Positions 1-64,000 of a DNA stretch of 64,000 nucleotides are shown one piece after another. Source of the DNA: an uncultured Bacilli bacterium (lineage in GTDB: Bacteria > Bacillota_I > Bacilli_A > RF39 > UBA660). Every line of letters starts with the position of its first letter. Within the stretch, counting starts at the first letter, position 1. The position numbers were made by a program, and so were the translations under genes. The notes beneath the pieces were generated by a model. It saw nothing but the letters and a program-made list of their open reading frames with translations. It was not told where the DNA came from and did not search any database. The stretch lies in assembly GCA_934097085.1 (NCBI GenBank), contig CAKONK010000004.1, positions 1,907 to 65,906 on the forward strand, given 5' to 3'.

Positions 1-116
1 CTATATTACTTAGCAAATTTTAATTCAGAAAGTAATAATATGGAAATAAATATGCAAAGAATTTATACAAAAAAATAAAAGATATGATATAATTAAATGG
101 CAAAAGGAGTGATCTT

Positions 117-776
117 ATGCTAGTTTATGGCAAAAATGTTTTATATGAAATTGATAGAAGTAAAATCAAAAAGGCTTATATTTCAAGAAATGATTATATA
201 CCATATTTAAAAGAAAATAATATTAAATATGAATATGTTGATAAAAATAGACTTGATAAATTGGTTGGTGGTGTTCATCAAGGTATAGTACTAGATATTT
301 TTGATTATTCATATTATACTTTTGATGATATCGAAGGCAATTTTATTGTTATGCTTGATCACTTAACTGATCCTCATAATTTTGGTGCTATAATTAGAAC
401 TTGTGAGAGCAAAGGTATTAAAACAATTATTATTCCAAAAGACAGAAGTGTTTTAGTAAATGATACTGTTTATAAAACAAGTGAGGGTGCTATTGATAAT
501 GTTAAAATTGTAATGGTAACAAATTTAATAAATACAATTAACAAATTAAAAGAAATGAATTATTTTGTATATTGTGCAGATATGGATGGAGAAGATTATC
601 GTAAAGTGTCTTATGCTAATAAAAAAGTTTTAGTTATTGGTAATGAAGGTTTAGGAATTAGTTCTGGAGTTAAGAAAAATAGTGATTTTGTAGTGGGAAT
701 ACCTATGAAAGGAAAAATTAATAGTTTAAATGCCTCAGTTTCTGCAGGAATATTAATATATAGGATGGATGATTAA
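117..776 (+). CDS. TrmH/SpoU-family RNA 2'-O-methyltransferase (RlmB-like, lacks N-terminal domain)
   Basis: 219 aa; SpoU motifs (GNEGLGIS); SD aaggag 8 nt upstream; position before sigH as in the Firmicute yacO-sigH arrangement. Confidence 0.75.
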   Translation: MLVYGKNVLYEIDRSKIKKAYISRNDYIPYLKENNIKYEYVDKNRLDKLVGGVHQGIVLDIFDYSYYTFDDIEGNFIVMLDHLTDPHNFGAIIRTCESKGIKTIIIPKDRSVLVNDTVYKTSEGAIDNVKIVMVTNLINTINKLKEMNYFVYCADMDGEDYRKVSYANKKVLVIGNEGLGISSGVKKNSDFVVGIPMKGKINSLNASVSAGILIYRMDD

Positions 777-1399
777 TGGATTATAACGAAATTGATGAGA
801 TGGATCTTATAACTTTGCTTGATGAAAATGATGAAAATGTTAGAAATATCATATATGATAAATATGCATATTTAGTTGATATTTTAATAAAAAAATATCA
901 AAGAGCAATCAGGTATTATAAAATTAATTATGATGAAATAAAATGTGAAGCTTTATATGCTTTCAGTGATGGAATTCATTCTTTTACATCTAATAAATAT
1001 GCCTCTTTAAAAACTTTTCTTTATGTATGTATTGAGAGAAGATTGTTAAAATATATTCGACATGCAATGAGCGGAAAACAACAAGTAATCAATGAATCAC
1101 TATCTATTGACTTTTTAATAAGCGATGATAATATTACACCAAAAGGACTTCTATCTGATGATAATAAAACTAATCCTTTACATAATTTAATGGAAAAAGA
1201 AAATTCTAATAAAATTTATCTACTTGCTAAAAACAATTTGTCAGAATTTGAATATACGGTGTTTAATTATATGGTAAATAACTTTTCATATAATGAAATA
1301 GCAAAAATTATGGATAAATCTCCCAAACAAATTGATAATGCAATAAAAAGAATTAAACTAAAAATGAAAGAATTAATCGAAAAAGAGGGATTAATTTAG
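776..1399 (+). CDS. sigH: sigma-70 family sigma factor, SigH-like
   Basis: 207 aa; C-terminal region 4 HTH (YNEIAKIMDKSPKQIDNAIKRIKLKMKEL) resembles B. subtilis SigH; ATGA overlap with upstream methylase. Confidence 0.6.
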   Translation: MDYNEIDEMDLITLLDENDENVRNIIYDKYAYLVDILIKKYQRAIRYYKINYDEIKCEALYAFSDGIHSFTSNKYASLKTFLYVCIERRLLKYIRHAMSGKQQVINESLSIDFLISDDNITPKGLLSDDNKTNPLHNLMEKENSNKIYLLAKNNLSEFEYTVFNYMVNNFSYNEIAKIMDKSPKQIDNAIKRIKLKMKELIEKEGLI

Positions 1400-1450
1400 C
1401 AAAAGTGCTTGCCAAACACCTTTTTTTTTGGTAGTATAGTAATGTCTTAT

Positions 1451-1527
1451 GGCGGAATTGGTGAAGTGGTTAACACGGTAGATTGTGGCTCTATTATGCA
1501 AGGGTTCGACTCCCTTATTTCGCCCCA
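1451..1527 (+). tRNA. tRNA-His (anticodon GTG), with extra 5' G-1 and encoded CCA
   Basis: Manual cloverleaf fold: 7-bp acceptor, anticodon stem gtaga/tctat, loop ttGTGgc, T-arm aaggg-ttcgact-ccctt, discriminator C pairing with G-1. Confidence 0.8.
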
Positions 1528-1538
1528 TAGATAATATT

Positions 1539-1561
1539 ACTCTCTTTTAGAGAGTTTTTTT
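1539..1561 (+). terminator. rho-independent terminator after tRNA-His
   Basis: Hairpin ctctc-tttt-gagag followed by a 7-T run. Confidence 0.5.
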
Positions 1562-1649
1562 CAACTAAAAATATAGTTAACTCAACTACTAGTTTATTGC
1601 AAAATAATATATATAAAAGTATAATTTTTTTATAAGAGGTGAAAAAATT

Positions 1650-2768
1650 ATGATTTATTTAGATTATGCTGCAAATACTCCGGTAGATAAAAGAGTTTTA
1701 GAAAAATATAATGAAATTACCTTAAAATATTTTGGTAATCCAAATAGTTTGCATGAATTAGGTGTTGAAGCTAAAAAAGAAATTGATAATTCCAGTGAAA
1801 TTATTGCAAATTATTTTAATACAAAAAAAGAAAATATTATTTATACAAGTGGTTCTAGTGAATCGAATAATTTAGTTATAAAGGGAATAGCAGATAGATA
1901 TCAAAATAAAGGTAAACATATAATTGTATCTGAAATTGAGCATTCATCAGTTATAGCACCGTGCAATTATCTTTCCTCAAAAGGATTTGATATAACAGTT
2001 ATTTCATTAGATAAAAATGGTAATGTTGATTTAGAACAATTAAAAAAATCTTTAAGAAAGGATACTATTTTAGTAAGTATTGCTGTAGTTGATTCTGAAC
2101 TTGGAACAATTCAACCAATAAGTGAAATTGCTAAAATTGTTAAAGAAAATTCTAATGCATATTTTCATACTGATGCAACACAGGCAATAGGAAAAGTTAG
2201 TATTGATTATAAATATGTTGATTTTTTAACTTTTGCACCTCATAAATTTTTTGGTATTAATGGTGCTGGCATATTAATTAATTTTAATGATATAAAAATT
2301 ACTCCCTTAATACATGGTGGAAAATCTACTACAATTTATCGAAGTGGAACGCCGGTTACCGCAAACGCAGTTTGCACGGCAATGGCATTACAACTTGCTA
2401 CGAAAGATTTAGAGAAAAAGATTAATTATGTAAAAGAATTAAATAGTTATTTAATAAAAAATTTAAAAATGATAAATGGTATATGCATAAATAATCCTAA
2501 GTATGCAATACCTAATACAATTAATTTTAGTATTAAAAATGCCAAAATAATTGTAAATAAACTTTATGAAAAAGGTGTATATGTTTCAATGCAATCAGCA
2601 TGCTCACTTGGAACAAGCCCCTCAAAGTCTGTTTATGCTCTTACTAAAAACAAAGAAAGAGCAAGTAATTCAATTAGGATAAGTATTGCGTATATAACAA
2701 CTAAAAAGCAAATAAATGAATTTTTGCTTATTTTAAAGGAGGTTATTAATGAAGATAATAATTATTAA
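1650..2768 (+). CDS. cysteine desulfurase, NifS/IscS family (class V aminotransferase)
   Basis: 372 aa; PLP-lysine region FAPHKFFG, overall NifS-like layout. Confidence 0.8.
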   Translation: MIYLDYAANTPVDKRVLEKYNEITLKYFGNPNSLHELGVEAKKEIDNSSEIIANYFNTKKENIIYTSGSSESNNLVIKGIADRYQNKGKHIIVSEIEHSSVIAPCNYLSSKGFDITVISLDKNGNVDLEQLKKSLRKDTILVSIAVVDSELGTIQPISEIAKIVKENSNAYFHTDATQAIGKVSIDYKYVDFLTFAPHKFFGINGAGILINFNDIKITPLIHGGKSTTIYRSGTPVTANAVCTAMALQLATKDLEKKINYVKELNSYLIKNLKMINGICINNPKYAIPNTINFSIKNAKIIVNKLYEKGVYVSMQSACSLGTSPSKSVYALTKNKERASNSIRISIAYITTKKQINEFLLILKEVINEDNNY

Positions 2769-3009
2769 TGCAATGTGGTGTCCAGGTTGTTTAATATCTA
2801 AAAGCATTTGGAATGAAATAAAACTATTATATCCAAATATAGAGTATATTAATTATGATTATGATTTAGATGAAGATAATATTTTAAAATATAATATTGG
2901 AGATATTGTTCCAGTTGTTATATTTGAAAAGGATAATATTGAAATAAAAAGAATCATTGGTGAAAAAAGTAAAAAACAAATATTAGATATAATGGAGAAA
3001 ATTTTATGA
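2749..3009 (+). CDS. small thioredoxin/glutaredoxin-like protein
   Basis: 86 aa; WCPGC redox motif at N-terminus. Confidence 0.6.
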   Translation: MKIIIINAMWCPGCLISKSIWNEIKLLYPNIEYINYDYDLDEDNILKYNIGDIVPVVIFEKDNIEIKRIIGEKSKKQILDIMEKIL

Positions 3010-4193
3010 AAAAGATATTAAGATACATATTATTATTAATAGTTTTAATTCCCCTTAATATATTTGCAATAAGTAAAGAATATACAGATGTTACTTATAA
3101 AATAACTAATTCTAAAATTGAGGAAGGAAAAATCAATTTATATTTTTTTAGAATGGATGGATGTCCTCATTGTGCCGAAGAAGAAATATGGCTTAAAGAT
3201 ATTAAAGAAAAATATAATGATTATTTAAATGTCTATGAGTATGAAGTAAAAAATAATAAAACTAATAGAAAATATTATAATGAGGTAAAAAAAGCTTTAA
3301 ATGATGATGTAACAAAAAGTGTACCTTATACAGTTATTGGAAAAACTTATTTTGTAGGATTTTCAGAAACTGTAGGTGTACAAATTGAAAATAAGATAAA
3401 AGAATTAATTAATGATAATGTAAATAATGAAAATATAAATAATGAAGATGTTAAGATTCCTATATTAGGAAATGTTAATATGAAAAAAGTTTCCATTCCT
3501 TTAGTTGCAATAATCTTGGGAGCAGTTGATGGATTTAATCCATGTGCTATGTGGATACTTTTATTACTTATTAATATGTGTATATCTATTAAAGATAAAA
3601 AGAAAATGAGAATCGTTGGTTTTACTTTTATATTATCTTCAGGATTAGTATATTTTCTTTCAATGTTAGGCATTGGTTTTATTCTAGATTTTTCTACAGT
3701 AATATATATAAGAAACATTATTGCTATTTTAGCAGTTATTTTAGGAATTTATAATTTATATGTATATATTAAAACAAGAAAAGATACTGGTTGCCATGTT
3801 ATGAAAAAAGAAAAAAGAAAAAGTGTTATAAATAGAATAAATAAGATATTAGAAAAGAAAAGTTTAATATTAATGATACTAGGAACAACTATTTTATCAG
3901 TATCAGTAAATTTAGTTGAACTTGCTTGTTCACTTGGATTTCCAACAATATTTTTAGAGATATTAACATTAAATAAAATTATTGGTTTAAATAAAGTACG
4001 GTATTTATTAATATATATATTCTTTTATATTATTGATGATTTAATTATATTAATTTTATCTTTAAAAGCATTTGAGACTAAAGGCATATCAACTAAATAT
4101 AATAAATATGTTAATTTAATCGCGGGTATATTACTTGTACTTATGGGTATACTTTTAATATTTAAACCTGAATGGGTAATGCTTAATTTTTAG
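3006..4193 (+). CDS. thiol:disulfide interchange membrane protein (Trx-fold domain fused to CcdA/DsbD-like transmembrane domain)
   Basis: 395 aa; signal/TM, DGCPHC Trx motif, then polytopic domain with conserved NPC cysteine (DGFNPCAMW). Confidence 0.55.
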   Translation: MKKILRYILLLIVLIPLNIFAISKEYTDVTYKITNSKIEEGKINLYFFRMDGCPHCAEEEIWLKDIKEKYNDYLNVYEYEVKNNKTNRKYYNEVKKALNDDVTKSVPYTVIGKTYFVGFSETVGVQIENKIKELINDNVNNENINNEDVKIPILGNVNMKKVSIPLVAIILGAVDGFNPCAMWILLLLINMCISIKDKKKMRIVGFTFILSSGLVYFLSMLGIGFILDFSTVIYIRNIIAILAVILGIYNLYVYIKTRKDTGCHVMKKEKRKSVINRINKILEKKSLILMILGTTILSVSVNLVELACSLGFPTIFLEILTLNKIIGLNKVRYLLIYIFFYIIDDLIILILSLKAFETKGISTKYNKYVNLIAGILLVLMGILLIFKPEWVMLNF

Positions 4194-4225
4194 GAAGTTT
4201 TATACTTCTTTTTTGTTTTTATTTT
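4194..4225 (+). terminator. putative rho-independent terminator
   Basis: gaagt-tttat-acttc hairpin followed by a T-rich run. Confidence 0.4.
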
Positions 4226-4286
4226 ATTTTAATTAAAATATATATTATAATATATATAGTACTTATTGTACTAAAAAGGAAATATT

Positions 4287-4775
4287 ATGGAATATGATAA
4301 AGAGTTTTTAGAAATTATTAAACCAATTATTAATAATAAAGAGTTTATAAAAAGAAAAGATTTTCATCATCATGAAAATGAATCAGTATATGAACATTGT
4401 ATGAAAGTAGCTTACTTATCTTATTTATATTGTAAAAAACATCGTTTAGATTATAAATCAGCTACTATCGGAGGGTTACTCCATGATTTTTACTATAAAG
4501 ATTGGCAGTTAAATAGAGTCCATAAATCATTTTTTAAAATGCATGGCTTTGTTCATGCTAGGGAGGCTTTAGAAAATTCAAGAAAAACTTTTCCAAACCT
4601 CATGAATAAAAAGATTGAAAATATTATTTTAAGGCATATGTTTCCACTTAATATAGCATTTCCTAAATATAAAGAAAGTTGGGTAGTAACTTTAATGGAT
4701 AAAAAATGTTCTTTTAAAATATTAAAACATCCAAAAAGTTATTTAAAATACTTGGGTATTAGAAAGAAGGGTTAG
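4287..4775 (+). CDS. HD-domain phosphohydrolase
   Basis: 162 aa; H...HD motif (LLHDF) and N-terminal His cluster. Confidence 0.55.
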   Translation: MEYDKEFLEIIKPIINNKEFIKRKDFHHHENESVYEHCMKVAYLSYLYCKKHRLDYKSATIGGLLHDFYYKDWQLNRVHKSFFKMHGFVHAREALENSRKTFPNLMNKKIENIILRHMFPLNIAFPKYKESWVVTLMDKKCSFKILKHPKSYLKYLGIRKKG

Positions 4776-4777
4776 TT

Positions 4778-5542
4778 ATGAAAATTAAGATTTATTTTAT
4801 ATTATTTATGCTTTATTCAATATTTGGATGGATTTGTGAAGAAATAGTTACTTATGATCATAAAAAAGGTTTTATTAACAGGGGATTTTTATTAGGACCA
4901 TATTGTCCAATTTATGGGTATTCTGCAATATTTATGACCATTCTTTTAAATAGGTTTTCAAATTCTTTAGCGATATTTTCTTTAGCACTTATAATATGTT
5001 CGACAGTGGAATATTTATCAAGTTATGTTATGGAAAAATTATTTAATGCTAGATGGTGGGATTACTCTAAAAAACCATTTAATATAAATGGTAGAATATG
5101 TCTTAAAAATGCACTTTGCTTTGGGGTAATGGGCCTTATTCTTATTAAAGTTGTTGATCCATACTTAAGAACAGTAATATTAAGATTTTCTTCACTTAAA
5201 ATCAATATTGCTTTTTATGTAATGCTTATTACATTCATACTTGACAACATTCTTTCATACAAATTAATATTTAAAATAAAAAGTGAAAATACTTTTAAGA
5301 AAAGAGATAATACAAGAGAAATATCTCAAAAAGGTAAAGAAATATTAAGTAAGTCATTACTTGGTAATAAATTTGTAATTATTTTTCCAGAGAAATTAAA
5401 AGAGGGAAAAGAAAAAATTATTAAACAAAAAGAAAAAATTAAAAAGAAACAAGAGAAATTTAAAAATGAGATAAAAAAAGAAAAGAGTAAATTAAAGGAA
5501 AAAGTAAAAAATGAAAGAAGTAAGTCAAAAGGGAAAAAATAA
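4778..5542 (+). CDS. polytopic membrane protein, CmpB-like (putative ABC-transporter type IV family), with poly-Lys/Glu C-terminal tail
   Basis: 254 aa; motifs GFINRGFLLGPYCPIYG and WWDYSKKPFNINGRIC shared with the next ORF; 60-aa K/E-rich tail. Confidence 0.45.
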   Translation: MKIKIYFILFMLYSIFGWICEEIVTYDHKKGFINRGFLLGPYCPIYGYSAIFMTILLNRFSNSLAIFSLALIICSTVEYLSSYVMEKLFNARWWDYSKKPFNINGRICLKNALCFGVMGLILIKVVDPYLRTVILRFSSLKINIAFYVMLITFILDNILSYKLIFKIKSENTFKKRDNTREISQKGKEILSKSLLGNKFVIIFPEKLKEGKEKIIKQKEKIKKKQEKFKNEIKKEKSKLKEKVKNERSKSKGKK

Positions 5543-6071
5543 CTTATTTATTTATATAATGCTTTTCTTTACTTTAGCTTTTATAGGTTGGTGTTTTGAG
5601 GTTCTTAATGAAATTAGAAAAGGTCACGGATTTATAAATCGTGGAGTACTTCATGGTCCTTTGCTTCCTATTTATGGCTTTGGTGGACTCATTATTTATA
5701 TTTTATTAAAAAAATTTTATAAAAAACCAATAATTGTGTTTTCACTATCATTTATAATAAGTGCAGTTATCGAGTATGCAACATCCTTTTATTTAGAATT
5801 AACCAAAGGTATGGTATGGTGGGATTACTCAAAAAAGCCATTTAATTTAAATGGTAGAATATGTTTTTTATATACATTAGTATTTGCCTTATTTGCAACA
5901 ATTCTTTATTATTTTGTTATTCCAAAAATAATAAACTTATTAAAAAAAATTAATTATAAAGTTTTATCAGCAATTAGTATTATACTTCTTTCATTATATT
6001 TAGTAGATAATATTTACTCTACGAAAAAGCCAAACATTGTAAGAGGAGCTCATATTGTAAGAAAAAACTAG
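5511..6071 (+). CDS. polytopic membrane protein, paralog of the upstream CmpB-like gene
   Basis: 186 aa; same GFINRGVLHGPLLPIYG / WWDYSKKPFNLNGRIC motifs. Confidence 0.45.
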   Translation: MKEVSQKGKNNLFIYIMLFFTLAFIGWCFEVLNEIRKGHGFINRGVLHGPLLPIYGFGGLIIYILLKKFYKKPIIVFSLSFIISAVIEYATSFYLELTKGMVWWDYSKKPFNLNGRICFLYTLVFALFATILYYFVIPKIINLLKKINYKVLSAISIILLSLYLVDNIYSTKKPNIVRGAHIVRKN

Positions 6072-6100
6072 AAAGTTTAAAATAATTTTCTAGTTTTTAT
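6068..6100. terminator. bidirectional terminator between convergent genes
   Basis: 7-bp stem ctagaaa/tttctag with T-runs on both strands. Confidence 0.45.
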
Positions 6101-7223
6101 AATATACATTAATATCAACATAATTATTAATTCCATCGACTTTACCATTACTAGCCAGTTGCCACATTACATAATCACCTTTATATGAGGTTTCTTTTGT
6201 ATAGTGTGCAAGCCATATATCATAATCTATAGGAAGCCAAATATATTCAAGATATGATTTACTTGCATAGTGAACTGGTGTGTAGCCTGCATCTTTAATA
6301 GTTTTTAAAAATGCATTTGAGGCACCTCTTAAATCAAATAAATTCATTTGACCAGCATTAAAGTAGTTAAAACTTTCCCAATCAAAGGCAATTGGCATTT
6401 CAATCTTGTAACCTTTTATATTTTCAAGTACGAAATTTGCTTCCTGGGTAGCATCTTTTTCATTTTTAGCATAAGAATAGAAATATAAACCTATCTTAAT
6501 TCCCACTTTAGAGGCTCCCTCAATGTTTTTTTGAAAATAAGGGTCAAGTGATAGCGGTTCATCATAAAAGTATCTGTAACCTAGTCTAATGATGGCAAAT
6601 TCAACACCAGCATCTTTAACTTTTTGCCAATCTATGTTTCCTTGATATTTTGAAACATCAATGCCGACTAAAGTATTATCATTTTTTCTTTCATTATAAA
6701 CATCTTTAAAATCTAGATAATTAGTTAAAGTATTTGAATAAGAACCACCAGCACCGCTACTTTTTTCTTTAACAACTAATTTAAAATCTTTACTTGAACT
6801 ATTACCTGAATAGTCAGTACAAGTAAAAGTTAAATCATAAGTTCCATAGGTATTTATATCAAAATCTCCCGTTATATTTGTTATTGGAGTTCTATCGGCA
6901 TTATCCATACAGGTTAGTTCTTTAGAAATGTCTTCATTATAACCTGGTGTTCTTGTTATCGTACTTCCTATCCATATAATTGGTTTTTCATTATCTATAA
7001 CATTATAACTTATTTGATATTCTTTTTTATTGCAAATCATAGTATCATTATGTTTACCTAACTTTAATGTATCAAGCACTTTACTTTGACATTTAAATTT
7101 CTTATCAGTTATATTTTTTATATCAACTTTAGCTCCATAGTCAAAAGTATCCTTATTTAGGATAATATTTTTTTTACATGAACATAAAAATAATAAACAA
7201 ATTATTAACAAAATCTTCTTCAT
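6090..7223 (-). CDS. lipoprotein with GH25 muramidase (lysozyme) domain
   Basis: 377 aa; lipobox LLFLCSC; GH25 signature GIDVSKYQGNIDWQKVKDAGVEFAIIRLGYR. Confidence 0.75.
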   Translation of the reverse strand: MKKILLIICLLFLCSCKKNIILNKDTFDYGAKVDIKNITDKKFKCQSKVLDTLKLGKHNDTMICNKKEYQISYNVIDNEKPIIWIGSTITRTPGYNEDISKELTCMDNADRTPITNITGDFDINTYGTYDLTFTCTDYSGNSSSKDFKLVVKEKSSGAGGSYSNTLTNYLDFKDVYNERKNDNTLVGIDVSKYQGNIDWQKVKDAGVEFAIIRLGYRYFYDEPLSLDPYFQKNIEGASKVGIKIGLYFYSYAKNEKDATQEANFVLENIKGYKIEMPIAFDWESFNYFNAGQMNLFDLRGASNAFLKTIKDAGYTPVHYASKSYLEYIWLPIDYDIWLAHYTKETSYKGDYVMWQLASNGKVDGINNYVDINVYYKN

Positions 7224-7282
7224 ACACTAATTGTATCAATATTTATTTGATAGTACAATATTTTTATGGTAATATATTATTT

Positions 7283-7966
7283 ATGGAACAGATAGGTAGT
7301 ATAATAAAGGACATCCGTAAGAAAAATAATTTAACGCAAAATGAATTTGCGTCTATTTTGGGTGTTACTTTTCAAGCTGTTTCAAAATGGGAAAATGATA
7401 AAAGTATTCCTGATATTACCATTTTAAAAGATATATCAAATAAATTTAATGTTGATTTAAACTATTTAATTAGTGGTAAAAAAGTAAATATAAATAAAAA
7501 ATCAATTTTCAAAAAAAATATGATAATTATTACAGTTATTATATTTATAATCATAAGTGTTTGTGTATTTTTATTTTTCCATAAACATAATTATGAATTT
7601 AAAACTTTAAATGGAGAAACGAAAGATATAAAAGTTACAGGAAGTATAACTTATGATGAAAGTAAATCATCAATATATTTAAATGTTGATTATAATGCTG
7701 ATGATACTCAAAAATATTCATATATAAAATGCATTTTATATGAAAAACATCAAGATATTTTAAATGTTATTTCTGAAAAAGAATATTTAGAAAATACTCC
7801 AGTTTCCTTAAAAGAGTATTTAAAAATGATATCTTTTGTAATTAATGATTATTCTCCATCATGTAAATATTATAAGGATAGTAGTTTATTTTTAGAAATT
7901 AGTGCTAAAATTGATGAGGAAAAAAGTGTTACTTATAAAGTTCCAATAAAATTTAAAAATTGTTAA
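7283..7966 (+). CDS. XRE-family HTH transcriptional regulator with a transmembrane segment and extracytoplasmic domain
   Basis: HTH_3 (LTQNEFASILGVTFQAVSKWENDKSIPD); TM helix about aa 110-130; start moved to ATG 7283 to avoid overlap with the minus-strand gene. Confidence 0.65.
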   Translation: MEQIGSIIKDIRKKNNLTQNEFASILGVTFQAVSKWENDKSIPDITILKDISNKFNVDLNYLISGKKVNINKKSIFKKNMIIITVIIFIIISVCVFLFFHKHNYEFKTLNGETKDIKVTGSITYDESKSSIYLNVDYNADDTQKYSYIKCILYEKHQDILNVISEKEYLENTPVSLKEYLKMISFVINDYSPSCKYYKDSSLFLEISAKIDEEKSVTYKVPIKFKNC

Positions 7967-8049
7967 GATGTAAAAAGCATCTTAGACTGTTGACAAAAGG
8001 GTATTATTTGAAAATTAATACTTTTGCTTGCTTTAATATATTTTTATAT

Positions 8050-8330
8050 ATGGTTTGAAATATTTCTATACTTCTGTATCTTCTTATATAATTTTATCTT
8101 TATGTACTATAAAAAGACATTTTATCATCCATTGGCAATCCAAAATACCATCTATAAGCCATATTAATTTCACATTCTTCACCTGTTTTTCTCATTGAAT
8201 TTATTTCAAATATATAATTTATTATCAACAAATTAAAAAGTACAAGTAGTGCTATACTTGGTTTTCTAAATGAACTATATAAAGATTTTACTTCATCCTC
8301 AATAAATTTAAATTTGTTGCCTTATTTAGT
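8050..8330 (-). pseudogene. IS5/IS1182-type transposase N-terminal (DUF772) remnant
   Basis: Minus-strand frame translates to ...RKPSIALLVLFNLLIINYIFEINSMRKTGEECEINMAYRWYFGLPMDDKMSFYST...; aYRWfGL is the InsH N-terminal hallmark; no start codon, no DDE domain. Confidence 0.5.
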
Positions 8331-8561
8331 TTTCTAATCAAATGTTCTCTAGGTACTATATCATTTATTGTTTTTAATATAATATAATATAATCATTTAT
8401 AAATTTTTGTCTTGTCATATCACATCCTTAATTTAACCATCTATATTATCTCATTTTTTACATAAAAATAAAAAGACTATTGGCAAAATTTACTTTGTCA
8501 AAAGTCTGAATGCTTTAATTAGCACTTTTTTTATTAGTTTTATATATGTATCTACATTTTT

Positions 8562-9134
8562 TTATTTTAAAGATTCTATAAAGCCATTAATTTCGTCACT
8601 ATTATTAAAATAAAAAGCATATCCTTTATTATTATAACCAACTAATAATATGTCTTCTCTATTAGCATAATTTAATGAAAAAACTTTTTGATTATGCGTT
8701 TCACTTCGATTAGTACTATTAACACTTACATAATATGTAAGTGATTTTGGTGGACAACCCATCCATGAATATGTTATGTCTTTATCAACTGATTTTGCTG
8801 TTTTTAATTTGTTAATTATAGTATCAATTGTATTATTTGATACTGAAATATTATTTTGCTCTGTTTCTGGTGGTTCATTTGCAGTTGTAGTTTTCTCGAC
8901 ACATTTACTAATAAATGCTGTTATATTATTTTTTTGAACTGAAGAATGTAATGTATTTGATAATTCATTAAAATCAAAATCAAGATTTGTACTATTATTA
9001 TTTTTTGTATTATTTACAAAACTTTCTTTCTTGCCAAATATACCTTTATCATAACAAATGAATCCAATTAAACCTAATATTATTATTACACATAATACTA
9101 TAGTTATAATTAAACCTTTAGTTTTATTTTCCAC
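8562..9134 (-). CDS. membrane-anchored hypothetical protein
   Basis: 190 aa; N-terminal TM helix; Asn/Thr-rich ectodomain; no recognisable motif. Confidence 0.35.
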   Translation of the reverse strand: MENKTKGLIITIVLCVIIILGLIGFICYDKGIFGKKESFVNNTKNNNSTNLDFDFNELSNTLHSSVQKNNITAFISKCVEKTTTANEPPETEQNNISVSNNTIDTIINKLKTAKSVDKDITYSWMGCPPKSLTYYVSVNSTNRSETHNQKVFSLNYANREDILLVGYNNKGYAFYFNNSDEINGFIESLK

Positions 9135-9286
9135 ATTTATCCTCCTTCCATTTTAAGTATATCAAAATTAATAAAAAATTAAATATTATTTATCAAGTTT
9201 TTATAAAAATGGATACAAAAATATTCAAATAACATCTTTTTTTTATTAACTTTTTAGTGTATACTATTAATATAATAGGTGAGAAA

Positions 9287-10594
9287 ATGAATAAAGAGGT
9301 TAATAACAATTTAAATGAAAATACTACGCAAGAAGATATTGAGTTTTTAACTACAGCAGTTCCCATAATAAAAGACTTAAATGATGAACAAATTGAAATG
9401 CTTACTACTTCACTTCCAGTTATTAAGGATTATACTGAAGAAGAAATAGATGAATTAATAAAAAAGATTCCTTCATTAAGTAGGGATGATATTGCTAAAA
9501 TTAAAGAAGCTTTAAAACCAGTTGAAAAACAATCTAATAAAGAAAAAATTATAGATTTATTAAAGACAAAAAGATCTAAATTATTAATTATTTTAGGTAT
9601 TTTAATAATTATTTTAACAGTAATAAGTGTTGGAACTAGTTTTGCATTATCCTCACAAAATGAAGAGTATGAAAATTATTTTTTTGAAATAGATAAAAAG
9701 GAAAATCCTAATATGGAAATATATAATATTCCTAAAGATAGTCCAAACTTTATAAAAGATTCTAAAGCCTCACAAATTGTAAGTTGTATGCAAAGTAATA
9801 CTCCAATAGAAAAGTTACCAGAAAGTGTTACTTCAGTTATAAATGAAATAAATGATTACTATAATGAATCAATAAATCGTTTTGCATATAAATATGTTGA
9901 TATTTATACGGGTTTTACTGTTAGTTATAATGAAAATCAGCATATATTTACTGCTTCGACAATTAAAGCACCAACAGACATATATATTTATGAAAATGCT
10001 GAAAATGGATCTATCGATTTAGAGGAAAAACTTTTATATACAAAAAAATATTATAATCCTGGTGCTGGTTATATTAAATTAGGCGAGGAAAATACTTATT
10101 ATACTGTAAGAGAACTTGTTAAAAATTCTGCATATTATAGTGATAATGTAGCTCATACTATGCTTATGGATAGATTTAATAAAGATGATATGCTTGCTTT
10201 TTGGAAAGCTAAGGGTACAAATGCTATATTTACAAGACCAACTATATGGGGTGAAACAAGTGCTCATGATGCCGCAATTTATATGAATGAACTTTATAAT
10301 TTTTATGAAAAAGGTAGTGATATAGCAAAAGAACTTATGAGTTATTTTACTGATAATGGAGGTCAGTTTTTAACTCCTCCACAGGGATTGACCTCTGCGA
10401 ATAAAAGTGGCTGTGCTGGCTCTGTAATGCATGATATATCTATAGTTTTTGATGAAAATCCATATATTGTTATTGCTTTATCAAATTTAGGTTGCTTATC
10501 TGCAGGTTCTTATTTTGAGGATGTATCTAATCTTACTTATAAACTTCATAAAGCATATTGGGATTATAAAGTATCCTCTTGTATTAATAAATAA
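9287..10594 (+). CDS. class A beta-lactamase-like serine hydrolase with N-terminal TM anchor and repeat region
   Basis: STIK (SxxK), SDN and KSG motifs in class-A order and spacing; SD aggtgag before ATG 9287. Confidence 0.55.
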   Translation: MNKEVNNNLNENTTQEDIEFLTTAVPIIKDLNDEQIEMLTTSLPVIKDYTEEEIDELIKKIPSLSRDDIAKIKEALKPVEKQSNKEKIIDLLKTKRSKLLIILGILIIILTVISVGTSFALSSQNEEYENYFFEIDKKENPNMEIYNIPKDSPNFIKDSKASQIVSCMQSNTPIEKLPESVTSVINEINDYYNESINRFAYKYVDIYTGFTVSYNENQHIFTASTIKAPTDIYIYENAENGSIDLEEKLLYTKKYYNPGAGYIKLGEENTYYTVRELVKNSAYYSDNVAHTMLMDRFNKDDMLAFWKAKGTNAIFTRPTIWGETSAHDAAIYMNELYNFYEKGSDIAKELMSYFTDNGGQFLTPPQGLTSANKSGCAGSVMHDISIVFDENPYIVIALSNLGCLSAGSYFEDVSNLTYKLHKAYWDYKVSSCINK

Positions 10595-10760
10595 TTATTA
10601 GAAATTAATTAAATTATTAATTAGATTAATGATTTATATATTTGCTTAGAAAAGCCCATATATTTGGGCTTTTTAATTGTTAAAATGTGGTAATTAGTTT
10701 ACATAATTTGACGATTTGCATATTTTATGGTATAATTATTTTGTTATTCAGGGGGAAAGA

Positions 10761-11411
10761 ATGAATAAAAATGATTATGTCCTCCATAATATATGGAGAA
10801 TGAATAAAAAGGAAATCAATAATTTTAATATAAAAAAAATAACTAATTTTGGTATTGCACTATGTATGATGTTTACAATAATTTTTGCTCCAAGTGTGCA
10901 AAGAGTAAAAGAGGTTAATACTAAAGTATCTTCATTTGATAATTATAATGCTAATATTACTAAAGAAGATAAAGTAGAATACATTTTAAGTAAGTATAAT
11001 TTGACTAAAAATGAATTTAATACTTTAACTGCAATAGTTTTATCTGAGGCACAAAGTAATTCTTATGAAGATGCCTATGCAGTAATTAATACAATTTATA
11101 ATAGAACTCATGCTAAAAATTGGGTTAGAAGTTGTAGTAGTTACTTTGGTAAAAGTAATGGACAAAGTTTATACTATCAAGCAATTATGCCTAATCAGTT
11201 TGTTGTTTATCAACATGGTACTTTTACTAGATATTTAAATAGAACTGATTTAAATGGTTATAATGCTGTTATTGACTTTTTATACGATGAAAAAATAATG
11301 CATAATTATTTATCATTTAGGGCTAATAATATAGTAGTAACTGGTTCTGAAAAATTTAGTACAATGGGTAATAACTATTTTAATACTTTAGAGGAAGGTA
11401 ATAGAATTTAA
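10761..11411 (+). CDS. cell wall hydrolase, SleB-like (Hydrolase_2 family)
   Basis: LTAIVLSEAQSNSYEDAYAVINTIYNRT resembles the SleB catalytic-domain signature; SD gggggaaag before ATG. Confidence 0.5.
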   Translation: MNKNDYVLHNIWRMNKKEINNFNIKKITNFGIALCMMFTIIFAPSVQRVKEVNTKVSSFDNYNANITKEDKVEYILSKYNLTKNEFNTLTAIVLSEAQSNSYEDAYAVINTIYNRTHAKNWVRSCSSYFGKSNGQSLYYQAIMPNQFVVYQHGTFTRYLNRTDLNGYNAVIDFLYDEKIMHNYLSFRANNIVVTGSEKFSTMGNNYFNTLEEGNRI

Positions 11412-12670
11412 CTTTCCTTTTTATTTTGAAAAATATTCATATATTTATTATAAAGTTTTTCATTTTTAGAAATATTTAACTTTTTACATCCATTTTTATA
11501 TATTTTTGCAAGGTTATAGTAGGCATAATAACTTCTCTCAGAAATAGGACAGTTAATTGCTTTATTAAAATAAAACAATGCATCTTTATAATTACCTTCA
11601 TTAATGCATATTTCTCCCATTTTATTTAATGCCCAACTATTTAATAAATCAGCACTTAATTTATAGTAGTTTTTAGCAAGTTTTAAATCATTATTTTTTT
11701 CATAATGCATTCCTAAATTATTATAGGCATATGCATAACCATATTCTGCAGCTTTTTTAAAGTATTTAAGGGCAGTATCTTCATTAATATTTAAATAATA
11801 TCTTCCTAAAGTATTAAGAGCTGCAATACTTCCTAAATCTACAGCTTTATTTAAAAAATTTAACATTATATCAACATTTTTTTCTTTAACTTTATTAGAA
11901 AATATTAAATTACCAATCATCCAAGATGCTTTAGGATGTCCTTTTAAAGCAGCTTTCATATAATATTCATAGCACTTTTCATAGTCTATTTTTCCACTTA
12001 TTAAACCACTATATTCCAGTGATCCAAGTTGTGCATTAGCATACATATTATCTTTTTGTGCAAGAATTTTTAATGAGTTAATATAACTTATTCCTTCATA
12101 AAGATTTATTTTTAAATATTCCTTTAATTCATATTCATTAACATTAATTATAACTTCATCAAATATTGGTTGTTTATTTTCAAGTACTCCATAAAATAAT
12201 AATTCAATGAGAGCTTCATAATAATTGTTATTATCTAAATAATTATTTATTTTTTCTATAAAATTATTGGAAACATTTTCATCCTTTAGATGTAATATAT
12301 CTAAACAAACTTTTTTAATCTTATAATTTTCATTTATTATTTTAATATTAAGATCATCACACTTAATTATTTTTTCCTCTAAAATAGAGATTATATTAGA
12401 AAATATTGGTATAAATACTTCTTTATTATTAGAATAATTTTCTTTTAAATCTAAATATATTTTTTTATATTCTATTCCTATAGGCCTATATCCAATTAAA
12501 TAATTATTTACTGTAGTAGTTTTAATATCATTTATATTAAATACCCCACAAAATACTTCTTTTTGAATACCTGAGGCTTCAACTTTAGAATGTTTTTTTA
12601 TTATATTTATAATATTACCTAAAGATAAATAATTTTTACCATCATTCATTTTAATAAATTTCTTTTTCAT
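11408..12670 (-). CDS. Sel1/TPR-like repeat protein
   Basis: 420 aa; repeated A-x-x-LG-x-x-Y...G Sel1-type motifs in the C-terminal half. Confidence 0.6.
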   Translation of the reverse strand: MKKKFIKMNDGKNYLSLGNIINIIKKHSKVEASGIQKEVFCGVFNINDIKTTTVNNYLIGYRPIGIEYKKIYLDLKENYSNNKEVFIPIFSNIISILEEKIIKCDDLNIKIINENYKIKKVCLDILHLKDENVSNNFIEKINNYLDNNNYYEALIELLFYGVLENKQPIFDEVIINVNEYELKEYLKINLYEGISYINSLKILAQKDNMYANAQLGSLEYSGLISGKIDYEKCYEYYMKAALKGHPKASWMIGNLIFSNKVKEKNVDIMLNFLNKAVDLGSIAALNTLGRYYLNINEDTALKYFKKAAEYGYAYAYNNLGMHYEKNNDLKLAKNYYKLSADLLNSWALNKMGEICINEGNYKDALFYFNKAINCPISERSYYAYYNLAKIYKNGCKKLNISKNEKLYNKYMNIFQNKKES

Positions 12671-12770
12671 ATAACACCTATATTTATTATATCGTGGATT
12701 TATGTGGATTTCAAAATATTCTTTTTTTTATAAATTTAAAATATAATTTTAATAGGAAGGAAGTAAAGAA

Positions 12771-14009
12771 ATGAAAAAAATATTTAAAAATTACAAATCT
12801 ACAATAATTATGTTTATTTCTGTTATTGTAGGAACTATTATTGGAGTTATCTTTAAAGAAAAGGCTACTATATTAAAACCTTTTGGGACTTTATTTATTA
12901 ATTTATTACTTACTATTATAGTACCACTTATATTTTTAACTTTAAGTACCTCTATTGGTAAAATGAAAGAACCAAAAAGACTTGGTAAAATATTAATTAC
13001 TATTATTGGAATATTTGTTTTAACATCACTTATAAGTGTTTTAATAGGTATTGCTTCGACTAATATAACTTTAGTTAATAAAAAAGATAGTATAAAAATA
13101 AAAGAATCATTTGATTATTCAATTACTGATAATGATGAAAAACTTGATATTTTAACAAGAACTGTTAATGCAATTTCCACTGATGATTTTGTAAAAATAA
13201 TTTCTAAAGATAATATTATTGCTTTAATTGTTATATCTATTTTAACTGGTCTTGCTATTCATTTTGCAAAAGATAAAGGTAGAAAAGCTTTAGAAGTATT
13301 AGATAGTTTTAATGATGTGCTTCAAATGCTTATTAAAATTATTATGTATTATGCTCCAATTGGAATAGGGGCTTACTTTGCCTCTTTTGTTGGAGAGTTT
13401 GGTGCAGGTGTTGCCACAAGTTATTTAAAGATGCTTATTATTTATACAGTATCATGTGCATTTGTTTATTTCGTTATTTATAGTTTATATGCCTTTATTT
13501 CAGGTGGTAAAAAAGGATTAAAACTATATTGGCAAAATATAATGGTACCATCAGCTACAGCTCTTGCTACGTGCTCTTCAGCAGCATCAATTCCGGTTAA
13601 TACAAAAGCCGCAAAAAATATTGGGGTTTCTGATGATATAGCAGATACTATAATTCCTCTTGGTACATCATTTCATAAAGATGGTTCAATTATAGGTAGT
13701 GTATTTAAAATAATGTTCTTAGTATATTTATTTGGTATGGATGTTAGTACTTTTAAAGTTCTTGGAGTAAGTATATTAGCAACAATTTTAATTACAGCAG
13801 TACCTATTGGTGGAGGAACTATTTCAGAAATGCTTATTATTAGTTTAATGGGCTTTCCTATAGCAAGTCTTCCAATACTTACAATAATAGCCACAATAAT
13901 AGATGCTCCAGCAACACTTTTAAATGTAGTCGGAGATAGTGCAAGTAGTATGCTTGTTGCAAGAATTATTGATGGTAAAAACTGGCTTAGTAAAAAACAA
14001 AAATTCTAA
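12771..14009 (+). CDS. dicarboxylate/amino acid:cation symporter (DAACS, GltP/SstT family)
   Basis: 412 aa polytopic; typical DAACS motifs (PIGIGAYFASF, SSAASIPV, VGDSASS). Confidence 0.8.
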   Translation: MKKIFKNYKSTIIMFISVIVGTIIGVIFKEKATILKPFGTLFINLLLTIIVPLIFLTLSTSIGKMKEPKRLGKILITIIGIFVLTSLISVLIGIASTNITLVNKKDSIKIKESFDYSITDNDEKLDILTRTVNAISTDDFVKIISKDNIIALIVISILTGLAIHFAKDKGRKALEVLDSFNDVLQMLIKIIMYYAPIGIGAYFASFVGEFGAGVATSYLKMLIIYTVSCAFVYFVIYSLYAFISGGKKGLKLYWQNIMVPSATALATCSSAASIPVNTKAAKNIGVSDDIADTIIPLGTSFHKDGSIIGSVFKIMFLVYLFGMDVSTFKVLGVSILATILITAVPIGGGTISEMLIISLMGFPIASLPILTIIATIIDAPATLLNVVGDSASSMLVARIIDGKNWLSKKQKF

Positions 14010-14031
14010 GATTTATTCTTAGATTTTTTTT
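14005..14031 (+). terminator. rho-independent terminator
   Basis: tctaag-atttatt-cttaga hairpin followed by an 8-T run. Confidence 0.5.
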
Positions 14032-14269
14032 AGAAAAATAATAAATATATAAAACTCTTACAAATCAAGGTATTACCTTGTTCGTATTTTCTTAAATCTT
14101 ATACATTTGAGAAAACATACCCTCGTATTTTCGTACCTTACTACTAAATTATAGCATCAATTTATTTAAAAATCTAGTACCATATTCCGTAAAATAGACA
14201 TTAAATTTTCCTATATGTATAAGATTTAAGAAAAATGACCCCAGTATTTATAAGGGATAGGAGTATAGT

Positions 14270-16126
14270 ATGAATAGAAGTAAAATAACAAAATCGTTAG
14301 CGGTGTTCGCCTCAGTAATATTGATAATCATTATAGGCGTGGCATCATTTGCATATTTTGGAACATTTAGTGTAAATTTAAATAATAATGTAGCAGTAAA
14401 TATAAATTCATCTAGTCCAGGAAATTCAACATTTATCGCAAATGCAACTCAGTTAAATTTAGTAGTCCCAGCGGCAGATATGAGTTTTACTCAGGCAAAT
14501 AATACAGTAGCTGCAAAAGAAGATACAGCATATTTAGATGTAACACTTACAGGTTCACCAAATTTACTTACAACATGTACATATGATATAGTTTATGAAT
14601 ATAATTCGGGAAGTAATGTATATGGACAGGGTACAACAACAAAAACAAGTGGAGCAGATAAAGAAATAACAATAGAAGTAAATGGAATGAATGGAAATAA
14701 TCATTTTGCAGAAGAAACAAATTTTGATTATGCTAATATTCAAAGTTATTATGATAGTACAAATAAATATTATAAGCTAGTTGAAAATGCCACAATAAAA
14801 AGTTTGGGAACAGAACAATCAGTAAGATGGAAAATAATAGGAAGGTATTATAATTTAGATGTAAGTCAAGCACAATTAAGTGGAAAAAACTTTACTGGTA
14901 AAATATATGCAATAAGTAAAGGATGTTCCTCAGAAGATGGTACAACTGTTAAAAAAGGTTATGAAACAATTGTGGCAAATAATGGTGGCTCAGCAAGTAT
15001 GACAACTCTTACATCAACAGATTTTGCAACGGTTACTACAGAAAATGACAAAGGAATGTATAAAGCAACAGATGACTTAGGAACATCATATTATTTTAGA
15101 GGAGCAGTAGATAATAATTGGGTAAAATATGGTAAAGAAACTGCATGTACTTTTAATGGGTCGAAAGTAGTATATGTAGATTCAAAATTTAATTTTAGAA
15201 ATGTAAAAGATGAAGAAGAATGTGTATCCACAACTTTATGCAGTGCTATGGGTGCATATGCAGTAGGATTAAGTGATGATATGTGTACTTCTGCAGGGGG
15301 AGTACCAATAGGTAAAAAAGGTACATATTCTACCCAGGATATGTATTGGCGAATAATAAGAATCAATGGCGATAATTCAATAAGAATGATATATACAGGA
15401 AACGATGCACCAAGTGCTTCAACAAGTGTAATAATGACGGGTTATAAAACTGTGAGTAGTATTAATAGATTTAATACAAATTATGATAGTGCAGAATATG
15501 TAGGATATATGTATACGATAGGAGAGCAACATGGAACAGGAAAAGATAGTACAATAAAAACAGCATTGGATGATTGGTATGCAAATCATACAGATTTAAA
15601 TAAAACTGGAACAAAAATAACAGATCAAATATATTGTAATGATAGAACAGCATCAACTTCAGATGCAGAATATTCAACAACAAATTACACAACACTAACA
15701 AGTTGGAATTCAACTGGAACTACTTATTATTATGGAGCATATGGAAGAATAGCTAAAGATAATAATCCAATGTTAACCTGTGCAGTGGATAGTGATAGAT
15801 TTACAGTTAATAAAACAAATGGTAAAGGAAATAGTGCATTAACATATCCTGTAGGTTTGATAACAATAGATGAGTTGGAAATGGCAGGAAACAATTGGAG
15901 TGAAAGCAACACGAGCTATTATTTACATACTGGAGCTAACTATTGGGCGGGCTCCCCTTATGGATTCGATAGTAATGGTGCTTATGAGTTCCGTGTGGCT
16001 TATGATGGCATTTTGAGCGACTATTTTGTCGATTACAATTTTGGCGTGCGTGGTGTAGTTTCTCTATCCTCTGATGCTAAGTTACTTGGCAGTGGTACAT
16101 ATGATGATGTGTATGTAGTAAGTTAA
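14270..16126 (+). CDS. DGR target (variable) protein: N-terminal TM anchor, large ectodomain, C-terminal C-type-lectin/DUF1566-like variable region
   Basis: 618 aa; C-terminal 40 aa (YWAGSP...GVRGV) contains the VR matching the downstream TR; higher GC than surroundings. Confidence 0.8.
   Translation: MNRSKITKSLAVFASVILIIIIGVASFAYFGTFSVNLNNNVAVNINSSSPGNSTFIANATQLNLVVPAADMSFTQANNTVAAKEDTAYLDVTLTGSPNLLTTCTYDIVYEYNSGSNVYGQGTTTKTSGADKEITIEVNGMNGNNHFAEETNFDYANIQSYYDSTNKYYKLVENATIKSLGTEQSVRWKIIGRYYNLDVSQAQLSGKNFTGKIYAISKGCSSEDGTTVKKGYETIVANNGGSASMTTLTSTDFATVTTENDKGMYKATDDLGTSYYFRGAVDNNWVKYGKETACTFNGSKVVYVDSKFNFRNVKDEEECVSTTLCSAMGAYAVGLSDDMCTSAGGVPIGKKGTYSTQDMYWRIIRINGDNSIRMIYTGNDAPSASTSVIMTGYKTVSSINRFNTNYDSAEYVGYMYTIGEQHGTGKDSTIKTALDDWYANHTDLNKTGTKITDQIYCNDRTASTSDAEYSTTNYTTLTSWNSTGTTYYYGAYGRIAKDNNPMLTCAVDSDRFTVNKTNGKGNSALTYPVGLITIDELEMAGNNWSESNTSYYLHTGANYWAGSPYGFDSNGAYEFRVAYDGILSDYFVDYNFGVRGVVSLSSDAKLLGSGTYDDVYVVS
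15943..16057 (+). repeat. DGR variable repeat (VR)
   Basis: 115-bp match to TR (17038..17152); 21 differences, all at TR adenines; 3' GC-rich ggcgtgcgtggtgta identical in both. Confidence 0.85.
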
Positions 16127-16164
16127 GCTAGAAAGAAGGACTACTTCTCTGAGAAAAGAAAACA

Positions 16165-16183
16165 GCACAATCCTCGATTGTGC
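16165..16183 (+). promoter_or_regulatory. GC-rich perfect hairpin downstream of VR (DGR homing-associated stem-loop candidate)
   Basis: gcacaatc-ctc-gattgtgc, 8-bp perfect stem, about 110 bp after VR 3' end. Confidence 0.5.
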
Positions 16184-16247
16184 GTCGGGCGAAAAATAAA
16201 ACTTAGTGTGGTTGTAGTGTTGAAAAAGTAAAACATACTAAAGTTGT

Positions 16248-16266
16248 ACGCCCCTTTATGGGGCGT
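16248..16266 (+). promoter_or_regulatory. second GC-rich hairpin between target gene and Avd
   Basis: acgcccc-tttat-ggggcgt, 7-bp perfect stem. Confidence 0.45.
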
Positions 16267-16295
16267 ATATTCCACGAAGTGGCAGAAAGGAAAGT

Positions 16296-16637
16296 ATGCA
16301 GTCATTTAAATTAATTAATAAAGCAAATGAATTATATGATTATTCATTTACTTATATTTTAAATAAAATGCCAGGTAAGGCTAAGACTTTTAGGATTGCT
16401 TTGGAAAGTGAATTATATGAGTTAATACATAATATCTATAGAGCAAATATAAATTATGAAAGTGAAAAAATAAGAAGTAAATATCAAAAAGAAGCCTTAG
16501 TGAATTTAAGTACACTTGATTTAATAATAGGTCTTGTGGGAAAGCATAAATACATTAAAATGAAAAGAGTACATGGGTTTTTAGGAATACTTAATGATAC
16601 TAAAAAAATGATGTATGGTTGGATTAAAGAAAAATGA
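16296..16637 (+). CDS. avd: DGR accessory variability determinant (Avd), four-helix-bundle family
   Basis: 113 aa basic protein; MPGKAKTFRIALESELYELIHNIYRAN fits the Avd/four-helix-bundle signature; sits between VR and TR. Confidence 0.65.
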   Translation: MQSFKLINKANELYDYSFTYILNKMPGKAKTFRIALESELYELIHNIYRANINYESEKIRSKYQKEALVNLSTLDLIIGLVGKHKYIKMKRVHGFLGILNDTKKMMYGWIKEK

Positions 16638-16933
16638 ATGATGCACTTTCTAAAATATACGATGATTTGAATGAACTTGTAATGAGAAAAATTCCTCATG
16701 ATAAAGAATTATTAAGTACAAGAATTATTAAAGAACATACTAAGATATGCGAATACACTTTTAATATAATAAATTCTAATAAGGATAAAAATTATATGTT
16801 AGAATTTAAAGTTAGTGTGAAATATATATTATTTGTTCTTGAATACTTTGTTAGTAAAAAAATTATTAATGAAGAAGTTTATAAAACTTTTGAAAAAGAA
16901 TACAAAAATTTATATTTTTTAGTAAACCCTTAA
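16634..16933 (+). CDS. second Avd-like four-helix-bundle protein (paralog?)
   Basis: 99 aa; ATGA-overlapped with avd; IPHDKELLSTRIIKEHTKICEYTFNIIN resembles the same family motif. Confidence 0.4.
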   Translation: MNDALSKIYDDLNELVMRKIPHDKELLSTRIIKEHTKICEYTFNIINSNKDKNYMLEFKVSVKYILFVLEYFVSKKIINEEVYKTFEKEYKNLYFLVNP

Positions 16934-17037
16934 TTTTCTAATTAAGGTAGACATATTATTTTTGGGATTTATGATAATGTGTCTACCATAGTTAAAAAGC
17001 TTTGGGAAGTAAATATTGCTGATAGGGATATGCTACT

Positions 17038-17152
17038 TTGGGCGGGCTCCCCTAATGAATTCAATAGTAATAATGCTAATGAGTTCAATGTGAATAATGA
17101 TGGCAATTTGAACAACAATAATGTCAATAACAATAATGGCGTGCGTGGTGTA
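17038..17152 (+). repeat. DGR template repeat (TR)
   Basis: Asn-codon (AAY)-rich; 16 AAY codons; counterpart of VR; the listed ORF 16979..17215 is an artefact of the TR. Confidence 0.85.
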
Positions 17153-17362
17153 TTTTCCTTACAAAATGAGTATTATTACACAAAGTATTTACTTTATGAA
17201 TGTAATTACTCTTAGACAAATTATGGATAGGAAACAAGCATATTCCTTGGCATTATGCCTAAAATGAAAGTGATGAAGAGAATAGTGTTTATTATATAAT
17301 CGCTTCCTAGTAATACTTTTAATAGCTGTCAGCAATATTTATAAAATTAATGAAAGGAAGGG

Positions 17363-18703
17363 ATGTTTGTAACTGAATTTAATATTGATGAGATATTTAG
17401 TTATGAGAGTGTTGTGTGGGCTTATCATAATGTATGTAAAAATTGTCGGTCATCAATAAAAAAAACTAAGTTTACTTATTTTGCAAATTCTAATATATTT
17501 GATATTTATAATAAATTAAGGGATTTAAGTTATAAATTTTCAAAATATACAATCTTTATAATAAAAGATCCAAAATATAGAGTAATTATGAGCGATACAA
17601 TATATGATAAAATAGTTAACTATTTAGTGGCATATAAAGTGTTACTTCCTGTTTTATCACCAACATTAATTGAACAAAATGTTGCAACTAGGAAAGGAAA
17701 GGGTGCTAGTAAAGCTTACTATTTTTTTGAAAAATATGCAAATAAGTTAAAAGAAAATGGAAGTGTTTATGTTTTAAAAATAGATATAAAAAAATATTTT
17801 TATAATATAAATCATTCAGTGTTATTAAAAATGCTGAAAAAATATATAAGTAGTAGTATGTTAAGTAATTTTATTGTAAATATAATTAATCAGACAAATA
17901 ATGATTATGTAAATAATAATATTAATTATTTAAAAAACAAAATAATACAAGATTTAAATTATAAAAGTATTTCTTTAAAAGAAAAAGAAGAATTAATAAA
18001 AAAAATATATGAAATACCATTATATGATAATGGAAAAGGGCTTTCAATTGGAAATGTTTGTTCTCAAATATTAGCGGTATTCTATTTAAATGAATTCGAT
18101 CATTATATGAAAGAAAAAATTAAATGTAGATGTTATTTAAGATACATGGATGATATAGTAATTTTAAGTAATAGTAAATCATTTTTAAAAGATGTATTTT
18201 ATTTAGCAAATGATAAATTAAAGGAATATAAACTAACTATTAATCCAAAAAGTAACATATATAAATTAAATAATTCTTTTACCTTTTTAGGAAGAACTTA
18301 CTATTTAAAAAATAATATACTTTTATATAGATGCAGAAGCACTACATATAAAAGTATAATGAAAAAATTAAATTATTTAAGAAATAATGATTTCAAAAGT
18401 TATTATTTGAGTAAAATAAGTTACAAAGGTTATTTAAATAAAAATATATATTCTTTAAAAGAAGAGTTCGATTTTTTAAGTAATAAATATAATAATGTAA
18501 TAGTTAAAGATTTTATATATGAAGTTGGGTATGTTATTAGAAGTAATGTTAGTGATGATGTTATTAATGAGGTTTTAGATAATATTGGGATAAGTGTTAT
18601 AAATATTTTTAATATTAAAAGATTTATTAAATATTTTGAATCAAATAATATAAAATATATATATTTAGAAAAAACAAAAATTGTTTTTAAGTATGATTGC
18701 TAG
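17363..18703 (+). CDS. DGR reverse transcriptase
   Basis: 446 aa; motif 4 IGNVCSQ (DGR-specific I/LGxxxSQ) and motif 5 YMDD. Confidence 0.85.
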   Translation: MFVTEFNIDEIFSYESVVWAYHNVCKNCRSSIKKTKFTYFANSNIFDIYNKLRDLSYKFSKYTIFIIKDPKYRVIMSDTIYDKIVNYLVAYKVLLPVLSPTLIEQNVATRKGKGASKAYYFFEKYANKLKENGSVYVLKIDIKKYFYNINHSVLLKMLKKYISSSMLSNFIVNIINQTNNDYVNNNINYLKNKIIQDLNYKSISLKEKEELIKKIYEIPLYDNGKGLSIGNVCSQILAVFYLNEFDHYMKEKIKCRCYLRYMDDIVILSNSKSFLKDVFYLANDKLKEYKLTINPKSNIYKLNNSFTFLGRTYYLKNNILLYRCRSTTYKSIMKKLNYLRNNDFKSYYLSKISYKGYLNKNIYSLKEEFDFLSNKYNNVIVKDFIYEVGYVIRSNVSDDVINEVLDNIGISVINIFNIKRFIKYFESNNIKYIYLEKTKIVFKYDC

Positions 18704-18833
18704 GATAAAGCCTAGCTTTTATTATGTAAATGATTTTACATATTTATATGTGTTAATTAATGTCAAATAAATTATAAAAAAAGTGTCAAAAATGTGTAAA
18801 ATTTTAATTTTTTTTAAGAAATTTATTAAAAAA

Positions 18834-18918
18834 AGGAGGAAATCAGAAATTTACCGGTAATAAATATAATGAAGGGAGGAAATCAGAAATTTACCGGTAA
18901 TAAATATAATGAAGGGAG
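18834..18918. repeat. tandem direct repeat, 2 x 40 bp plus partial third
   Basis: ggaggaaatcagaaatttaccggtaataaatataatgaag repeated exactly with period 40 (18841 vs 18881). Confidence 0.7.
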
Positions 18919-18985
18919 AAAAATACAAAGTTATAAAAAAAATGTGAAAATGTAAACTATTGTAAATTAGAAAGCGAGGTAAAAA

Positions 18986-19330
18986 ATGAACGAATTAGAA
19001 AAAATTAATGAAACTATTTTTGAAAGTATTAAACATGTAGATGATGAAGGTAATGAATATTGGTATGTAAGGGAATTACAATATATTCTAGGGTATAATC
19101 AGTGGCGAAGTATAAATGATTTAATTAAAAGAGCAAAAGTTGCTTGTAAATAAAGCGATAATAATATTCATGACCATTTTGCGGTACAACGCAAAATGGT
19201 TGATATAGGTTCAAAGACACAAAGAGAAGTTCTTGATTATAAACTATCCAGATATGCTTGTTATTTAATTGCTTAAAATGGTGATAGTAGGAAAAAAGTT
19301 TAAAAGAACTAAAAAAAGAAAATAACAATT
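18986..19330 (+). pseudogene. dinD/Bro-N family gene fragment (stop and frameshift), fused to the conserved 3' junction
   Basis: MNELEKINETIFESIKHVDDEGNEYWYVRELQYILGYNQWRS...VACK then stop; continues out of frame ...KLSRYACYLIA. Confidence 0.6.
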
Positions 19331-19363
19331 TAATTATAAAAAATAGAAATGGAGGTAACTAAA

Positions 19364-20197
19364 ATGAATGAATTAGAAAATATTAATGAAACACTATTTG
19401 AAAGTATTAGACATGTAGATGATGAAGGTAATGAATATTGGTATGCAAGGGAACTACAAAAGGTATTACAATACAACAAATGGGAAAACTTTAAAAAAGT
19501 AATTTTAAAGGCAAAATTGTCCTGTAATGCAAGTAGTTGTGAAATTTCAGAACAGTTTCTTGATATCAGGAAACCGATAATAGGTGGTAATGGAAATGTT
19601 CAATATGTATGTGATTATAAACTATCTAGATATGCTTGTTATCTTATTGCTCAAAATGGTGATAGTAGAAAGAAAGTTATAGCTCTTGCTCAAACATATT
19701 TTGCTATTCAAACTAGGAAACAAGAATTATTAGAGAAAGAATATAATAGTTTAACTGAAGATGAAAAAAGATTCTATCAAAGAGATCTAACTAAAAAAGG
19801 AAATTATTCCTTAAATCAAACTGCTAAAAAGGCTGGAGTAAAGAACTTTGATAAATTTCATAATGCTGGGTATAAAGGTTTATATAATGGAGAAACAGCA
19901 AACGATATTGCTAAAAGAAAGGGATTACGGTATAGGGAGGATGTTTTAGATAATATGGGAAGTGATGAACTGATAGCTAATTTATTTAGAATATCTCAAA
20001 CTAATCAAAGACTTAATAATGATAATATTCAAGGTGAAAAAGCAGCTTGCTTAACACATAATAAAATTGGAAAAATTGTTAGAAAAGCTATAAAAGAGGC
20101 TGGTGGTACAATGCCTGAGGATTTACCAACACCAGATAAAAGTTTAAAAGAACTAAAAAAAGAAAATAATAATCTAATAATTAAAAATAGAAAGTGA
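19364..20197 (+). CDS. DNA-damage-inducible protein D (DinD)-like, Bro-N domain protein, copy 1
   Basis: Matches DinD as I recall it (HLSRYACYL..QNGD, GQTYFAIQTR, HMGS.ELAANLFR.TQT, GGTMPE.LPTP); SD ggaggt before ATG 19364. Confidence 0.7.
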   Translation: MNELENINETLFESIRHVDDEGNEYWYARELQKVLQYNKWENFKKVILKAKLSCNASSCEISEQFLDIRKPIIGGNGNVQYVCDYKLSRYACYLIAQNGDSRKKVIALAQTYFAIQTRKQELLEKEYNSLTEDEKRFYQRDLTKKGNYSLNQTAKKAGVKNFDKFHNAGYKGLYNGETANDIAKRKGLRYREDVLDNMGSDELIANLFRISQTNQRLNNDNIQGEKAACLTHNKIGKIVRKAIKEAGGTMPEDLPTPDKSLKELKKENNNLIIKNRK

Positions 20198-20205
20198 GGT
20201 AAAAA

Positions 20206-20560
20206 ATGAACGAATTAGAAAAAATAAATGATACTATATTTGAAAGTATTATACATGTAGATGATGAAGGTAATGAATATTGGTATGCAAGAGAACTGCA
20301 ATATATTTTAGGGTATAATCAGTGGCGAAGTATAAATGATTTAATTAAAAGAGCTAAAGTTGCTTGTAAAGGAAGTGAAAATAATGTTGATTATCATTTT
20401 GCGGTCTACCGCAAAATGATAAATATTGCAAAGGGTGCAACTAGAAATGTGATATAAACTATCCAGATATGCTTGTTATTTAATTGCTTAAAATGGTGAT
20501 AGTAGGAAAAAAGTTTAAAAGAACTAAAAAAAGAAAATAACAATTTAATTATAAAAAATA
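20206..20560 (+). pseudogene. dinD/Bro-N family gene fragment, near-duplicate of 18986..19330
   Basis: 83-aa N-terminal ORF then frame break; same junction sequence. Confidence 0.6.
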
Positions 20561-20578
20561 GAAATGGAGGTAACTAAA

Positions 20579-21418
20579 ATGAATGAATTAGAAAATATTA
20601 ATGAAACACTATTTGAAAGTATTAGACATGTAGATGATGAAGGTAATGAATATTGGTATGCAAGGGAACTACAAAAGGTATTACAATACAACAAATGGGA
20701 AAACTTTAAAAAAGTAATTTTAAAGGCAAAATTGTCCTGTAATGCAAGTAGTTGTGAAATTTCAGAACAGTTTCTTGATATCAGGAAACCGATAATAGGT
20801 GGTAATGGAAATGTTCAATATGTATGTGATTATAAACTATCTAGATATGCTTGTTATCTTATTGCTCAAAATGGTGATAGTAGAAAGAAAGTTATAGCTC
20901 TTGCTCAAACATATTTTGCTATTCAAACTAGGAAACAAGAATTATTAGAGAAAGAATATAATAGTTTAACTGAAGATGAAAAAAGAATATATCAAAGAAA
21001 TCAAGCAAGAAAAGGAAATTATAATTTAAATAAGACAGCTGTTAATAGTGGAGTAAAAGATTTAGCAAGATTTCATAATGCTGGTTATAAAGGCTTATAT
21101 AATGGTGAAACCGCTGATGATATTTTTAAAAGAAAAAAATTAAGATATAGGGAAGATATTTTAGATAATATGGGAAGTGAAGAACTTGCAGCGAATTTAT
21201 TTAGAATAACTCAAACTGAATCTAAATTAAAAAAAGATAATGTAAGTGGTGAAGGTAATGCAATTGATACTCATTATGAGGTTGGTAAAGAAGTTCGTAA
21301 TACAATAGAAAGATTAGGCGGTACTATGCCTGAGGATTTACCAACACCAGATAAAAGTTTAAAAGAAATTGAAAAAGAAAACAATTTAATTATAAAAAAT
21401 AGAAATGGAGGTAACTAA
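20579..21418 (+). CDS. DinD-like Bro-N domain protein, copy 2
   Basis: First ~140 codons DNA-identical to copy 1 across the inspected stretches, C-terminal half diverged. Confidence 0.7.
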   Translation: MNELENINETLFESIRHVDDEGNEYWYARELQKVLQYNKWENFKKVILKAKLSCNASSCEISEQFLDIRKPIIGGNGNVQYVCDYKLSRYACYLIAQNGDSRKKVIALAQTYFAIQTRKQELLEKEYNSLTEDEKRIYQRNQARKGNYNLNKTAVNSGVKDLARFHNAGYKGLYNGETADDIFKRKKLRYREDILDNMGSEELAANLFRITQTESKLKKDNVSGEGNAIDTHYEVGKEVRNTIERLGGTMPEDLPTPDKSLKEIEKENNLIIKNRNGGN

Positions 21419-21419
21419 A

Positions 21420-22247
21420 ATGAATGAATTAGAAAATATTAATGAAACTATATTTGAAAGTATTATACATGTAGATGATGAAGGTAATGAATATTGGTAT
21501 GCAAGGGAACTTCAACAAATACTCGGTTATAAAGAATGGAGGTATTTTTCTGCAGTCATAGAAAAAGCACAAATTGCTTGTTCTCAAAGCAATAACAATG
21601 TTAATTCCCATTTTGGTGTAAACACCAAAATCGTATCTGCTGGTAAAGCTACAAAACCAATAATTGACTATAGATTAAGTAGATATGCCTGCTACTTAAT
21701 TGTCCAAAATGCAAACCCTAAATATGAAGCCGTATCTTTAGGACAGACATATTTTGCTGTACAAACGAGAAAAATGGAATTAACTGAAGAAGAATATGGC
21801 AGATTAACAGAAGATGAAAAAAGACTATATAGGAGAAGGCAAACAAGAGACGGCAATAAAATTTTATATAAAATTGCTAAAGAAAAAGGAGTTAAAAACT
21901 TTGATAAGTTTACTAATGCTGGGTATAAAGGATTATATAATGGAGAAACAGCACACGATATTGCAAAACGAAAAGGTTTAAGATATCGAGAAGATATACT
22001 AGATAATATGGGTAGTGTTGAATTTGGTGCTAATATATTTAGAATAACTCAAACAGAAGCATTACTTGAAAAACAAGAAGAGCCAAATGAAATAATTGCC
22101 ACAAATACTCACTACAAAGTGGGAAAAACAGTTAGAAAAGCAATTGAAGATTTAGGCGGTACAATGCCAGAAGATTTACCAACACCAGATAAAAGTTTAA
22201 AAGAATTAGAGAAAGAAAATAAAAATTTAATAATTAAAAATTATTAA
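21420..22247 (+). CDS. DinD-like Bro-N domain protein, copy 3 (diverged throughout)
   Basis: Same family motifs; start overlaps end of copy 2 via the conserved junction. Confidence 0.7.
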   Translation: MNELENINETIFESIIHVDDEGNEYWYARELQQILGYKEWRYFSAVIEKAQIACSQSNNNVNSHFGVNTKIVSAGKATKPIIDYRLSRYACYLIVQNANPKYEAVSLGQTYFAVQTRKMELTEEEYGRLTEDEKRLYRRRQTRDGNKILYKIAKEKGVKNFDKFTNAGYKGLYNGETAHDIAKRKGLRYREDILDNMGSVEFGANIFRITQTEALLEKQEEPNEIIATNTHYKVGKTVRKAIEDLGGTMPEDLPTPDKSLKELEKENKNLIIKNY

Positions 22248-22506
22248 TGAAATGGTATTTAAAGGGATTAAACATATTGATGAGAATGGAAATGAATATT
22301 GATATGCAAGAGAATTGCAAAATGTGAAAAGGTGGAATAAATTTTGTAATGCACTAGAAAGTGCACAAATTGCCTGTGGTGTTAGCAATAATAATGTGTC
22401 AGACCATTTTTCCCACTTGGGAAAAATGGTCAATATTGGCTCTAATACTTTTAAAAATATAGTTGATTACAAACTGTCGAGATATGCATATCACATAATG
22501 TTTTAA
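22248..22506 (+). pseudogene. dinD/Bro-N family terminal fragment
   Basis: ENGNEY then stop then YARELQ...DYKLSRYAYHIMF; truncated, ends the array. Confidence 0.5.
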
Positions 22507-22613
22507 ACTTAAATGAGAAAAAATAAATAAAGTCACATTAATGTCACTTTACAATGTTATATTATATTTGTATAAATTTATTTTATATAATATAATTTAT
22601 GTAGGAGGAAAAT

Positions 22614-24827
22614 ATGAGTAAAGATAAACCAATACTTAGTTTAAAAAAAGTTAGTAAATTCTATTATAATAAAGGTCTTGTTGCATCAGGTTTTAGTAAA
22701 ATATCTTTAGATTTTTATTTAGGAGAATTTGTTGTAATAACTGGAGAAAGTGGATGTGGAAAAAGTACTCTTTTAAATGTATTATCAGGTCTTGATACAT
22801 ATGAAGAAGGAGAAATGTATATTAATGGCATGGAAACAAGTCATTATAGTAATGAGGAAGCAGAGCATTATCGTAAAAGTTATATAGGTAATATATTTCA
22901 ATCATTTAATTTAGTAAGTAGTTATACTGTGTATCAAAACATTGAGTTAGTGCTTTTATTAAATGGTTTTAAGAAAAAAGATATTAAAAATAAAGTTATT
23001 GAATTAATTAAGGAAGTGGATTTATACAAATATAGAAATAGTAAAGTTTCTCATTTATCTGGTGGTCAAAAACAAAGAGTGGCTATTGCTAGAGCACTTG
23101 CAAAAGATGTACCTATAATAATTGCTGATGAACCAACAGGTAATTTAGATCGTAGATCTGCAGCATCTATAATGAAACTACTTGCAAAAGTAGCAAAAGA
23201 TAAACTTGTAATTGTTGTAACTCATAATTATGAAGATGTTGAGGATCTTGCTACTCGTAAAATTGAAATGCATGATGGAAAAGTTCGTGAGGATATAACG
23301 ATAAAACCTTATGAAGAAAGTAAAATTGAGCTTCATGAATATAAAAATATTAGTTTTTTAAATAAAATTAGACTTGGAGTAAGAAATACATTTAATTTAC
23401 CTATGAAGTTTATTTTACTTTTAATGGTATTCTTATTAATTACTTTTGCTTTCTTAGGAATATATTCTTCATTTAGAAAAGCAGAGTATGAAGAAAATAA
23501 AAATGGTTATAATTATTATTTTAGTGATTTATCTGATGAAAGAATTGTAATTAAAAAAAGTGATAATAGTGTAATAACAAATGAAGAATTAGATAAAATA
23601 AGTAAACTTGATTATGTAAAATCAGTAGTAAAGGATGATATAATTTTAGATGCAACATATAGTTTAACTGATGATAATACTTTTTGGTTTTATGGTAATG
23701 TAAAAAGTATACGTGAACTAAAATCTAATATCGAGGGTCGAAAACCTATTAATGATAATGAAATAATATTAGAAACTAATAAAAATAATTATTATGTTTC
23801 AACTTTAAAAGATAAGTTAAAAGAAACAAAACTTAGTTTAAGAAATACAGATAATATATCAAGTTCAAATAAAGATTTAAAAGTAACTGGATTTGTTCTT
23901 AAAGATAAGGAATATGATAATGATATTTTTTATGTAAGTGATGAAGTATTAGAAAAAATAAAAATAAATAGTTATGAAAACTATAGTAAGGTTACAATTA
24001 CCTTAAATAATCAAAGAGTAGATTTACTTTATAGTGTTAGTGATAAAGTACCTAAAGGAAAAGCAATTGTTCCATATGAACTTAATGTAATGTGTAAATA
24101 TAGTTGGTGTAAAAATAATATATTAAATATTAATGTTAAAAATATTTATTATGAAAATAATGTAGATTTAGAAATTAGTGATATGTATTTGAAATATAAT
24201 TTTGAAAATTTAACAGGTGTAAAAGATTATGAAAATAATAACTCTGTAATATATATTTCAAAAGAGGATTATTTATCTTTATTTGATATGGGAACTTATC
24301 AATCATCAATTTATTTGAAAGATGTAAAGGATATTCCCGAGGCTAAATGTTATCTTGAAATGAATGGATTTAAACCATTATTTATTAAAGATGCCAAAAT
24401 AAATTATTCAAATGGTGTTTTGGAAGTTATTAAAATATTTAAATTAATAGTTATGACTATTATATTTATTGTACTTTTCTTTATAGCATATTTTGTTATT
24501 AGATTAATTGAAAAATCAAGAAATGTTTATTATGCAACATTAAGAATTCTCGGAGCAACTAAAAAAGTATTAAAGAATTTAATTAATATTGAATTATTTT
24601 TAATATATCATATTGCTTTTGCTATAATACTAGGGTTATGTATTTTAGTTAAGAATAATATTATTGTTAATAATAATTTATATGATATGGTTAAATATCT
24701 TGGTATAAAAGACTATATTTTTGTATATGTTATATGTTTTGTAATGAGCATTCTTATATCATTTAGATATTCAAGAAAACTATTTAATTCATCAGCAATG
24801 AAAACTTATAGGGAGGAGGCAGAGTAA
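22614..24827 (+). CDS. ABC transporter, fused ATP-binding and FtsX/MacB-type permease domains
   Basis: 737 aa; Walker A GESGCGKST, signature LSGGQKQRVAIARAL; TM, large extracytoplasmic domain, then 3 C-terminal TMs. Confidence 0.7.
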   Translation: MSKDKPILSLKKVSKFYYNKGLVASGFSKISLDFYLGEFVVITGESGCGKSTLLNVLSGLDTYEEGEMYINGMETSHYSNEEAEHYRKSYIGNIFQSFNLVSSYTVYQNIELVLLLNGFKKKDIKNKVIELIKEVDLYKYRNSKVSHLSGGQKQRVAIARALAKDVPIIIADEPTGNLDRRSAASIMKLLAKVAKDKLVIVVTHNYEDVEDLATRKIEMHDGKVREDITIKPYEESKIELHEYKNISFLNKIRLGVRNTFNLPMKFILLLMVFLLITFAFLGIYSSFRKAEYEENKNGYNYYFSDLSDERIVIKKSDNSVITNEELDKISKLDYVKSVVKDDIILDATYSLTDDNTFWFYGNVKSIRELKSNIEGRKPINDNEIILETNKNNYYVSTLKDKLKETKLSLRNTDNISSSNKDLKVTGFVLKDKEYDNDIFYVSDEVLEKIKINSYENYSKVTITLNNQRVDLLYSVSDKVPKGKAIVPYELNVMCKYSWCKNNILNINVKNIYYENNVDLEISDMYLKYNFENLTGVKDYENNNSVIYISKEDYLSLFDMGTYQSSIYLKDVKDIPEAKCYLEMNGFKPLFIKDAKINYSNGVLEVIKIFKLIVMTIIFIVLFFIAYFVIRLIEKSRNVYYATLRILGATKKVLKNLINIELFLIYHIAFAIILGLCILVKNNIIVNNNLYDMVKYLGIKDYIFVYVICFVMSILISFRYSRKLFNSSAMKTYREEAE

Positions 24828-27223
24828 TGATAAAATTAGAAAAAGTTAATAAATACTTTAATAAAAATAAAAAGAATGAAATTCATGTTATTGATAATAC
24901 CTCTGTTAGTTTTGATTCTACTGGACTTGTATGTCTTTTGGGACCAAGTGGATGTGGAAAAACAACCCTTCTTAATGTTATTGGTGGACTTGATAAAGTA
25001 AAAAGTGGAAAGATTTATGTAAATGGTAAGAAAATTACTAAGAAAAGTACATACTATGTAGATAAAGAAAGAAATTTAAATATTGGATATATTTTTCAAA
25101 ATTATAATTTATTAGAAAACTTAACTGTATTTGATAATGTTGCTATAGCTCTTAAAATGGTTGGTGTAAAAAATAAAAAGGAAATTGAAAAAAGAGTTAA
25201 TTTTGTATTAGAAACACTAAAGATTTATAGATATAGAAATAGACCAGCTGGAATGCTTTCTGGAGGAGAAAAACAAAGAGTAGCTATAGCAAGGGCAATT
25301 GTAAAAAATCCTAATATTTTATTATGTGATGAACCTACAGGAAACCTTGATAGTCAAAATACACTTGAAATAATGAATATTATTAAATCAATATCTAAAA
25401 ATAGATTAGTAATTTTAGTAACACATGAAAATGATATAGCAAAATTTTATGCAGATAGAATAATTGAGGTTTCTGATGGTAAAATCGTAAAAGATTATGA
25501 GAATAGTTATGAAGGATCACTTGATTATAAAATTGATAATAAAATCTATTTAAAAGATTTTAAAACTAAAGAGGAAAATGGTAATATAACATTATATTTT
25601 GATAATAAGATTAAATCTAATATAACAATAATTGCTAAAAATAATAATATTTATATTAAAACAAATGGTAGTGAGAAAATTGAGGTTGTTGATGAAAACT
25701 CTAATATTGAACTAATAAACGATCATTATAAACAAATAGATAAATCAATTTATGAAAAATATGAATTTGATTTTAAAAATATTGAAACTACTAAACATAA
25801 GTATAGTTCTATATTTAATGTATTTAAAGTAATATTTTTAGGTTTTAAAAAGATACTTGATTATTCCTTTATTAAAAAATTATTATTACTAGGCTTTTTA
25901 GCCTCTGGAGCCTTTATTATGTATGCTGTAAGTAATACTTTAGGAATATTTAATGTAAAAGATAGTTACTTTATTGAAAAAAATAAAAATTATCTTGAAG
26001 TAAAAATGCAAAAAATAAATATAGATAATTTTGAAAAATATGAAACATTAAATGGAATAGATTATATTTTACCTGGCAGTGGAAATGCAAATTTTAAAAT
26101 TACATTTGATAATTACTATCAAACTAAAAATGCTAGTTCAAATATTTCTGGCACATTGGTTAATAAAAATTATATAAATGATTCTGATATAATTTATGGT
26201 AAAAAAACAGACAATGATTTTGATATAGTTGTGGATAAATCAACACTTAATAATTTATTTACAGGTGAAGAAAAAATAGGTATTCAAACTGGTTATTCAG
26301 TTCAAGATTTAATTGGATATAAAGTTAATTGTGGTGATTTAATATTTACTATCACAGGTATTACTGATATTGGAGATTATAGTATTTTTACAAATAAAAA
26401 ATACATGATTGATATATTATATAATAGTTTAGGTACTGATGAAACTATGGTTTATGATGCTGAAACAAGTGATAAATATTTAAATTATAAATTAATTGAT
26501 AATTTGAGTATAAAAAAAGGTAGACTTCCAGAAAATGATTATGAAGTTGTTATTAACATTAATAAAGAATTAGATAATCCACTTAATAGCAAATTAGAAA
26601 ATAAAATTAATAATAAACAATTAACTGTAGTAGGTTATTATGATGGAAAAAATATGCTTGTTAATGAAAATATGATTAAATATGAATTAATAAGTAAATC
26701 TAAAAACTTAACTATAATGCCAAGTGATAGTGAAATTGCTATTGAAAGCTTAAATAATGAAAATTTAAATGTTGTAAAATCTTATGATACTGCTAAAGAA
26801 AAATATTTAGATTCAAGGGAAACTGTTGTAAAATCTGGTCTTATTGCATCTGGAGTTATTTTATTTATTTCTTTTGTGGAAATTTATTTAATGATACGTT
26901 CTTCATATCTTTCAAGGATAAAGGAAATTGGTATATATAGAGCAATAGGTACTAAAAAAAGTGATATTTATAAAATGTTTTATGGAGAAATTATTGCTAT
27001 TACAACTGTAGCATCACTTCCTGGTATTTTATTTACAACTTATGCTTTAAAAACACTTCAGACAATAAGTTATTTTGAAAAAAATTATTTGGTAAATCCA
27101 TTTACAATTATATTAAGTATTGTAATTGTATATCTATTTAACATAATCGTAGGACTTTTACCAATTATGAAAATTGTTTCAAAAACTCCAGCTTCAATAT
27201 TAGCAAGGAAAGATGTAGATTAA
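24827..27223 (+). CDS. ABC transporter, fused ATP-binding and FtsX/MacB-type permease domains (paralog)
   Basis: 798 aa; GPSGCGKTT, LSGGEKQRVAIARAI; same architecture; ATGA overlap with upstream gene. Confidence 0.7.
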   Translation: MIKLEKVNKYFNKNKKNEIHVIDNTSVSFDSTGLVCLLGPSGCGKTTLLNVIGGLDKVKSGKIYVNGKKITKKSTYYVDKERNLNIGYIFQNYNLLENLTVFDNVAIALKMVGVKNKKEIEKRVNFVLETLKIYRYRNRPAGMLSGGEKQRVAIARAIVKNPNILLCDEPTGNLDSQNTLEIMNIIKSISKNRLVILVTHENDIAKFYADRIIEVSDGKIVKDYENSYEGSLDYKIDNKIYLKDFKTKEENGNITLYFDNKIKSNITIIAKNNNIYIKTNGSEKIEVVDENSNIELINDHYKQIDKSIYEKYEFDFKNIETTKHKYSSIFNVFKVIFLGFKKILDYSFIKKLLLLGFLASGAFIMYAVSNTLGIFNVKDSYFIEKNKNYLEVKMQKINIDNFEKYETLNGIDYILPGSGNANFKITFDNYYQTKNASSNISGTLVNKNYINDSDIIYGKKTDNDFDIVVDKSTLNNLFTGEEKIGIQTGYSVQDLIGYKVNCGDLIFTITGITDIGDYSIFTNKKYMIDILYNSLGTDETMVYDAETSDKYLNYKLIDNLSIKKGRLPENDYEVVININKELDNPLNSKLENKINNKQLTVVGYYDGKNMLVNENMIKYELISKSKNLTIMPSDSEIAIESLNNENLNVVKSYDTAKEKYLDSRETVVKSGLIASGVILFISFVEIYLMIRSSYLSRIKEIGIYRAIGTKKSDIYKMFYGEIIAITTVASLPGILFTTYALKTLQTISYFEKNYLVNPFTIILSIVIVYLFNIIVGLLPIMKIVSKTPASILARKDVD

Positions 27224-27357
27224 CTATATCTTTTTTTGTGGACTAAAAACTTTATATAATAATTTATTTACAAAAAAGGTAAAAATCATATCATAAAATG
27301 TAAAGTAGTGACAAATAAGTTTGTTAATATTTAACTAGTGTTATATAATTATACTAG

Positions 27358-28563
27358 GTGATAAAAAATATGAGAAATGTAGGAACAGTAGTAAGGGGAA
27401 TAAGAACTCCTGTAATTAAAGAAAATTCTAATTTAGAGGACATTGTTGTAGATAGTCTTTTGAAAGCTAGTGAAAGTGATAATTTTACTTTTCACGATAA
27501 AGATATTGTTGCAGTAACTGAAGCAGTAGTAGGTATTGCAATGGGAAACTATGTAACAGTTGATGAAATTGCTAAAGATATTAAAAATAAATTTGGTACT
27601 AACCATATAGGTGTGGTTTTTCCAATTCTTTCAAGAAATAGATTTGCAGTACTTTTATCTGCAATAGCAAGAGCAATGGATAAAATAACTTTACAAATAT
27701 CTTATCCATCAGATGAAGTAGGTAATGATATTTTAGATAAGAAAAGGTTAAAAGAAAGTGGAATAAATCCATATACTGATGTTATTGATGAAAAAACATA
27801 TTATGAAAAATTTGGTGATTTTAAACATATTTTTACTGGTGTTAATATGGTTGATTTCTATAAAGATTTAGTAAAAAAAGAAAATTGTGAAATAGAAATT
27901 ATATTAGCAAATGATCCTAAAAAGATTTTAAATTATGAAAAAGATGTTCTTGTTTGTGATATTCATACAAGATTTGAAACAAAAGCTACTTTAAAAGCAA
28001 ATTCAGATGGTATTATTTTAGGCCTTGATGATATTTTAACTAGTCCAGTTGATGGAAGTGGATGTAATGAAAAATATGGTTTACTTGGCTCTAATCGTTC
28101 TACTGAAGAAAGAGTTAAATTATTTCCTAGTAATGCTCAAGGTTTAGTAGATAATATTCAAAGAAAATTATATGAAAAAACTGGTAAAACTATTGAAGTA
28201 ATGATTTATGGCGATGGTGCGTTTAAAGATCCAATTGGTGGAATATGGGAACTTGCTGATCCAGTAGTATCTCCATATTATACTAAAGGCCTTGAGGGAA
28301 GCCCAAATGAAATAAAACTTAAATATATATCTGATAATAAATTCAGTAATTTAAGTGGGGAAGAGTTAAATGAGGCTATTAAAAATGAAATTAGAACTAA
28401 AGATTCTAACCTTAAAGGAACAATTGCCTCACAAGGAACAACACCTCGTAGATATGTTGATTTAATAGGTTCACTATGTGATTTAACCTCAGGTTCAGGT
28501 GATAAAGGAACTCCAGTTGTATATATTTCAGGCTATTTTGATAATTATAGTGTAGACAATTAA
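27358..28563 (+). CDS. hypothetical protein (weak CofE/F420-ligase-like N-terminal similarity)
   Basis: 401 aa; no confident motif. Confidence 0.3.
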   Translation: MIKNMRNVGTVVRGIRTPVIKENSNLEDIVVDSLLKASESDNFTFHDKDIVAVTEAVVGIAMGNYVTVDEIAKDIKNKFGTNHIGVVFPILSRNRFAVLLSAIARAMDKITLQISYPSDEVGNDILDKKRLKESGINPYTDVIDEKTYYEKFGDFKHIFTGVNMVDFYKDLVKKENCEIEIILANDPKKILNYEKDVLVCDIHTRFETKATLKANSDGIILGLDDILTSPVDGSGCNEKYGLLGSNRSTEERVKLFPSNAQGLVDNIQRKLYEKTGKTIEVMIYGDGAFKDPIGGIWELADPVVSPYYTKGLEGSPNEIKLKYISDNKFSNLSGEELNEAIKNEIRTKDSNLKGTIASQGTTPRRYVDLIGSLCDLTSGSGDKGTPVVYISGYFDNYSVDN

Positions 28564-28592
28564 AAAAAATTATGGTAATATGTTAATGGCTT

Positions 28593-28669
28593 AGCCCGTT
28601 GGTGAAGTGGTTTAACACACTGCGTTCTCAGCGCAGCATTCAGGGGTTCGAACCCCCTACGGGTTACCA
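28593..28669 (+). tRNA. tRNA-Glu (anticodon CTC) with encoded CCA
   Basis: Manual fold: acceptor agcccgt/acgggtt, anticodon stem ctgcg/cgcag, loop ttCTCag, T-arm agggg-ttcgaac-cccct. Confidence 0.6.
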
Positions 28670-28756
28670 TTGTTAATATAAAATCTCTCTTGTAGAGGTT
28701 TTTTATTTTGCCTAAAATACTTTTCAACACATAAAAAAACTCAAAAATTGAGTTTG

Positions 28757-28897
28757 TTATTTAAATAGTTCACTATGACTTCCTGTGGCTACAAGCAAAA
28801 GAATTAATTTATCATCTTTGTATCTATAAACTAATAACCAGTTGGGTTCGATGTGACATTCTCCACATTCTAAATATTTATATGACAATGTAATGAC
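28757..28897 (-). pseudogene. YafQ-family (RelE/ParE superfamily) toxin C-terminal remnant
   Basis: Minus-strand frame: ...LSYKYLECGECHIEPNWLLVYRYKDDKLILLLVATGSHSELFK then stop; matches YafQ as I recall it (AHVEPDWILIYK...TGTHAALF); no start codon. Confidence 0.5.
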
Positions 28898-28928
28898 TAT
28901 GTCAACATCTAATAAAATTATTATAAAT

Positions 28929-28953
28929 AAAAAAGATGCTATTTTCTAGCATC
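28929..28953 (-). terminator. typA terminator (hairpin overlapping last codons)
   Basis: gatgcta-gaaaa-tagcatc followed by a T-run on the minus strand. Confidence 0.55.
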
Positions 28954-30747
28954 AAATTTCTTTCTAAGTTCTGTATTTAAAATTTTCTTTCTCATTCTTA
29001 AATGATGAGGAGTAATTTCAACAAGTTCATCTTGATTAATAAAGTCAAGTGCTGCCTCTAAAGTGAATATTCTAGGTCTTTTTAGAACTACAGTTTTATC
29101 TGCATAAGCACTTCTTGTGTTTGTAAGTTCTTTTCCTTTAACAACGTTTACAGCAAGGTCAACATCTTTATTACATTCACCAACAATCATACCTTCATAA
29201 ACTTCTTCATTTGGTTCAACAAACATTGTACCACGGTCCTCAAGGCCACCAAGAGAATAAGCAGTTGCTTTTCCTTCTTCACTAGCAACAAGAACACCAA
29301 GTTTTCTTTCACCAATATTTATATTTTCAACGGGTTTAAATTCAGTAAATGTATGGTTCATTATACCATAACCTTTAGTTAGTGTCATAAAGTTTGTAGG
29401 AAAACCAATAAGTCCACGAGATGGAATTTCGTAATTAATTCTAATTAAGTTTCCCAAATGTGTCATATTTCCCATTATGGCGCCTCTTTGAGATAGTTCT
29501 TCGAAAACACCACCCATATATTCATCAGTTATTTCTATTTGTAAGTCTTCATAAGGTTCACATTTTACACCATTAATTTCTTTAATAATAACTTTTGGTT
29601 TAGAAACCTCAAGTTCGAAACCTTCACGGCGCATATTTTCAATTAAGATAGATAAGTGAAGTTCTCCACGACCTAATACCATAAAGTTTTCACTATCAAT
29701 TTGTTCAACTTTTAAACTTACATCTCTTTGTGTTTCTTTGAATAATCTTTCACCAATTTTTCTTGATGTTAAGATTTTACCATCTTTTCCAGAAAATGGA
29801 GAAGTATTAACTCCAAAAGTCATTTGAAGTGTTGGTTCATCAATATGAAGTATTGGTAGGGCATTATGATTACCAACCTCAGTTAAAGTTTCACCAACTG
29901 AAATGTCCTCGAGTCCCGCAACAGCAACTATATCTCCGACTGTGGCACTTTCAATTTCTATTCTTTTTAATCCAACATAACCAAAAAGTTTTTGAACTCT
30001 AAAACTTTTTTCAGTACCATCAAGTCTTATACAGTTAACCATTTGACCAACCTTAATTTTACCATTAAATACTTTACCAACACCAATTCTTCCTACATAA
30101 TCATTGTAGTCAAGTAGGGCAGGTTGAAATTGAAGGGGAGCATTTTCATCTCCAGTAGGTTCTGGAATTTCAGAAACTATTAAATCCATAAGTGGTTTGA
30201 AACCTTTTTCTTGATCAGAAGGGTTATTTGAAAGAGAACTTGTTCCATTAGCGGCACTTGTATAAACTGTTTTAAATTCAATTTGTTCATCTGTAGCACC
30301 AAGTTCAATAAATAATTCAAGTACTTCATCAACTACAGAGGTAACTCTTTGAGTTGGTTTATCAACTTTATTAATAACAACGATTGGTTTACAACCAGCC
30401 TCTAAAGCCTTTTTTAAAACAAATCTTGTCTGAGGCATTGGACCTTCATATGCATCGACTACTAAAAGGACTCCATCAACCATTTTCATAATTCTTTCAA
30501 CTTCGCCACCAAAGTCAGCGTGACCTGGAGTATCAAGAATATTAATCTTATAACCATCATAGTCAACTGAAGTAGTCTTAGCAAGTATTGTTATACCTCT
30601 TTCTTTCTCAATATCATTTGTATCCATACTTAAATTACTAATATCCTCATTTTCTCTAAATGTATGAGTATACTTGATAATTTCATCTACTAATGTAGTT
30701 TTACCATGGTCTACGTGAGCAATAATTGCAACATTTCTTTTTTTCAT
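28939..30747 (-). CDS. typA: translational GTPase TypA/BipA
   Basis: 602 aa; G1 AHVDHGKTTL, DTPGHADF, NKVD; EF-G-like domain order. Confidence 0.9.
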   Translation of the reverse strand: MKKRNVAIIAHVDHGKTTLVDEIIKYTHTFRENEDISNLSMDTNDIEKERGITILAKTTSVDYDGYKINILDTPGHADFGGEVERIMKMVDGVLLVVDAYEGPMPQTRFVLKKALEAGCKPIVVINKVDKPTQRVTSVVDEVLELFIELGATDEQIEFKTVYTSAANGTSSLSNNPSDQEKGFKPLMDLIVSEIPEPTGDENAPLQFQPALLDYNDYVGRIGVGKVFNGKIKVGQMVNCIRLDGTEKSFRVQKLFGYVGLKRIEIESATVGDIVAVAGLEDISVGETLTEVGNHNALPILHIDEPTLQMTFGVNTSPFSGKDGKILTSRKIGERLFKETQRDVSLKVEQIDSENFMVLGRGELHLSILIENMRREGFELEVSKPKVIIKEINGVKCEPYEDLQIEITDEYMGGVFEELSQRGAIMGNMTHLGNLIRINYEIPSRGLIGFPTNFMTLTKGYGIMNHTFTEFKPVENINIGERKLGVLVASEEGKATAYSLGGLEDRGTMFVEPNEEVYEGMIVGECNKDVDLAVNVVKGKELTNTRSAYADKTVVLKRPRIFTLEAALDFINQDELVEITPHHLRMRKKILNTELRKKFDARK

Positions 30748-30893
30748 AAATAAATCACACCTTTTTTTCTTTTGGTATTATAGCACTAATTATTTGAAAT
30801 AATCAATAGAAAGTAATGATTTTCTATTTATAAATGCTAATTTTTGTGCTAAAATGAATGTGTTAAGAGTATTTTGTAGTATAAGAGGTTTTT

Positions 30894-31319
30894 ATGAAAG
30901 ATGTCACTAAGGAAATGATTAAAATTTTTAGATTAAAGAAACTAGGTTGTGACTTTATGGGCTATGAGTTTGTCAATCCAAATGAACTTAGTTTTCATCA
31001 TTTAATAGTGGCTAGAAAAGATTCTCAAACTTTAGGCATTGGTGATGGTTATTTATTTTGGAATGGTGCAATACTTAGACAAAAAACTTCTCACGATTAC
31101 CTTCATTTAATTGAAAGAATTGATCGTGATAGATTTAATTATATTACTTGTCAAATGATTGATGAAAATACTGCAAATATGATTATGTATGAAAATTTAA
31201 AAAAGATTAATGATTGTTTAGAGGGCTTTGAAAAAGAACACTGTGGACATTATAATAAAAAACATCCTAAAGATCCTCTTATAAAGGAAGCTTATACACG
31301 TAGACTTATAAAAAAATAA
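30894..31319 (+). CDS. hypothetical protein
   Basis: 141 aa; His/Cys-containing; no confident family. Confidence 0.3.
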   Translation: MKDVTKEMIKIFRLKKLGCDFMGYEFVNPNELSFHHLIVARKDSQTLGIGDGYLFWNGAILRQKTSHDYLHLIERIDRDRFNYITCQMIDENTANMIMYENLKKINDCLEGFEKEHCGHYNKKHPKDPLIKEAYTRRLIKK

Positions 31320-31377
31320 ACGATAACTTGAAAATGGTTATTTTTTTTTATATAATGTTATTAGAAGGTAGGTATAT

Positions 31378-31941
31378 ATGAAAAAAAGTTATATTATAGG
31401 TATTGTAGTGGCTGTTATAGTGATAATTGGTGTATCACTTGGTAGTGGCTATAATAAAATGGTTAAAGAAAATGAAAATGTTGAAAGTGCAGCAGCACAA
31501 ATTGATGTTCAACTTAAAAGAAGAACTGATTTAATTCCAAATTTAGTAAATACTGTTAAAGGTTATATGACTCATGAACAAAAAGTTATTGATAGTATTA
31601 CAACTGCTCGTGAAAATTTAGTAAATGCAAGTACTGTTGAGGATAAAGCTAGTGCTAGTGAAGAACTTACTAAAGCATTAAATAACTTATATGTAATTGT
31701 GGAAAATTATCCTGATTTAAAATCAAATACAAATTTTATAAATCTACAAGATGAACTTGCAGGAACTGAAAATCGTATTGCTGTTGCAAGAAAAGATTAT
31801 AATGATGCTGTTAAAGAATATAATAATCTTGTTAAAACATTCCCTAATAATTTAACTGCTTCTTTATTTAATTTCAAAGAAAAATCTTATTTTGAGGTTA
31901 GTAACTCCGATAAAGAGGTTCCAAATGTATCTTTTGAATAG
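31378..31941 (+). CDS. LemA family protein
   Basis: 187 aa; N-terminal TM; LemA signature (QLKRRTDLIPNLVNTVKGY ... ENYPDLKSN). Confidence 0.8.
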   Translation: MKKSYIIGIVVAVIVIIGVSLGSGYNKMVKENENVESAAAQIDVQLKRRTDLIPNLVNTVKGYMTHEQKVIDSITTARENLVNASTVEDKASASEELTKALNNLYVIVENYPDLKSNTNFINLQDELAGTENRIAVARKDYNDAVKEYNNLVKTFPNNLTASLFNFKEKSYFEVSNSDKEVPNVSFE

Positions 31942-32800
31942 AATTAAGTTTTTAATTCTATTTCTTTTATTAGGTATTTTAAATGTAAATGCAATAGTTA
32001 GTCCAACAAAAGAGTTTTATGTTAATGATTATGCAAATATTTTATCTTCGGAAACAGAAAGATATATTGTTGATAAAAGTAGTCAACTTGCAAATGTTGA
32101 TGGTACGCAAATAGTTGTAGTTACCGTAAATAATTTAGATGGTGATACAATCGAAAATTATGCAAATACCTTATTTAGAAATTTTGGTATAGGAGATAAG
32201 ACTAAAAATAATGGATTACTTCTTTTACTTGCTCTTGAGGAAAGACAATTTAGAGTAGAAGTTGGTTATGGACTCGAAGGAATTTTACCTGATGGTAAAA
32301 CCGGTAGATTTCAAGATACTTATATTATCCCTTATTTAAAAAATAATAAATGGGATGAAGGTATTAAAAATGGTTATGATGCATTTTATAAAGAGATTGT
32401 TGTTCAAAACAATTTGAATTTAAATTATAATGAACCATATGCAAATGGCTATAGTGATTCTACATTTATTATAGGAATAGGTATGTTTCTTGGATTTATA
32501 TTAGGCTTAATAATTCGATATATGGGATTTAGTAAAATAGCTATTTTTACAATTATTTATTTTTTCGCAAATATTTTTATATCTCAAACTGGAATTAAAG
32601 TAATATCTGATTTATTTTCAATTTATAATTTAATGGGTTATTTCTTTGGCTTATCTATTAATATTTTATCAGGAATAGATTCTGGTTCTAGCTATTATGG
32701 AGGTGGTTCATCTTTTGGAGGATCATCAGGTGGTTCATCCGGAGGATTTTCTGGAGGAGGAGGTTCTTCAGGTGGCGGAGGCTCAACACGAGGATTTTAA
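31925..32800 (+). CDS. TPM-domain protein (TLP18.3/Psb32-like phosphatase) with TM and Gly/Ser-rich C-terminus
   Basis: YVNDYANILSSETERYI...GTQIVVVTV TPM motif; common LemA-TPM gene pair; start taken at ATG 31925. Confidence 0.7.
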   Translation: MYLLNRIKFLILFLLLGILNVNAIVSPTKEFYVNDYANILSSETERYIVDKSSQLANVDGTQIVVVTVNNLDGDTIENYANTLFRNFGIGDKTKNNGLLLLLALEERQFRVEVGYGLEGILPDGKTGRFQDTYIIPYLKNNKWDEGIKNGYDAFYKEIVVQNNLNLNYNEPYANGYSDSTFIIGIGMFLGFILGLIIRYMGFSKIAIFTIIYFFANIFISQTGIKVISDLFSIYNLMGYFFGLSINILSGIDSGSSYYGGGSSFGGSSGGSSGGFSGGGGSSGGGGSTRGF

Positions 32801-32880
32801 TAAAAAACACTTGCATTTTATAAAAAAATATAGTATATTATAAATGAACACGAAAGAGTGTTTTTTTATTGGAGGAATTA

Positions 32881-33125
32881 TGACAAAAGAAAATGAAAAA
32901 ACAAAAAACGTTAAAAAAGTAAATACTACTAAGAAAAAAAATGTAAAAGTACCTAAGGAAAGTTATTTAAAAGGCGTTAAAAAGGAAATGAAACTTGTTA
33001 AATGGCCATCTTTTAAAGAGGTAATTAAGTATACTATTGCCACAGTTATTATGTGCTTAGTTGTATGTGGATTTTTCTTATTACTAAATTTACTTTTATC
33101 TTTAGTGAAAGGATGGATTAACTAA
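32881..33125 (+). CDS. secE: preprotein translocase subunit SecE
   Basis: Small basic N-terminus, KWPSFKEV motif, single C-terminal TM; directly precedes nusG. Confidence 0.7.
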
Positions 33126-33667
33126 TGGAAGAACAAAAAAAAGAATGGTATGTGGTAAATACCTATTCTGGACATGAACTTGCAGTAAAACAAAAACTTG
33201 AAATGCGTACTGAAAGTATGGGTATGCAAGATTATATTTTTAGAGTAATAATACCAGAAACTACTGAAGTTGAAGTAAAAGATGGTGTTAAAAAAGAAAA
33301 AGTTAAAAAAATGTTCCCAGGTTATATTTTAGTGGAAATGATAATGACTGATGAAGCGTGGTATATTGTTCGTAATACACCAGGTGTAACAGGATTTATC
33401 GGTTCAAGCGGAAAAGGTGCAAAACCAACACCACTTCCACCTCAAGAAATTGATAGAGTTCTTGCTACTATGGGAATGAGTAGAGTAAATATTGATAATG
33501 AAATGAAAGTTGGCGACAATGTTAACATTATTGATGGACCATTCAATGGTATGAGTGGTAAGATTGATAGTATTGATGCTGAAAATAATCGTCTTACAAT
33601 TATTATTGATTTATTTGGCCAAGAAACTTCAGTTGATGTTGAAAATTATCAAGTTAGTAAATATTAA
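33125..33667 (+). CDS. nusG: transcription termination/antitermination factor NusG
   Basis: 180 aa; WYVVNTYSGHE NGN domain, KOW motif GDNVNIIDGPFNGMSGKI. Confidence 0.9.
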   Translation: MEEQKKEWYVVNTYSGHELAVKQKLEMRTESMGMQDYIFRVIIPETTEVEVKDGVKKEKVKKMFPGYILVEMIMTDEAWYIVRNTPGVTGFIGSSGKGAKPTPLPPQEIDRVLATMGMSRVNIDNEMKVGDNVNIIDGPFNGMSGKIDSIDAENNRLTIIIDLFGQETSVDVENYQVSKY

Positions 33668-33745
33668 AATTAATCTTTATAGGTTAATTTTTTTTTTACA
33701 TTAATTTTTAAATATAGTATAATATTAATGTAGAAAGGTACTTTT

Positions 33746-35062
33746 ATGAAGAAAAATTTAATAATTGGAATAATTTGTTATATAATTACTGGATTATTAA
33801 CAATACTTTTTTTAGCAACATCGGTTAGTGTAAAATTAATTATGCCTGAACTTGAAAAAGTAATAGTTTTATGTGTTGCATCAATATTTACTTACTTTGG
33901 CGGAAGATTTTTAACTAAATACCATAATTCAAAGAAATATATGAAAGTAAGTATTTGGGTAATGTTTATTCTTTATTTATTATTACTAATTAATTTTATG
34001 ATTTTAGGAAATAATTTTGGTAGAAATTTTGAATTTATTTTCACAGCCTCAAAAGAAACGATTAAATCTTATTTTGACAATAATTTAAATGTTATTCCAT
34101 TTAATACAATTAGAAATTATTTAGATAATTCAGGAATTTATTTTGATATTAAGTTAGTTTGTATAAATTTATTAGGTAATTTAATATGTTTTATGCCTTT
34201 TTCATTTTTCTTAAAGTATTTATTTAAAAGAGAAAACAAATTTATTAACTTTTTATTAACAATTATATTAATAGTTATTTTTTTTGAACTTATTCAATTA
34301 TTAACCCTTTCTGGATCATTTGATGTTGATGATATTATATTAAATACCTCTGGAGCAATACTTTTTTACCTTTTCATTAGTTTAAAAGGCATTGATAAAC
34401 TACTTAGAAATATATTCTTTTTAGAAAAAAATAAAATTAATGGGAAAGATTTTGTTATACCTATATTAGCTTTATTTACTTTTATTCTAATAATAAGTTC
34501 TATTATATTTATATTTATTAAAAAAAGTAATGTTAGTAATCAAAAATGGAATGAAATTTATAATCCTTTGATAGAATTTAGTTATGATAAGACTTGTGGT
34601 GAAAATAATATGTTTTATGAAGATGAGCTTTTTGAATACCATTTTAATTGTTATGATAAAGAAAAATTTTATTTAATTGTTAATAAAGAAGATAAACTTT
34701 TAATAAAGGATTTTTTAGACAACTCTAAATATGTTTATAATATAGAAAAGCTAACTTGGAAGTTAAAACAAAATAATATTGAATATTATACTAAACATAA
34801 AAATCCTAATTATATTTTACATTTACCAAAGTTTGAGACAGATTTTGGTTATAAAGGTGTAAAAAATGATTATGTAAATTTAGTTGTTAAAGGAGTAAAT
34901 AATTCGATATATGATTTAGATTTAAATTTTATACCTTTAAAAGAGGGAAAAACCACTATTGATTTTATGGTTACAAATGAGGGTAAAGTTTATACATATA
35001 CATTTGATATTACTATAGATAAAGATTTAAATTTAAAATATGAAATAGAATTAGAAAATTAA
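33746..35062 (+). CDS. VanZ-like membrane protein with additional C-terminal extracellular domain
   Basis: 438 aa; VanZ-type segment (NVIPFNTIRNYL...NLLGNLICFMPFSFF). Confidence 0.5.
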   Translation: MKKNLIIGIICYIITGLLTILFLATSVSVKLIMPELEKVIVLCVASIFTYFGGRFLTKYHNSKKYMKVSIWVMFILYLLLLINFMILGNNFGRNFEFIFTASKETIKSYFDNNLNVIPFNTIRNYLDNSGIYFDIKLVCINLLGNLICFMPFSFFLKYLFKRENKFINFLLTIILIVIFFELIQLLTLSGSFDVDDIILNTSGAILFYLFISLKGIDKLLRNIFFLEKNKINGKDFVIPILALFTFILIISSIIFIFIKKSNVSNQKWNEIYNPLIEFSYDKTCGENNMFYEDELFEYHFNCYDKEKFYLIVNKEDKLLIKDFLDNSKYVYNIEKLTWKLKQNNIEYYTKHKNPNYILHLPKFETDFGYKGVKNDYVNLVVKGVNNSIYDLDLNFIPLKEGKTTIDFMVTNEGKVYTYTFDITIDKDLNLKYEIELEN

Positions 35063-35137
35063 CTATGAACATTAACTTTAATTTGTTTTAATAATTAAAA
35101 TTGTGAAAAAAATTTACTAAATAGGTAAATTTTTTTA

Positions 35138-35165
35138 TTGACATTAATATATAATATGGTATAAT
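35138..35165 (+). promoter_or_regulatory. sigma-A type promoter for higB-higA (TTGACA-16-TATAAT)
   Basis: ttgaca at 35138, tataat at 35160; AT-rich palindromic spacer may be the operator. Confidence 0.5.
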
Positions 35166-35203
35166 TAATTTACCAATTACGTTAATTAAAAAAATGAGGG
35201 TAA

Positions 35204-35536
35204 ATGGTATTAACGTATAAAAATAATAAACTTCGTAAGTTATGTGAGGACTCACAATCTAATAAAGAGTTGTTAAAGAAATATGGTAGTGATGTTGCAA
35301 TTAAGTTACCAAAAAGAATTATACAATTGAAGTCATTTGCTTGTTTAGCAGATGTTCCTGTTGTTCCTCCTTTTAGAAGGCATAAATTAAGTGGTAATTT
35401 AAAAAATTTGTATGCAATTAATATTAATGATCAATACAGATTAATTTTTAGACAAGTAGAGAATAATATAATAGTAGAAAATTTAAAAGATATAAAAGAA
35501 ATAGAGATAATGGAGGTGTCTAAACATTATGAGTAA
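35204..35536 (+). CDS. higB: type II toxin HigB (RelE/ParE superfamily, plasmid-maintenance killer protein)
   Basis: 110 aa; FRRHKLSGNLKNLYAININDQYRLIF matches the HigB family core. Confidence 0.65.
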   Translation: MVLTYKNNKLRKLCEDSQSNKELLKKYGSDVAIKLPKRIIQLKSFACLADVPVVPPFRRHKLSGNLKNLYAININDQYRLIFRQVENNIIVENLKDIKEIEIMEVSKHYE

Positions 35537-36596
35537 TTTAAAAAATTATGATGAATATATTATAGCTCCTGGTGAAACAATAGAAGAGTTATTAGAATGT
35601 AATTCTATGACACAACTTGATTTAGCAGATAAAACTGGAATAAATAAAAAAACAATTAATGAAATAATAAAAGGAAAAGCTCCAATTTCAACAGTAACAG
35701 CTTTAAAATTAGAGTATGTATTTAATATTCCGGCAAGTTTTTGGAATAATTTAGAAAGTAATTATAGAGTTGCTTTAGAAAGAAAAAGAGACTTAGAATC
35801 TATTAAAAATGATGAACAGTATTTAGAAAATATTCCATATAGTGAAATGGCTAAACGTAATTGGTATTTTATTGAAAAAACAAGAGATCCTTATGAAAAG
35901 GTTGTTAATTTAAGAAAATTCTTTTCTGTTGCATCTTTGTCATTTAATACAGAATTAAAAAGAAAAATGGCATTTAGAAAGTCAAATAATGAAAAATTTT
36001 CTTTTGAATCATTATATTGCTGGATTAGATATGGGGTTATAAAATCTAATAAAAATGATTATTCAAAATTTGATGTTGACAATCTAAAGGAAATCGTTAA
36101 TAATTTGCGAATGTTAACAAATAATACTTTTTTATCACAAATAAATAAAATAGAACAATTATTAAAAAACTGTGGTGTTGCGATAGTTTATGAACCACAT
36201 TTACCTCATACTTATGTCAATGGTGTTGCATATAAAATTAGTAGTGATAAGGCTATGATAATGTTAAGCGATAAAGGTAAAAGAGATGATATTTTATGGT
36301 TTACATTTTTTCACGAAATTGGTCATTTGATAAAACATAGTAAAAAGGGAATTTTTATTGATGAAGATGGAATTGTACGAAACAATCTAGAAAAAGAGGC
36401 TGATGAGTTTTCTAAAAATGTTTTAATTAATAAAGATAATTATATTAACTTCTTGAAAAATGGAAATTTTACAAAGAATAAGATAAAAACATTTGCAAAA
36501 GAAAATAATATTACTCCAGGAATTTTAGTTGGAAGACTTCAAAAAGAGTCATTAATAAGTTGGAATGAATATAATGATTTAATAGATAGAATTTAA
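35529..36596 (+). CDS. HigA-like HTH antitoxin fused to ImmA/IrrE-family zinc metallopeptidase domain
   Basis: 355 aa; N-terminal HTH_3; C-terminal HEIGH (HExxH); overlaps higB stop. Confidence 0.65.
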   Translation: MSNLKNYDEYIIAPGETIEELLECNSMTQLDLADKTGINKKTINEIIKGKAPISTVTALKLEYVFNIPASFWNNLESNYRVALERKRDLESIKNDEQYLENIPYSEMAKRNWYFIEKTRDPYEKVVNLRKFFSVASLSFNTELKRKMAFRKSNNEKFSFESLYCWIRYGVIKSNKNDYSKFDVDNLKEIVNNLRMLTNNTFLSQINKIEQLLKNCGVAIVYEPHLPHTYVNGVAYKISSDKAMIMLSDKGKRDDILWFTFFHEIGHLIKHSKKGIFIDEDGIVRNNLEKEADEFSKNVLINKDNYINFLKNGNFTKNKIKTFAKENNITPGILVGRLQKESLISWNEYNDLIDRI

Positions 36597-36610
36597 AATA
36601 TGAAATAAAA

Positions 36611-36640
36611 AATTAATCTTCGCGGATTAATTTTTTTTCT
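36611..36640. terminator. bidirectional terminator between convergent genes
   Basis: ttaatc-ttcgcg-gattaa hairpin followed by a T-run. Confidence 0.45.
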
Positions 36641-37404
36641 ATTTTGGAAATAATAAAATATAATAAATAAGAAAATATTAAGAGTATAAATACACCAGAT
36701 ATTACTAAATCTAAATCAAATATTTGAGAACCATACATAATTAAATAACCAATACCTTTTTGACAAGAAAGAAATTCTCCAGTTATAACACCTATTAATG
36801 TTAAAGATATATTTAATTTTAATGATGAAATAATTGTTATGTATGATGAAGGAATAATTAATTTAGTAAGAGTTTGAAATTTATTTGCATTAAATGTTTT
36901 AAATAATTTGATTTTTATTTTATCAGTATTTAGAAAACCATTATACATTGAAAGAGTAGTTACAATTAAATTTATTAAAAGTGCCATAATTATAATACTT
37001 TTCATATTTGCTCCGAATATAATTAAGATTATCGGACCTAAAGCAACTTTAGGAAGAGCATTTAAAATTACTAAAAATGGTTCAAATATTTTAGAAAAAA
37101 TAGGGTATTCATAAAAGATAATTGCAATTAATATACCAATTATTCCTCCGAGTAGAAATGAAAGTAAAACTTCATATAGTGTTGTAAATATATGTGAAAG
37201 TAAATTACCTTCGATACATAGTTTTTTAATAGTTAAATATATTTTTGATGGACTTGAATATATAAATGAGTTAATTATACCTTTTCTAGTTAAAAATTCC
37301 CATATAAATAATAAAAAAAATACAATTAAAATTCTAGTTAGTTTTATTAAAAAATTTTTTCTTTTCATAGTTTTTAAATATAAAGTTTGATTACTATATT
37401 TCAT
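36613..37404 (-). CDS. ABC transporter permease (NitT/TauT-type)
   Basis: 263 aa, 6 TM, EAA-like loop region. Confidence 0.65.
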   Translation of the reverse strand: MKYSNQTLYLKTMKRKNFLIKLTRILIVFFLLFIWEFLTRKGIINSFIYSSPSKIYLTIKKLCIEGNLLSHIFTTLYEVLLSFLLGGIIGILIAIIFYEYPIFSKIFEPFLVILNALPKVALGPIILIIFGANMKSIIIMALLINLIVTTLSMYNGFLNTDKIKIKLFKTFNANKFQTLTKLIIPSSYITIISSLKLNISLTLIGVITGEFLSCQKGIGYLIMYGSQIFDLDLVISGVFILLIFSYLLYFIISKIEKKLIRED

Positions 37405-38140
37405 CTAAATCCCTCCATATTTTATCGTAATAATCACTAAATTCTTTACATTTACGATTATTTATTGGGGTGGATTTATTTTCCATTTCAATGTCATAAA
37501 TTTTTTTGACTATACTAGGTCTTTTCGAAAGAACTATTATTTTATCACTTAAACTTATGGCTTCGGCAATGTCGTGAGTAATCATAATAACAGTTTTCTT
37601 TTCTTTTTTAATTATATTATAAACATCTTCAGAAACACTTAATCTTGATTGGTAGTCTAGAGCGGAAAAAGGTTCATCTAAAAGTAGTATATCCGGTTTA
37701 ATAGCAAGTGTCCTGATTAAAGCAACTCTTTGTTTCATACCACCAGAAAGTTCTTTCGGATATTTATAGATAAAGTCCCTTAAACCATAAGTTTCTAAAA
37801 GTTTTTTTGTATAATCAATATTTTCTTTTGTTTTGATTTTCTTTAAAGATAAACCTAGTGTTGCATTGTCAAGAATATTTAAATAAGGAAGAAGAGCATC
37901 TTCCTGAAGCATATAACCAATTACAGGATTTTCTTTATAAAATTTTATTGTGCCATTTGTTTTTTCGAGTAAGCCAGAAATAATATTAAGTAGAGTTGAC
38001 TTTCCACATCCTGATGAACCAACAATTGCAATAAAGTCTTGATTATTTACATCAAAAGAAATATTTTTTATAGCATTAATTTCTCCATTTAAAGTGTTAA
38101 ATGTTTTAGATATATTATTAATTTCTAATAATTTTTGCAT
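37394..38140 (-). CDS. ABC transporter ATP-binding protein (NitT/TauT-type)
   Basis: GSSGCGKST Walker A, LSGGMKQRVALIRTL signature. Confidence 0.8.
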   Translation of the reverse strand: MQKLLEINNISKTFNTLNGEINAIKNISFDVNNQDFIAIVGSSGCGKSTLLNIISGLLEKTNGTIKFYKENPVIGYMLQEDALLPYLNILDNATLGLSLKKIKTKENIDYTKKLLETYGLRDFIYKYPKELSGGMKQRVALIRTLAIKPDILLLDEPFSALDYQSRLSVSEDVYNIIKKEKKTVIMITHDIAEAISLSDKIIVLSKRPSIVKKIYDIEMENKSTPINNRKCKEFSDYYDKIWRDLDEI

Positions 38141-38285
38141 TTTATCACCTATGATATTTTATGCACTAATAAATTTATAATCTATTTAATTAGTTTAGAA
38201 TTCAACTGATAGTTGAGTAAATTCAATGATTAGTTTATTGTTTTTATTAATATCTTAAAGTATGATGAATATGAAAGGAGTAGAA

Positions 38286-38960
38286 ATGAAAAAAATAATT
38301 TATTTAATAATTGGTATTTTAGTAGGAGGATTGCTTTCATATTTTATTTTTAATAAAGTTGAAACTTTAGAAAAACTTCCTAAACCTGAAGTAACTGAAG
38401 GTGAAAGGGGAATGCTTGGCATTGATAAAAATATTAATGAAAAAACTATTGATAAGTATCTAAGAAGAAGTGATTCAGTTTATCGTGATATGAGAATGCT
38501 ATCAGATCCTGGTAATTATGAAGCTATTGGTGGTGATTCAATGCTTTCTGGAACAATAAAAGGTTTTGAAGTAATTCCTTATCCATATTTAACTAAAGTA
38601 AAAGGACTTCCTGAGGCTGTCGGAAAAACATATGATGGAAAAACTTTATTTACAGAAAATGAAGATGGAACTTATTCACCAAATTATAAAGAATCTATGG
38701 AATTTTTAGAAATGTATTTTCCTAAAGATAAAAATATTTTCTTAATGTGTGGTGGAGGCGGTTATGCTGGCATGACAAAGAAGCTTTTAGTATCACTTGG
38801 ATGGGATGAAAATAAGATTTATGATATAGGTGGATATTGGTTCTATGATGGTGATAATAATGTTCAAATTAAAAAAGAAGAAAATGGCAAAACTATTTAT
38901 GAATTTTGGAAAGTAACTTATCATGAAATAAATTTCGATAACTTTACGGAGATTAAATAG
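38286..38960 (+). CDS. membrane-anchored rhodanese-like domain protein
   Basis: TM helix then C-terminal FLMCGGGGYAGMTKKLLVSLGW...GGYWFY, which resembles a rhodanese active-site loop. Confidence 0.4.
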   Translation: MKKIIYLIIGILVGGLLSYFIFNKVETLEKLPKPEVTEGERGMLGIDKNINEKTIDKYLRRSDSVYRDMRMLSDPGNYEAIGGDSMLSGTIKGFEVIPYPYLTKVKGLPEAVGKTYDGKTLFTENEDGTYSPNYKESMEFLEMYFPKDKNIFLMCGGGGYAGMTKKLLVSLGWDENKIYDIGGYWFYDGDNNVQIKKEENGKTIYEFWKVTYHEINFDNFTEIK

Positions 38961-39403
38961 TGAAAAAAATATTGATAATAATATTTTTTTTACTGGTATT
39001 ATGTGGTTGCCAAAAAGAAGAGAAAATAGAAAAGTTTTATTTGAATGATGATTATTACGGTTTATCAGGATTAAAAGAAGTTAAGTCAGATGAATTAAAA
39101 GATGATGATAGTTTTTTACTCTTTACATATAACTATTATTGCTCATTAGCGATACCATGTGATGAGATATTTAAAAGTTTTTCAGAAAATAATAATGTGG
39201 AAATATTATCTATGTCAATTGATGAATTTAAAAAAACTTCATATTATAAAACAGTAAAATATGCTCCTTCAGTATTAATAATTAAGAATGGTAAAATTGT
39301 GACTTTCCTTGATGCAGAAAAAAATAGTGATATTGAAAAATATCAGGATGTTGAAAAATTTACTGAATGGATAAGTAAATATATTTATTTAGCAAAAGAT
39401 TAG
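38960..39403 (+). CDS. lipoprotein, possible thioredoxin-like fold
   Basis: Lipobox LVLCGC; 147 aa. Confidence 0.35.
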   Translation: MKKILIIIFFLLVLCGCQKEEKIEKFYLNDDYYGLSGLKEVKSDELKDDDSFLLFTYNYYCSLAIPCDEIFKSFSENNNVEILSMSIDEFKKTSYYKTVKYAPSVLIIKNGKIVTFLDAEKNSDIEKYQDVEKFTEWISKYIYLAKD

Positions 39404-39501
39404 AATTAACTTTCTAATTTTTTTTGACAATACTTATTGAAAATAAAAATAATTGTTGTTATAATTGATATGATAGATGATAGTATCAAAGGAGGATAAA
39501 A

Positions 39502-40272
39502 ATGGGAAATATTAGTGCATTTATTAAAAAAACTATAGCAAATAAAAATACAGTTACTATTTTGCTAGTACTTGCGGGGGTTGTAGTTTTGTGGTTCTTT
39601 TATAATATGAGGGTTAAAGAAGCAACAACGCCTATTAAGGTACCTTATGCAAAAGAAGAACTTCATGCTACTGATGAAATAACAGAGGATAAAATAGGAA
39701 TGGTTGAAGTTAATAGTAAACTATTAAAAACTGCAGATATAATTCAAAATCAAGGTTCATTAATAGGATATTATGTTACAACTGGAACCTCTATTCCAAA
39801 GGGTGGACTATTTTATAAAGCTCAAGTAGTAACTAAAGCAGAACTTCCTAATTCAGTTTTTGATGATATTCCTGATAAACATACAATTTATAGTATGTCA
39901 GTTAATAATCATACAACATTTGGAAATTCAATATATCCTGGTGATAAAATTGACCTTTATTTAAAGGCTACAGATGATTCAGGAAAAATCATGTTTGGTA
40001 AGTTTATTGAAAGTATTTCTGTTTTAGGTGTTCGTGATAGTAGTGGTAAAGATGTTTTTGGTTCAACTGAAACAAGAACACCTGCTGAACTTTTATTTGC
40101 GGTACCAAATGATATGTATGAACTTTTAATGAAAGCTGGTTATGTATCTGGAATTACTCTTGTACCAGTTCCTAGAAATAAACATTATACTGATTTAAAT
40201 GCTGATACAGTTACAATAGAATACTTAAAGAATTTCATTTTAGCAAAGACTGCTACATTACCAACAGAATAA
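39502..40272 (+). CDS. Flp pilus assembly protein CpaB/RcpC-like (SAF domain)
   Basis: 256 aa; N-terminal TM; precedes the Tad ATPase. Confidence 0.5.
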   Translation: MGNISAFIKKTIANKNTVTILLVLAGVVVLWFFYNMRVKEATTPIKVPYAKEELHATDEITEDKIGMVEVNSKLLKTADIIQNQGSLIGYYVTTGTSIPKGGLFYKAQVVTKAELPNSVFDDIPDKHTIYSMSVNNHTTFGNSIYPGDKIDLYLKATDDSGKIMFGKFIESISVLGVRDSSGKDVFGSTETRTPAELLFAVPNDMYELLMKAGYVSGITLVPVPRNKHYTDLNADTVTIEYLKNFILAKTATLPTE

Positions 40273-40288
40273 AAAGGAGTGATATTTT

Positions 40289-41407
40289 GTGAAAGATACA
40301 ATATTTTCACAGTTAGATTTTGGCCCTATTACAGAGTTTTTAAATGATGATAATATTACCGATATTTCATATTCAAATGGAGGAAATGTTTGGTTAAAAA
40401 CTCTAGATAAGGGTATATACATGGTCAATAGACCGGAAATAAATAATGCTTTAATGGAAAAACTTGCTTTCCAATGTTCAAATGTTATGGGAACAACATT
40501 TAATATGGCACACCCATTTTTGGATGCTGAAAGTACAGAACTTCGTCTTAACTTCGTTCATGAAAGTATTGCCACTAATGGAATAGCATGTGTTATAAGA
40601 AAAACACCGGCAAAAATAAGATTAAATAAAAATAAATTATTAAGTGAAAAATATATTACAGAAAATGTTCATAATTTTTTAATATCATGTGTAAAAGCGC
40701 ATTGTAATATACTAATTTCTGGAGAAACTGGTTCAGGTAAAACCGAACTTGCTAAATATCTTGCTTCGAATACTGAAGAAAATGAAAAAATTATTACAAT
40801 TGAGGATACACTTGAACTTCACCTTGATAGAATATTTCCTCATAGAGATATTGTTGCAATGAAAACTAATAATATTGCATCATATTCTGATGTATTGGTT
40901 ACTTGTATGAGACAGAACCCCAAATGGATATTACTTTCCGAAGTTCGTTCTGCAGAAGCAGTTACCGCTGTTCGTAACTCAATATCATCAGGACATAACA
41001 TTATATCAACAATTCACTCAGATAGTGCAAGCCACATTCCAATGCGTATGTATTCACTACTTGAAAGTAACCAAGATATTGAACAATTTTTGAAATCTAT
41101 TCATAGATATGTACAAATTGGTATTCATGTTAAGGGTTACATGAGTGCAGAACTTCAAAGATTTCAGCGTGAAATAGTTGAGGTTGTTGAATTTTATGTT
41201 GACGAAAATAATGAAGCAAAGTCTAATAAGATTTTTTCTAAAAGCTTAGATGGAACAATTAGTTATAATATGCCAACTAAATATTTAAAAGATTATTTTG
41301 GAGCACAAGGAAAAATTTTGGATGAATCTTTATTTAGTGAGGTAAATAATAGTGTTCCAAAAGAAACAAATAATATAAATCAAAATGTTGAATTAGATTC
41401 ATTATAG
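40289..41407 (+). CDS. Tad/type II-IV secretion ATPase (CpaF/TadA family)
   Basis: Walker A GETGSGKTEL, Asp and His boxes. Confidence 0.8.
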   Translation: MKDTIFSQLDFGPITEFLNDDNITDISYSNGGNVWLKTLDKGIYMVNRPEINNALMEKLAFQCSNVMGTTFNMAHPFLDAESTELRLNFVHESIATNGIACVIRKTPAKIRLNKNKLLSEKYITENVHNFLISCVKAHCNILISGETGSGKTELAKYLASNTEENEKIITIEDTLELHLDRIFPHRDIVAMKTNNIASYSDVLVTCMRQNPKWILLSEVRSAEAVTAVRNSISSGHNIISTIHSDSASHIPMRMYSLLESNQDIEQFLKSIHRYVQIGIHVKGYMSAELQRFQREIVEVVEFYVDENNEAKSNKIFSKSLDGTISYNMPTKYLKDYFGAQGKILDESLFSEVNNSVPKETNNINQNVELDSL

Positions 41408-41419
41408 AAAGGAGTTTTT

Positions 41420-42316
41420 ATGATAGAATTTATTATATTACTATTTTTAGGAATTTTTATAATACTATATCGTAAAAATCCTGGAGAAAATGTATATAAA
41501 TTTTTTATTACGACAGCATCTAATGCATATGAAAAATATGCACCTTATTCTTTTAAAACAGTTAGAGCTAAAGCAAAAGAATTGGGACAAGAATTTACAA
41601 CTAGGCAGTATATTTCTCAAATAGTTATTTTTGCGGGATTTGCGGGTGTTGTTGCATATCTTTACTTTTATAATATTTTACTATCAATTTTATATGCAAC
41701 ATTAGCTATTTCAGTAATTCCATATTTAGCATATTTAAGATGTCAAAGAATTTATTCAGAGTTTATTTTTGAACAAATTGAAACATATACTACAAATGTT
41801 ATAATGGAATTTAATACTACGCAAAGTTTTGTTAAATCCCTTGAGGGTGTTAGAGATTCTGGTATTATTGAGGATCCTGTCCTTACTGATTTAAGAAAGA
41901 TGATTGATATGTCATATCAAAATGGAACAATTGATGAATCGATTGATTATTTTAATAAAAAATATCCATATTATATGGTCAAAAACATGCATCAATTATT
42001 CTTTCAAATTACAAAAGAGGGTGCTAGAGATGCAGGCCAAAGTTTGGAAAATATGGCAATGGATATCGATGCTCTTGTTGAGGGCGTTTATAGAGATCAA
42101 ATGGATAGAAAACAATTCCATTCTAAATTTATTAGATTTGGACTTGCACTATTTTTCTTAATTTTGGCAGTTCAGTATATGTATGGTTCTGAAAGATATA
42201 TAGAACTTTTGGATTTATGGTACATACAAATAATCTTACATGCAATTATAATAGTTAACTCTTTATTCTTATTAAAGGGAGAAAAATATTACAATGAAGA
42301 TGTGGGGGTAGAATAG
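41420..42316 (+). CDS. TadB-like (T2SS F-domain) membrane protein
   Basis: 298 aa polytopic; follows the ATPase. Confidence 0.5.
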   Translation: MIEFIILLFLGIFIILYRKNPGENVYKFFITTASNAYEKYAPYSFKTVRAKAKELGQEFTTRQYISQIVIFAGFAGVVAYLYFYNILLSILYATLAISVIPYLAYLRCQRIYSEFIFEQIETYTTNVIMEFNTTQSFVKSLEGVRDSGIIEDPVLTDLRKMIDMSYQNGTIDESIDYFNKKYPYYMVKNMHQLFFQITKEGARDAGQSLENMAMDIDALVEGVYRDQMDRKQFHSKFIRFGLALFFLILAVQYMYGSERYIELLDLWYIQIILHAIIIVNSLFLLKGEKYYNEDVGVE

Positions 42317-42317
42317 T

Positions 42318-43109
42318 ATGTATTATGAAATAGTTATTTTAGGAGTTATTATTTACGGAATAATGTTTGCTACTGGACAAATTAGTTTTAGTAAATTAAT
42401 TAGTGATAACGAAGCCATTTTTAGAAAATTAAAGGAAAGTGATTGGGACTTCTATGTTAAAGCAAGGTATGGAAATGCCGTAAACCCTGATATTTTATTT
42501 AATCAAAGAGTAAGAAATGGTTTAATTACTTTAATACTTGCATTTTTATGGTCAATTACAGGTGGATTTTCCACAATAAAAATAGTTTTAGCCTGTGCTG
42601 CAGGGTATGGTGTATTCAAGTTAACATATATTAATTTACAGTCTTATTATAGAAAACATATTTCTCAAATTGATTCACTTTTACCACATTATTTAAAAAG
42701 TATTGAAATATTAATTCAACACTATACAGTTCCTGTGGCGATAGGTAAATCAATTACTGATGCACCAGAAATATTTAAACCAGGATTACAAGATTTAATT
42801 AATGCTATTAATTCAGGTGATGATTCAATTCAACCATATATGGAGTTTGCTAAAACATATCCAGTAAGAGATAGTATGAGAATGATGAGACTTTTATATA
42901 GATTAAGTTTAGGAAGACAAGAAAGAAAACAAGAACAATTACTAACTTTTTCTAAGTCAATTTCATCACTTCAACAAAAGGCAAGAGAGACAAGATATAA
43001 AAATAGACTTGATAAAATGGAAAGTATGACAATGAAGATGCTTATAACCACGGGTGTTGGTGTTATGATTGTTTTAGTACTAGCCGTTTTACAAATGATT
43101 AATTTATAA
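42318..43109 (+). CDS. TadC-like (T2SS F-domain) membrane protein
   Basis: 263 aa; same placement. Confidence 0.45.
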   Translation: MYYEIVILGVIIYGIMFATGQISFSKLISDNEAIFRKLKESDWDFYVKARYGNAVNPDILFNQRVRNGLITLILAFLWSITGGFSTIKIVLACAAGYGVFKLTYINLQSYYRKHISQIDSLLPHYLKSIEILIQHYTVPVAIGKSITDAPEIFKPGLQDLINAINSGDDSIQPYMEFAKTYPVRDSMRMMRLLYRLSLGRQERKQEQLLTFSKSISSLQQKARETRYKNRLDKMESMTMKMLITTGVGVMIVLVLAVLQMINL

Positions 43110-43177
43110 TGTAAATTATATTGATAAAAATAAAAAATATTGTTATAATAAAAATATAAAGTAAAGGAGGTAAGCAA

Positions 43178-43444
43178 ATGAAGGAAGCTACAGGTGAATT
43201 AAGTACAACAGTTATTACTGTAGTTGCTATTGCAGCTGTTTTAACATTATTTACTGTTTTCCTATATCCATCTTTAAAAGGTGCTATTTTAGCAAGAGTA
43301 CATTGTTCTCAAGCTGTTGCGTGTGAAGGTACTGGTAAAGATAGAAAATGTAAATTTTATGAGGATGATGGGACTACTTTAAACAATACGCCAATAATTT
43401 GTCCTGAACAGGATGACGAAGCCAATAATAAACAAAAAAAATAA
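43178..43444 (+). CDS. Flp/Tad-type prepilin-like protein 1
   Basis: 88 aa; MKEATG then ELSTTVITVVAIAAV (class III signal, G-E cleavage-like motif), strong SD. Confidence 0.45.
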   Translation: MKEATGELSTTVITVVAIAAVLTLFTVFLYPSLKGAILARVHCSQAVACEGTGKDRKCKFYEDDGTTLNNTPIICPEQDDEANNKQKK

Positions 43445-43476
43445 AGATAAAACTTATTAAAAAGGAGTAAGAAAGT

Positions 43477-43698
43477 ATGAAAAATGCTACTGGGGAGCTA
43501 TCAAATCTAATAGTTGTTGTAATTTGTGTGGCTATTCTAGTAGCCTTTTTTTACTTTACTATTTGGCCAATGATTAAAAATAATTATATTATGCAAACAA
43601 GTTGTGAAAAGGCTAAATGTTCAACTGAGCCTGATAGTGATGGTTTGGTGAAGTGTTATTTAGATGGTAAAGAGTTTATGTGTAATTATAAGGGGTAG
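43477..43698 (+). CDS. Flp/Tad-type prepilin-like protein 2
   Basis: 73 aa; MKNATG then ELSNLIVVVICVAILVAFF; 4 Cys in C-terminal half. Confidence 0.45.
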   Translation: MKNATGELSNLIVVVICVAILVAFFYFTIWPMIKNNYIMQTSCEKAKCSTEPDSDGLVKCYLDGKEFMCNYKG

Positions 43699-43701
43699 AA
43701 G

Positions 43702-44220
43702 ATGAAAGAAGGAATAGGTGGAATACAATTATTTTTAATTGTTGTTATATTGGTTTTAACTTTTGCGGGAATTATGTCACTTACGATTAATCAATCCAAT
43801 GCATTTGCAATCAAAGATCAACTTGTATCAATTCTAGAAACTGCTGGAGGACTTGATCTATCTTCAGAATGTGTAAGTGGAAATTGTAATACAAGTATAA
43901 AGGATCAGGAAACTTTACAAAAAATTATTGATTCTTTGGATAGCAACTCATATAGACAAACTGGAGATTGTGAAAAAATAGCGGAAAATTTAAGTAGTAA
44001 AGCTGTTGTAGCTGGTTATACCCGAACTGGAGAAAAAACTTTAAGTGGTAAAAAAGATTCGTTTTGTATTGCCAAAATACCAGCTCAAAAAACTAATAGT
44101 GAAGATACTTTAAAGGGATATTATTATCAAATTTATGTTTTTTATCAACTTGATATTCCAATTATGAATGCTTTATTTAATTTTAGAGCAATAGGAGAAA
44201 CAAAATTATTATATAAATAG
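43702..44220 (+). CDS. prepilin-like/minor pilin candidate
   Basis: 172 aa; MKEGIGG then IQLFLIVVILVLTFAG. Confidence 0.35.
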   Translation: MKEGIGGIQLFLIVVILVLTFAGIMSLTINQSNAFAIKDQLVSILETAGGLDLSSECVSGNCNTSIKDQETLQKIIDSLDSNSYRQTGDCEKIAENLSSKAVVAGYTRTGEKTLSGKKDSFCIAKIPAQKTNSEDTLKGYYYQIYVFYQLDIPIMNALFNFRAIGETKLLYK

Positions 44221-44229
44221 GAGAAAAGA

Positions 44230-45228
44230 ATGAATGTAATTATTTCAAATAAAAATGAAAGTATTTTAATGAGTTTGGGAATTGATGTAATTAAAACATT
44301 AAATGGTGTTTTTACTGTGGATGATTTAGCTGCAACATTTAAAAACTTTTATTATAATAGAATGATACTTGATATTACAGCAATTGAGGATTATGAAAAC
44401 ATTAATACCATGCAAAATCTATCTGTTGCTTTTGATATGTCTAAAGTAATTATTTTGTTGGATGATTCAAATGTTGTATCTTCACCTATGTATTTATCAA
44501 GTTTAGTATCTATGGGCATTTACAATTTTACTAAAAATGCTGATGCAATTCCGTTTTTAATTGATAATCCAAATTCATATAAGGATGTTGCAAATTATCA
44601 AGATTTAAATATGCGTATGGAGGAACCTAAGCTTAATGATAATGCAAAAACAAATAATGTTGGATTTATAGGTCAAAGAATTATTGGAATTAAAAATGTT
44701 ACAGAACATGCTGGAGCAACAACTCTTACATATTTATTAAAAAAACACTTAGAAAAGAATTATAAAGTTAAAGCATGTGAACTTGATAAAGGTGATTTAA
44801 TATATTTTAATGATAATAATCTAGATATTAATGTTAATAGTTTTGAATTAAATAAGTATTTAAGTAATTTAAATAATAATGAAACTGAAGTTATATTAAT
44901 AGATATGAATAATGCTGATGTTGAAAGTTATTTTACGGATGTTTTATATTTAATTGAACCTGGGCTTATTCAACTTAATAAATTAATAAAGTTAGATAGG
45001 CAAGCATTTAGTAAATTAAAAGGGAAAAAGATTATTTTAAATAGAAGTGTACTTTCACAAAGCGATGTAACTGATTTTGAAAAAGAAAGTGGAAGTAAAG
45101 TATTTTATAATATGCCAAATGTTGATGACAAAATTGATGATAATATTGTAATAAAAAAACTTCTTAAGGAGCTAGGGTTTACAAGAATTGATGATCATGA
45201 ATCAAAAGGATTTAGTATATTTAGATAA
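44230..45228 (+). CDS. hypothetical protein, possibly TadZ/CpaE-like pilus localisation protein
   Basis: 332 aa; weak degenerate P-loop region; locus context. Confidence 0.3.
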   Translation: MNVIISNKNESILMSLGIDVIKTLNGVFTVDDLAATFKNFYYNRMILDITAIEDYENINTMQNLSVAFDMSKVIILLDDSNVVSSPMYLSSLVSMGIYNFTKNADAIPFLIDNPNSYKDVANYQDLNMRMEEPKLNDNAKTNNVGFIGQRIIGIKNVTEHAGATTLTYLLKKHLEKNYKVKACELDKGDLIYFNDNNLDINVNSFELNKYLSNLNNNETEVILIDMNNADVESYFTDVLYLIEPGLIQLNKLIKLDRQAFSKLKGKKIILNRSVLSQSDVTDFEKESGSKVFYNMPNVDDKIDDNIVIKKLLKELGFTRIDDHESKGFSIFR

Positions 45229-45301
45229 ATAATGTAAAGTGTAAACTTAATTATTGACATAATTAGGTAAAAAAGGTAAAATAAAGGTATGTAAAGGAGA
45301 G

Positions 45302-45658
45302 TTGTATATGTCAGGTATTGATAATGTTGGAAATGGTGCTTTTTGTTCTACTACTGCTGAGGTATGGCAATTCATTGGAAGAATCGTTTTAATTTTAAAG
45401 ATAGTTATTCCTATTATGCTTATTGTTTTAGGAATTATTGGACTAGGAAAGGCTGTTCTTGCTGATGATGATAAAGAGATTAAAACACAAGTTAATAAAT
45501 TAATAACTAAATTTATTGCTGCAGTTGTTATATTCTTCTTACCAAACCTTGTTACAGCATGCTTCAAACTTGTTAATGGATTTAGTGAAGTTGAAGCTGA
45601 CTACATGATTTGTGTTAATTGTATAAGTAGTCCAAGTAGTTGTCAAGTTAGTAAATAG
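45302..45658 (+). CDS. small 2-TM protein with Cys-rich C-terminus (paralog A)
   Basis: 118 aa; core KIVIPIMLIVLGIIGLGKAVLADDDKEIK shared with the next ORF. Confidence 0.4.
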   Translation: MYMSGIDNVGNGAFCSTTAEVWQFIGRIVLILKIVIPIMLIVLGIIGLGKAVLADDDKEIKTQVNKLITKFIAAVVIFFLPNLVTACFKLVNGFSEVEADYMICVNCISSPSSCQVSK

Positions 45659-45738
45659 CCATTATATACAAAATAATGGTTTTTATTTGTAATTTTTCCT
45701 GATATATGGTATAGTATTGTTACCAAAGGGGTGAAATT

Positions 45739-46113
45739 ATGAACATTGGGACAGAAAATGGATTTTGTGCAAGTACTATAACTATTTGGCAAGGACTTGG
45801 TTATGTACTGTTAATATTTAAAATAATACTTCCTATAGTGCTTATTGTGTTAGGCATAATAACATTAGGAAAGTCTGTTATTTCTGATGATGATAAGGAA
45901 GTTAAAAAAGGTATCAAGGGACTTATAACAAAATTTATAATTGCAGTTGTAATATTTTTCTTACCAAGTATTATGAATGGTATTTATCCACTTATAACTG
46001 GGTTTGATATGGTAGAAAAAGATTATGATGTTTGTATGGAATGTTTTACACATCCAAAAGGAAGTTATTGCTTAAAAAAAGTTGATACTTATAATGAGAA
46101 TAATAGTAAATAA
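45739..46113 (+). CDS. small 2-TM protein with Cys-rich C-terminus (paralog B)
   Basis: 124 aa; KIILPIVLIVLGIITLGKSVISDDDKEVK; CMECFTHP...C. Confidence 0.4.
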   Translation: MNIGTENGFCASTITIWQGLGYVLLIFKIILPIVLIVLGIITLGKSVISDDDKEVKKGIKGLITKFIIAVVIFFLPSIMNGIYPLITGFDMVEKDYDVCMECFTHPKGSYCLKKVDTYNENNSK

Positions 46114-46240
46114 AACTATTATTTTTTTTATTTAAAATATATCGAACAAGTGTACTTGATTTATCTTTTTAAATATGTTATATTAATTATGCAAAAAATT
46201 TAATTTTTGTGGTAGAATAATAAAAGCAAGAAGGGATAAT

Positions 46241-49042
46241 ATGGATAAAATTATAGTAAAGGGAGCAAGAGAAAATAATTTAAAAAATGTAAATATTGAA
46301 CTTCCTAAAAATAAATTAATTGTAATGACTGGTGTATCAGGAAGTGGTAAAAGTAGTTTAGCATTCGATACTATTTTTGCTGAAGGACAAAGAAGATATG
46401 TTGAAAGCTTATCTGCTTATGCAAGACAGTTTATTGGTGGTACAGAAAAACCTGATGTTGATTCAATTGAAGGTTTATCTCCATCAATTAGTATTGATCA
46501 AAAATCCACGAATAAAAATCCTCGTTCAACAGTGGGAACTATTACAGAGATATATGATTATTTAAGACTTTTATTTGCTAGAATAGGTGTACCTTATTGT
46601 CCAACTCATAAAATTCCTATTAAGAGTCAATCTATTGAAGAAATGACTAATAAAATTATGGAATATGATGGCAAAAAAATAAGTATTTTATCTCCAATAA
46701 TTCATGGCGAAAAAGGATTGCACGAAGAAGAAATTGAAGATGCAAAAAAAAGTGGCTACACAAAACTTAGAGTGAATGGAAGTTTTGTTAATGTTGATGA
46801 TGATTTTACTTTAGAAAAAAATAAAAAAGATAATATTGATATAGTAATTGATAAGTTAACTGTTGCTAGTGATGAAAGAAGTAGAATTTTCGAAGATATC
46901 GAAGCATCTTGTAAAATGGCTAATGGTAAAGTAGTATTCTTAATTGATGATGAAGAAATAATAATGAGTGAAAAATATGCTTGTAATAAATGTAATTATT
47001 CAATTCCTGAACTTGAACCAAGACTTTTTTCATTTAATTCACCTTATGGTGCTTGTGAAGAATGTAAAGGCATAGGTACTAAACTTAAAATAAGTGAAGA
47101 TCTTATTATGCCTGATAAAGATAAAACTTTAAATCATGGAGCACTTCTTCCTATAAATAATGATAATAACTTATATTTTAGTGCTTTAAAACAAGTATGT
47201 AAAAAATATGATATAGATATGGACACTCCAGTTAAAAATATTTCAAGAAAAAAACTTGATATTATATTTTATGGCACAAAAGAAAAAATGGATTTTAAGT
47301 ATGAATCAAAAACAGGAAATGTAAGGTATGTAACTGACTATTATGAAGGTGTAGTTAATTTACTTCAGCGAAGGTATATTGAAACATCTGCATCTTGGGT
47401 AAGGGATTGGCTTTCAAATTATATGGTTGAAAGTACTTGTGAAAAATGTAAGGGTACAAGACTAAAAAAAGAAGTTTTAAATGTATTTATAAATAAAAAG
47501 AATATTTATGATTTAACTGATATGAATTTAACAAAGTTAAAGAATTTTTTAGAGAGTTTAAAACTTAATGAAGAAGAAAAAAATATTAGTTTACTTGTTT
47601 TAAAGGAAATTATTAATAGACTTACATTTTTAGAAAATGTTGGGCTTAATTATTTAACATTAAATCGTAGTGCAGAAACATTATCAGGTGGTGAAGCCCA
47701 AAGAATTAGGTTGGCTACTCAAATAGGAAGTAAACTTTCAGGAGTCCTTTATGTTCTTGATGAACCTTCAATTGGTCTTCATCAAAGAGATAATCAAAGA
47801 CTTATAGATAGTCTTAAAGAAATGCGTGATTTAGGAAATACTTTGATTGTTGTTGAACATGATGAAGATACAATGCGACAATGCGACTTTTTAGTGGATA
47901 TTGGTCCCGGTGCTGGCGAAAATGGCGGTAATGTTGTTGCTTTTGGTACACCAGAGGAAGTCATGCAAAATAAAAATAGTTTAACTGGTAAATATTTAAG
48001 TGGAGAACTTAAAATTGAAGTACCTAAAACTCGTAGAAAAGGTAATGGTAAATTCTTGACTATTAAGGGAGCTAAAGAAAATAACTTAAGAGATATTGAT
48101 GTAGATTTTCCTTTAGGTAAATTTGTTTGTGTAACTGGTGTTTCTGGAAGTGGTAAAAGTACTTTAGTAAATGAAATACTTTATAAGACACTTCAAAATT
48201 ATGTATATAAATCAAAAGTTATTCCGGGTAAATGTGATAAAGTCGAGGGCCTTTCTAATATTGATAAGGTTGTAATGATTACACAAGATGCTATTGGTAG
48301 AACACCACGAAGTAATCCCGCAACTTATGTAGGTGTTTTCGATGATATTAGAGATTTATTTACAAATACTAAAGAGGCTAAAATTAAGGGCTATGATAAA
48401 GGTAAATTTTCTTTCAATGTAAAAGGTGGAAGATGTGAGGCTTGTCAAGGTGATGGTGTTAAGAAAATTGAAATGCATTTTTTACCTGATGTTTATGTAA
48501 CTTGTGATGTATGTCATGGTAAAAGATATAACAAAGAAACTTTAAGTGTTACATATAAAGGGAAAAATATTGCTGATGTACTTGATATGCGAGTAAGCGA
48601 GGCTCTAGAGTTTTTTGAAAATGTTCCTAAAATATATAATAAATTAAAAGTTTTAAATGATGTAGGCCTTTCATATATTAAACTTGGGCAAAGTGCTGTA
48701 GAACTTTCTGGAGGTGAAGCTGGTAGAGTTAAACTATCTAAAGAACTACAAAAGAAAGCAACAAGTAAAAGTGTATTTATCTTAGATGAACCAACTACTG
48801 GTCTACATAGTGATGATATTAAAAAATTACTCGAAATTTTAAATAGTATTGTTGATAATGGTGATACTGTTATTGTGATTGAACATAATTTGGATGTAAT
48901 TAAAGTTGCTGACTATATTATTGATCTAGGACCTGAAGGAGGAGATGGAGGCGGTAAAATTGTTTGTACTGGTACTCCTGAAGAAATAATAAAAAATAAG
49001 AACTCTTATACAGGTTTATATCTAAAAAAATATTTAAAATAG
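46241..49042 (+). CDS. uvrA: excinuclease ABC subunit A
   Basis: 933 aa; two ABC modules (GVSGSGKSSLA twice), zinc-finger CxxC pairs. Confidence 0.9.
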   Translation: MDKIIVKGARENNLKNVNIELPKNKLIVMTGVSGSGKSSLAFDTIFAEGQRRYVESLSAYARQFIGGTEKPDVDSIEGLSPSISIDQKSTNKNPRSTVGTITEIYDYLRLLFARIGVPYCPTHKIPIKSQSIEEMTNKIMEYDGKKISILSPIIHGEKGLHEEEIEDAKKSGYTKLRVNGSFVNVDDDFTLEKNKKDNIDIVIDKLTVASDERSRIFEDIEASCKMANGKVVFLIDDEEIIMSEKYACNKCNYSIPELEPRLFSFNSPYGACEECKGIGTKLKISEDLIMPDKDKTLNHGALLPINNDNNLYFSALKQVCKKYDIDMDTPVKNISRKKLDIIFYGTKEKMDFKYESKTGNVRYVTDYYEGVVNLLQRRYIETSASWVRDWLSNYMVESTCEKCKGTRLKKEVLNVFINKKNIYDLTDMNLTKLKNFLESLKLNEEEKNISLLVLKEIINRLTFLENVGLNYLTLNRSAETLSGGEAQRIRLATQIGSKLSGVLYVLDEPSIGLHQRDNQRLIDSLKEMRDLGNTLIVVEHDEDTMRQCDFLVDIGPGAGENGGNVVAFGTPEEVMQNKNSLTGKYLSGELKIEVPKTRRKGNGKFLTIKGAKENNLRDIDVDFPLGKFVCVTGVSGSGKSTLVNEILYKTLQNYVYKSKVIPGKCDKVEGLSNIDKVVMITQDAIGRTPRSNPATYVGVFDDIRDLFTNTKEAKIKGYDKGKFSFNVKGGRCEACQGDGVKKIEMHFLPDVYVTCDVCHGKRYNKETLSVTYKGKNIADVLDMRVSEALEFFENVPKIYNKLKVLNDVGLSYIKLGQSAVELSGGEAGRVKLSKELQKKATSKSVFILDEPTTGLHSDDIKKLLEILNSIVDNGDTVIVIEHNLDVIKVADYIIDLGPEGGDGGGKIVCTGTPEEIIKNKNSYTGLYLKKYLK

Positions 49043-49285
49043 TTATGGATATAGAAAAAATATATAATGAGGAACTAATAAAAAAAAGATTTTTGGTACA
49101 AGTATGCGATTCACTTGCACATAATCCAAATAAACTTGCCAAAGAATAACATATTTACAAACAACTTTGAATAAATTTAAAAACAAGACAATGAAATATT
49201 AGAACTAATTACAAGAGTCTAATATTTTTTTATTTAAAATTGCCTTTTTATATAATTTATTTTATAATTTAATTGGTGATGAAAA

Positions 49286-50134
49286 ATGCTTATATCTAAT
49301 TGGAAAGATTATAAAATTATAAAAGCTAGTAATGGAGAAAAATTAGAAAAATGGAATAATATAAAATTATTAAGACCAGATCCTATTGTTATGTGGAATT
49401 TAGGAAAAATTAGTGAAAATGAGTGTGATGCTGTATATTATAGGTCTAACACTGGTGGTGGTTACTGGAAAAATATTAATAATATTCCTTCATATTGGCA
49501 AATTAAATATAAAGATTTAATTTTTAATATTAAACAAATGGGATTTAAACATACTGGACTTTTTCCAGAACAAGCTGTTAACTGGGAAAGAATGATTAAA
49601 AAAATTAAAGAAAGTAATCGCGATGATATCAAAGTTTTAAATTTATTTGCTTATACTGGTGGAGCTACTGTAGCTTGTTTATCTGCTGGCGCAAGTGTTG
49701 TACATGTTGATTCATCAAAGGGAATTAATGATTGGGCAAAAGAAAATGTAAAATCATCTGGATTTGAAAATAGATCAGTTCGCTTTTTAGTTGATGATGT
49801 TAAGAAATTTGTACAAAGGGAAATTCGAAGGGGCAATAAATATGATGCGATTATTATGGATCCACCAAGTTACGGAAGAGGTAGTAATAATGAGGTGTGG
49901 TCTATAGAAAAAGACTTGGACGGTCTATTGACGGATTGTAAAAAAATTCTTGCTCATGATTTTTTATTTGTTTGTGTCAATACTTATACAGCAAATTTAT
50001 CTCTTTTAACACTAGAAAATATTTTAAAAGTTCATTTTAATAACAAAATAAATGTCGATGAAATAGCTTTGCCCATAGAAAATACTAATTTATATTTACC
50101 TTGTGGAATAACAGGTTGGATAGATAATGACTAA
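49286..50134 (+). CDS. class I SAM-dependent methyltransferase (RlmI/YccW-like catalytic domain)
   Basis: 282 aa; SAM-binding LNLFAYTGGATVA, DPPSYG motif. Confidence 0.6.
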   Translation: MLISNWKDYKIIKASNGEKLEKWNNIKLLRPDPIVMWNLGKISENECDAVYYRSNTGGGYWKNINNIPSYWQIKYKDLIFNIKQMGFKHTGLFPEQAVNWERMIKKIKESNRDDIKVLNLFAYTGGATVACLSAGASVVHVDSSKGINDWAKENVKSSGFENRSVRFLVDDVKKFVQREIRRGNKYDAIIMDPPSYGRGSNNEVWSIEKDLDGLLTDCKKILAHDFLFVCVNTYTANLSLLTLENILKVHFNNKINVDEIALPIENTNLYLPCGITGWIDND

Positions 50135-50771
50135 ATTAAGTGTATTATATGAAGATAATCATATTATTGTAGTTTTTAAGCCTGCAGGTTTTTTATCTCA
50201 AGGAGATAAAACTGGTGATGAGGACATGCTAACAATAATAAAAAAATATTTAAAAGAAAAGTATAATAAACCAGGTAATGTTTATTTAGGACTTGTTCAT
50301 AGACTTGATAGACCAGTAAGTGGTATAATGGTTTTTGCCAAAACATCGAAAGCAGCCTCAAGATTATCCGATGAAATAAGAAATAACAAAATGCACAAGA
50401 AATACATGGCAATTGTACATGGGTATTTAGATGAAAAAGAGGGAACATTAAGAAATAAAATAGAAAAAATTGATAATAAAAAAGTTGTAGTTGATTCACC
50501 AAATGGCAAAGAGGCAATTTTAAATTATAAAGTAATCAAAGAAAAAAATAATCTTTCTTTAGTAGACATTGATTTAGTTACAGGAAGATATCATCAAATT
50601 AGAATACAGTTTGCTAATATTAAACACCCTTTATATGGTGACTTTCTTTATAACAAAAAAGATAGCAATCCACTTGCATTAGTATCATACAGTTTATCAT
50701 TTATTCATCCTGTAACTAAAGAAAATATGACTTTTACATTAGATTCGATAGAAAAATACATAAATTTATAG
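50127..50771 (+). CDS. RluA-family pseudouridine synthase
   Basis: 214 aa; catalytic HRLDRPVSGIMVFAKT. Confidence 0.8.
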   Translation: MTKLSVLYEDNHIIVVFKPAGFLSQGDKTGDEDMLTIIKKYLKEKYNKPGNVYLGLVHRLDRPVSGIMVFAKTSKAASRLSDEIRNNKMHKKYMAIVHGYLDEKEGTLRNKIEKIDNKKVVVDSPNGKEAILNYKVIKEKNNLSLVDIDLVTGRYHQIRIQFANIKHPLYGDFLYNKKDSNPLALVSYSLSFIHPVTKENMTFTLDSIEKYINL

Positions 50772-50837
50772 TTTTTTTGTAGACTTGTGGTTTCTTTTGA
50801 GACATAAGTCTTTTTTTGCGGTATAATTATATTTGGT

Positions 50838-51920
50838 ATGAAAGAAATTGATAATGAATTAGTTGGAAAGTTTATTGAGACTTTAAGAAAAGAAAAGGGA
50901 TTGACTCAGCAGGATTTAGCCGACAAACTATCAGTTACAAGCCAAGCAGTATCAAAGTGGGAGATGGGAAAAAATTTACCTGATATTGCGACTCAAAGAA
51001 TGATATGTAATGCGTTTAAAATAACACTCGAAGAACTTCATGCTGGTGAAAGAGATTTAAAAAAGAGAAATAAATCCAAACAAATGAAAAAAGAAAATAA
51101 AATTTTTTCTATTATTTTAATTTGTATAATTCCAGTAATGGTTTTCTTTGTGGTATATTTTATAATAAATTTTAGAGCCTTAAAAATTTATTATTCCAAT
51201 AGTAAAATAACTAACGAAGAAAATAGTGTTAGAGCTAATCTTTTAATATTAAAGCTTCCTAGAAAATTAATAATTTTTATAAATAATATTGAGCCATCAA
51301 ATTATGAAGTTAAGGATTCTGACTTGTTAGAATTAAATCTATATTCTGGTAAGAAAAAGCTTTTAACGACTAGCATGGTTAAAAATGACATTTTTGAAGT
51401 TAACACATTAACTTTTGAACCAGATAAAGTAAAATTAGTTTTGACGGTTGATAGTGCAGATGGTACTGCTAAAAATTTTGAAAGAAAATTCAAATTAGTT
51501 AAATATACTAATAAAAATAGAAATGATGACGATTATACGGATAAAGCATTAAACTATTTGTCTAGTGACGTTATTGCTAAAAAGCTTGAAAAAGATGGCT
51601 ATACATTAACAGATACAAAAGTTTATGAAAAAACTGAGGAAGATAATGGAGTAACAATAAGAGTTAAATATGATTTGGCACATGAAAAAATTGAAATATT
51701 ACATGTTCATAACAGTTTTACGGAAAAAGTATCGGTTGATTATCAACTAAAAATGTTTCAAACAGTAGTTTTTAATAATAATGACATTGATAATATATCC
51801 GAAAAATATGTTTATGATTTAAAAACTAAAAAAAATACTTGTGAAATTGGACAGTGTACAACACTTAAAAATACCCGTAAACTTGTAGAAAAATACCTAA
51901 TACAACTTCAGGTTGAATAG
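50838..51920 (+). CDS. XRE-family HTH regulator with TM segment and extracytoplasmic domain
   Basis: LTQQDLADKLSVTSQAVSKWEMGKNLPD; TM at about aa 90-110. Confidence 0.6.
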   Translation: MKEIDNELVGKFIETLRKEKGLTQQDLADKLSVTSQAVSKWEMGKNLPDIATQRMICNAFKITLEELHAGERDLKKRNKSKQMKKENKIFSIILICIIPVMVFFVVYFIINFRALKIYYSNSKITNEENSVRANLLILKLPRKLIIFINNIEPSNYEVKDSDLLELNLYSGKKKLLTTSMVKNDIFEVNTLTFEPDKVKLVLTVDSADGTAKNFERKFKLVKYTNKNRNDDDYTDKALNYLSSDVIAKKLEKDGYTLTDTKVYEKTEEDNGVTIRVKYDLAHEKIEILHVHNSFTEKVSVDYQLKMFQTVVFNNNDIDNISEKYVYDLKTKKNTCEIGQCTTLKNTRKLVEKYLIQLQVE

Positions 51921-51988
51921 AACTCAACTTACAATATCTTGCATTTTTCGACCTTTTGGGTTTATGATAATCTCGAAAGGAGGTAAAG

Positions 51989-52858
51989 TTGAAGATAAGA
52001 TTTGTAATTGCTGCATTTCTTGTAATCTTATTTGTTCCATTTAGTGTTGTCAAAGCACAAAACATGAGCGAAGACATTAATTATATTACAACTCAAAGTG
52101 GTGTAAGAATAACTACCGAAGACTATAATAAATTAATTGTTATTTATAGCGATGCTTATATTCAAACAATGACAAATGAAGATTATGAAAACTTCAAAGC
52201 AAAAAATATTAATATTAACAACTTAGTAAAAACTGAAAAATATTACAAAACAACTTATAATAATTTAACTCACGAAGTTACAAATACTGAAGTATCTGAA
52301 AATGAATTTAATAATTATAATCCAGATGTTGAAACATTAGGATCCAGTCATTTTGTTGAAACTCAGTATAAAAGACTTAATGTATCTTTATCAGCTAATG
52401 GTAATGGATATGGCGATATATTTGTTGGATTATTATGGAAGATGATACCAAGTACTAGATCATTTGATGTTATTGCTGCAAGATATGTTGGTATGAGCGA
52501 TGTTGATGGTACTCAATCTGGAAAACAAATCTGGGGAACTAATGGAAACTATACATATGTATTATATGGATGGAATGGGACAAATATTAATAGACAAGAT
52601 AATGGTTTTGGAATATCAATGAATATAACTAATGATAGTACAATTAATTATCTTGAAAATTATATTGAATCCGCTGTTAAGTTTAGTGGAAGTTTCCAAT
52701 GGATTGGCGCTAGTTATCAACATGCTACAAGAACAACAACACTTGCTCAATCAAAGAGTTATACTTTAGCAGAGAATGGTAAAAATGGTGTAATATTATT
52801 TACAGGTAACATTGGTGAAAGATATGATAATATGCCTGGAGTTTATGCAGAATTATAG
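51989..52858 (+). CDS. secreted hypothetical protein
   Basis: 289 aa; signal peptide; TTG start after aggaggt SD. Confidence 0.4.
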   Translation: MKIRFVIAAFLVILFVPFSVVKAQNMSEDINYITTQSGVRITTEDYNKLIVIYSDAYIQTMTNEDYENFKAKNININNLVKTEKYYKTTYNNLTHEVTNTEVSENEFNNYNPDVETLGSSHFVETQYKRLNVSLSANGNGYGDIFVGLLWKMIPSTRSFDVIAARYVGMSDVDGTQSGKQIWGTNGNYTYVLYGWNGTNINRQDNGFGISMNITNDSTINYLENYIESAVKFSGSFQWIGASYQHATRTTTLAQSKSYTLAENGKNGVILFTGNIGERYDNMPGVYAEL

Positions 52859-53378
52859 TCTAGTGGCTTCAATAAAAGTAATGTTGTGGGTATGCCCTTA
52901 AATATATATTATTTACTTAGTAATTCATTAATTACAGTTAGAGAAAAAAATTATTTAGATAATTAATCAATAAAATATCATTTTATAAAAAACAATTAAC
53001 AATTATATAAATAATAATGATATTATGTGTAAATAAATCCCAATTGAACACGAATGTTGATTATAAAAATTATTATTACGAAGATGTTAAAAGTAAAAAA
53101 ATATATTTAATTAAGTTCCCAAAGACACTAATTAACTATTTTATATAATTTTGAATTATTTAAAATAGTACTCTTAAGCAATGTAAATTGCTATATACTA
53201 CTTAATAACTTGAAAAAAACATGTTATTGATAATGGATAGAAAATATTTTTAATAAGTTTCTCACACAACCATTATTATAATGTGTTTTTTTTTTAATGC
53301 TATTAGCATCAATTTTTTCTATTATTTAGTTAAAAAAATATAAAATTATCAATAATTATAAAAAAATGTAAAAATTAA

Positions 53379-53407
53379 TTGACATATTAAAAAATATTTA
53401 CTATAAT
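53379..53407 (+). promoter_or_regulatory. consensus sigma-A promoter (TTGACA-17-TATAAT) for tRNA-Asn
   Basis: ttgaca 53379-53384, tataat 53402-53407, tRNA begins at 53425. Confidence 0.6.
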
Positions 53408-53424
53408 TAAAAATGTATTGAGAA

Positions 53425-53500
53425 GCCCAATTAGCTCAGTCGGTAGAGCGCATGGCTGTTAACCATTAGGTCGTAGGTTCGAGTCCTACATTGGGCGCCA
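53425..53500 (+). tRNA. tRNA-Asn (anticodon GTT) with encoded CCA
   Basis: Acceptor gcccaat/attgggc, anticodon loop ctGTTaa, T-arm gtagg-ttcgagt-cctac. Confidence 0.8.
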
Positions 53501-53579
53501 TTTAAAAAATTAAGTCGCTAATTGTGGCTTTTTTTTATGTCTGAATAATGATATAATCTTTAATGAAGGGTGATAAACT

Positions 53580-54497
53580 ATGAATGAAAAAATTAGTATG
53601 CTTGAACGATATGGAGAAAACTTAACAGCAAAAACATATATAACAGATCCTGCGATAGCAAGAGAAAACGAAATAAAAGATTGTATGCTTATTCTTATGA
53701 CACCAGAAAAAAGTGCTCTTTTAGTTGGTAAAGCTGGTATAGGTAAAACTGCTATAGTTGAGGGTATTGCTTATAGAATTCAAAAAGGGATGGTTCCAAA
53801 TGCCTTAATGGGATGGACAATCATTAAAATTAATATTACAAGCTTAATTGGTGAAACTCAAAGTGAAGGACAAACAGAAAATAGAATTGATTTACTTGTA
53901 CAGGAACTTGCAAGAAGTCCAAAAACAATTCTTTTTATTGATGAAACTCACTTACTTGTAAATAGACAAGGCGGATTAGACTTTGCTAATATGCTTAAAT
54001 CTGGCCTTGATAGAGGAACAATTAAAATGATTGGTGCCACCACAACTGAAGAATATGAAACATATATCTTAAGAGATAGAGCATTTTTAAGAAGGTTCCA
54101 AAAAGTTGATGTCCTTGAGGCATCACAAGATGATTGTGTTAAGATTTTAATGGGAACATATCCTAAACTTGAAAAACAAATAGGGGTAAAACTTACTTAT
54201 ACTCCATTTATAATTGAAAAAATAATGCGTTTTATTGTAGAAATGACAGATGAATACAAAAGAATTTATGAAATAAGTAATAGATATCCTGATATTTGTT
54301 TAACAATAATTGCTAATGCTTTTACTTATGCTCTTTTTGATAATAGTCCAGTTGTAACTATTAAACATTTTTATAAAGCAATATGTAATGCAAAAAGTAT
54401 TTATCCTGATGCACTTGCAAAAGAAAAACAAAGATTTATTACAGTTTTTGCTGATATGATTAGAAATGAAAATGTTGATATCAATGATACAAAGTAG
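53580..54497 (+). CDS. AAA+ ATPase resembling the D1 domain of ClpA/ClpB (standalone, 305 aa)
   Basis: [21 protein letters not shown] Clp D1-type Walker A region, LFIDETH Walker B. Confidence 0.5.
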
Positions 54498-55565
54498 GTG
54501 CTTATGAATATTGTGGTTAATAATTTTAATATAATAGAAATACTTTTAGTTACATATTTAATAAGTTTTATACTTGTATTTTTAACTAAAAAAATTGCAG
54601 TTCATGTGGGGGCACTTGATATGCCAAACGAAAGAAAGGTTCATAAAAAACCAATGCCAAGACTTGGTGGTCTTGCTATTTATGCATCTTTTCTATTTGG
54701 TTATATGGTTTATGGTACTGTAACTACTCAAATGTTATCAATTCTTATTGGTTCATTTATACTTGTAATGCTTGGAGTATTTGATGATATAAAACCAATT
54801 AGAGCAAAGGTTAAACTACTTGTACAAATTATAGTCGCGGGAATTGTAGTATTTTATGGTGGCCTTTATTTTAGAGAAATATCATTTTTAGGTTTAAAAC
54901 TCATATTTCCAACTTGGCTTAATGAGTTTATTGCAATATTTTTTATAGTCGGAGCAATTAACGCTATTAATCTTATTGATGGTTTAGATGGTCTTTGTGC
55001 AGGAATTAGTTCAATATATTTTGTTACTATTTCTGTAATAGCTTTAATTTTAAATAAAATGGGTGGTCTTGATATAATATTATGCATTATTATGCTTGGA
55101 GCAACACTAGGATTCTTAACTCATAATTTTCCTCCGGCAAAAACTTTTATGGGAGACTGTGGATCAACATTTTTAGGTTATATGATTGCGGTTATTTCTC
55201 TTTTAGGTTTTAAAGGAGCAACATTTACATCACTTGTTATACCAGTTGTTATTTTAGCAGTTCCAATATTTGATACGTTATTTGCAATACTTCGAAGAGT
55301 TATTCATCATAAAAGTATTGATGAACCAGATATGAATCATTTACATCATCAACTTTTAAAAATGAAGTTTTCTCCAAGAGTAACAATTTTAATTATTTAT
55401 GGTATCGATATTTTGTTTTCAGCAGTATCAGTATTCTATGTTTTAGGAGATAACCAAGTATCAATGATTGTTTACTTAATTATGATGACATTACTTTTAT
55501 ATATTGTTGTTAACACAGACATTCTATATGATAAGAAAGATAAGACTAAGAAATTAAAAAAATAA
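54498..55565 (+). CDS. UDP-HexNAc:undecaprenyl-phosphate HexNAc-1-P transferase (WecA/TagO, GT4 MraY-like)
   Basis: 355 aa polytopic; NAINLIDGLDGL motif. Confidence 0.8.
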   Translation: MLMNIVVNNFNIIEILLVTYLISFILVFLTKKIAVHVGALDMPNERKVHKKPMPRLGGLAIYASFLFGYMVYGTVTTQMLSILIGSFILVMLGVFDDIKPIRAKVKLLVQIIVAGIVVFYGGLYFREISFLGLKLIFPTWLNEFIAIFFIVGAINAINLIDGLDGLCAGISSIYFVTISVIALILNKMGGLDIILCIIMLGATLGFLTHNFPPAKTFMGDCGSTFLGYMIAVISLLGFKGATFTSLVIPVVILAVPIFDTLFAILRRVIHHKSIDEPDMNHLHHQLLKMKFSPRVTILIIYGIDILFSAVSVFYVLGDNQVSMIVYLIMMTLLLYIVVNTDILYDKKDKTKKLKK

Positions 55566-55624
55566 TTCTTAGTTTTTTTGTTTTTTTAGTATTTTTGATA
55601 CCATATATTTGAAAGAAGGTTATT

Positions 55625-56278
55625 ATGATTACATATATTTTCAGTGCATTTGATAAAGATATTCATTTTAATGAAGTGGCAAATTATTTTAAAAATGATA
55701 TGGGTGGCTATAAAAATATAGTATTTGTACCCACTAATTTTGAAAACATGGAAAAAGTTAATGGCTATGCAAATATTGATGTATCTTGGTTTAAAGAAAT
55801 TGGGATTAATTTAACTGGAATAACTGTTTTAAATAAAAAAATGTCCAAAGAAGAAATGTTTAGAAGTATAGAAAATACTGATATAATTTTTTTAATGGGT
55901 GGAGATACTTTAAAACAAAATGATTTTTTAATGAAAAATGATTTAAAGCCTATTATTAAAAAGTTTAAAAAATTTGTTATAGGAATAAGTGCTGGAGCAA
56001 TTAATTTATCAAATATTTCATTATGTTCTAAAGATGAAGAAGATGAAGTTGAAAAGACAGTTACTTATGAAGGCATTGGAAGAATAAATTATACAATTGA
56101 ACCTCATTTTGATATAGAAAATAAAATTCTTTTACAAAATGAACTTTATCCTTTATCAAAAGATATTACTATATATGGTCTTCCTAATAATACTGGTGTT
56201 AGAATAATTGATAATAATTTTGAAATACTATATGGTGATTTTTATAAAATATCAAATAATGAAGTAGAGAAAATATAG
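55625..56278 (+). CDS. peptidase S51-like (type 1 glutamine amidotransferase-like) protein
   Basis: FLMGGDTL...GISAGAINL motif. Confidence 0.4.
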   Translation: MITYIFSAFDKDIHFNEVANYFKNDMGGYKNIVFVPTNFENMEKVNGYANIDVSWFKEIGINLTGITVLNKKMSKEEMFRSIENTDIIFLMGGDTLKQNDFLMKNDLKPIIKKFKKFVIGISAGAINLSNISLCSKDEEDEVEKTVTYEGIGRINYTIEPHFDIENKILLQNELYPLSKDITIYGLPNNTGVRIIDNNFEILYGDFYKISNNEVEKI

Positions 56279-56345
56279 GGGATGGTTGTTTTAAGTAAAA
56301 AAATAGTTTATAATATTTATAGAACGGATAAAGGAGATTAAATAA

Positions 56346-57158
56346 ATGAATTTTTTAAAAAATATTTTTGCAAATATAAAAAAGTACAGATTTTTATTAT
56401 CTCAATTAGTTATAAGAGATTTTAAAGTAAAATATAAAAGAAGTGTATTGGGTGTTTTGTGGAGTGTTTTATATCCACTTTTGATGATGATGGTAATGGC
56501 TATTGTCTTTTCAAACATGTTTAAATTTAGTATGGAAGGAGTAAATTACTTAGTATATTTAATGACTGGTTTAGTTGTTTTTAATTACTTTAGTGAAGCA
56601 ACAAATAATGCTATGGGTTCTATTTTTGGAAATTCATCTTTGATAAATAAAGTTTATATTCCAAAATATATTTTTCCAGTAGCAAAATGTTTATTTGTTG
56701 GAATTAATTTCTTGTTTTCTCTTATTCCATTATTGCTAATTATAATTTTTTCTGGAAATCCAGCAGAGGGAACAAAATGCGTAATTAATATTTACTATTT
56801 GTTACTTCCATTTATTTATGGTTGTATGTTTATGTTTACCCTAGGAGTTGGTTATGTTTTAGCAACCGTATCAGTATTTTTAAGAGATATGGTATACATA
56901 TGGGGAATTTTATTAACAATACTAAATTATTTTACACCATTATTTTATCAAATTTCAATTTTACCAGAATCATTACAATCTATATTTAAATTGAATCCAC
57001 TTTATATTTATATTAATGCTTCAAGAGAAATAATTTTAAATGGCACAATGCCAACACCACTTTATTTATTAGCTTGCTTTGGTTCAGCATCAATAATGTT
57101 AATAATAGGCTTATTTGTATTTAGAAAAAAACAAAATAAGTTTGTGTATTATTTGTAG
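56346..57158 (+). CDS. ABC-2 type polysaccharide/teichoic acid export permease (Wzm/TagG-like)
   Basis: 270 aa, 6 TM. Confidence 0.7.
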   Translation: MNFLKNIFANIKKYRFLLSQLVIRDFKVKYKRSVLGVLWSVLYPLLMMMVMAIVFSNMFKFSMEGVNYLVYLMTGLVVFNYFSEATNNAMGSIFGNSSLINKVYIPKYIFPVAKCLFVGINFLFSLIPLLLIIIFSGNPAEGTKCVINIYYLLLPFIYGCMFMFTLGVGYVLATVSVFLRDMVYIWGILLTILNYFTPLFYQISILPESLQSIFKLNPLYIYINASREIILNGTMPTPLYLLACFGSASIMLIIGLFVFRKKQNKFVYYL

Positions 57159-57169
57159 GAGGATTTTAC

Positions 57170-57913
57170 ATGATAGATTTAAAAAATATAGGAATGCGTT
57201 TTAACTTAGGTGTTGAAAAGGACAATTCTCTTAAAATGGTATTTATTAGAATGTTTGATAAAAGTAAAAGAATAAAGAAAAGTGATTTTTGGGCATTAAA
57301 AGATGTAACATTTCATGTAGAAAAAGGTGATGTTGTAGGACTTATAGGTTCAAACGGAGCTGGAAAATCAACACTTTTAAAAGTTGTAAGTGGTGTTATG
57401 AAACCTACGGAAGGAACTGTTACAGTAAACGGTGCAATATCTCCAATGATTGAACTAGGTGCCGGATTTGATGGCGAATTAACAGCAAGAGAAAATATAT
57501 TTTTAAATGGAGCAATTTTAGGTTATAGCAAAGAATTCTTATTAAGTAAATTTGATGAAATAGTTGAATTTTCTGAATTAAGAGAATTTTTAGATGTTCC
57601 TGTTAAAAACTTTTCTTCTGGAATGGTAGCAAAACTTGCATTTTCAATTTCCACTATAGTAGATCCGGAGATATTAATAGTTGATGAAATATTATCTGTT
57701 GGCGATATAAAATTTCAAGAAAAAAGTAAAAATAAAATGATGTCTATGATAAACGGTGGTACAACAGTGTTATATGTTTCTCATTCACTTAGTTCAATTA
57801 GAGAATTATGTAATAAAGTTATATGGCTTGAACATGGTAAAATAGTTATGATGGGAGATACAAAAAAAGTGTGTGATGCTTATTATAAAAAACAATTAAA
57901 AAGTGATAAATAA
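57170..57913 (+). CDS. ABC transporter ATP-binding protein (Wzt/TagH-like)
   Basis: GSNGAGKSTLLK, FSSGMVAKLAF. Confidence 0.8.
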   Translation: MIDLKNIGMRFNLGVEKDNSLKMVFIRMFDKSKRIKKSDFWALKDVTFHVEKGDVVGLIGSNGAGKSTLLKVVSGVMKPTEGTVTVNGAISPMIELGAGFDGELTARENIFLNGAILGYSKEFLLSKFDEIVEFSELREFLDVPVKNFSSGMVAKLAFSISTIVDPEILIVDEILSVGDIKFQEKSKNKMMSMINGGTTVLYVSHSLSSIRELCNKVIWLEHGKIVMMGDTKKVCDAYYKKQLKSDK

Positions 57914-57932
57914 TTATTGGAGGAGGAAAATT

Positions 57933-58910
57933 ATGATTATAACAAGAACACCATTTAGAGTTAGCTTATGTGGAGGTGGAAGTGACATTAGGTCATTTTA
58001 TGAAAAGCATGGAGGATGTGTTTTAAGTACAACAATTAATAAATACATGTACATTACATCCCATCCGTCATTTGATAAAAAAACAACTGTTTTAAAATAT
58101 TCAAAGACGGAAATAGTCCATAATATTGATGAAATTGAACACAATATTTTTAGGGAATGTTTAAAAAAGGAAGGCATTGAGGGTTTAGAAATTACCTCAA
58201 TTGCGGATGTGCCACAAGGAACAGGTCTTGGCTCATCAAGTTCATTTACTATAGGACTTATAGAAAATTTAAAATGCTATAAAAGAGAGTACATTTCAAA
58301 GTCAGAAGTCGCAGCAGCAGCGTGTGATATGGAGAATAATATTGTTCATACAACAAATGGAAAACAAGATCAATATGCAGCAGCATTTGGTGGACTAAAT
58401 TTTTATAAATTTAATAAAGATGGTTCTGTAGATGTTGAACCAGTATTAATGAATCATGAAGCATTTAAACAATTAGAAAAGAATCTAATAATGTTATATG
58501 TTGGTGGAGAACATAAGGCTTCTTCAATACTAGAGGAACAATCAAAGAATATTGTTACAGCAAAAGACAAAGAAGAAGGTCAAAAGAAGATAATGGAAAT
58601 GACTTATGATTTAAAATATGAGTTAGAACATAATAACATTGATGCTGTTGGAAAAATATTAGATGAAAACTGGAAAATAAAAAGAACGCTTGCAAGCGGA
58701 ATAAGTAACCCACAATTTGATGAATGGTATGAAAGAGCTATCAAAGCTGGAGCAACTGGTGGAAAACTTTTAGGCGCTGGTGGTAGTGGTTTCTTCTTAT
58801 TCTATGTTCCAGAGGAAAAACAAGAAAAATTTAGAAAGGAAATGTCAGATTTGCCTGAGATGGAATTTAAATTTGACCATCAAGGTACAACTGTTATATT
58901 TGTAAGTTAG
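57933..58910 (+). CDS. GHMP-family sugar kinase (D-glycero-D-manno-heptose 7-phosphate kinase HddA-like)
   Basis: PQGTGLGSSSSFTIGL GHMP motif; in operon with gmhA/gmhB/hddC-like genes; SD ggaggagg before ATG 57933. Confidence 0.6.
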   Translation: MIITRTPFRVSLCGGGSDIRSFYEKHGGCVLSTTINKYMYITSHPSFDKKTTVLKYSKTEIVHNIDEIEHNIFRECLKKEGIEGLEITSIADVPQGTGLGSSSSFTIGLIENLKCYKREYISKSEVAAAACDMENNIVHTTNGKQDQYAAAFGGLNFYKFNKDGSVDVEPVLMNHEAFKQLEKNLIMLYVGGEHKASSILEEQSKNIVTAKDKEEGQKKIMEMTYDLKYELEHNNIDAVGKILDENWKIKRTLASGISNPQFDEWYERAIKAGATGGKLLGAGGSGFFLFYVPEEKQEKFRKEMSDLPEMEFKFDHQGTTVIFVS

Positions 58911-58920
58911 GAGGATTTTT

Positions 58921-59868
58921 ATGAGAATATTAGTAACAGGTGGAGCTGGGTTTATAGGAACTCACTTAGTAAGAAAATTATTAGAAATGGGAAATGAAGT
59001 TGTTTGTGTTGATAACTTTACTTTAGGAAAACAGGAAAACGTTGATTGTTTCCTATCTAATCCTAGTTATAAATTTTATAAATTAAATATTGAGGAAACA
59101 GAAAATTTCTGTAGTGCTTTAGCTGACGAAAAATTTGATATGGTTTATCATTTAGCCGCTAATTCCGATATTCAAAAAGGAGGAAAAAATCCAAGCGTAG
59201 ATTATAATGATACTTTTATGACTACATATTCAGTACTTGAATATATGAGAAGAAATGGTATTAAAAAATTATTTTTTGCTTCAACTTCAGCAATTTATGG
59301 AGAAAAAACTGAACTTCTTACAGAGAATGCAGGAGATTTACATCCAATTTCATATTACGGTGGTGCAAAATATGCTAGTGAAGGATTTATTTCATCATAT
59401 AGTTATATGAATGATTTTTCAACAGTTATATTTAGATTTCCAAATGTAATTGGACCTAATTTAACACATGGAGTAATATTTGATTTTGTTAAGAAATTAC
59501 ATAATAATCCAAATGAATTAGAAATTTTGGGAGATGGAACTCAAACTAAACCATATTTATATGTACTTGATTTAGTAGATGCAATCGTAGCATTTACTCA
59601 AGAAAAAGAAATGCAAAGAGGTATTGAAATATATAATGCTGGTGTAGAAAGCACTACAAGTGTAACAAGAATTGCAGATATTGTTTGTGAAGAATTAGGT
59701 TATGAAAATGTAGATTATAAATATACTGGAGGGAATGTTGGTTGGAAAGGCGATGTTCCAAAATTCCAATATGATCTAACTAAGATTCATAATGCCGGAT
59801 GGACAGCACATCATACTTCAGATGAATCTGTAAGAGAAACTGCAAAGTACATTAAGGAACATTTATAA
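58921..59868 (+). CDS. NAD-dependent sugar-nucleotide epimerase/dehydratase (SDR extended family)
   Basis: TGGAGFIGTHL Rossmann motif, YxxxK. Confidence 0.75.
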   Translation: MRILVTGGAGFIGTHLVRKLLEMGNEVVCVDNFTLGKQENVDCFLSNPSYKFYKLNIEETENFCSALADEKFDMVYHLAANSDIQKGGKNPSVDYNDTFMTTYSVLEYMRRNGIKKLFFASTSAIYGEKTELLTENAGDLHPISYYGGAKYASEGFISSYSYMNDFSTVIFRFPNVIGPNLTHGVIFDFVKKLHNNPNELEILGDGTQTKPYLYVLDLVDAIVAFTQEKEMQRGIEIYNAGVESTTSVTRIADIVCEELGYENVDYKYTGGNVGWKGDVPKFQYDLTKIHNAGWTAHHTSDESVRETAKYIKEHL

Positions 59869-60866
59869 TGAAACAAAGGAACTGTTTATTAGATATTTTT
59901 AAACTATTACTTTCCTTTTTTGTTGTATTCATACATACAGGACTATTAAGTTATGTTAGTTATGGAATTTTTATTAAGGATATAGTTTTTAGAATAGCTG
60001 TTCCTTTTTTCTTTGTGTGCTCAGGTTATTATTTTTCTAAAAATGAGAATAAGTCAAAAAAATATTTTAAGAAGTTAATAATTCCTTATGTTATTTTATC
60101 ACCAATATATACGTTAGTTAGTAAATTTCTTTTTAATTATAATTTTTCATTTATAAAAAGTGAGTTTGTAAGATTTATATTTGGTTGTCCACAAAATATT
60201 ATGTGGTATAGTGGCACTTTATTTTTAACTTTGGTAATATTAAAAAAAATTAAATTAAAAAAGGTATTAATTTCCAGTATATTAATAAGTTTAACATTAT
60301 ATGTTATAGGATTATCTTTTACAACATACAATTGGATTTTAATTTTATATTATCCAAAATTAAGTTCATTTTTTTCAAAAATATTTTTAAGTAATAGAAA
60401 CATTTTATTTGTAGGATTTTTATTTACTTCGATTGGTTATTATATGGGTAAATATTTAAAAAATACTAAAAATACACAAAAGCAAATTGTTGCACTAATT
60501 ATTTCATTTATTTTTTTAGTATTAGAAGTTTGTATAGTAAAATCACATATAGATTTGGTTATAGAACATGATTTTTATTTTTCTCATATAGTCTTAATAC
60601 CCACTTTATTTTTAATTATAAGTAATATTTCAATTGAATTTAAGTATGATACTAGAATATTTAGAGACTTATCATCATTTGTTTATTATTTTCATTTTTT
60701 AATTATATATTTATTTATATATTTGAATGATTACAAAAATATTAAATCAGAGTTTTTTCAAGGCGTGCATTATCTAAAATTTAGTTTTGCAGTCTTGTTA
60801 TTTACTTTAGCAATTGGTATACTATTGTTAGGGGTAAGAAAAAGGAGATTAAAATGCAAGCAGTAA
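59868..60866 (+). CDS. membrane O-acyltransferase (acyltransferase 3 family)
   Basis: 332 aa, about 10 TM, His-containing N-terminal motif. Confidence 0.55.
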   Translation: MKQRNCLLDIFKLLLSFFVVFIHTGLLSYVSYGIFIKDIVFRIAVPFFFVCSGYYFSKNENKSKKYFKKLIIPYVILSPIYTLVSKFLFNYNFSFIKSEFVRFIFGCPQNIMWYSGTLFLTLVILKKIKLKKVLISSILISLTLYVIGLSFTTYNWILILYYPKLSSFFSKIFLSNRNILFVGFLFTSIGYYMGKYLKNTKNTQKQIVALIISFIFLVLEVCIVKSHIDLVIEHDFYFSHIVLIPTLFLIISNISIEFKYDTRIFRDLSSFVYYFHFLIIYLFIYLNDYKNIKSEFFQGVHYLKFSFAVLLFTLAIGILLLGVRKRRLKCKQ

Positions 60867-62170
60867 TTCAGGCGGGTGGTAAAGGTACAAGAGTATCTTC
60901 CATAACAGGTGATACGATACCCAAACCTATGTTAGAGGTTTCTGGATATCCTATTTTGTATCATCAAATAATGAATTTGAAAAAATCCAATATAAAAGAT
61001 ATTACAATTATTATTGGTCATCTTGGAGAAGTGATAAAAAATTATTTTAAAGATGGAAAAGAGTTTGGCGTAAATATTACTTATATTGAGGAAAATCCTT
61101 TAGTTCCTCTTGGAACTGCTGGTTCACTATATTATCTAAAAGATAAAATTAAAGACGATTTTGTTTTTCTATTATGTGATGTATTTATTGATATTGATTT
61201 TCAAAAAATGTATGATTTTCATAGAGAAAATAGTGCGGATGTTACACTTCTTACTCATCCTAATGGACATCCATATGATAGTGATTTAGTTGTTGAAAAA
61301 GATAATGTTGTAACTTCATTTGATCATAAAACAAATGATAGAACAAAGTATTATTATAAAAATTTAGTAAATGCTGGTATTATGATTTTTTCACCTAGAG
61401 TATTTGATTATATTAAAGAATTAAAAAAATATAGTTATGAAAAAGATATTGTAGATCCTTTGATAAAAGAAGGAAGAGTACTCTCTTATAAATCTAGCGA
61501 ATATGCAAAAGATATGGGAACTGTAGAAAGATATGCTAAAGTTCAAGAAGATTATAATAGCGGAATATGTTCTGAAAAAAATCTTTCAAAAAAACAAAAA
61601 GCAATATTTTTAGATAGAGATGGTACAATAAATGAATATGTAGGTTTTCTAAGAGATACCAAAGATTTCAAATTACTTCCTGGAGTTAGCGAAGCAATAA
61701 AGAAAATAAATGATTCTGGTTATTTAGCAATTGTTATTACAAATCAACCAGTTGTTGCAAGAGGAGAAGTAAGTTTTGAAAAACTTGATATGATACATAA
61801 CAAAATGGAAACTCTTCTTGGAATGGGTGGTGCATACTTAGATGATATTTATTATTGCCCACATCATCCAGACAAAGGTTTTGAAGGTGAAATACCAGAG
61901 TTAAAAATTAAATGTGATTGTAGAAAGCCTAATATTGGTTTAGTAAAAAAAGCAGCATTAGAACATAACATAGATTTAAATAATTCAATTATGATTGGTG
62001 ATACAACATTGGATATTAAAATGGCCGAAAATGCTGGTATGGAAAGTATTTTAGTAGAAACTGGCCAGGCAGGTCTTGATGGTAAATATAAAGTTAATCC
62101 AACTTATGTTGCTGAAGATTTAATGCAGGCAGTTGATATAATTTTAAAATCAAAGAAAAGAGGTAGATGA
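60854..62170 (+). CDS. bifunctional sugar-1-phosphate nucleotidyltransferase (HddC-like) / D,D-heptose 1,7-bisphosphate phosphatase (GmhB-like HAD)
   Basis: N-terminal AGGKGTR nucleotidyltransferase P-loop; C-terminal FLDRDGTIN ... CDCRKP GmhB-type HAD motifs. Confidence 0.65.
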   Translation: MQAVIQAGGKGTRVSSITGDTIPKPMLEVSGYPILYHQIMNLKKSNIKDITIIIGHLGEVIKNYFKDGKEFGVNITYIEENPLVPLGTAGSLYYLKDKIKDDFVFLLCDVFIDIDFQKMYDFHRENSADVTLLTHPNGHPYDSDLVVEKDNVVTSFDHKTNDRTKYYYKNLVNAGIMIFSPRVFDYIKELKKYSYEKDIVDPLIKEGRVLSYKSSEYAKDMGTVERYAKVQEDYNSGICSEKNLSKKQKAIFLDRDGTINEYVGFLRDTKDFKLLPGVSEAIKKINDSGYLAIVITNQPVVARGEVSFEKLDMIHNKMETLLGMGGAYLDDIYYCPHHPDKGFEGEIPELKIKCDCRKPNIGLVKKAALEHNIDLNNSIMIGDTTLDIKMAENAGMESILVETGQAGLDGKYKVNPTYVAEDLMQAVDIILKSKKRGR

Positions 62171-62171
62171 A

Positions 62172-62780
62172 ATGGTAGATTTTAAAAAAGCAATTAATGA
62201 GTATTATGAAAGGGAAATAAACATTATTAAAAATCTTAACTTAGATGAATTAAATGAATCTATGAATGCGATTCTTGATACATATAATAATGGTGGAACA
62301 ATTTATGTATGCGGAAATGGTGGAAGTGCATCAACAGCATCACACATGCAAAATGATTTTAATAAAGGTATCAGTGAGTATACTGAAAAAAAATTTAATT
62401 TTTATTGTTTAAATGACAATGTATCAACAATGATGGCTGTTGCAAATGATATTGGTTATGAAGAAGTATTTAGATTCCCTTTAAGAGGTAAAATAACATC
62501 AAATGATTTATTTGTTGGAATTAGTGGATCTGGAAATTCAAAAAATGTTGTTAATGCAGCAGAGTATGCAAAAGAATGTGGCGCAAAAGTTGTTGGAATT
62601 ACTGGTTATAAAGGTGGTAAATTAAAAGAACTTGCTGATTATAAAATGCATGTTGATGAATGTGATATGCAAATTGATGAAGATATTCATATGACCTTTG
62701 ATCATATGATGATGAAGATTTTCTATAATTATTTAACAAAAAATGAAATTACAGGAAATAATATAGCTGATACACATTAA
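62172..62780 (+). CDS. gmhA: phosphoheptose isomerase (SIS domain, GmhA)
   Basis: 202 aa; VCGNGGSASTASH SIS motif. Confidence 0.75.
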   Translation: MVDFKKAINEYYEREINIIKNLNLDELNESMNAILDTYNNGGTIYVCGNGGSASTASHMQNDFNKGISEYTEKKFNFYCLNDNVSTMMAVANDIGYEEVFRFPLRGKITSNDLFVGISGSGNSKNVVNAAEYAKECGAKVVGITGYKGGKLKELADYKMHVDECDMQIDEDIHMTFDHMMMKIFYNYLTKNEITGNNIADTH

Positions 62781-62870
62781 AAAATAAATTTAAAGCACAA
62801 TATTAGTGCTTTTTCTTTTGGTTTATGGTAAAATTATTTTATGTGAATAATTATTAGGAGTGAGGGTTTT

Positions 62871-64000
62871 ATGAAAAAAGAAAAAAAAGAATTAGCAATA
62901 GTTTTTGGAATAACAAAAGATTTAGATTTTGCTTTGGCAAATGTTTTGATTGGAATAAAAAAGCATTTTAGTTATAAGAATAAATTTGATATTATAGTTT
63001 ATCATGACGGTCTTACTGAAGAAATAAAAAGTATGTTAAGTAATATTTATCCATGTGATTTTAAGCTGTTTAAAAGTAAAGTTTCTGAAAGTAAATTATC
63101 AACAGAAAATTTAAAATTATACTCTAATCTTTGTTTGGCAAGATTTGAGTGTTTTGATTTACTTAATATTTATAAAAAAATTGTTTGGCACGATGTTGAT
63201 ATATTAATTCAGAATGATTTTAAAGATTTATTAAATTATGGAAATAAATCTGGACTTGCAATGACATATAGTGATATTGGATTTTTAACTGAATCAAATT
63301 TTAACGAACCAATTTCAAATTATAATATGTTTTTGCCACTTTTAAATTCAGGCATAATTGTATTTTCAGATACATTAAAAGATTATTCATTAATGACCAA
63401 ATGGTGTTATAAAAAACTTGAAGAACTTGGAGATAAAGTTAGATATTTAGATCAGGGAATATTAAATTTACTTGTACAAGAATTTGATATAAGTATTGAG
63501 ACAATAGACATAAATAAGTATTGTTGTCATCCAATGAGAAAAAATTATAAAGAAGCAGCAATAATTCATGCATATGGTTATGATAAGTTTTGGAATGCAA
63601 ATTATTTATATGAAAAATTTCCCGAATGGAATGAGAACCTTTTGGAATGGGCAAAAATAAAAAAAGATTATTATTTAATTAATAATGAAATGAAAAAGCC
63701 AGATATTTCTGTAGTTATGTCAATTTTTAAAAGAGTTATATTTTTAGATGAGGCTATTGAAAGTATTTTAAATCAAACTTTTACTAATTTTGAATTTATA
63801 ATTGTGATTGAGCATTCTGATGAACAAGAAAAAATAAATAAGTACATAACAAGTAAATATAATGATAAAAGGATTAAGTTAATTAATAATAAGACAAAAT
63901 TGGGTTTTGCTGAATCACTAAATGTTGGTATAAAATTAGCTAAAGGTAAATATATTGCAAGAATGGATGATGATGATATTTCATTACCTTTACGTTTTGA
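62871..64000 (+). CDS. bifunctional glycosyltransferase (GT8 N-terminal + GT2 C-terminal), 3'-partial at window end
   Basis: Open frame from ATG 62871 to window end; GT8-like N-terminal segment; GT2 start ISVVMSIFKRVIFLDEAIESILNQTFTNFEFIIV. Confidence 0.6.
   Translation, partial: MKKEKKELAIVFGITKDLDFALANVLIGIKKHFSYKNKFDIIVYHDGLTEEIKSMLSNIYPCDFKLFKSKVSESKLSTENLKLYSNLCLARFECFDLLNIYKKIVWHDVDILIQNDFKDLLNYGNKSGLAMTYSDIGFLTESNFNEPISNYNMFLPLLNSGIIVFSDTLKDYSLMTKWCYKKLEELGDKVRYLDQGILNLLVQEFDISIETIDINKYCCHPMRKNYKEAAIIHAYGYDKFWNANYLYEKFPEWNENLLEWAKIKKDYYLINNEMKKPDISVVMSIFKRVIFLDEAIESILNQTFTNFEFIIVIEHSDEQEKINKYITSKYNDKRIKLINNKTKLGFAESLNVGIKLAKGKYIARMDDDDISLPLRF

Follow-up and report, generated by a model that had tools for sequence, protein, structure and literature searches.

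Whose protein does a diversity-generating retroelement (DGR) in the DNA of a gut bacterium diversify, that of the cell or that of a phage, and does the element still act? The question is raised by a cassette in a 64-kb stretch of DNA (the whole of which is hereafter called the window) from a low-GC uncultured human-gut bacterium, whose MAG bears the label 'uncultured Mycoplasma sp. MGYG-HGUT-04242', while relatives go under the names Bacilli, Tenericutes or Candidatus Ventrenecus. Judged by its sequence, the cassette is a real and recently active chromosomal DGR. The element is of an ordinary DGR type, and its notable part is a target gene placed behind a flip-flop (invertible) promoter. A functional DGR of the host chromosome, to which an inverton carrying the promoter of the target adds a second layer of variation, is the best explanation of the data and a very probable one.

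An earlier note on this DNA had described a full set of DGR parts in the order target gene with variable region (VR), Avd, template repeat (TR) and reverse transcriptase (RT), and the corresponding ORFs and repeats were all found in place (Table 1). The DAACS symporter that it had put upstream is a sodium:dicarboxylate symporter gene, and its downstream DinD array comprises 3 full-length genes and 3 fragments. Three features were absent from that note, namely the second Avd-like gene, a C-terminal extension of the RT and the inverton.

Table 1. Features of the cassette, in window positions unless residues are stated
Feature	Position	Strand	Description
Inverton	14087-14234	.	148 bp; perfect 20-bp inverted repeats, conserved promoter
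Left inverted repeat (IRL)	14087-14106
Inverton core	14107-14214		108 bp
Right inverted repeat (IRR)	14215-14234
Promoter inside inverton	14148-14176	-	Candidate; points away from target in window, presumed OFF
DGR target gene	14270-16126	+	618 aa; VR in C-terminal module
Target signal-anchor helix	residues ~3-28		N-terminal
Target central region			No match to known family
Target C-terminal module	residues ~480-618		DUF6273-type, carries VR
VR	15943-16057	+	Inside target gene 3' end
Hairpins H1-H3	16165-16282	+	Target-avd spacer; conserved
H1	16165-16183	+	8-bp stem, CTC loop
H2	16247-16267	+
H3	16272-16282	+
avd (accessory variability determinant)	16296-16637	+	113 aa, pI 9.67
Avd2 (ORF99), second Avd-like gene	16634-16933	+	99 aa, pI 7.8; between avd and TR
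Strong hairpin	16935-16998	+	Between Avd2 and TR
78-aa ORF over TR	16979-17215		Asn-rich TR pseudo-translation; annotated by public gene callers
TR-bracketing helix	17024-17247	+	Encloses TR and first ~85 nt of spacer
TR	17038-17152	+	Non-coding, 40 adenines
DGR RT	17363-18703	+	446 aa; RVT_1 E=8e-20; best PDB match bRT 8ub7, E=1e-20

The RT displays both proposed signature motifs, IGNVCSQ (residue 229) and YMDD (residue 261), and by this combination of motif 4 ([I/L]GxxxSQ) with YxDD the predicted enzyme is a member of the DGR clade. Its closest solved relative is the RT of the Bordetella phage DGR, with group II intron and retron-type RTs following only at E-values of 1e-5 to 1e-6; a clustering with the latter and the lack of the motif had been named as grounds for abandoning the assignment, and the motifs and the PDB match point the other way. 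At its C-terminus the RT is extended by about 90 aa (residues ~356-446), a subclade-specific feature found only in L006-L009.

VR and TR align without gaps over 115 nt at an offset of 1095, and the adenine-restricted divergence suspected for this pair was borne out: 21 mismatches were counted, 21 of 21 at TR adenines, an outcome with a chance probability of 2.3e-10 (40 A among 115 TR bases). Every one of them (21/21) falls at codon position 1 or 2. The pseudo-translation of the TR is as Asn-rich as had been claimed, with 17 AAY codons out of 38 and none mutable to stop, and the 78-aa ORF that public gene callers annotate over this region is that pseudo-translation. The VR ends at its 3' side in the G+C-rich block GGCGTGCGTGGTGTA (16043-16057), and the same 15-mer occurs in the TR; past this block the two repeats diverge, which is the pattern expected for IMH versus IMH*. 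Consistent with the GC rise remarked on before, GC content reaches 0.44 across the VR, compared with 0.15-0.30 around it. A-biased repeat pairs were also present in about 55 of the 88 loci encoding related RTs. That the RT instead comes from a group II intron, a retron or a defence system, with a merely coincidental repeat, has a practically negligible probability: in NCBIfam it matches models for group II introns, Drt3a and Drt2, each far under its cut-off, but its best solved relative is a DGR RT, the IGNVCSQ motif is of DGR type, an Avd gene adjoins, an Rfam search of the window found neither group II intron nor retron RNA, and the repeats differ at adenines only, with the P value given above.

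Comparison of assemblies revealed 4 VR alleles over one identical TR, with each of the 35 variable columns falling at a TR adenine and no change at any of the 75 non-A positions between the VR alleles and the TR; the variation that the earlier note had proposed to look for in populations was thus found between strains. Between strain L005 and the window, 28 of 4874 bases differ, of which 24 lie in the 115-nt VR and none in the TR, and members of the target protein cluster differ almost only at residues 564-592. In this assembly comparison, a VR that varies over a constant TR is the signature of mutagenic retrohoming, and the DGR has been active in gut populations, since all variable VR columns fall at TR adenines. 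As the comparisons are between assemblies and not reads, it is by extension that we infer hypervariation, and likewise the inversion described below, within single populations. A fossil, in which the repeats record past mutagenesis by an element now dead, is very improbable. Activity is deduced here from sequences, the target promoter of the window copy has the orientation presumed to be OFF, and the target has pseudogenised paralogues elsewhere; against this, neither the TR nor any of the 3 protein genes is disrupted, strains separated by 18-24 adenine-templated VR differences have a 100% identical TR and diverge by 0.1-3% in the remainder of the cassette, and the 75 non-adenine positions have accumulated no VR/TR mismatch.

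The product of the target gene had no match among Pfam, NCBIfam and PDB sequences. Its C-terminus had been described as DUF1566-like, which did not hold: PF07603 (DUF1566, Lcl C-terminal) gave no match for the target at E<=0.01 and none at E<=1 for its C-terminal 262 residues and 27 relatives, the matches obtained being to PF19789 (DUF6273) instead. The predicted homology of the module to DUF6273 is transitive, by way of P0273 and of sub-threshold matches in relatives. With the CLec-like nature of DUF6273 taken from the literature, the module would be lectin-like and a putative CLec, in a protein whose full-length AlphaFold model reaches a pLDDT of only 37.7. The suggestion that a host surface protein rather than a phage tail fibre is diversified fits the N-terminal signal-anchor helix, and the target is probably exposed at the cell surface. 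Treponema denticola TvpA and Legionella LtdA represent chromosomal DGRs with host surface targets. Like these, the present DGR is cell-encoded and has its VR C-terminally placed in a predicted membrane or surface protein; TvpA, LtdA and the targets of surveyed systems are lipoproteins or FGE-type CLec proteins, whereas the protein described here is signal-anchored and ends in a DUF6273-type module. DUF6273-domain DGR targets were reported in gut Firmicutes phages, as tentaclins (PMC10743442) and in Faecalibacterium prophages (PMC11792537). In those proteins, too, the VR closes a DUF6273-type module (a likeness drawn here via P0273 and the sub-threshold matches of relatives), but they are phage receptor-binding proteins, whereas the present target belongs to the host, is anchored in the membrane at its N-terminus and has a sequence under Pfam detection.

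The surroundings of the cassette point the same way. The ORFs of at least 90 aa in the 64-kb window were found to include no gene for a phage structural protein, an integrase or a recombinase; capsid, tail, terminase and portal genes are absent from the 64 kb, no phage DNA matched the window, and no close relative of the RT was found among the 2.9 million viral contigs of IMG/VR. RT relatives in GTDB genomes number 120. The non-prophage context put forward earlier is therefore upheld, and a prophage-borne DGR was rejected, with flanks devoid of phage structural, lysis or integration genes and no similarity to phage genomes. It is also unlikely that the cassette represents a prophage remnant, a module of mobile or phage origin with the DinD/Bro-N genes as phage leftovers. 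Bro-N domains are frequent in phages, and cassette and inverton occur in at least two chromosomal contexts, one adjoining an IS3-family transposase; at the slot occupied in the window, flanks are 97-100% identical between genomes and the cassette only 58-89%, which resembles allelic replacement. The IMG/VR contig L148 spans the upstream part of the region, but where it overlaps the window its matches are to ordinary chromosomal genes, and a membrane-anchored target architecture, together with the lack of phage genes, phage DNA matches and close viral RTs in the searches above, argues for an element of the host chromosome. Such a location is not novel, since most surveyed DGRs are chromosomal (70-90%; PMC5758913). 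Chromosomal DGRs have been surveyed by Wu et al. 2018 (PMC5758913) and Roux et al. 2021 (PMC8144416), and 74% of surveyed DGRs possess avd; gut Firmicutes DGR clades were mostly assigned to phages by Roux et al., whereas the lineage described here looks cellular.

Consistent with its description as a 113-aa basic Avd, the avd product is a small, basic four-helix-bundle protein that matches NF033474 (E=3.6e-9) and PF22296 (E=3.3e-7), both under curated cut-offs, and its homologues adjoin the RT in 42 related loci. Avd2 and avd overlap by 4 nt at the avd stop codon. The AlphaFold model of the Avd2 product (pLDDT 89.8) shows another four-helix bundle resembling Avd, and its 13 best PDB matches all belong to the Avd/S23-IVS family, including bAvd 4dwl and 8ubb_D (TM 0.78-0.79, rmsd 2.2 A); the four-helix bundle is, however, a common fold. 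The sequence link is weak, the Avd2-Avd profile alignment being in register at E=0.0019 with an hhalign probability of 14%. Only 26 homologues of Avd2 were found, each at least 73% identical, and they are restricted to the RT subclade L006-L009 and L095-L097. The protein probably helps the RT in cDNA copying. Two avd genes were recorded in only 1 of 372 surveyed DGRs (PMC5758913).

The inverton is located 36 bp upstream of the target. In L086 and L087 this segment is the exact reverse complement of that in the window while the flanks are collinear, and both belong to the same strain as L006, which has the window orientation (3 mismatches in 6921 nt outside the inverton, VRs identical). The segment thus inverts between its inverted repeats, and both orientations occur in one strain. 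Of 56 copies in public contigs, 36 have the window orientation and 20 are flipped. Copies stand upstream of many paralogous genes, several per contig, and were found as well in L007 and L095-L097, which are diverged cassettes. It is distinctly unlikely that the apparent inversion arose in assembly or is a fixed structural polymorphism rather than a reversible switch. The evidence comes solely from assembled contigs, the core is a partial palindrome with 64-nt arms that are 70% complementary, and no invertase was found among window ORFs or next to other inverton copies; a recombinase motif screen of all DNA examined returned a single tyrosine-recombinase-like ORF, which lies 10.6 kb away from one of the copies. 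Yet the 20-bp repeats are shorter than the k-mers of assemblers, and SPAdes and MEGAHIT independently assembled the flipped form from different samples; it is also present in other cassette alleles. Apart from the strain found in both states, two cores of identical sequence were each seen in both orientations, 8 contigs end within the inverton, as expected of mixed populations, and the sequence just inside the repeats swaps sides exactly as site-specific inversion predicts.

The reversible switch would act through the candidate promoter inside the inverton, which consists of an extended -10 box TGCTATAAT (14156-14148) and a -35-like TAGATT (14176-14171) separated by a 17-nt spacer. The -10 (TATAAT or TATTAT) and -35-like (TAGAtt or TAGTCA) boxes are kept in 22 of 22 distinct cores, the most diverged included, and face the target only in the flipped orientation. 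A generic promoter scanner found gene-facing sites in the window orientation at chance level and left this promoter unflagged. Consensus and conservation suggest an active promoter, which presumably drives the target when flipped (ON), the window copy being OFF. Because the DGR target sits behind this invertible promoter, the cell would be able both to switch the protein on or off and to rewrite its binding tip. Promoter inversion is shared with E. coli fimS, Bacteroides invertons and the mpl (P35) family of Mycoplasma penetrans, in which a short promoter segment between inverted repeats precedes each surface-protein gene and flips independently (PMC10502178); here, 56 copies of one inverton type precede paralogous genes. 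Unlike the mpl proteins, those encoded here are not lipoproteins; the recombinase is putative, and at least one family member is also DGR-hypermutated. In the literature searched, no report was found of DGR hypermutation and promoter inversion acting on one gene family.

Based on homology with the Bordetella phage BPP-1 system (mtd-avd-TR-brt), cDNA synthesis and retrohoming may be pictured as follows. The transcript of the TR and downstream spacer would fold, with a conserved helix enclosing the TR, and the RT, aided by Avd and probably by Avd2, would copy the TR into cDNA while misincorporating opposite adenines. This cDNA would replace the VR at the 3' end of the target, re-randomising ~20 codons (17 AAY) in the DUF6273-type lectin-like module of a protein presumably exposed outside the cell and held in the membrane by its N-terminal helix. 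A putative site-specific recombinase would flip the 148-bp segment between ON, with the promoter facing the gene, and OFF, the state of the window. Both systems share the order of target with 3' VR, avd, TR and RT, adenine-only VR/TR differences, AAY-rich TR codons, a G+C-rich block ending the VR, a four-helix-bundle Avd, and RTs that are closest among solved structures (8ub7). In contrast to BPP-1, the present element resides in a host chromosome and not a phage, diversifies a membrane-anchored protein instead of a tail-fibre tip, possesses an extra Avd-like gene and an invertible promoter upstream of the target, encodes an RT ~120 aa longer than bRT (446 aa versus the 328-aa 8ub7 chain), and has its hairpins more than 100 nt from the VR.

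These hairpins, H1-H3, occupy the target-avd spacer (folding z = -4.2), and all 3 stems are kept, through compensatory changes in sequence, in the diverged cassette L009 (for example ACGCCCC/GGGGCGT to ACACCCC/GGGGTGT). They stand 108-190 nt from the VR, the first starting 108 nt downstream, a greater distance than that of the BPP-1 cruciform; they may represent a target-recognition cruciform or a regulatory 5' leader for avd. The best local promoter-like site, TAGACA-16-TATGAT (16948-16975), lies within the strong hairpin that separates Avd2 from the TR. In the TR-bracketing helix, 17024-17034 is predicted to pair with 17237-17247, with an outer extension pairing 17010-17023 with ~17327-17343. 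All of the 10 cassettes preserve this helix, in which 3 pairs show compensatory changes and no pair is broken; of 85 predicted pairs in total, 16 show double changes, and covariation was detected in this helix and in one spacer hairpin of the DGR RNA.

The locus is a genuine, complete and recently active diversity-generating retroelement (DGR) that follows the standard mechanism and resides on the host chromosome. As an earlier note had proposed from the sequence alone, the target, the accessory variability determinant (Avd) and the reverse transcriptase (RT) are encoded by ORFs found at exactly the positions it assigned to them (see table). A repeat finder returned a single long direct repeat (15943-16062 versus 17038-17157), and base-by-base comparison of the variable region of the target gene (VR, 15943-16057) with the template repeat (TR, 17038-17152) revealed 21 mismatches over 115 nt. 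In agreement with the adenine-only pattern predicted for this alignment, all 21 correspond to an A in the TR, and in the target frame only codon positions 1 and 2 are affected. Given 40 adenines among the 115 TR bases, the chance of such a restriction is 2.3e-10. No stop codon can be reached by mutation from any of the 38 TR codons, 17 of which are AAY, the hallmark behind the Asn-rich pseudo-translation that had been reported. Further features listed in the earlier note were also recovered, namely the elevated GC content of the VR-TR core (a peak of 0.44 over the VR versus mostly 0.15-0.30 in the window) and the RT motifs IGNVCSQ (position 229) and YMDD (position 261). An affiliation of the RT with group II introns or retrons, the alternative raised there, is not what the comparison with solved structures indicates: the bRT-type match reached 1e-20, and RTs of those two types only 1e-5 to 1e-6. 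The RT matched RVT_1 in Pfam, and among solved structures it comes closest to the reverse transcriptase of the Bordetella phage DGR (8ub7, E=1e-20). The matches of Avd to the NCBIfam Avd equivalog (E=3.6e-9) and to Pfam bAvd (E=3.3e-7) stayed under the curated cut-offs, and its pI of 9.67 lies inside the published Avd range of 9.5 +/- 0.7 (PMC5758913). Public gene callers annotate a 78-aa protein over the TR (16979-17215), which represents the Asn-rich pseudo-translation of this repeat and is almost certainly no gene.

Features of the DGR locus and of the invertible element that precedes it (positions in the window)
Feature	Position	Size	Remarks
Inverton	14087-14234	148 bp	36 bp upstream of the DGR target; perfect 20-bp inverted repeats, 108-bp core
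DGR target gene	14270-16126	618 aa	ORF call
Avd gene	16296-16637	113 aa	ORF call
ORF99 (Avd2)	16634-16933	99 aa	between avd and TR; overlaps avd stop codon by 4 nt; unannotated
RT gene	17363-18703	446 aa	ORF call
RT C-terminal extension	18428-18703	~90 aa (residues ~356-446)	no family match

Public gut metagenomes contain the exact target protein together with six near-identical versions, which differ almost only at residues 564-592. Between the window and a Hadza contig (L005), 28 of 4874 bases differ; the 115-nt VR accounts for 24 of these and the TR for none. Four distinct VR alleles were identified, all with an identical TR; the 35 variable columns are all located at TR adenines, and the 75 non-adenine positions are the same in every allele. 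The adenine-directed hypervariation anticipated from the sequence is thus seen between assemblies, the comparison being one of assemblies and not of reads, and a variable VR facing a constant TR is, at this level, the signature of mutagenic retrohoming in natural populations. Conserved structures were also identified. The target-avd spacer contains three hairpins, all kept in the diverged cassette L009 with changed sequences, including a G:C to A:T double change. An 11-bp helix pairing 17024-17034, which ends 3 nt before the TR, with spacer positions 17237-17247 was retained in each of 10 cassettes, three of its pairs showing compensatory changes, and four further compensatory pairs occur in a spacer hairpin. 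The covariations in this helix and the spacer hairpin support a structured TR-spacer RNA, as expected of a working DGR. Promoter and terminator scans around avd and the TR gave results at chance level, and Rfam searches of the window returned three tRNAs only, with no match in the DGR region.

An RT with 100% identity is carried by a GTDB genome contig of a human-gut MAG, under the title 'uncultured Mycoplasma sp. MGYG-HGUT-04242'. Of the 120 related RTs, almost all were derived from gut MAGs labelled Bacilli, Tenericutes or Mollicutes, the name Candidatus Ventrenecus being attached to some relatives of the target. An A-biased repeat pair was detected in about 55 of 88 related RT loci, indicating a large DGR lineage. 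The gene-content scan of the 64-kb window, covering all ORFs of at least 90 aa, identified housekeeping or transport genes, among them SpoU methylase, cysteine desulfurase-type aminotransferase, BipA, SecE-NusG, UvrA, ABC transporters, a Tad-like pilus cluster and sugar-nucleotide enzymes, and no phage structural gene, integrase or recombinase. Since, in addition, no DNA match was found in 50,697 phage genomes and no close RT relative in IMG/VR (best identity 29%), the chromosomal, non-prophage context proposed in the earlier note is supported. Chromosomal location is the usual situation, accounting for 70-90% of catalogued DGRs (PMC5758913), so that the core finding is much less surprising than that note had judged: a complete chromosomal DGR as such is an ordinary member of a well-known kind.

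One feature that sets the locus apart is the invertible element, or inverton, immediately upstream of the target, whose inverted-repeat motif is TTTTCTTAAATCTTATACAT. Locus comparison aligned 14087-14234 at 100% in reverse orientation in two public contigs (L086 and L087; sample accessions ERZ857791 and ERR912171), where this segment is the exact reverse complement between collinear flanks, and the bases just inside the inverted repeats swap sides, as predicted for site-specific inversion. A third contig in the window orientation (L006) differs from these two at 3 of 6921 bases outside the element and has identical VRs; judged by sequence identity, the three are the same strain caught in both inverton states. 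The same inverton precedes a diverged cassette (L007) and also the common '76%' allele class, whose chromosomal context is different. Scanning metagenomes for the left junction yielded 50 human-gut loci; of the 56 inverton instances classified in total, 36 match the window orientation and 20 are flipped. The 22 distinct cores include two whose identical sequence occurs in both orientations, and eight contigs end inside the inverton, as expected when both forms coexist. In every core, 17 nt separate a -35-like TAGAtt/TAGTCA from a -10 box, which reads TATAAT or TATTAT (the window copy has TGcTATAAT). Because these conserved boxes face the gene only in the flipped orientation, the flipped form is presumably ON and the window copy OFF. 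No invertase was found in the window or near the other inverton copies, and the window contains no further copy of the inverted repeat. The literature searched held no report of an inverton controlling a DGR target, an absence that is no proof of novelty; the closest analogue of this inverton family is the set of mpl promoter inversions of Mycoplasma penetrans (PMC10502178).

Nearly all inverton copies are located 164 nt upstream of a target-family gene, and around many of these genes several kilobases contain neither avd nor RT. Such members, each with its own inverton and no avd or RT within 4-11 kb, include L108, L114, L128, L136, L141, L143, L144 and others, and several contigs harbor two inverton copies. 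This distribution is suggestive of a multigene family subject to phase variation, with DGR targets among some of its members only. Four further loci (L098, L100, L104, L142) represent decayed members, with a single inverted repeat, neither core nor second repeat, and a target-family pseudogene with a stop at codon 29. The L108 paralogue was considered as a trans target of the co-assembled L122 TR; 28 of 39 mismatches were at adenines, which is not a clean match and therefore gives no evidence for trans targets. No second VR or target paralogue occurs in the window.

The target itself has no match in Pfam, NCBIfam or PDB sequences, nor does its profile (A5) match the PDB. Its N-terminus displays basic residues followed by about 22 hydrophobic residues, and AlphaFold2 modeling of the full-length protein with 71 sequences, of very low confidence overall (mean pLDDT 37.7), predicted a long helix only at residues 3-28; on both grounds, the target is probably held by a signal anchor with the remainder extracellular. 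The shared C-terminal region of 28 related DGR targets gave sub-threshold DUF6273 matches in six members, falling on the C-terminal half of the DUF6273 model. An exhaustive search with target residues 480-618 retrieved 3184 representative clusters; the best match, protein P0273, carries the module seven times and clearly belongs to DUF6273 (100.5 bits versus a cut-off of 23.5), and one of its modules that aligned to the query (403-543) includes the stretch matched by DUF6273 (472-529). The C-terminal module of the target thus appears to be linked, indirectly, to DUF6273 through P0273 and the related DGR targets, and the C-type-lectin fold proposed in the earlier note is a candidate scaffold for it. 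The 135-aa module that bears the VR is repeated in tandem, 7 to 11 times, in the giant proteins P0273 (3528 aa) and P0274 (4905 aa), which also contain Ig-like and Listeria-Bacteroides repeats.

The second departure from the common DGR type concerns ORF99. Searches among 5.8 billion proteins identified 26 homologues, each at least 73% identical, and BLASTP against Avd and profile searches of the PDB gave no match. Its predicted structure is a four-helix bundle (pLDDT 89.8) whose best 13 PDB matches all belong to the Avd/S23-IVS family, including bAvd alone (4dwl) and within the DGR ribonucleoprotein (8ubb_D; TM 0.79, rmsd 2.2 A); the hhalign profile alignment with Avd is collinear and in register, albeit weak (E=0.0019, probability 14%). 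Based on the predicted structure, ORF99 is probably Avd-like and is here designated Avd2. Its pI is nearly neutral (7.8), unlike that of Avd. Avd2 and the RT extension co-occur, and only in the closest subclade (L006-L009, L095-L097); the RTs of other relatives end near residue 360, and more distant relatives have the gene order target-TR-avd-RT. Two avd genes were reported in 1 of 372 DGRs (PMC5758913). Avd and Avd2 may form a heteromeric scaffold, and Avd2 together with the RT extension suggests a variant DGR ribonucleoprotein, a candidate worth biochemical study. In two distant loci (L012 7661-7969; L014 581-877), Avd homologues contain an in-frame stop codon under table 11; these may be pseudogenes or reflect hosts with an alternative genetic code.

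No known system diversifies proteins more extremely than DGRs, which occur at high density in the human gut, and little is known of how cells control expression of the proteins they diversify. Here, a DGR target is physically coupled to a probable phase-variation switch, and the same switch recurs across a paralogous family in an abundant uncultured gut lineage. Our tentative reading, which we hold possible rather than probable, is a two-tier programmed variation. Copies of one invertible promoter, implying a single shared invertase, would turn each gene of a gut-Bacilli family of membrane-anchored, lectin-like surface proteins individually ON or OFF, and a dedicated DGR, with its Avd/Avd2 pair and extended RT, would additionally rewrite the VR of selected members. 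The TR-RT unit appears to be preceded by signals of its own, so that VR diversification could proceed in the silent phase of the target, and new variants would be displayed only once the promoter flips. The locus therefore allows one to ask directly whether hypermutation is coordinated with expression, for instance by diversifying in silence and then displaying. For RF39-like Bacilli, it also highlights a protein family whose members are candidate adhesins or receptors. It deserves follow-up as a variant for three features: the coupling to a probable phase-variable promoter, the second Avd-like gene and the extended RT.

The surroundings of the cassette vary between strains. In L007 and L089, compared with window positions 9257-28563, flanking genes are 97-100% identical and the DGR cassette occupying this slot has diverged strongly (target 58-74%, RT 71%, DinD 70-77% identity), a pattern resembling allelic replacement at a hot spot; the 581-aa target of L089 is followed by a minus-strand gene. 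The only IMG/VR contig with the inverton junction (L148, IMGVR_UViG_7000000444_000293) matches the chromosomal orf231-TPR-symporter region at 96%, and the initial 6.1 kb of this contig show no relation to the window, so that in another strain the DGR locus may lie next to a predicted viral region. Downstream of the RT, a tandem DinD (Bro-N) array spans 18827-22506, with three full-length genes above the NCBIfam cut-off and three fragments, preceded by two 40-nt direct repeats with a ribosome-binding site (18827-18906); its copy number and arrangement vary between strains (L086, L088, L007). Further along the window, a HigB-like toxin gene followed by an HTH and M78 peptidase (IrrE-like) gene forms a toxin-antitoxin-like pair (35204-36596), and the Tad/Flp-like pilus cluster (39502-45228) encodes an RcpC/CpaB-like protein, a T2SSE-family ATPase and several ORFs without family match.

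Follow-up and report, generated by a model that had tools for sequence, protein, structure and literature searches.

The window analysed here, a stretch of 64,000 nucleotides, belongs to an uncultured human-gut member of the Bacilli whose lineage is like "Mycoplasma sp. CAG:472". It holds a complete cassette, encoded entirely on the + strand, in which a target gene (14270..16126, 618 aa) is followed by avd, the gene for the accessory variability determinant (16296..16637, 113 aa), a second Avd-like gene, orf99 (16634..16933, 99 aa), whose start overlaps the avd stop codon (ATGA), a template repeat (TR, 17038..17152) and a reverse transcriptase (RT) gene (17363..18703, 446 aa). The RT gene ends in a terminator-like hairpin with a T-run (18699..18716, + strand). 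The variable region (VR, 15943..16057) is situated close to the 3′ end of the target gene, where it occupies codons 559-596 of 618 and ends 69 nt before the stop codon. All the parts required of a diversity-generating retroelement (DGR), namely a target with a 3′-terminal VR, Avd, TR and RT, are intact and stand in the expected order, and we assign a probability of about 93% to the reading of the cassette as a chromosomal DGR. DGRs are a well-known type of system, and the accepted picture of how they work is unchanged by the present cassette; the features specific to this lineage are the second Avd-like gene and the longer RT. In full-text searches of the literature that combined DGR terms with RF39, "Mycoplasma sp. 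CAG" or Tenericutes, no account of the DGR of this lineage came up, and term searches within the survey papers of Wu and of Roux and one from 2024 found no mention of it either. It is probably listed, without remark, in the large catalogues of gut DGRs.

An ungapped alignment of VR and TR at an offset of 1095 spans 115 bp and contains 21 mismatches, all of which (21/21) fall on TR adenines and none on C, G or T positions, in agreement with the manual count of the original prediction. The substitutions comprise A->T (10), A->G (9) and A->C (2). As TR contains 40 adenines in 115 nt, the probability that all 21 mismatches would fall on A by chance is 2.5e-12 (hypergeometric). In the target-gene frame, TR carries 17 AAY codons rather than the 16 originally counted; 15 of them are changed in VR, together with one GAA that reads GGA. 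The altered adenines are located at codon position 1 (13 cases) or position 2 (8 cases), never at position 3, and no A-substitution in TR can produce a stop codon. Scanning both strands with adenines as wildcards revealed VR and TR as the only copies in the window, with no third repeat. The 5′ flank TTGGGCGGGCTCCCCT and the GC-rich 3′ end GGCGTGCGTGGTGTA are identical in the two repeats, as predicted. The related claim that homology breaks immediately outside the repeats holds for the 5′ side, where the break lies at 15942/17037 and the border reads TA in VR vs CT in TR; beyond the 3′ end, homology continues in part (GTAGTTTCTCTATCC in VR vs GTATTTTCCTTACAA in TR). At this 3′ boundary (16043..16072, + strand), the common GGCGTGCGTGGTGTA gives way to differing flanks, the following 15 nt being GTTTCTCTATCCTCT at VR vs TTTTCCTTACAAAAT at TR, and both the VR-side and the TR-side flanks are conserved across related cassettes. 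By analogy, the boundary may act like the IMH/IMH* of phage BPP-1. TR itself is non-coding; a 78-aa ORF that spans it (16979-17215) is most likely spurious.

The RT (pI 9.5) matches RVT_1 with an E value of 7.8e-20, and its translation contains SIGNVCSQ and YMDD. The [LIV]GxxxSQ motif defines the DGR-type RT clade, and both this motif and YxDD are intact in the present enzyme, whose gene adjoins TR. Its top PDB match is 8ub7_A (E 1e-20), from the Bordetella phage DGR ribonucleoprotein 8ub7. Compared with relatives at 40-49% identity (367-429 aa), the RT is ~20-80 aa longer. The avd product is a basic protein (pI 9.7) that matches PF22296 bAvd (E 3e-7) and NF033474 (DivGenRetAVD; E 3.6e-9), in both cases below the curated cut-off, and avd homologues of related cassettes reach the cut-off of bAvd. 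The product of orf99 is near-neutral (pI 7.8), and by sequence it matched nothing in Pfam, NCBIfam, a PDB profile search or BLASTP against avd; its only links to Avd come from a search by structure, in which it shows an Avd-like fold, and from a weak match in hhalign. On the basis of the modelled fold, orf99 appears to be a highly diverged Avd-like helper gene. In a survey of DGRs (Wu et al. 2018, PMC5758913), Avd is found in about 74% of DGRs and two avd genes occur in 1/372. That two-avd DGR and the present cassette both contain two Avd-type accessory genes, but here the second copy shows no detectable pairwise sequence similarity to the first and is near-neutral instead of basic. Two differing Avd-type proteins, one basic and one near-neutral, together with a longer RT raise the tentative idea, which we consider rather unlikely, that the DGR RNA carries a four-helix-bundle assembly that is mixed, or a second one. 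If true, this would be a so far undescribed form of the RT-Avd-RNA particle.

Several putative RNA elements are distributed along the + strand of the cassette. The spacer between target and avd contains the hairpin GCACAATC-CTC-GATTGTGC (16165..16183), in which a compensatory change of GCAC..GTGC to GCGC..GCGC is found in L022, L024, L027 and L028 among the related cassettes. Upstream of avd, a GC-rich hairpin, TACGCCCC-TTTAT-GGGGCGTA (16247..16267), has a 7-bp stem core (ACGCCCC/GGGGCGT) that is invariant in eight cassettes, and this hairpin is also kept downstream of a decayed copy (L018). No hairpin follows VR directly, the nearest conserved ones lying ~100-190 nt downstream. A long hairpin directly 3′ of orf99 (16934..16999, with arms 16934-16959 and 16974-16999) shows compensatory changes at three pairs and includes a promoter-like TAGACA-16-TATGAT. 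A conserved segment just upstream of TR (17009..17037) is predicted to pair with the highly conserved spacer RNA between TR and RT (17153..17362), as 17009-17023/17328-17343 and 17024-17034/17237-17247; these helices are invariant or changed to G-U only, and their covariation support is weak. Spacer positions 17225-17235 have the TR 3′ end (17145-17155) as their predicted partner, directly beside the duplex 17237-17247/17024-17034. The spacer is mostly invariant between cassettes whose RT proteins are only about 71% identical. For the predicted fold of the non-coding RNA, z = -4.4, 99% of cells are paired and 10 pairs show double changes, values that apply to a structure derived from the same sequences that serve to test it, and the support for the long-range helices is mainly conservation, not covariation. 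An upstream/downstream duplex has been described for the BPP-1 DGR RNA (bioRxiv 10.1101/2023.10.23.563531), and the two adjacent predicted duplexes, between spacer and TR 3′ end and between spacer and TR-upstream segment, match the description of the BPP-1 RNP. The predicted duplexes may play a comparable role in the present DGR. Rfam revealed no family within the cassette, its sole matches being three tRNAs elsewhere in the window.

In the target protein, a transmembrane helix at the N-terminus (about aa 3-31) is followed by a beta-sandwich domain (about aa 45-225) and then by a large domain at the C-terminus (about aa 354-618), within which VR lies. The target is a membrane-anchored surface protein of a multi-paralogue family, with 4-6 chromosomal paralogues per genome. 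Paralogues in the same genomes were considered as trans targets of the present TR and rejected: they show 6-10 or more non-A mismatches to the nearest TR and are thus not being targeted at present by the TRs that were read. The C-terminal domain has no match in Pfam, and both profile and single-sequence searches of the target against the PDB were empty. Foldseek searches of the PDB with the whole target model gave marginal matches only, and the nearest chain to the model of the C-terminal domain contains an enlarged C-type-lectin-like domain. The modelled C-terminal domain is probably lectin-like, and by analogy with BPP-1 the target may bind a ligand. In metagenomes, the family of this domain comprises thousands of cluster representatives. 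Among the closest known systems is the N-terminal domain of the Thomasclavelia ramosa IgA peptidase (PDB 9qa6), to which the above PDB searches found no sequence-level match; unlike the present target, the 9qa6 protein, a metallopeptidase, is not known to undergo diversification. The diversified module may belong to a large unannotated lectin-like domain family that also occurs in the IgA peptidase of one species of gut Erysipelotrichales. If so, the module may bind host or glycan in wall-less or small-genome gut Bacilli.

Comparison of strains and related cassettes revealed where the target changes. The protein of the window (P0121) and P0126 differ at 1/580 residues outside VR and at 18/38 inside, and near-identical strain pairs show 1-2 residue differences outside VR and 12-18 inside. 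The former pair therefore indicates VR turnover on the time-scale of strain divergence. All variable VR columns among strains (21/21) correspond to TR codons with an A, and all 17 AAY positions vary; the strain comparison proposed with the original prediction thus found VR to be hypervariable solely at codons that contain A in TR. TR is invariant between strains with differing VRs. L011 and L001-L003 share an identical TR, and L011 has a different VR, with its differences at adenines exclusively (20/20). Over eight related cassettes pooled, 170 substitutions occur at adenine sites vs 3 elsewhere. The concentration of strain differences in VR at A codons, together with this ratio, supports recent activity of the DGR, as judged from sequence comparison. 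The identical VR also recurs in an NCBI genome and in four contigs that come from at least three samples, which means that diversification is not constant. The original prediction of mutagenic homing by a recently or currently active element is thereby supported, with the evidence from assemblies bearing on recent activity.

The recurrence of one VR in several samples, and in the genome from which the window comes, also fits a relic, that is, a DGR that diversified VR in the past and no longer does so in the window's strain, the VR/TR differences being historical. Cassette decay is indeed clear in related strains: L025 and L026 have lost RT through deletion, L023 has recombinase genes in its place, and L021 and L023 keep only a truncated avd. 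We regard a relic as unlikely, however, as every part in the window is intact, from avd, orf99 and TR to the conserved flanks of the RNA and an RT that keeps its catalytic motifs, and the contrast with P0126 between one residue outside VR and 18 inside also argues against it. A prophage or other mobile element, in which the target would be the receptor-binding protein of a phage like that of BPP-1, is far less probable still. Bro-N domain genes, which are common in phages, form a tandem array after RT, and the single DNA-level match in a phage collection is the RT of a crAss-like phage (70.7% identity over 168 nt). Against this, the flanks of the cassette are free of phage genes for structural proteins, integrase or replication; its neighbours encode an SDF symporter, a TPR protein, a beta-lactamase-like protein, ABC/FtsX transporters and BipA. 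The cassette occupies one conserved chromosomal site in many genomes of "Mycoplasma sp. CAG:472"-like gut Bacilli, a scan of IMG/VR yielded no relatives, and the membrane anchor and chromosomal paralogues of the target also speak against a phage protein. The cassette is chromosomal and not on a phage. A gene fragment that was simply duplicated and then diverged, without any retroelement, would explain the existence of a repeat and nothing further, and this reading is refuted by the adenine-exclusive mismatch spectrum, here and in the eight related cassettes, and opposed by the adjacent RT and avd and by a constant TR beside a variable VR.

With the cassette taken as a chromosomal DGR, a working mechanism can be proposed. 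Transcription would cover TR, a short stretch before it and the spacer behind it, or else a larger unit reaching from avd to the RT gene. The folded RNA would be bound by RT with Avd, and probably also by the second Avd-like protein. Reverse transcription of TR, possibly primed in cis from the spacer, would begin at the GC-rich 3′ end, with random nucleotides inserted opposite adenines, and the cDNA would then replace VR within the target gene. The direction of transfer would be set by the identical GC-rich 3′ end in combination with the VR-specific flank. Rewriting would affect the 17 AAY codons plus 5 more that contain an A (residues 564-596), giving up to about 3e22 protein variants, none of them with a stop codon in VR. 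The rewritten residues would sit in the C-terminal, probably lectin-like, domain of the membrane-anchored surface protein.

One known counterpart, the BPP-1 DGR (mtd-avd-TR-brt) of the Bordetella phage, has the same order of target, avd, TR and RT, adenine-only mismatches, a GC-rich 3′ end common to VR and TR, and a four-helix-bundle Avd, and its RT is the closest solved relative of the present one. The present cassette differs in being chromosomal rather than on a phage, in its membrane-anchored cellular target instead of a tail fibre, in the extra Avd-like gene between avd and TR, in the length of RT (446 aa vs 328 aa in BPP-1) and in lacking the hairpin found immediately 3′ of VR in BPP-1. 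TvpA of Treponema denticola and LdtA of Legionella pneumophila, surface proteins diversified by cellular DGRs, are also among the closest known systems. Gut DGRs whose RTs are 40-49% identical (L031-L047) share the family of the target C-terminal domain, the RT clade, avd and A-only mismatches, but they are arranged as target, TR, an MSL gene (in some), avd and RT, lack orf99 and have the shorter RTs mentioned above. The cassette is a textbook hypermutation system, carried chromosomally by a gut lineage that is uncultured and has a small genome, and it points to a protein under pressure to vary, namely the membrane-anchored surface protein. Its close relatives vary in content, carrying one avd, avd with a MutS-like gene, or avd with a second Avd-like gene, and some have tandemly duplicated TR-RNA units or have lost RT, providing a natural comparison for the mechanism of DGRs.

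The cassette is a canonical diversity-generating retroelement (DGR), all of whose parts lie on the forward strand. A target gene (14270-16126; 618 aa), which carries the variable repeat (VR, 15943-16057) at codons 559-596, is followed by avd (16296-16637), by orf99, a 99-aa gene without a family (16634-16933), by a non-coding stretch of 429 nt (16934-17362) containing the template repeat (TR, 17038-17152), and by a reverse transcriptase (RT) gene (17363-18703; 446 aa), and a terminator-like hairpin (18699-18716) ends the cassette. This gene order is the same as that of the DGR of the Bordetella phage BPP-1. The avd product, a basic protein of 113 aa (pI 9.7), matches the Avd (accessory variability determinant) models PF22296 (E 3e-7) and NF033474 (E 3.6e-9), with scores that fall short of the curated cut-offs in each case. 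The RT matches RVT_1 (E 7.8e-20) and contains SIGNVCSQ and YMDD in its translation; its closest solved structure is 8ub7 chain A (E 1e-20), from an entry that the fold-search output names as the DGR ribonucleoprotein of the Bordetella phage and in which chain B is Avd. Metagenome annotations of the locus list a 78-aa ORF (16979-17215) spanning the TR as a gene (e.g., 8710-8946 in the related locus L001); this is most likely a spurious gene prediction over the template repeat.

Ungapped comparison of VR and TR over 115 bp at an offset of 1095 nt, with the same result from MAFFT, reproduced the original prediction of 21 substitutions, all at TR adenines (A to T, 10; A to G, 9; A to C, 2). No C, G or T position of the TR differs from the VR anywhere in these 115 bp, core included. 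As the TR contains 40 A in 115 nt, the chance that 21 of 21 random differences fall on A is 2.5e-12. The flanks are identical as had been claimed, over 16 nt at the 5′ end and over 15 nt, GGCGTGCGTGGTGTA, at the 3′ end. The abrupt loss of homology outside the repeats holds for the 5′ side but not for the 3′ side, where similarity fades over about 15 nt. In the target-gene frame, the TR has 17 AAY codons rather than the 16 counted earlier, and 15 of the 17 are changed in the VR; one further codon, GAA, became GGA. The changed adenines are restricted to codon positions 1 and 2, no stop codon is reachable by substitution of TR adenines, and the theoretical repertoire amounts to about 3e22 proteins. 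No third copy turned up when both strands of the window were scanned with wildcards in place of adenines. The VR/TR observation is thereby confirmed with trivial corrections only.

The check proposed with that prediction, a comparison of VRs among strains, was carried out on aligned members of the 90% cluster holding the window's target protein. Pairs with 1-3 differences in the 580 residues outside the VR have 12-18 in the 38 residues inside; the window's protein P0121 and its close strain homologue P0126 differ at 1 and 18 residues, respectively. The 21 variable VR columns in this alignment each correspond to an A-containing TR codon, the other VR columns being constant, and all 17 AAY positions vary among strains. 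In another assembly (L011, MGYG-HGUT-04242), the TR is identical to that of the window and the VR is different, with 20/20 differences at adenines, and eight related cassettes pooled give 170 substitutions at template adenines versus 3 elsewhere. From these sequence comparisons, we conclude that the element appears to have rewritten its VR on the time-scale of strain divergence. The window's VR is common to three samples and one NCBI genome, and turnover is therefore not continuous. The finding is real, and its interpretation as mutagenic homing by a recently active element is supported by the intact canonical DGR together with VR turnover between strains.

In the proposed mechanism, the RT and Avd, probably with the orf99 product, would assemble on the folded TR RNA. 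The RT would prime from the spacer and copy the TR, starting at the GC-rich 3′ end and placing random nucleotides across from adenines, and the cDNA would replace the VR; the VR-specific flank after GGCGTGCGTGGTGTA would determine which way the transfer runs. All steps that follow RNA folding are ones that we infer from BPP-1. The system is of a well-known kind, and its modest points of interest are a putative second Avd-like gene, a longer RT, a large, apparently lectin-like target domain that is unannotated, and its place on the chromosome of an uncultured gut lineage.

The start codon of orf99 and the stop codon of avd overlap (ATGA), and orf99 sits between avd and the TR in every intact cassette read from this lineage. 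Its homologues comprise only 26 protein clusters, all at least 73% identical. The near-neutral product (pI 7.8) has no family match, no PDB sequence match and no pairwise similarity to avd; profile-profile comparison with the Avd alignment of related cassettes is colinear over 77 columns, although weak (probability 24%). The likeliest reading is a much-diverged avd duplicate. Two avd genes were found in one of the 372 DGRs of a published survey (PMC5758913). In cassettes whose RTs are 40-49% identical to that of the window, the order is target, TR, avd, RT, with orf99 in none and RTs of 367-429 aa; hence orf99 and the longer RT (446 aa) are features of the window's lineage. Three of these relatives, L038 (4214-4633), L044 (4191-4559) and L047, have a small MutS-domain-I gene between TR and avd, which corresponds to the MSL class in the PMC5758913 survey (target, TR, MSL, avd, RT). 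RT residues of about 340-446 (18380-18703) are conserved within the lineage, and these C-terminal ~100 residues show no family match and do not align to the RTs of the more distant relatives, which are shorter.

Conservation of the non-coding stretch far exceeds that of the surrounding proteins: in cassettes with ~71% identical RTs, almost every non-coding base outside the TR is unchanged. Its predicted folding is better than that of shuffled controls (z = -4.4). The predicted consensus structure comprises a long hairpin directly after orf99 (16934-16999), a duplex of 15-16 bp (17009-17023 with 17328-17343), an 11-bp duplex joining the segment immediately 5′ of the TR (17024-17034) to the spacer (17237-17247), and an adjoining duplex of the TR 3′ end (17145-17155) with the spacer (17225-17235). 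The published RNA description of the BPP-1 particle matches this arrangement, and the same study predicted distal upstream/downstream duplexes for 207 out of its set of 278 DGRs with avd (bioRxiv 10.1101/2023.10.23.563531). Across eight sequences, 99% of cells are paired and double changes occur at 10 pairs, exceeding shuffled and slid controls. Support for the predicted structure is moderate, because the long-range helices are invariant or show G-U changes only and the structure was derived from the same eight sequences. A promoter-like TAGACA-16-TATGAT (16948-16975; 10/12 matches) lies inside the long hairpin, so that this hairpin may regulate TR transcription, as a DNA or RNA element, and not belong to the DGR RNA. 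The spacer between the target gene and avd contains two hairpins that are conserved among cassettes, one (16165-16183) with its stem preserved via compensatory change and the other (16247-16267) GC-rich with an invariant 7-bp stem core. Both are retained in the decayed copy L018, in which tblastn found no avd; candidate roles for them are in processing, regulation or homing. In the related cassettes L027 (2578-3485) and L028 (4301-5057), the entire hairpin-TR-spacer unit (~450 nt) is duplicated in tandem, and the TRs of the two units differ. Only the first TR is matched by the local VR (19/19 and 26/27 mismatches at adenines), and the second has no target in the sequence read.

The target protein has no match in Pfam or NCBIfam, even with separate domains at E = 10. 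Its family is large, with >6400 matches among 8000 candidates in a 90%-clustered collection and 3818 representatives at 50% clustering. The widespread module is residues 354-617, which also occurs terminally or repeated in very large proteins. An AlphaFold model built from 45 diverse homologues is confident (pLDDT 89.8). It begins with a helix (residues 3-31), either a membrane anchor or a signal, continues into a beta-sandwich and ends in a large alpha/beta domain; the VR maps to the final five strands of this C-terminal domain. The model suggests that the VR-bearing domain is an enlarged lectin-like fold, as in other DGR targets, probably shared structurally with the N-terminal domain of a gut IgA peptidase (PDB 9qa6). 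The N-terminal sandwich gives weak matches to Bd1399 and TasA; a camelysin-type N-terminus occurs in one distant family member, and no camelysin-type HMM match was obtained for the window's protein.

Per genome there are 4-6 target paralogues, with 46-71% identity to the window protein; all of them retain the VR scaffold and, after it, a tail that hardly varies. They were rejected as current targets of the TRs seen here because they show 6-10 non-adenine differences from the nearest TR. The ~70 nt after the VR (16058-16126; gene ends in L004-L018) are conserved among paralogues at the DNA level. Val-Ser-Leu right after the GC-rich end has two synonymous versions: GTTTCTCTA, present in the copies read here that adjoin an intact DGR as well as in several that lack one, and GTGAGTTTA, only in copies without a working DGR alongside (L006, L012, L017, L025). 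The latter may be a sign that target recognition was lost or altered.

Relatives of the target gene come from human-gut assemblies labelled Mycoplasma sp. CAG:472, uncultured Mycoplasma sp. MGYG-HGUT-04242, uncultured Bacilli and Anaeroplasmataceae; the window's G+C is ~25%. Literature searches including DGR surveys found no specific description of a DGR in this uncultured gut lineage. The cassette occupies one conserved chromosomal site, with a TPR protein and a sodium:dicarboxylate symporter upstream and a Bro-N tandem array downstream, and its farther neighbours are housekeeping genes (ABC/FtsX transporters, BipA, a GH25 enzyme). A phage DGR was rejected on these grounds, together with the lack of any cassette relative found in IMG/VR and a sole match, one short RT hit, in the phage collection; the element is therefore a cellular DGR. 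The Bro-N array (18986-22500) directly after the RT consists of five or six genes or fragments (55, 282, 83, 284 and 280 aa plus a remnant), is kept beside the cassette in other genomes and also follows a DGR-less target paralogue in L007. Decayed versions of this same chromosomal cassette occur in some strains: the RT is deleted to a 58-codon remnant in L025 (4300-4900) and L026, three consecutive tyrosine recombinase genes take its place in L023 (4743-7843), and avd is truncated in L021 (3668-3856) and L023.

Follow-up and report, generated by a model that had tools for sequence, protein, structure and literature searches.

The 618-aa protein encoded at 14270..16126 (plus strand) of the window, the whole 64,000-nucleotide stretch of DNA analysed here, is, with a probability of about 0.78, a binding protein that a Mycoplasma-related gut Bacilli bacterium exports to its surface or beyond it, and the single target of a chromosomal diversity-generating retroelement (DGR). 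The DGR is recognized by a variable region (VR) and a template repeat (TR) that differ nearly only at TR adenines, and by an adjoining reverse transcriptase (RT) with IGxxxSQ and YxDD motifs. The protein would consist of a Sec-type N-terminal signal (an anchor or cleaved), a variable β-sandwich stalk of ~180 aa and a DUF6273-like ligand-binding module of ~390 aa.

Target gene and export signal

The target gene, delimited from the open reading frame list and its translation, starts with ATG downstream of a ribosome-binding site (GGGATAGGAG). A near-identical protein, P0001, which differs at two residues (tblastn of the P0001 loci), occurs with the same cassette on four gut-metagenome contigs; no second copy of the gene was found within the window. 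The protein has no family match in Pfam (E ≤ 10), NCBIfam (E ≤ 1) or PHROGs. Past residue 40 it is rich in Thr (12.1%), Ser (9.5%), Gly (9.0%), Asn (8.7%) and Tyr (8.1%), and it contains eight Cys in total, as the initial annotation had described in outline. Structure prediction with AlphaFold2 (AF2), which that annotation had also proposed, yielded models of the N-terminal helix, the β-sandwich and the C-terminal module.

Residues 1–29 (14270..14356, plus strand) comprise a basic n-region and the sole hydrophobic helix of the protein. The N terminus, MNRSKITKS, had been called Lys-rich; it is indeed basic, but only modestly so, with two Lys and one Arg. The single helix annotated there is confirmed by hydropathy (Kyte–Doolittle mean of 2.82 for residues 10–28 versus 0.99 for the next-best segment) and by the AF2 model, in which residues 3–29 are helical. 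Its description as a signal-anchor is not established: a motif at the helix end, ASFA↓YFG, satisfies the −3/−1 rule for signal peptidase I (S25, A27), with possible cleavage after A27, and is present in all paralogue N termini examined, and Y29 and G31 are invariant across 150 homologues of 37–82% identity. Residues 1–29 could be a signal-anchor that stays uncleaved or a signal peptide that is removed, and the protein may be released after cleavage or remain associated with the wall. The segment that follows (residues 30–41) has pLDDT < 50 and is unplaced in the AF2 monomer model. The features of a lipoprotein or a sortase-anchored protein are lacking: there is no lipobox Cys after the signal (the first Cys is residue 103) and no LPxT motif in the protein, the C terminus of which ends in GSGTYDDVYVVS.

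Cassette and adenine-specific mutation

Downstream of the target lies a 2.7-kb cassette of Avd, a 99-aa ORF, TR and RT, giving the gene order target–Avd–ORF99–TR–RT. The putative Avd accessory gene of 113 aa (16296..16637, plus strand) matches Pfam bAvd (E = 3.3e-7; 31.2 bits, below the curated cut-off of 40) and NCBIfam DivGenRetAVD (E = 3.6e-9; 36.9 bits, below the curated cut-off of 80). A second conserved accessory ORF of 99 aa (16634..16933, plus strand) recurs in all cassette copies that have a gene list; it has only a faint match to the Avd profile (E = 0.03) and no BLASTP similarity to Avd. The 446-aa DGR reverse transcriptase (17363..18703, plus strand; RVT_1, E = 7.8e-20) shows IGNVCSQ and YMDD motifs in its translation, and a terminator-like site is found at its end (18699–18716). 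Two GC-rich hairpins with 8/8-nt inverted repeats are located past the target stop codon (16165–16183 and 16247–16267, no strand assigned). The first has a terminator-like score on the minus strand; judged by their sequence, the pair may be terminators or DGR homing hairpins. Kinship of the cassette with crAssphage LMMB was discarded as uninformative, given a 168-nt RT stretch at 71% identity.

The VR (residues 558–598; 15943..16062, plus strand) was delimited by alignment to the TR and by population entropy, and the TR itself (17038..17157, plus strand) lies inside a spurious 78-aa ORF (16979–17215). Over 120 nt, VR and TR are 82% identical, with 22 mismatches, 21 of which are at TR adenines; all 21 fall on codon positions 1 or 2. 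This adenine-specific pattern is far beyond chance and is seen again in related cassettes of loci L026 and L009. The sole remaining mismatch is a T-to-G difference at 16058, in the GC-rich 3′ end of the VR (16043..16062, plus strand; GGCGTGCGTGGTGTAGTTTC), and is the same in L026. By analogy with the BPP-1 paradigm, we infer that this IMH-like end would act as the IMH. The initial annotation had placed the diversified tip in the last ~40 residues; the VR has that length, but 20 invariant C-terminal residues come after it. Of the 120 nt of the TR, 40 are A; its 21 variable codons, mostly AAY, could encode ~3e22 peptides, with no stop codon reachable.

On the DGR paradigm, the TR would be transcribed and the RT, assisted by Avd and possibly by the 99-aa protein, would copy it into cDNA while misincorporating opposite adenines; the cDNA would then replace the VR. 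The expected outcome is that 21 codons on the binding face are re-randomized, with the invariant scaffold residues and the final 20 residues left unchanged. The other family copies, as well as alleles of the same gene in cassette-free genomes, have fixed tips.

A DUF6273-like binding module

Profile searches and Foldseek delimit a C-terminal binding module (residues 230–618; 14957..16123, plus strand) that ends in the VR. It is very widespread, with 3818 cluster representatives; among the 150 best of these, most match residues 354–618 or 230–618, and some large proteins bear several matched stretches. We presume from profile and model comparisons that it is a DUF6273-like module with a C-lectin-type fold. 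DUF6273 (PF19789; profile of 172 positions, Pfam gathering threshold of 23.5 bits) has been described as a C-lectin-like DGR VR domain, known from phage DGR targets (PMC10743442, PMC11792537). The target protein itself has no DUF6273 match in Pfam searched to E ≤ 10, but the domain is matched at E ≤ 0.001 in 12 of 89 diverse relatives, and P0142 reaches 39.4 bits, above the threshold. The TR-encoded peptide weakly matches the C terminus of the profile (positions 132–171; 15 bits, E = 0.022). The DUF6273 matches cover profile positions 129–171 and 132–171, that is, the VR region at the C-terminal end of the domain, in agreement with the published placement of the VR (PMC11792537).

The best structural matches of the target are DUF6273 phage models in BFVD: A0A8S5MNV4 (probability 1.00 and TMt 0.55, but E = 3e-3) and two further DUF6273 proteins (probability 0.41–0.97). 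Against the PDB, the separate model of the C-terminal module has no Foldseek match at E < 1; lectin domains of CD23, SP-A, MBP-C and the mannose receptor recur among its best matches, all at E > 1. Neither this model nor the full one matches a solved C-lectin DGR target. When PDB sequences were searched with a profile built from 150 aligned sequences, only chance matches came up (ribonucleotide reductase, E ~ 0.8). Because relatives reach the DUF6273 threshold and the phage models match, the VR domain is DUF6273-like, and the binding domain spans hundreds of residues, not 40. The earlier suggestion of a novel scaffold presenting a CLec/DUF1566-type VR is therefore replaced by a DUF6273-like assignment.

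N-terminal module and insert

HMMER separates residues 1 to ~292 from the rest of the protein. Within this stretch, AF2 predicts a family-specific β-sandwich module of ~180 aa (residues 44–223; 14399..14938, plus strand) with nine strands and pLDDT mostly of 60–90. These residues have no Pfam match and no PDB sequence match, and Foldseek returns only weak, generic matches (FimG, Bd1399 and the Epf adhesin); the full model likewise has only weak β-sandwich matches in the PDB. The β-sandwich is the most variable part of the protein between paralogues (column entropy of 1.1–2.4 bits), and from the model we propose it as a stalk or spacer. A ‘donor strand’ of exceptional conservation next to the membrane was considered and rejected; across paralogues the juxtamembrane segment is conserved only moderately more than the rest of the N-terminal module.

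A lineage-specific insert (residues ~296–351; 15155..15322, plus strand) interrupts a conserved motif pair, YYFRG...NWVKYG and YWRIIRINGD. It is modelled at pLDDT < 55, most of it < 50, and is occupied in 5–21% of a non-redundant paralogue set, being absent from P0185 and P0198. Three Cys lie in it (C318, C324 and C339) and C293 just before it. The ectodomain had been described as ~520 aa without an assignable motif. It has no direct family match, as stated, but it comprises two modules, of which residues ~230–618 belong to a widespread type; the only parts without any assignment are the β-sandwich (residues 44–223) and the insert (residues ~296–351).

Variation among alleles and paralogues

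One search of public metagenome assemblies gave 6470 scored matches to homologues of the target. We compared alleles among the 120 top matches, 39 of which carry a fixed ‘WTGTP’ tip. The 76 cassette-type sequences contain 61 distinct VR peptides, with an entropy of 2.11 bits at residues 564–591 compared with 0.26 bits elsewhere; the tips of the 39 fixed homologues have an entropy of 0.046 bits and three variants. The one inspected locus of the fixed type, L027, has no 2.7-kb cassette at the chromosomal site (TyrRS–Amidoligase_2–target–IleRS) where L026, on a 783-kb contig, carries it. The L027 tip has 54 mismatches to the TR, of which only 26 fall on A. Compared with L010, the window shows 23 VR differences, each at a TR-A position, and the interval from Avd to RT differs at only 7 of 2577 nt. 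As judged from such allele sequences, diversification is shown to be active in nature. An identical VR is found in three samples of one study, so diversification is perhaps episodic, or these samples are related.

Family copies number at least 4–6 per genome, and only one copy is diversified. In the loci fetched, the other paralogues of these genomes are accompanied by neither RT nor Avd, and they show no A-only match to the TR; we rejected them as trans-targets, that is, as extra VRs of the same TR, given mismatches that are not A-specific. One paralogue sits between the EF-P gene and the L21/L27/Obg genes. Homologues that are not diversified, for which the initial annotation had suggested a search, thus exist as paralogues, as fixed-tip alleles and at the cassette-free L027.

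The body of the target gene is mosaic between strains, with patches that are 14–25% divergent compared with 0.3% in the cassette; the mosaic patches lie at nt 481–840 and 1381–1440 of the gene. We consider it rather unlikely, although worth stating, that these features jointly make up a two-tier system of surface variation, in which a multigene family shuffled by recombination is combined with a portable 2.7-kb DGR cassette. At the first tier, scaffolds of the family of at least 4–6 copies may be reshuffled by recombination or gene conversion, as suggested by the mosaic patches inside otherwise near-identical alleles. At the second, the cassette may join different family members at different loci in different species; present or absent at the same locus of sister strains, it may also turn a fixed binder into a hypermutable one.

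Chromosomal setting and alternative explanations

The element is chromosomal and not part of a prophage. Its neighbours include an SDF symporter, ABC/FtsX transporters, BipA and NusG, and the surrounding ~60 kb hold housekeeping and transport genes and no phage structural genes. The screen covered ORFs of at least 100 aa from 117 to 57158 (the first ~4 kb through the gene list of L001 only), with 57170–62780 left out. From the organism names on homologous loci, the host is an uncultured, low-GC Bacilli lineage of the human gut resembling ‘Mycoplasma sp. CAG:472’. An ordinary phage DGR, in which a prophage receptor-binding or tail-fibre protein switches tropism, is close to refuted already. The initial annotation had named a phage receptor-binding fold in a prophage neighbourhood as the mark of such a system, and the C-terminal module does occur, at 32% identity, in a 499-aa protein whose gene immediately follows the tail-fibre genes on a contig of a genuine prophage (L025), but the neighbourhood here is clearly not a prophage. 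The BFVD phage models also speak for it, as do four to five Bro-N genes, often phage-associated, that come after the RT; against it, the L026 cassette lies between Amidoligase_2/TyrRS and IleRS without Bro-N genes, and paralogues sit among ribosomal-protein genes. The ORFs examined (117–57158) include no capsid, tail, terminase or integrase gene, the target has no PHROG match, tblastn of either half against 50,697 phage records found nothing, no close relative was found in IMG/VR, and the Sec-type signal is a feature that virion proteins lack. The annotated view of a host-encoded, exported DGR target has therefore held up, on its housekeeping and transport neighbours, the lack of phage matches and the N-terminal signal.

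Two further explanations accept a cellular protein and differ in what the protein does. It is improbable, although less so than a phage origin, that the target is a cleaved, secreted subunit, with ASFA↓YFG as a SipW-like processing site and the β-sandwich polymerizing by donor-strand exchange, as in TasA or pilins, into a surface fibre with diversified lectin heads. The −3/−1 rule and the invariant Y29 and G31 are consistent with this, as are the unplaced residues 30–41, a weak match to the donor-strand pilin FimG (probability 0.97, TMt 0.39), pilin-type N_methyl N termini in 2 of 89 relatives, and a distant relative of the C-terminal module, P0153, with a bona fide SipW-type/camelysin N terminus (TIGR04088, 23.5 bits, cut-off 19; Peptidase_M73, 4.5e-7). 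The target itself is matched by neither TIGR04088 nor Peptidase_M73, however, TasA is absent from the top 50 Foldseek matches, the juxtamembrane segment is only moderately conserved, and no signal-peptidase gene was seen near any copy examined. The motif resembles the SipW/TasA class, but without a TIGR04088 match the target is not placed there; that ASFA↓YFG marks the subunits of an undescribed surface fibre is a possibility. A type IV pilin, an idea prompted by the N_methyl matches in two relatives and a Tad-like locus 22 kb away, was rejected: the target has no N_methyl match, the residues before the helix are not conserved as G/A/S among paralogues, and the model shows a helix, a disordered linker and a sandwich, not the pilin α1-β fold. 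Less probable than the cleaved subunit is that the protein is a dominant surface antigen or phage receptor, the tip of which varies to escape IgA or phage, in the manner of Mycoplasma antigenic variation. This would suit a surface family with several copies in a gut lineage related to Mycoplasma and a gene body that is mosaic between strains, and a virus–host arms race has been raised as a possibility for cellular targets (Roux et al., PMC8144416). Yet variation falls on the part of a DUF6273/C-lectin-type domain that canonically binds the ligand, and AAY codons tend to yield residues suited to binding (Y, S, D, G and N), as is standard for the diversification of binding sites. Moreover, alleles of the cassette-free type are stable and common (39 of 120 top matches), which argues against strong pressure to vary an epitope. 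Nothing in these data distinguishes binding from evasion. For the exported binding protein that we favour, the most likely role would be adhesion or ligand capture with rapidly re-tunable specificity; the ligands may be host or dietary glycans, partner cells or phage-related surfaces.

Comparison with known DGR targets

[quoted passage not shown] The target described here shares with it a C-terminal VR of ~40 residues derived from AAY-rich TR codons, a GC-rich IMH-like 3′ end and a cassette with an RT and a putative Avd, but has no detectable sequence or Foldseek similarity to it; the order target–Avd–ORF99–TR–RT and the extra accessory ORF also differ. TvpA of Treponema denticola and LdtA of Legionella are bacterial surface DGR targets and lipoproteins, TvpA being of the FGE/sulfatase-modifying C-lectin subtype. 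Like them, our target is a chromosomal, host-encoded and exported protein with a C-terminal C-lectin-type VR, presumed to be a surface-displayed ligand binder; unlike them, it lacks a lipobox Cys and is of the DUF6273 type. Reduced-genome episymbionts (CPR/DPANN) reportedly also have DGRs, as treated by Paul et al. in 2017. The present case is similar in that the DGR is chromosomal and the lineage has kinship with orders described as having reduced genomes and host or partner dependence; the phylum is a different one.

RF39, RFN20 and ML615J-28 are discussed in PMC10868615 with regard to reduced genomes and host or partner dependence, and CPR targets usually have no recognizable transmembrane or signal domains (PMC8144416). 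In the 2021 survey of Roux et al., most cellular DGR targets combine an N-terminal transmembrane segment or signal peptide with binding domains, and our target resembles its ‘membrane-bound’ cellular clusters in having an N-terminal transmembrane segment or signal, an extracellular binding region and a C-terminal VR (PMC8144416). That survey mentions neither Mycoplasma nor Tenericutes, a 2024 survey (PMC11661182) does not mention Mycoplasma, Tenericutes, Mollicutes, RF39 or Bacilli, and we found nothing specific in the literature on DGRs in RF39 or Mollicutes. The DUF6273 (PF19789) DGR targets of gut phages are the ‘tentaclins’ and the Mtd-like targets of Faecalibacterium prophages (PMC10743442, PMC11792537); the Mtd structure cited in PMC11792537 is PDB 1YU0. 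Shared with these phage targets are the VR at the C-terminal end of a DUF6273-type domain and the scaffold motifs (W..SP ... G.RGV/G.RP.). By contrast, our target is host-chromosomal with a Sec-type N terminus and not a virion protein, its module is enlarged (~260–390 aa compared with a 172-position profile) and itself below Pfam detection, and a different N-terminal module takes the place of Ig/Fn3 arrays.

Conclusions

The protein is a typical bacterial DGR target and does not overturn the current understanding of DGRs; its retroelement is cellular, not phage-borne, and belongs to an uncultured human-gut lineage related to Mycoplasma. Through this protein, the range of the DUF6273 C-lectin-like module grows from phage tail proteins to include a large family of exported bacterial proteins, and the unannotated N-terminal β-sandwich module of the target could receive a family definition. 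The chief use of the system is that sister genomes have this gene but not the retroelement. One gene at one chromosomal site, with and without the element, constitutes a natural experiment that is rare for DGRs, and the tip is hypervariable in cassette-type alleles only, which opens a direct way to ask how the cell profits from diversification, for example in strain persistence or host association in cohort metagenomes.

Architecture of the retroelement and its target

The target of the diversity-generating retroelement (DGR) is an open reading frame (ORF) at 14270–16126 (+) with a plausible ribosome-binding site, which encodes 618 aa. Its N terminus (MNRSKITKS) is followed by the sole hydrophobic segment of the protein (residues 10–28; Kyte–Doolittle mean of 2.82 versus 0.99 for the next best segment); outside the N-terminal segment, T, S, G, N and Y make up 47% of residues, and the whole protein has 8 Cys. 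The target had no family match in Pfam (E ≤ 10), NCBIfam or PHROGs. A 120-nt repeat at its 3′ end (the variable region, VR; 15943–16062) has a partner copy, the template repeat (TR), at 17038–17157. Alignment of the two copies gives 22 mismatches, of which 21 sit where the downstream copy has an adenine, always in the first or second codon position. The only non-adenine mismatch (16058, T→G) lies within the GC-rich 3′ end, where a mismatch is expected of an IMH/IMH* pair. The 21 variable codons of the TR allow about 3 × 10^22 peptides, with no stop codon reachable. The initial annotation described the target correctly as a DGR target with a single hydrophobic helix and no assignable motif. It placed the diversified tip in the last ~40 residues; the length holds, although the VR encodes residues 558–598 and is followed by 20 invariant residues.

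Downstream lie an Avd-like gene (16296–16637 (+); bAvd E = 3.3 × 10−7, DivGenRetAVD E = 3.6 × 10−9, both under curated cut-offs), a conserved 99-aa ORF (ORF99; 16634–16933 (+)) with a 4-nt overlap at the Avd stop codon, the TR and a reverse transcriptase (RT) gene (17363–18703 (+); RVT_1 E = 7.8 × 10−20) with IGNVCSQ and YMDD motifs. ORF99 is called in every cassette copy with genes listed (L001–L003 from gut metagenomes, and L026 from a sister species). Its Avd match is faint (E = 0.03), BLASTP shows no similarity between it and the adjacent Avd, and it could represent a second accessory protein of the DGR. A pair of GC-rich hairpins with perfect 8-bp stems (16165–16183 and 16247–16267) lies between the target stop codon and Avd; these could be terminators or, by analogy, elements such as the hairpin/cruciform structures that assist DGR homing in BPP-1. 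Just 3′ of the RT terminator, two tandem copies of a 40-nt unit (TAAAAAAAGGAGGAAATCAGAAATTTACCGGTAATAAATA; 93% identity) occupy 18827–18906, and each includes GGAGG.

Hypervariability and cassette polymorphism

Among the 120 closest database homologues of the target, 76 have the cassette-type scaffold (WAGSP...GVRGV) and carry 61 distinct VR peptides, with an entropy of 2.11 bits at residues 564–591 versus 0.26 elsewhere. Another 39 have a different scaffold (WTGTP...AARGV), the type at the cassette-less locus L027, and are essentially invariant (0.046 bits, 3 variants); hypervariability is restricted to cassette-type alleles. Between the window and L010, a related cassette-bearing locus, all 23 VR differences fall at adenine sites of the TR, and the stretch from Avd to RT has 7 differences in 2577 nt. 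Together, these patterns argue strongly for a DGR that is active in nature and for a dependence of hypervariability on the cassette.

The sister-species locus L026 has a target (76% identity) between Amidoligase_2/TyrRS and IleRS, together with Avd, ORF99, TR and RT. The closely related genome represented by L027 has the same flanks at 97–99% identity and the same gene but no cassette; the indel is a 2.7-kb Avd–ORF99–TR–RT unit (L026 11771–14480), and the target gene itself is merely 82–97% identical. The L027 tip has 54 mismatches to the TR and, since just 26 of these are at A, it is not a frozen VR. An rve-family IS element lies upstream in L026, and a CdiA_C toxin-domain gene (242 aa) lies just 3′ of IleRS in both loci (L026 18073–18801; L027 15372–16100).

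Several paralogues of the target occur in each genome sampled: at least four loci in MGYG-HGUT-04242, at least five full-length ones in a single Hadza MAG and at least three in CAG:472. RT and Avd adjoin just one paralogue per genome, and the others have no A-specific relation to the TR of their own genome. One non-DGR paralogue, flanked by EF-P on one side and the L21/Prp/L27/Obg genes on the other, recurs with an identical sequence on 37 contigs. Which family member the cassette accompanies varies between species: the Hadza MAG has a DGR-linked copy with 58% identity to the window target and a copy at 71% identity that lacks a DGR. The chromosomal site of the cassette varies as well (SDF/Bro-N in the window, TyrRS/IleRS in L026). 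The gene is also mosaic between strains outside the VR: the window and L010 have 0 differences over nt 1–300, 50 over nt 481–840 and 15 over nt 1381–1440. Such patches of clustered substitutions in alleles that are otherwise nearly identical, relative to L010 and L001–L003 (window 14750–15110, 15650–15710 and also 14426–14515), point to possible recombination or gene conversion among the paralogues; none of the loci retrieved contained a donor sequence.

A modular ectodomain

An exhaustive profile-free search with the target recovered 3818 cluster representatives at E ≤ 1 × 10−3 (494 at E ≤ 1 × 10−30). The matched stretches define two modules: residues 1 to ~292, shared with a narrower set of proteins, and residues 354–618 (often 230–618), which recur in a very large number of proteins ranging from 250 to 4900 aa. 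Some of the latter are matched repeatedly, with 14 stretches in one protein of 3528 aa and 24 in another of 4905 aa. Pfam scans of 89 diverse relatives found DUF6273 in 12, throughout at profile positions ~129–171 of 172, as in the homologue P0142 (39.4 bits, same positions); two diverse relatives have a pilin-type N_methyl and one a camelysin/SipW-type N terminus. A 499-aa protein in L025 (9233–10732; IMG/VR UViG_3300006143_000018), a genuine prophage with tape measure, tail, tail-fibre and integrase genes, directly follows the tail-fibre genes, and over its C-terminal ~240 aa it shares 32% identity with target residues 358–617; no RT was found in this 20-kb locus.

AlphaFold2, run with 150 homologues (37–82% identity), predicts (mean pLDDT 80.9, pTM 0.80) a helix at residues 3–29, a low-confidence linker (30–41), a nine-strand β-sandwich (44–223) and a mixed α/β domain (230–618) broken by a low-confidence insert (~296–351). 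The insert is found in just 5–21% of the non-redundant paralogue set and is missing from the homologues P0185 and P0198. Foldseek with the full model gave weak, generic sandwich matches in the PDB (FimG, Bd1399, Epf adhesin and AP2 μ2) and DUF6273 phage proteins in BFVD (probability up to 1.00, TMt 0.55). A separate model of residues 228–618 (pLDDT 76.7) had no PDB match at E < 1; among its non-significant matches, several canonical C-type lectin domains came up repeatedly (CD23, SP-A, MBP-C and mannose receptor). The earlier suggestion of a novel scaffold narrows to the ~180-aa lineage-specific β-sandwich and the insert; the rest is a widespread module, with DUF6273 in relatives.

Export, host context and alternative readings

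The hydrophobic stretch ends in A-[SA]-[FY]-A-[YF]-[FL]-G in all paralogues, and Y29 and G31 are invariant across the 150-sequence alignment. Signal peptidase I cleavage follows an established −3/−1 rule, which S25 and A27 would fit. In sequence, this ending is similar to the SipW-cognate class (GTYAYFSD); the corresponding model, TIGR04088, is matched only by the distant relative P0153 (23.5 bits) and not by the window protein. Given a single N-terminal hydrophobic segment, a cleavage-compatible motif at the helix end and no lipobox, LPXTG or second TM segment, export is well supported on sequence grounds, whereas the stable membrane anchoring implied by the proposed signal-anchor is not. Such a protein might be a secreted fibre subunit, which we consider unlikely. 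At their N termini, three paralogues (P0198, P0129 and P0429) weakly match the NCBIfam model NF045999 (‘MAG1140 family protein’), below cut-off (best E = 4.8 × 10−4), over the signal helix plus ~35 residues beyond it; this could hint at a common export or anchor motif of Mollicutes type.

The homologous loci are from human-gut MAGs titled ‘uncultured Mycoplasma sp. MGYG-HGUT-04242’ (target 93% and RT 99.8% identical), ‘Mycoplasma sp. CAG:472’, ‘uncultured Bacilli bacterium’ (Hadza) and ‘uncultured Anaeroplasmataceae’. The window (21–32% GC) encodes an SDF symporter, TPR/Sel1 and β-lactamase-family proteins, GH25, ABC/FtsX transporters, BipA, NusG, LemA, UvrA, a pseudouridine synthase and a glycosyltransferase. 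The only phage-flavoured feature among screened ORFs is an array of four to five tandem Bro-N domain genes directly 3′ of the RT (19349–22247 (+)), two of which (19349–20197 and 20564–21418) are identical over ~140 aa at the N terminus; its absence from the L026 cassette locus places the array outside the DGR unit. Capsid, tail, terminase and integrase genes were absent from the screened ORFs (six ORFs at 57170–62780 lie outside the screen), and the target had no match in PHROGs, none by tblastn of either half against 50,697 phage records and no close relative in IMG/VR. We therefore reject the prophage alternative raised in the initial annotation, whose preference for a host gene is borne out, and regard a phage receptor-binding protein as very improbable indeed. 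That diversification serves antigenic evasion or evasion of phages is also improbable, if less extremely so.

A Tad/Flp-like pilus or secretion cluster (38262–45228 (+)) encodes a thioredoxin/TrbB-like ORF (147 aa), a CpaB-like protein (39502–40272; TIGR03177 E = 5 × 10−7) and a TadA/CpaF/VirB11-type ATPase (40289–41407; T2SSE 7 × 10−29), followed by four ORFs without a family match, of which those of 298 aa and 263 aa are possible TadB/C. Such a cluster is unexpected for a Mycoplasma-related lineage.

Implications

The target is a real host DGR target of an already known type, and not a new kind of system. Following the DGR paradigm, TR RNA would be copied by RT and Avd into adenine-mutagenized cDNA that would replace the VR, and the binding surface of a C-lectin-type domain would consist of the 21 variable residues. 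Three results are the most useful: the presence/absence polymorphism of the cassette, with hypervariable cassette-type versus static fixed-tip alleles; the multi-copy family; and the finding that the DUF6273-like module extends to exported proteins that are abundant in bacteria. The protein probably serves in adhesion or in capturing ligands, with a specificity that can be re-tuned and with the sandwich as its stalk, a role that matches the general picture of cellular DGR targets (PMC8144416).

Follow-up and report, generated by a model that had tools for sequence, protein, structure and literature searches.

The DGR in the analysed stretch of DNA (64 kb; hereafter the window) carries two perfect hairpins in the spacer between its target gene and avd, and the first of these, HP1, is probably a target-site hairpin of the DGR, with a loop class not listed before, and a candidate homing element most likely acting as DNA. 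Judging from sequence comparison, we think it rather probable that HP1 is a cis-acting part of the target site, being this clade's version of the inverted repeat by which, in the BPP-1 DGR, VR and not TR is marked as recipient and mutagenic homing becomes more efficient, and that the second hairpin, HP2, is a different element. HP1 is a VR-side, DGR-specific structural element, which is kept through complete replacement of its stem and has no counterpart after TR.

The DGR locus and the hairpins in its target-avd spacer

The element comes from a human-gut Bacilli MAG that has the database label 'uncultured Mycoplasma sp.'. All its parts lie on the + strand. The target gene (14270..16126, from the ORF list) encodes 618 aa, and a Pfam search with its product, including the halves of the protein, found no family. 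VR (15943..16057), located by repeat comparison with TR, lies inside the target ORF close to the 3' end, with 21 more codons past it. It differs from positions 17038-17152 of TR at 21 sites, and 21/21 of these mismatches are at TR adenines. The final 15 nt of VR (16043-16057) are the GC-rich IMH core, GGCGTGCGTGGTGTA. Alignments of relatives delimited a segment directly 3' of this core, GTTTCTCTATCCTCTGAT (16058..16075), which is unlike the TR side and almost unchanged in nucleotide sequence among relatives; it is probably the distal part of the IMH. Beyond the spacer follows avd (16296..16637), which encodes a bAvd-like accessory protein of 113 aa with a Pfam match to bAvd (PF22296, E = 3.3e-7) at 31.2 bits, under the curated cut-off of 40. 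A small second ORF from the ORF list, orf2 (16634..16933, 99 aa), is kept in L002 and L004; a Pfam search and a BLASTP comparison with Avd gave nothing informative for it. TR with IMH* at its 3' end (17038..17157, from repeat comparison with VR) is adjoined by a conserved block, AGGGATATGCTA, at 17024-17035, and the last gene (17363..18703) encodes the reverse transcriptase (RT) of 446 aa, which matched RVT_1 with E = 7.8e-20 in the Pfam search.

The DGR is evidently active, as read from a comparison of two strains. Between the window and L001, the GTDB species representative and another strain, the cassette (16042 to 18703, 2.66 kb) is 99.7% identical with 7 differences, whereas the 83-nt variable core has 23, all of them at TR-A sites. 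Relatives from metagenomes likewise have near-identical spacers and differing VRs. We searched the window for further VR copies and found none, and related loci had no convincing second target.

The initial annotation had placed two hairpins in the target-avd spacer, and both are present there. HP1 (16165-16183, + strand) is a perfect 8-bp inverted repeat, GCACAATC-CTC-GATTGTGC, with 4 G/C pairs and a 3-nt loop; it starts 39 nt past the target stop codon and 103 nt past the end of the TR/VR homology. HP2 (16247-16267, + strand), one pair longer than first listed, is a perfect 8-bp inverted repeat, TACGCCCC-TTTAT-GGGGCGTA, with 6 G/C pairs and a 5-nt loop, starting 185 nt past the end of the homology; a G16246.T16268 wobble adds to its 8 Watson-Crick pairs. 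The region had been called GC-rich, which holds relative to the downstream DGR genes (0.36-0.40 in the spacer versus about 0.15-0.27); of the HP1 stem, half is G/C. Fold prediction, proposed at the time as a check, bore the hairpins out: for the whole 169-nt spacer, z was -3.7 with RNA and -5.1 with DNA parameters, and 0/200 shuffles did as well. Folded singly as DNA, HP1 reached -7.4 kcal/mol (z = -4.7) and HP2 -9.7 kcal/mol (z = -5.0). Perfect hairpins with 8 bp or more, 4 or more of them G/C pairs, occur 6 times in the window versus 0.27 expected from dinucleotide shuffles, and 2 of the 6 fall in the spacer. HP1 and HP2 are real, non-random structures.

Two lesser structures share the spacer. 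HP3 (16272..16282, + strand), with the sequence CCAC-GAA-GTGG, is a small, weak stem (-2.0 kcal/mol, z = -2.3) that lies past HP2, just ahead of the avd ribosome-binding site. A weak 5-bp stem, AGAAG-GACTA-CTTCT (16134..16148, + strand), emerged from folding and alignment (-2.9 kcal/mol as DNA, z = -2.4); it varies in 6 of 15 columns, has 7 bp in close relatives and is seen only in the closest group. Stems of at least 6 bp were found neither between 16058 and 16164 nor in the 205 nt 3' of the window TR. A permissive Rfam search (E <= 10) of 15500-17600 gave no match within 16127-16295, and at gathering thresholds the whole window yielded three tRNAs only.

A family of C-Y-C-loop hairpins after DGR targets

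We compared the locus with a set of about 90 related elements. An RT search confirmed 120 relatives in genome contigs, of which the best 80 were kept, and 40 further loci were obtained via Avd; TR/VR pairs were found through their A-biased mismatches in 52 genome-contig loci. From these DGRs of gut Bacilli/Mollicutes-like MAGs, the family was defined by a perfect Watson-Crick hairpin no more than about 60 nt past the target stop codon with C[CT]C in the loop; for the counts, perfect hairpins of at least 8 bp with such a loop were taken up to 200 nt past VR. The initial annotation had suggested looking for a conserved hairpin in related DGRs, and the comparison did find one: a C-Y-C hairpin is present 3' of VR in 31 of the 52 loci and 3' of TR in 0/52. 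These hairpins begin 4-56 nt past the stop codon and 78-130 nt past the VR homology. Their stems are 8-15 bp long (10-15 bp in most relatives), have 3-7 G/C pairs and are often A/T-rich, and the loops CTCT, CTCC, ACCC, CCCT or CTC are carried by about 14 unrelated stem sequences, for example CGAGGCTCGA-CTCT-TCGAGCCTCG in L004, AATCCTGTGGAA-ACCC-TTCCACAGGATT in L008, TGGGGCAAATGA-CTCC-TCATTTGCCCCA in L017 and GCTCAAAAGCGA-CTCT-TCGCTTTTGAGC in L036. Many loops have a GACTC core, the complement of GAGTC, a recognition site of a nicking enzyme; neither the ACCC class nor the window has this core. Among 21 distinct hairpins (window excluded), double (compensatory) changes affect 10 of the 11 pairs in the stem, and one C of the loop never varies. 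Since the hairpins were selected as perfect palindromes, their being 98% paired follows by construction, and the independent evidence is the turnover of stem sequence together with the conservation of the loop. About 20 of the 52 loci, mostly the more distant ones, are without a C-Y-C loop and have other hairpin types or none. A scan of viral contigs with the RT returned two distant loci only, which were uninformative on hairpins.

HP1 of the window is perfect, lies within about 60 nt of the stop codon and has the loop CTC, which would make it a short family member, with 8 bp and a 3-nt loop versus a 4-nt loop in most relatives. At the HP1 site, L084 (Avd 96% identical) has the replaced stem GCGCAAA-CTCC-TTTGCGC, and in L116 the replaced stem GTAGCCTCGA-CTTT-TCGAGGCTAC encloses a loop without C-Y-C. 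A MAFFT/RNAalifold analysis of the stop-to-avd spacer from 8 relatives recovered HP2 in register and did not recover HP1; the HP1 stems are unrelated in sequence and fall out of register, so the comparison was anchored on the loops. A covariance model, R1, built from the 21 family hairpins with the window excluded, gave no match at 16165-16183 at E <= 10, and its best matches in the window were generic A/T hairpins (E = 0.3-0.9). R1 is poor in information (0.93 bit per position) and describes a stem of 10-12 bp with a 4-nt loop and an A-T closing pair. It acted as a generic hairpin detector and missed HP1, so we dropped it as a tool for membership or specificity and used explicit hairpin counts with controls instead. 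HP1 is best regarded as a weak member, assigned to the family by its position and by synteny with L004, L084 and L116.

The C-Y-C loop is specific to DGR targets. The window and the related loci contain 467 other ORF ends; perfect hairpins of 8 bp or more were found at 75 of them, and 3 of these 75 have a C[CT]C loop. The stems in the three exceptions (L018, L026 and L041) are the same as those of known target hairpins, and in two of them the downstream block is also the same, so that all three appear to be DGR targets missed by the A-bias filter. The hairpin adjoins the target stop codon in elements arranged target-avd-orf2-TR-RT, such as the window (855 nt to TR), and also in elements arranged target-TR-avd-RT (about 80 nt to TR).

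Within 17 distinct spacers of close RT-bearing relatives, variable columns number 0/19 in HP1 and 0/21 in HP2 versus 27/79 in the flanking spacers. A related lineage (L089, L102, L103, L106 and L112) no longer has the RT or the 3' half of TR, the loss being at a junction that its members share; its target, avd and orf2 ORFs are still open. Only in this lineage is the 5' arm of HP1 scrambled, with GCTATAGTCTA replacing GCACAATCCTC; the lineage represents one evolutionary event, which makes the observation suggestive only. The VRs are identical in three members from different samples, and L102 differs.

Alternative roles for HP1 and HP2

A stem-loop directly past a gene, with structure kept and sequence not, is also what intrinsic terminators have, and a plain target-gene terminator was the outcome that the initial annotation had named as speaking against a homing role. 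HP1, HP2 or both could be RNA elements that end the target mRNA, either by intrinsic termination or by barring 3' exonucleases with a stem-loop, and have no part in homing; we regard this as unlikely, and we give no more credit to its rationale, by which an abundant target message would be kept apart from a rarely needed avd-RT message. Both hairpins do lie just past the stop codon, the usual place for such elements, the HP2 stem is strong in G/C and is followed in most close relatives by the moderately T-rich tail TATAGTTTCC, HP2 persists in most of the RT-less relatives, and some DGRs have terminators past the IMH (Wu et al., PMC5758913). However, a terminator scan of the + strand called none here, and there is no coding-strand T-tract in the tails of HP1 (GTCGGGCG, also given as GTCGGGCGAA) and HP2 (TATTCCAC, also given as TATTCCACGA). 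T-rich tails follow 3 of 36 family hairpins versus 36 of the 75 hairpins at other gene ends (48%), and in L011 a canonical T-tract terminator directly follows the CTCT hairpin as a separate structure. When a wobble-allowing finder was applied alike to both classes, G.U pairs made up 0 of 255 pairs in C-Y-C hairpins versus 40 of 434 (9%) in terminator-like hairpins of the same loci, which had fewer A.C than G.U pairs (9 in 257), as expected of RNA structures. If a structure has to form in DNA, its pairs would be expected to be strictly Watson-Crick. Terminators are likewise not expected to have a conserved loop sequence that is confined to DGR targets, the RT-less lineage has a scrambled HP1 next to an intact target ORF, and efficient termination at HP2 would oblige the avd promoter to lie within the 29 nt ahead of the ATG. 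Within 15800-17500, the sole terminator-like call was HP1 on the minus strand (GCACAATCGAGGATTGTGC, then TGTTTTCTTT), and the 10 nt ahead of the hairpin are A-rich in the window and in some relatives. That HP1 is a minus-strand terminator shielding the target from antisense transcription off the avd side nevertheless seems very improbable to us: no minus-strand gene or promoter is directed into HP1, the A-richness is not general (family median 4-5 A in 10 nt, with 0 in one case), and the conservation of the sense-strand loop and the DGR specificity would be left unexplained.

The conserved loop resembles an anti-Shine-Dalgarno sequence (CTCC/CCTC), Avd binds nucleic acids (PMC5758913), and a conserved G-rich block, tAGGGAWATGCTA, stands ahead of every TR and stays with it. 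HP1 might accordingly be a regulatory RNA or DNA element rather than a homing element, for example a binding site of Avd or ORF2 that acts on avd-RT read-through or translation, or a loop that pairs with purine-rich sequence. This we hold to be quite improbable, and the partners proposed for the loop, the ribosome-binding site or the AGGGA block ahead of TR, share that rating. Complementarity of the loop to its own TR-region RNA came to 5.24 nt versus 5.31 nt with other loci, and loop pairing of the 'kissing' or guide type was rejected. The G-rich block does not co-vary with loop class, and loop class shows no clean correlation with the accessory genes (Avd only, or Avd with a MutS-domain-I-like ORF). 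The lack of G.U pairs speaks against a structure formed in RNA only, and the distance from the hairpin to avd or TR spans about 55 to about 860 nt across the family.

The initial annotation had treated both hairpins as one kind and as candidate homing enhancers; the candidacy survives for HP1, and the grouping finds no support, since HP2 occurs only where avd directly follows the target, survives in most members of the RT-less lineage and lies near the avd start. HP2 of the L004 type has one compensatory change, a G-C pair having become A-T, and L116 has an entirely different stem (TTGACCC-TTTA-GGGTCAA) around the TTTA(T) loop; the HP3 site in relatives has another small hairpin, ATGACC-TTTA-GGTCAT. 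A promoter-like sequence, TTGTAG-N18-TACTAA (16212..16241, + strand), was recognised by eye in the alignments; it is a weak match and was not called by a consensus promoter scan. Most close relatives have TTGAAA-N18-TACTAA at this place, and the L004 type has TTGAGA-N16/17-TAAAAA(T). In L007, L008 and L039, a clearer extended -10 promoter follows the C-Y-C hairpin, and past this promoter comes a second hairpin, ahead of the first accessory gene. HP2 looks like part of a leader because it is limited to a sub-clade, is mostly kept without the RT, ends 29 nt ahead of the avd ATG and has the promoter-like sequence upstream, and with modest confidence we assign HP2 and HP3 to the 5' leader of an avd-orf2-TR-RT transcript. 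In Firmicutes, 5'-terminal stem-loops stabilise mRNAs. HP2 and HP3 resemble such stabilisers in that a strong hairpin stands a few nucleotides past a promoter-like sequence and shortly before the first ribosome-binding site of the operon, and the second hairpin of L007, L008 and L039 stands in the same relation to the clearer promoter. The promoter match in the window is weak, however, and HP2 could equally be an attenuator. Possible roles of HP2 are a 5' stabiliser or a leaky attenuator limiting read-through from the target gene, and it may be a leaky terminator of that gene. The proposal that the hairpins mark the start of the DGR RNA thus holds weakly for HP2 only, and the TR-proximal block at 17024-17035 is a rival, a second candidate start of the template RNA.

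Comparison with the BPP-1 hairpin and a possible role in homing

In BPP-1, a 24-bp sequence directly past VR forms a hairpin or cruciform that enhances homing; pairing of the stem is needed while its sequence is free, the 4-nt GAAA loop is sequence- and size-dependent, and moving the hairpin by a few bp lowers activity (PMC3240598). Related phage DGRs have GC-rich stems of 7-10 bp with GRNA loops 4-34 bp past VR (PMC3240598), and myDGR applies exactly these BPP-1-type criteria (PMC6602519). A survey found high-confidence GC-rich repeats in 34% of DGRs with little evidence for terminators, and judged the element not universal (PMC5758913). In a reconstituted E. coli system, deletion of the stem-loop impairs homing and targets co-directional with replication are favoured; the authors suggested that, owing to the stem-loop, the lagging-strand template stays open for longer, and the way in which cDNA finds and enters the target is the least understood DGR step (PMC12875486).

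HP1 resembles the BPP-1 hairpin in accompanying VR alone, at a place 3' of the IMH, with none after TR. The HP1 family shares with it a free stem sequence with pairing kept, a conserved loop and the lack of terminator-like features, and its perfect Watson-Crick stems are consistent with a DNA structure as in BPP-1. The differences concern loop, distance and stem. The loops of HP1 (CTC, 3 nt) and HP2 (TTTAT, 5 nt) depart from the 4-nt GRNA of the BPP-1 type, and the antisense sequences of the family loops (AGAG, GGAG, GGGT) are also unlike GRNA. HP1 lies 103 nt past the TR/VR homology (78-130 nt in the family) versus 4-34 bp, so the position equivalent to the Bordetella element that had been claimed for the hairpins does not apply. 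This larger distance follows from the 21-27 codons that the clade has past VR, which put the first non-coding position 63-81 nt away. The HP1 stem has 8 bp with 50% G/C and relatives have 10-15 bp, often A/T-rich, versus 7-10 GC-rich bp in the BPP-1 type. GC skew is positive on the + strand in 28 of 32 two-kb bins, including all bins from 14 to 28 kb, so that the target would be co-directional with replication and the sense strand of VR and HP1 the presumed lagging-strand template; this argument is weak since most genes in such genomes share the positive skew. By GC skew, the orientation of HP1 is the one that reportedly favours homing in the E. coli system (PMC12875486). Group IIC introns use terminator stem-loops as DNA targets (discussed in PMC3240598) and exemplify a retroelement able to read such a hairpin in single-stranded DNA.

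We propose that HP1 acts as a strictly Watson-Crick palindrome in the first non-coding DNA past the target ORF, its stem sequence being free to change and its sense-strand loop held to a C-Y-C pyrimidine core. Where the sense strand is single-stranded, HP1 would fold as a DNA hairpin, or it would form a cruciform under supercoiling. The hairpin may keep the neighbouring IMH and VR open or stall gap filling, upon which adenine-mutagenised cDNA from TR could anneal and be copied in, and the conserved loop might be recognised by a partner particular to the clade, RT-Avd or a host factor. More tentatively, and as a possibility we would not yet back, the C-Y-C palindrome could be a second, clade-specific homing 'address label', a DNA hairpin read in a sequence-specific manner through its pyrimidine loop. 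The particulars are just as speculative: the reader would be this clade's RT-Avd complex or a host factor of replication or repair, the label would work on the lagging-strand template over a distance of about 100 nt, and it would in principle be interchangeable with the GRNA-loop hairpin of Proteobacterial phage DGRs.

The BPP-1-type hairpin is the only cis element known besides the IMH, and its loop sequence requirement is unexplained. Our comparison indicates that a large clade of human- and animal-gut DGRs carries a hairpin missed by BPP-1 criteria, equally target-specific, with another conserved loop and at a much larger offset. This suggests that more DGRs than assumed may require a hairpin, each clade with a loop 'code' of its own. 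The two loop classes, the many stems and the RT-less lineage with a broken hairpin form a natural comparison set for finding the loop reader, and the motif could help to call target genes more reliably in metagenomes and to design synthetic targets. If the 'address label' idea is true, the genes open to diversification by a given RT clade would be predictable from loop type, remote targets could be found by the motif, and the hairpin would offer a portable handle for DGR engineering in Gram-positive hosts.

Conserved elements upstream of the template repeat

Nearly all related DGRs carry a block, tAGGGAWATGCTA, 0-110 nt 5' of the template repeat (TR); it lies at 17024-17035 in the window and at the matching positions upstream of TR in the related loci L002-L050. 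It reads GGGGATTAAACTG in one sub-group of these DGRs, and a TATAAT-like hexamer often directly precedes it. The block keeps with TR, whereas HP1, the perfect hairpin that follows the target stop codon, keeps with the target gene. We consider the block a candidate for the 5' end of the template RNA.

The stretch between orf2 and TR contains a long, imperfect inverted repeat at 16935-16998, whose 25-nt arms are 84% complementary. The related locus L002 retains it via compensatory changes (GACAT...ATGTC to GGCAC...GTGCC), and the strongest sigma-70-like match in this region (TAGACA-16-TATGAT, 16948-16975) falls inside it. The inverted repeat may be a promoter, an operator or the leader of the TR RNA.

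Other hairpins and repeats

In DGRs that belong to the same RT family but are more distantly related (L051, L058, L059, L062, L064-L070 and L073), we observed a different class of post-stop hairpin within the first 40 nt past the target stop codon. These hairpins start 3-5 nt past the stop codon and have outer stems of the GTTTCC...GGAAAC type, with an internal mismatch, and loops of 7-8 nt such as GCAAGGT and GCAAAGA. They may represent a third loop 'dialect'.

Immediately 3' of the RT stop codon are two tandem 40-nt copies (18827-18906; 93% identical), each containing GGAGGAAATCAGAAATTTACCGGTAATAAATA. Directly past the DGR follows a run of paralogous genes (18986-21418), made up of full and short copies (two of each) together with partial repeats; the one gene of the run that was scanned (19349-20197) encodes a Bro-N domain. 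Three related perfect hairpins accompany the paralogous genes (19173-19200, 20391-20422 and 22402-22431), with G/C-containing, CCATTTTGCG-type stems of 11-14 bp. Together with 10650-10673, they are the four strong hairpins of the window besides HP1 and HP2, the latter preceding avd.

Accessory ORFs and the target protein

Many related DGRs contain an extra accessory ORF of ~120 aa (L007 4747-5118, L008 2922-3293, L020 1068-1427, L025 5191-5559, L028 2883-3302, L031 5277-5639, L039 4655-5029 and L050 744-1148). These ORFs share the motif IYLF.CGNFY..LD.DA...KCGFP, which we take to resemble the N-terminal mismatch-binding domain of MutS. The equivalent slot in the window holds an unrelated 99-aa ORF (orf2, 16634-16933). 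Neither ORF2 nor the target protein (618 aa, 14270-16126) matched a Pfam family, even at E <= 5. At the C terminus of the target protein, the scaffold that carries the VR presumably adopts a divergent C-type-lectin-like fold.

Partial loss and near-identity of the cassette

Five metagenome contigs from close relatives (L089, L102, L103, L106 and L112) have lost the 3' half of TR and the entire RT gene at a single common breakpoint, corresponding to ~17102 in the window. The target, avd and orf2 frames are still open in this lineage, and three members have an identical VR. The HP1 arm is scrambled in all five, and L102 has additionally lost the HP2 pairing.

We also compared window 11363-18882 with L001, the GTDB representative of the species and another strain. 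VR differed at 23 positions, which are TR-adenine sites. The DGR cassette (16042-18703) was 99.7% identical but the flanking genes differed by ~2.7% or more, and this divergence pattern suggests that the cassette is under strong constraint or was recently exchanged.
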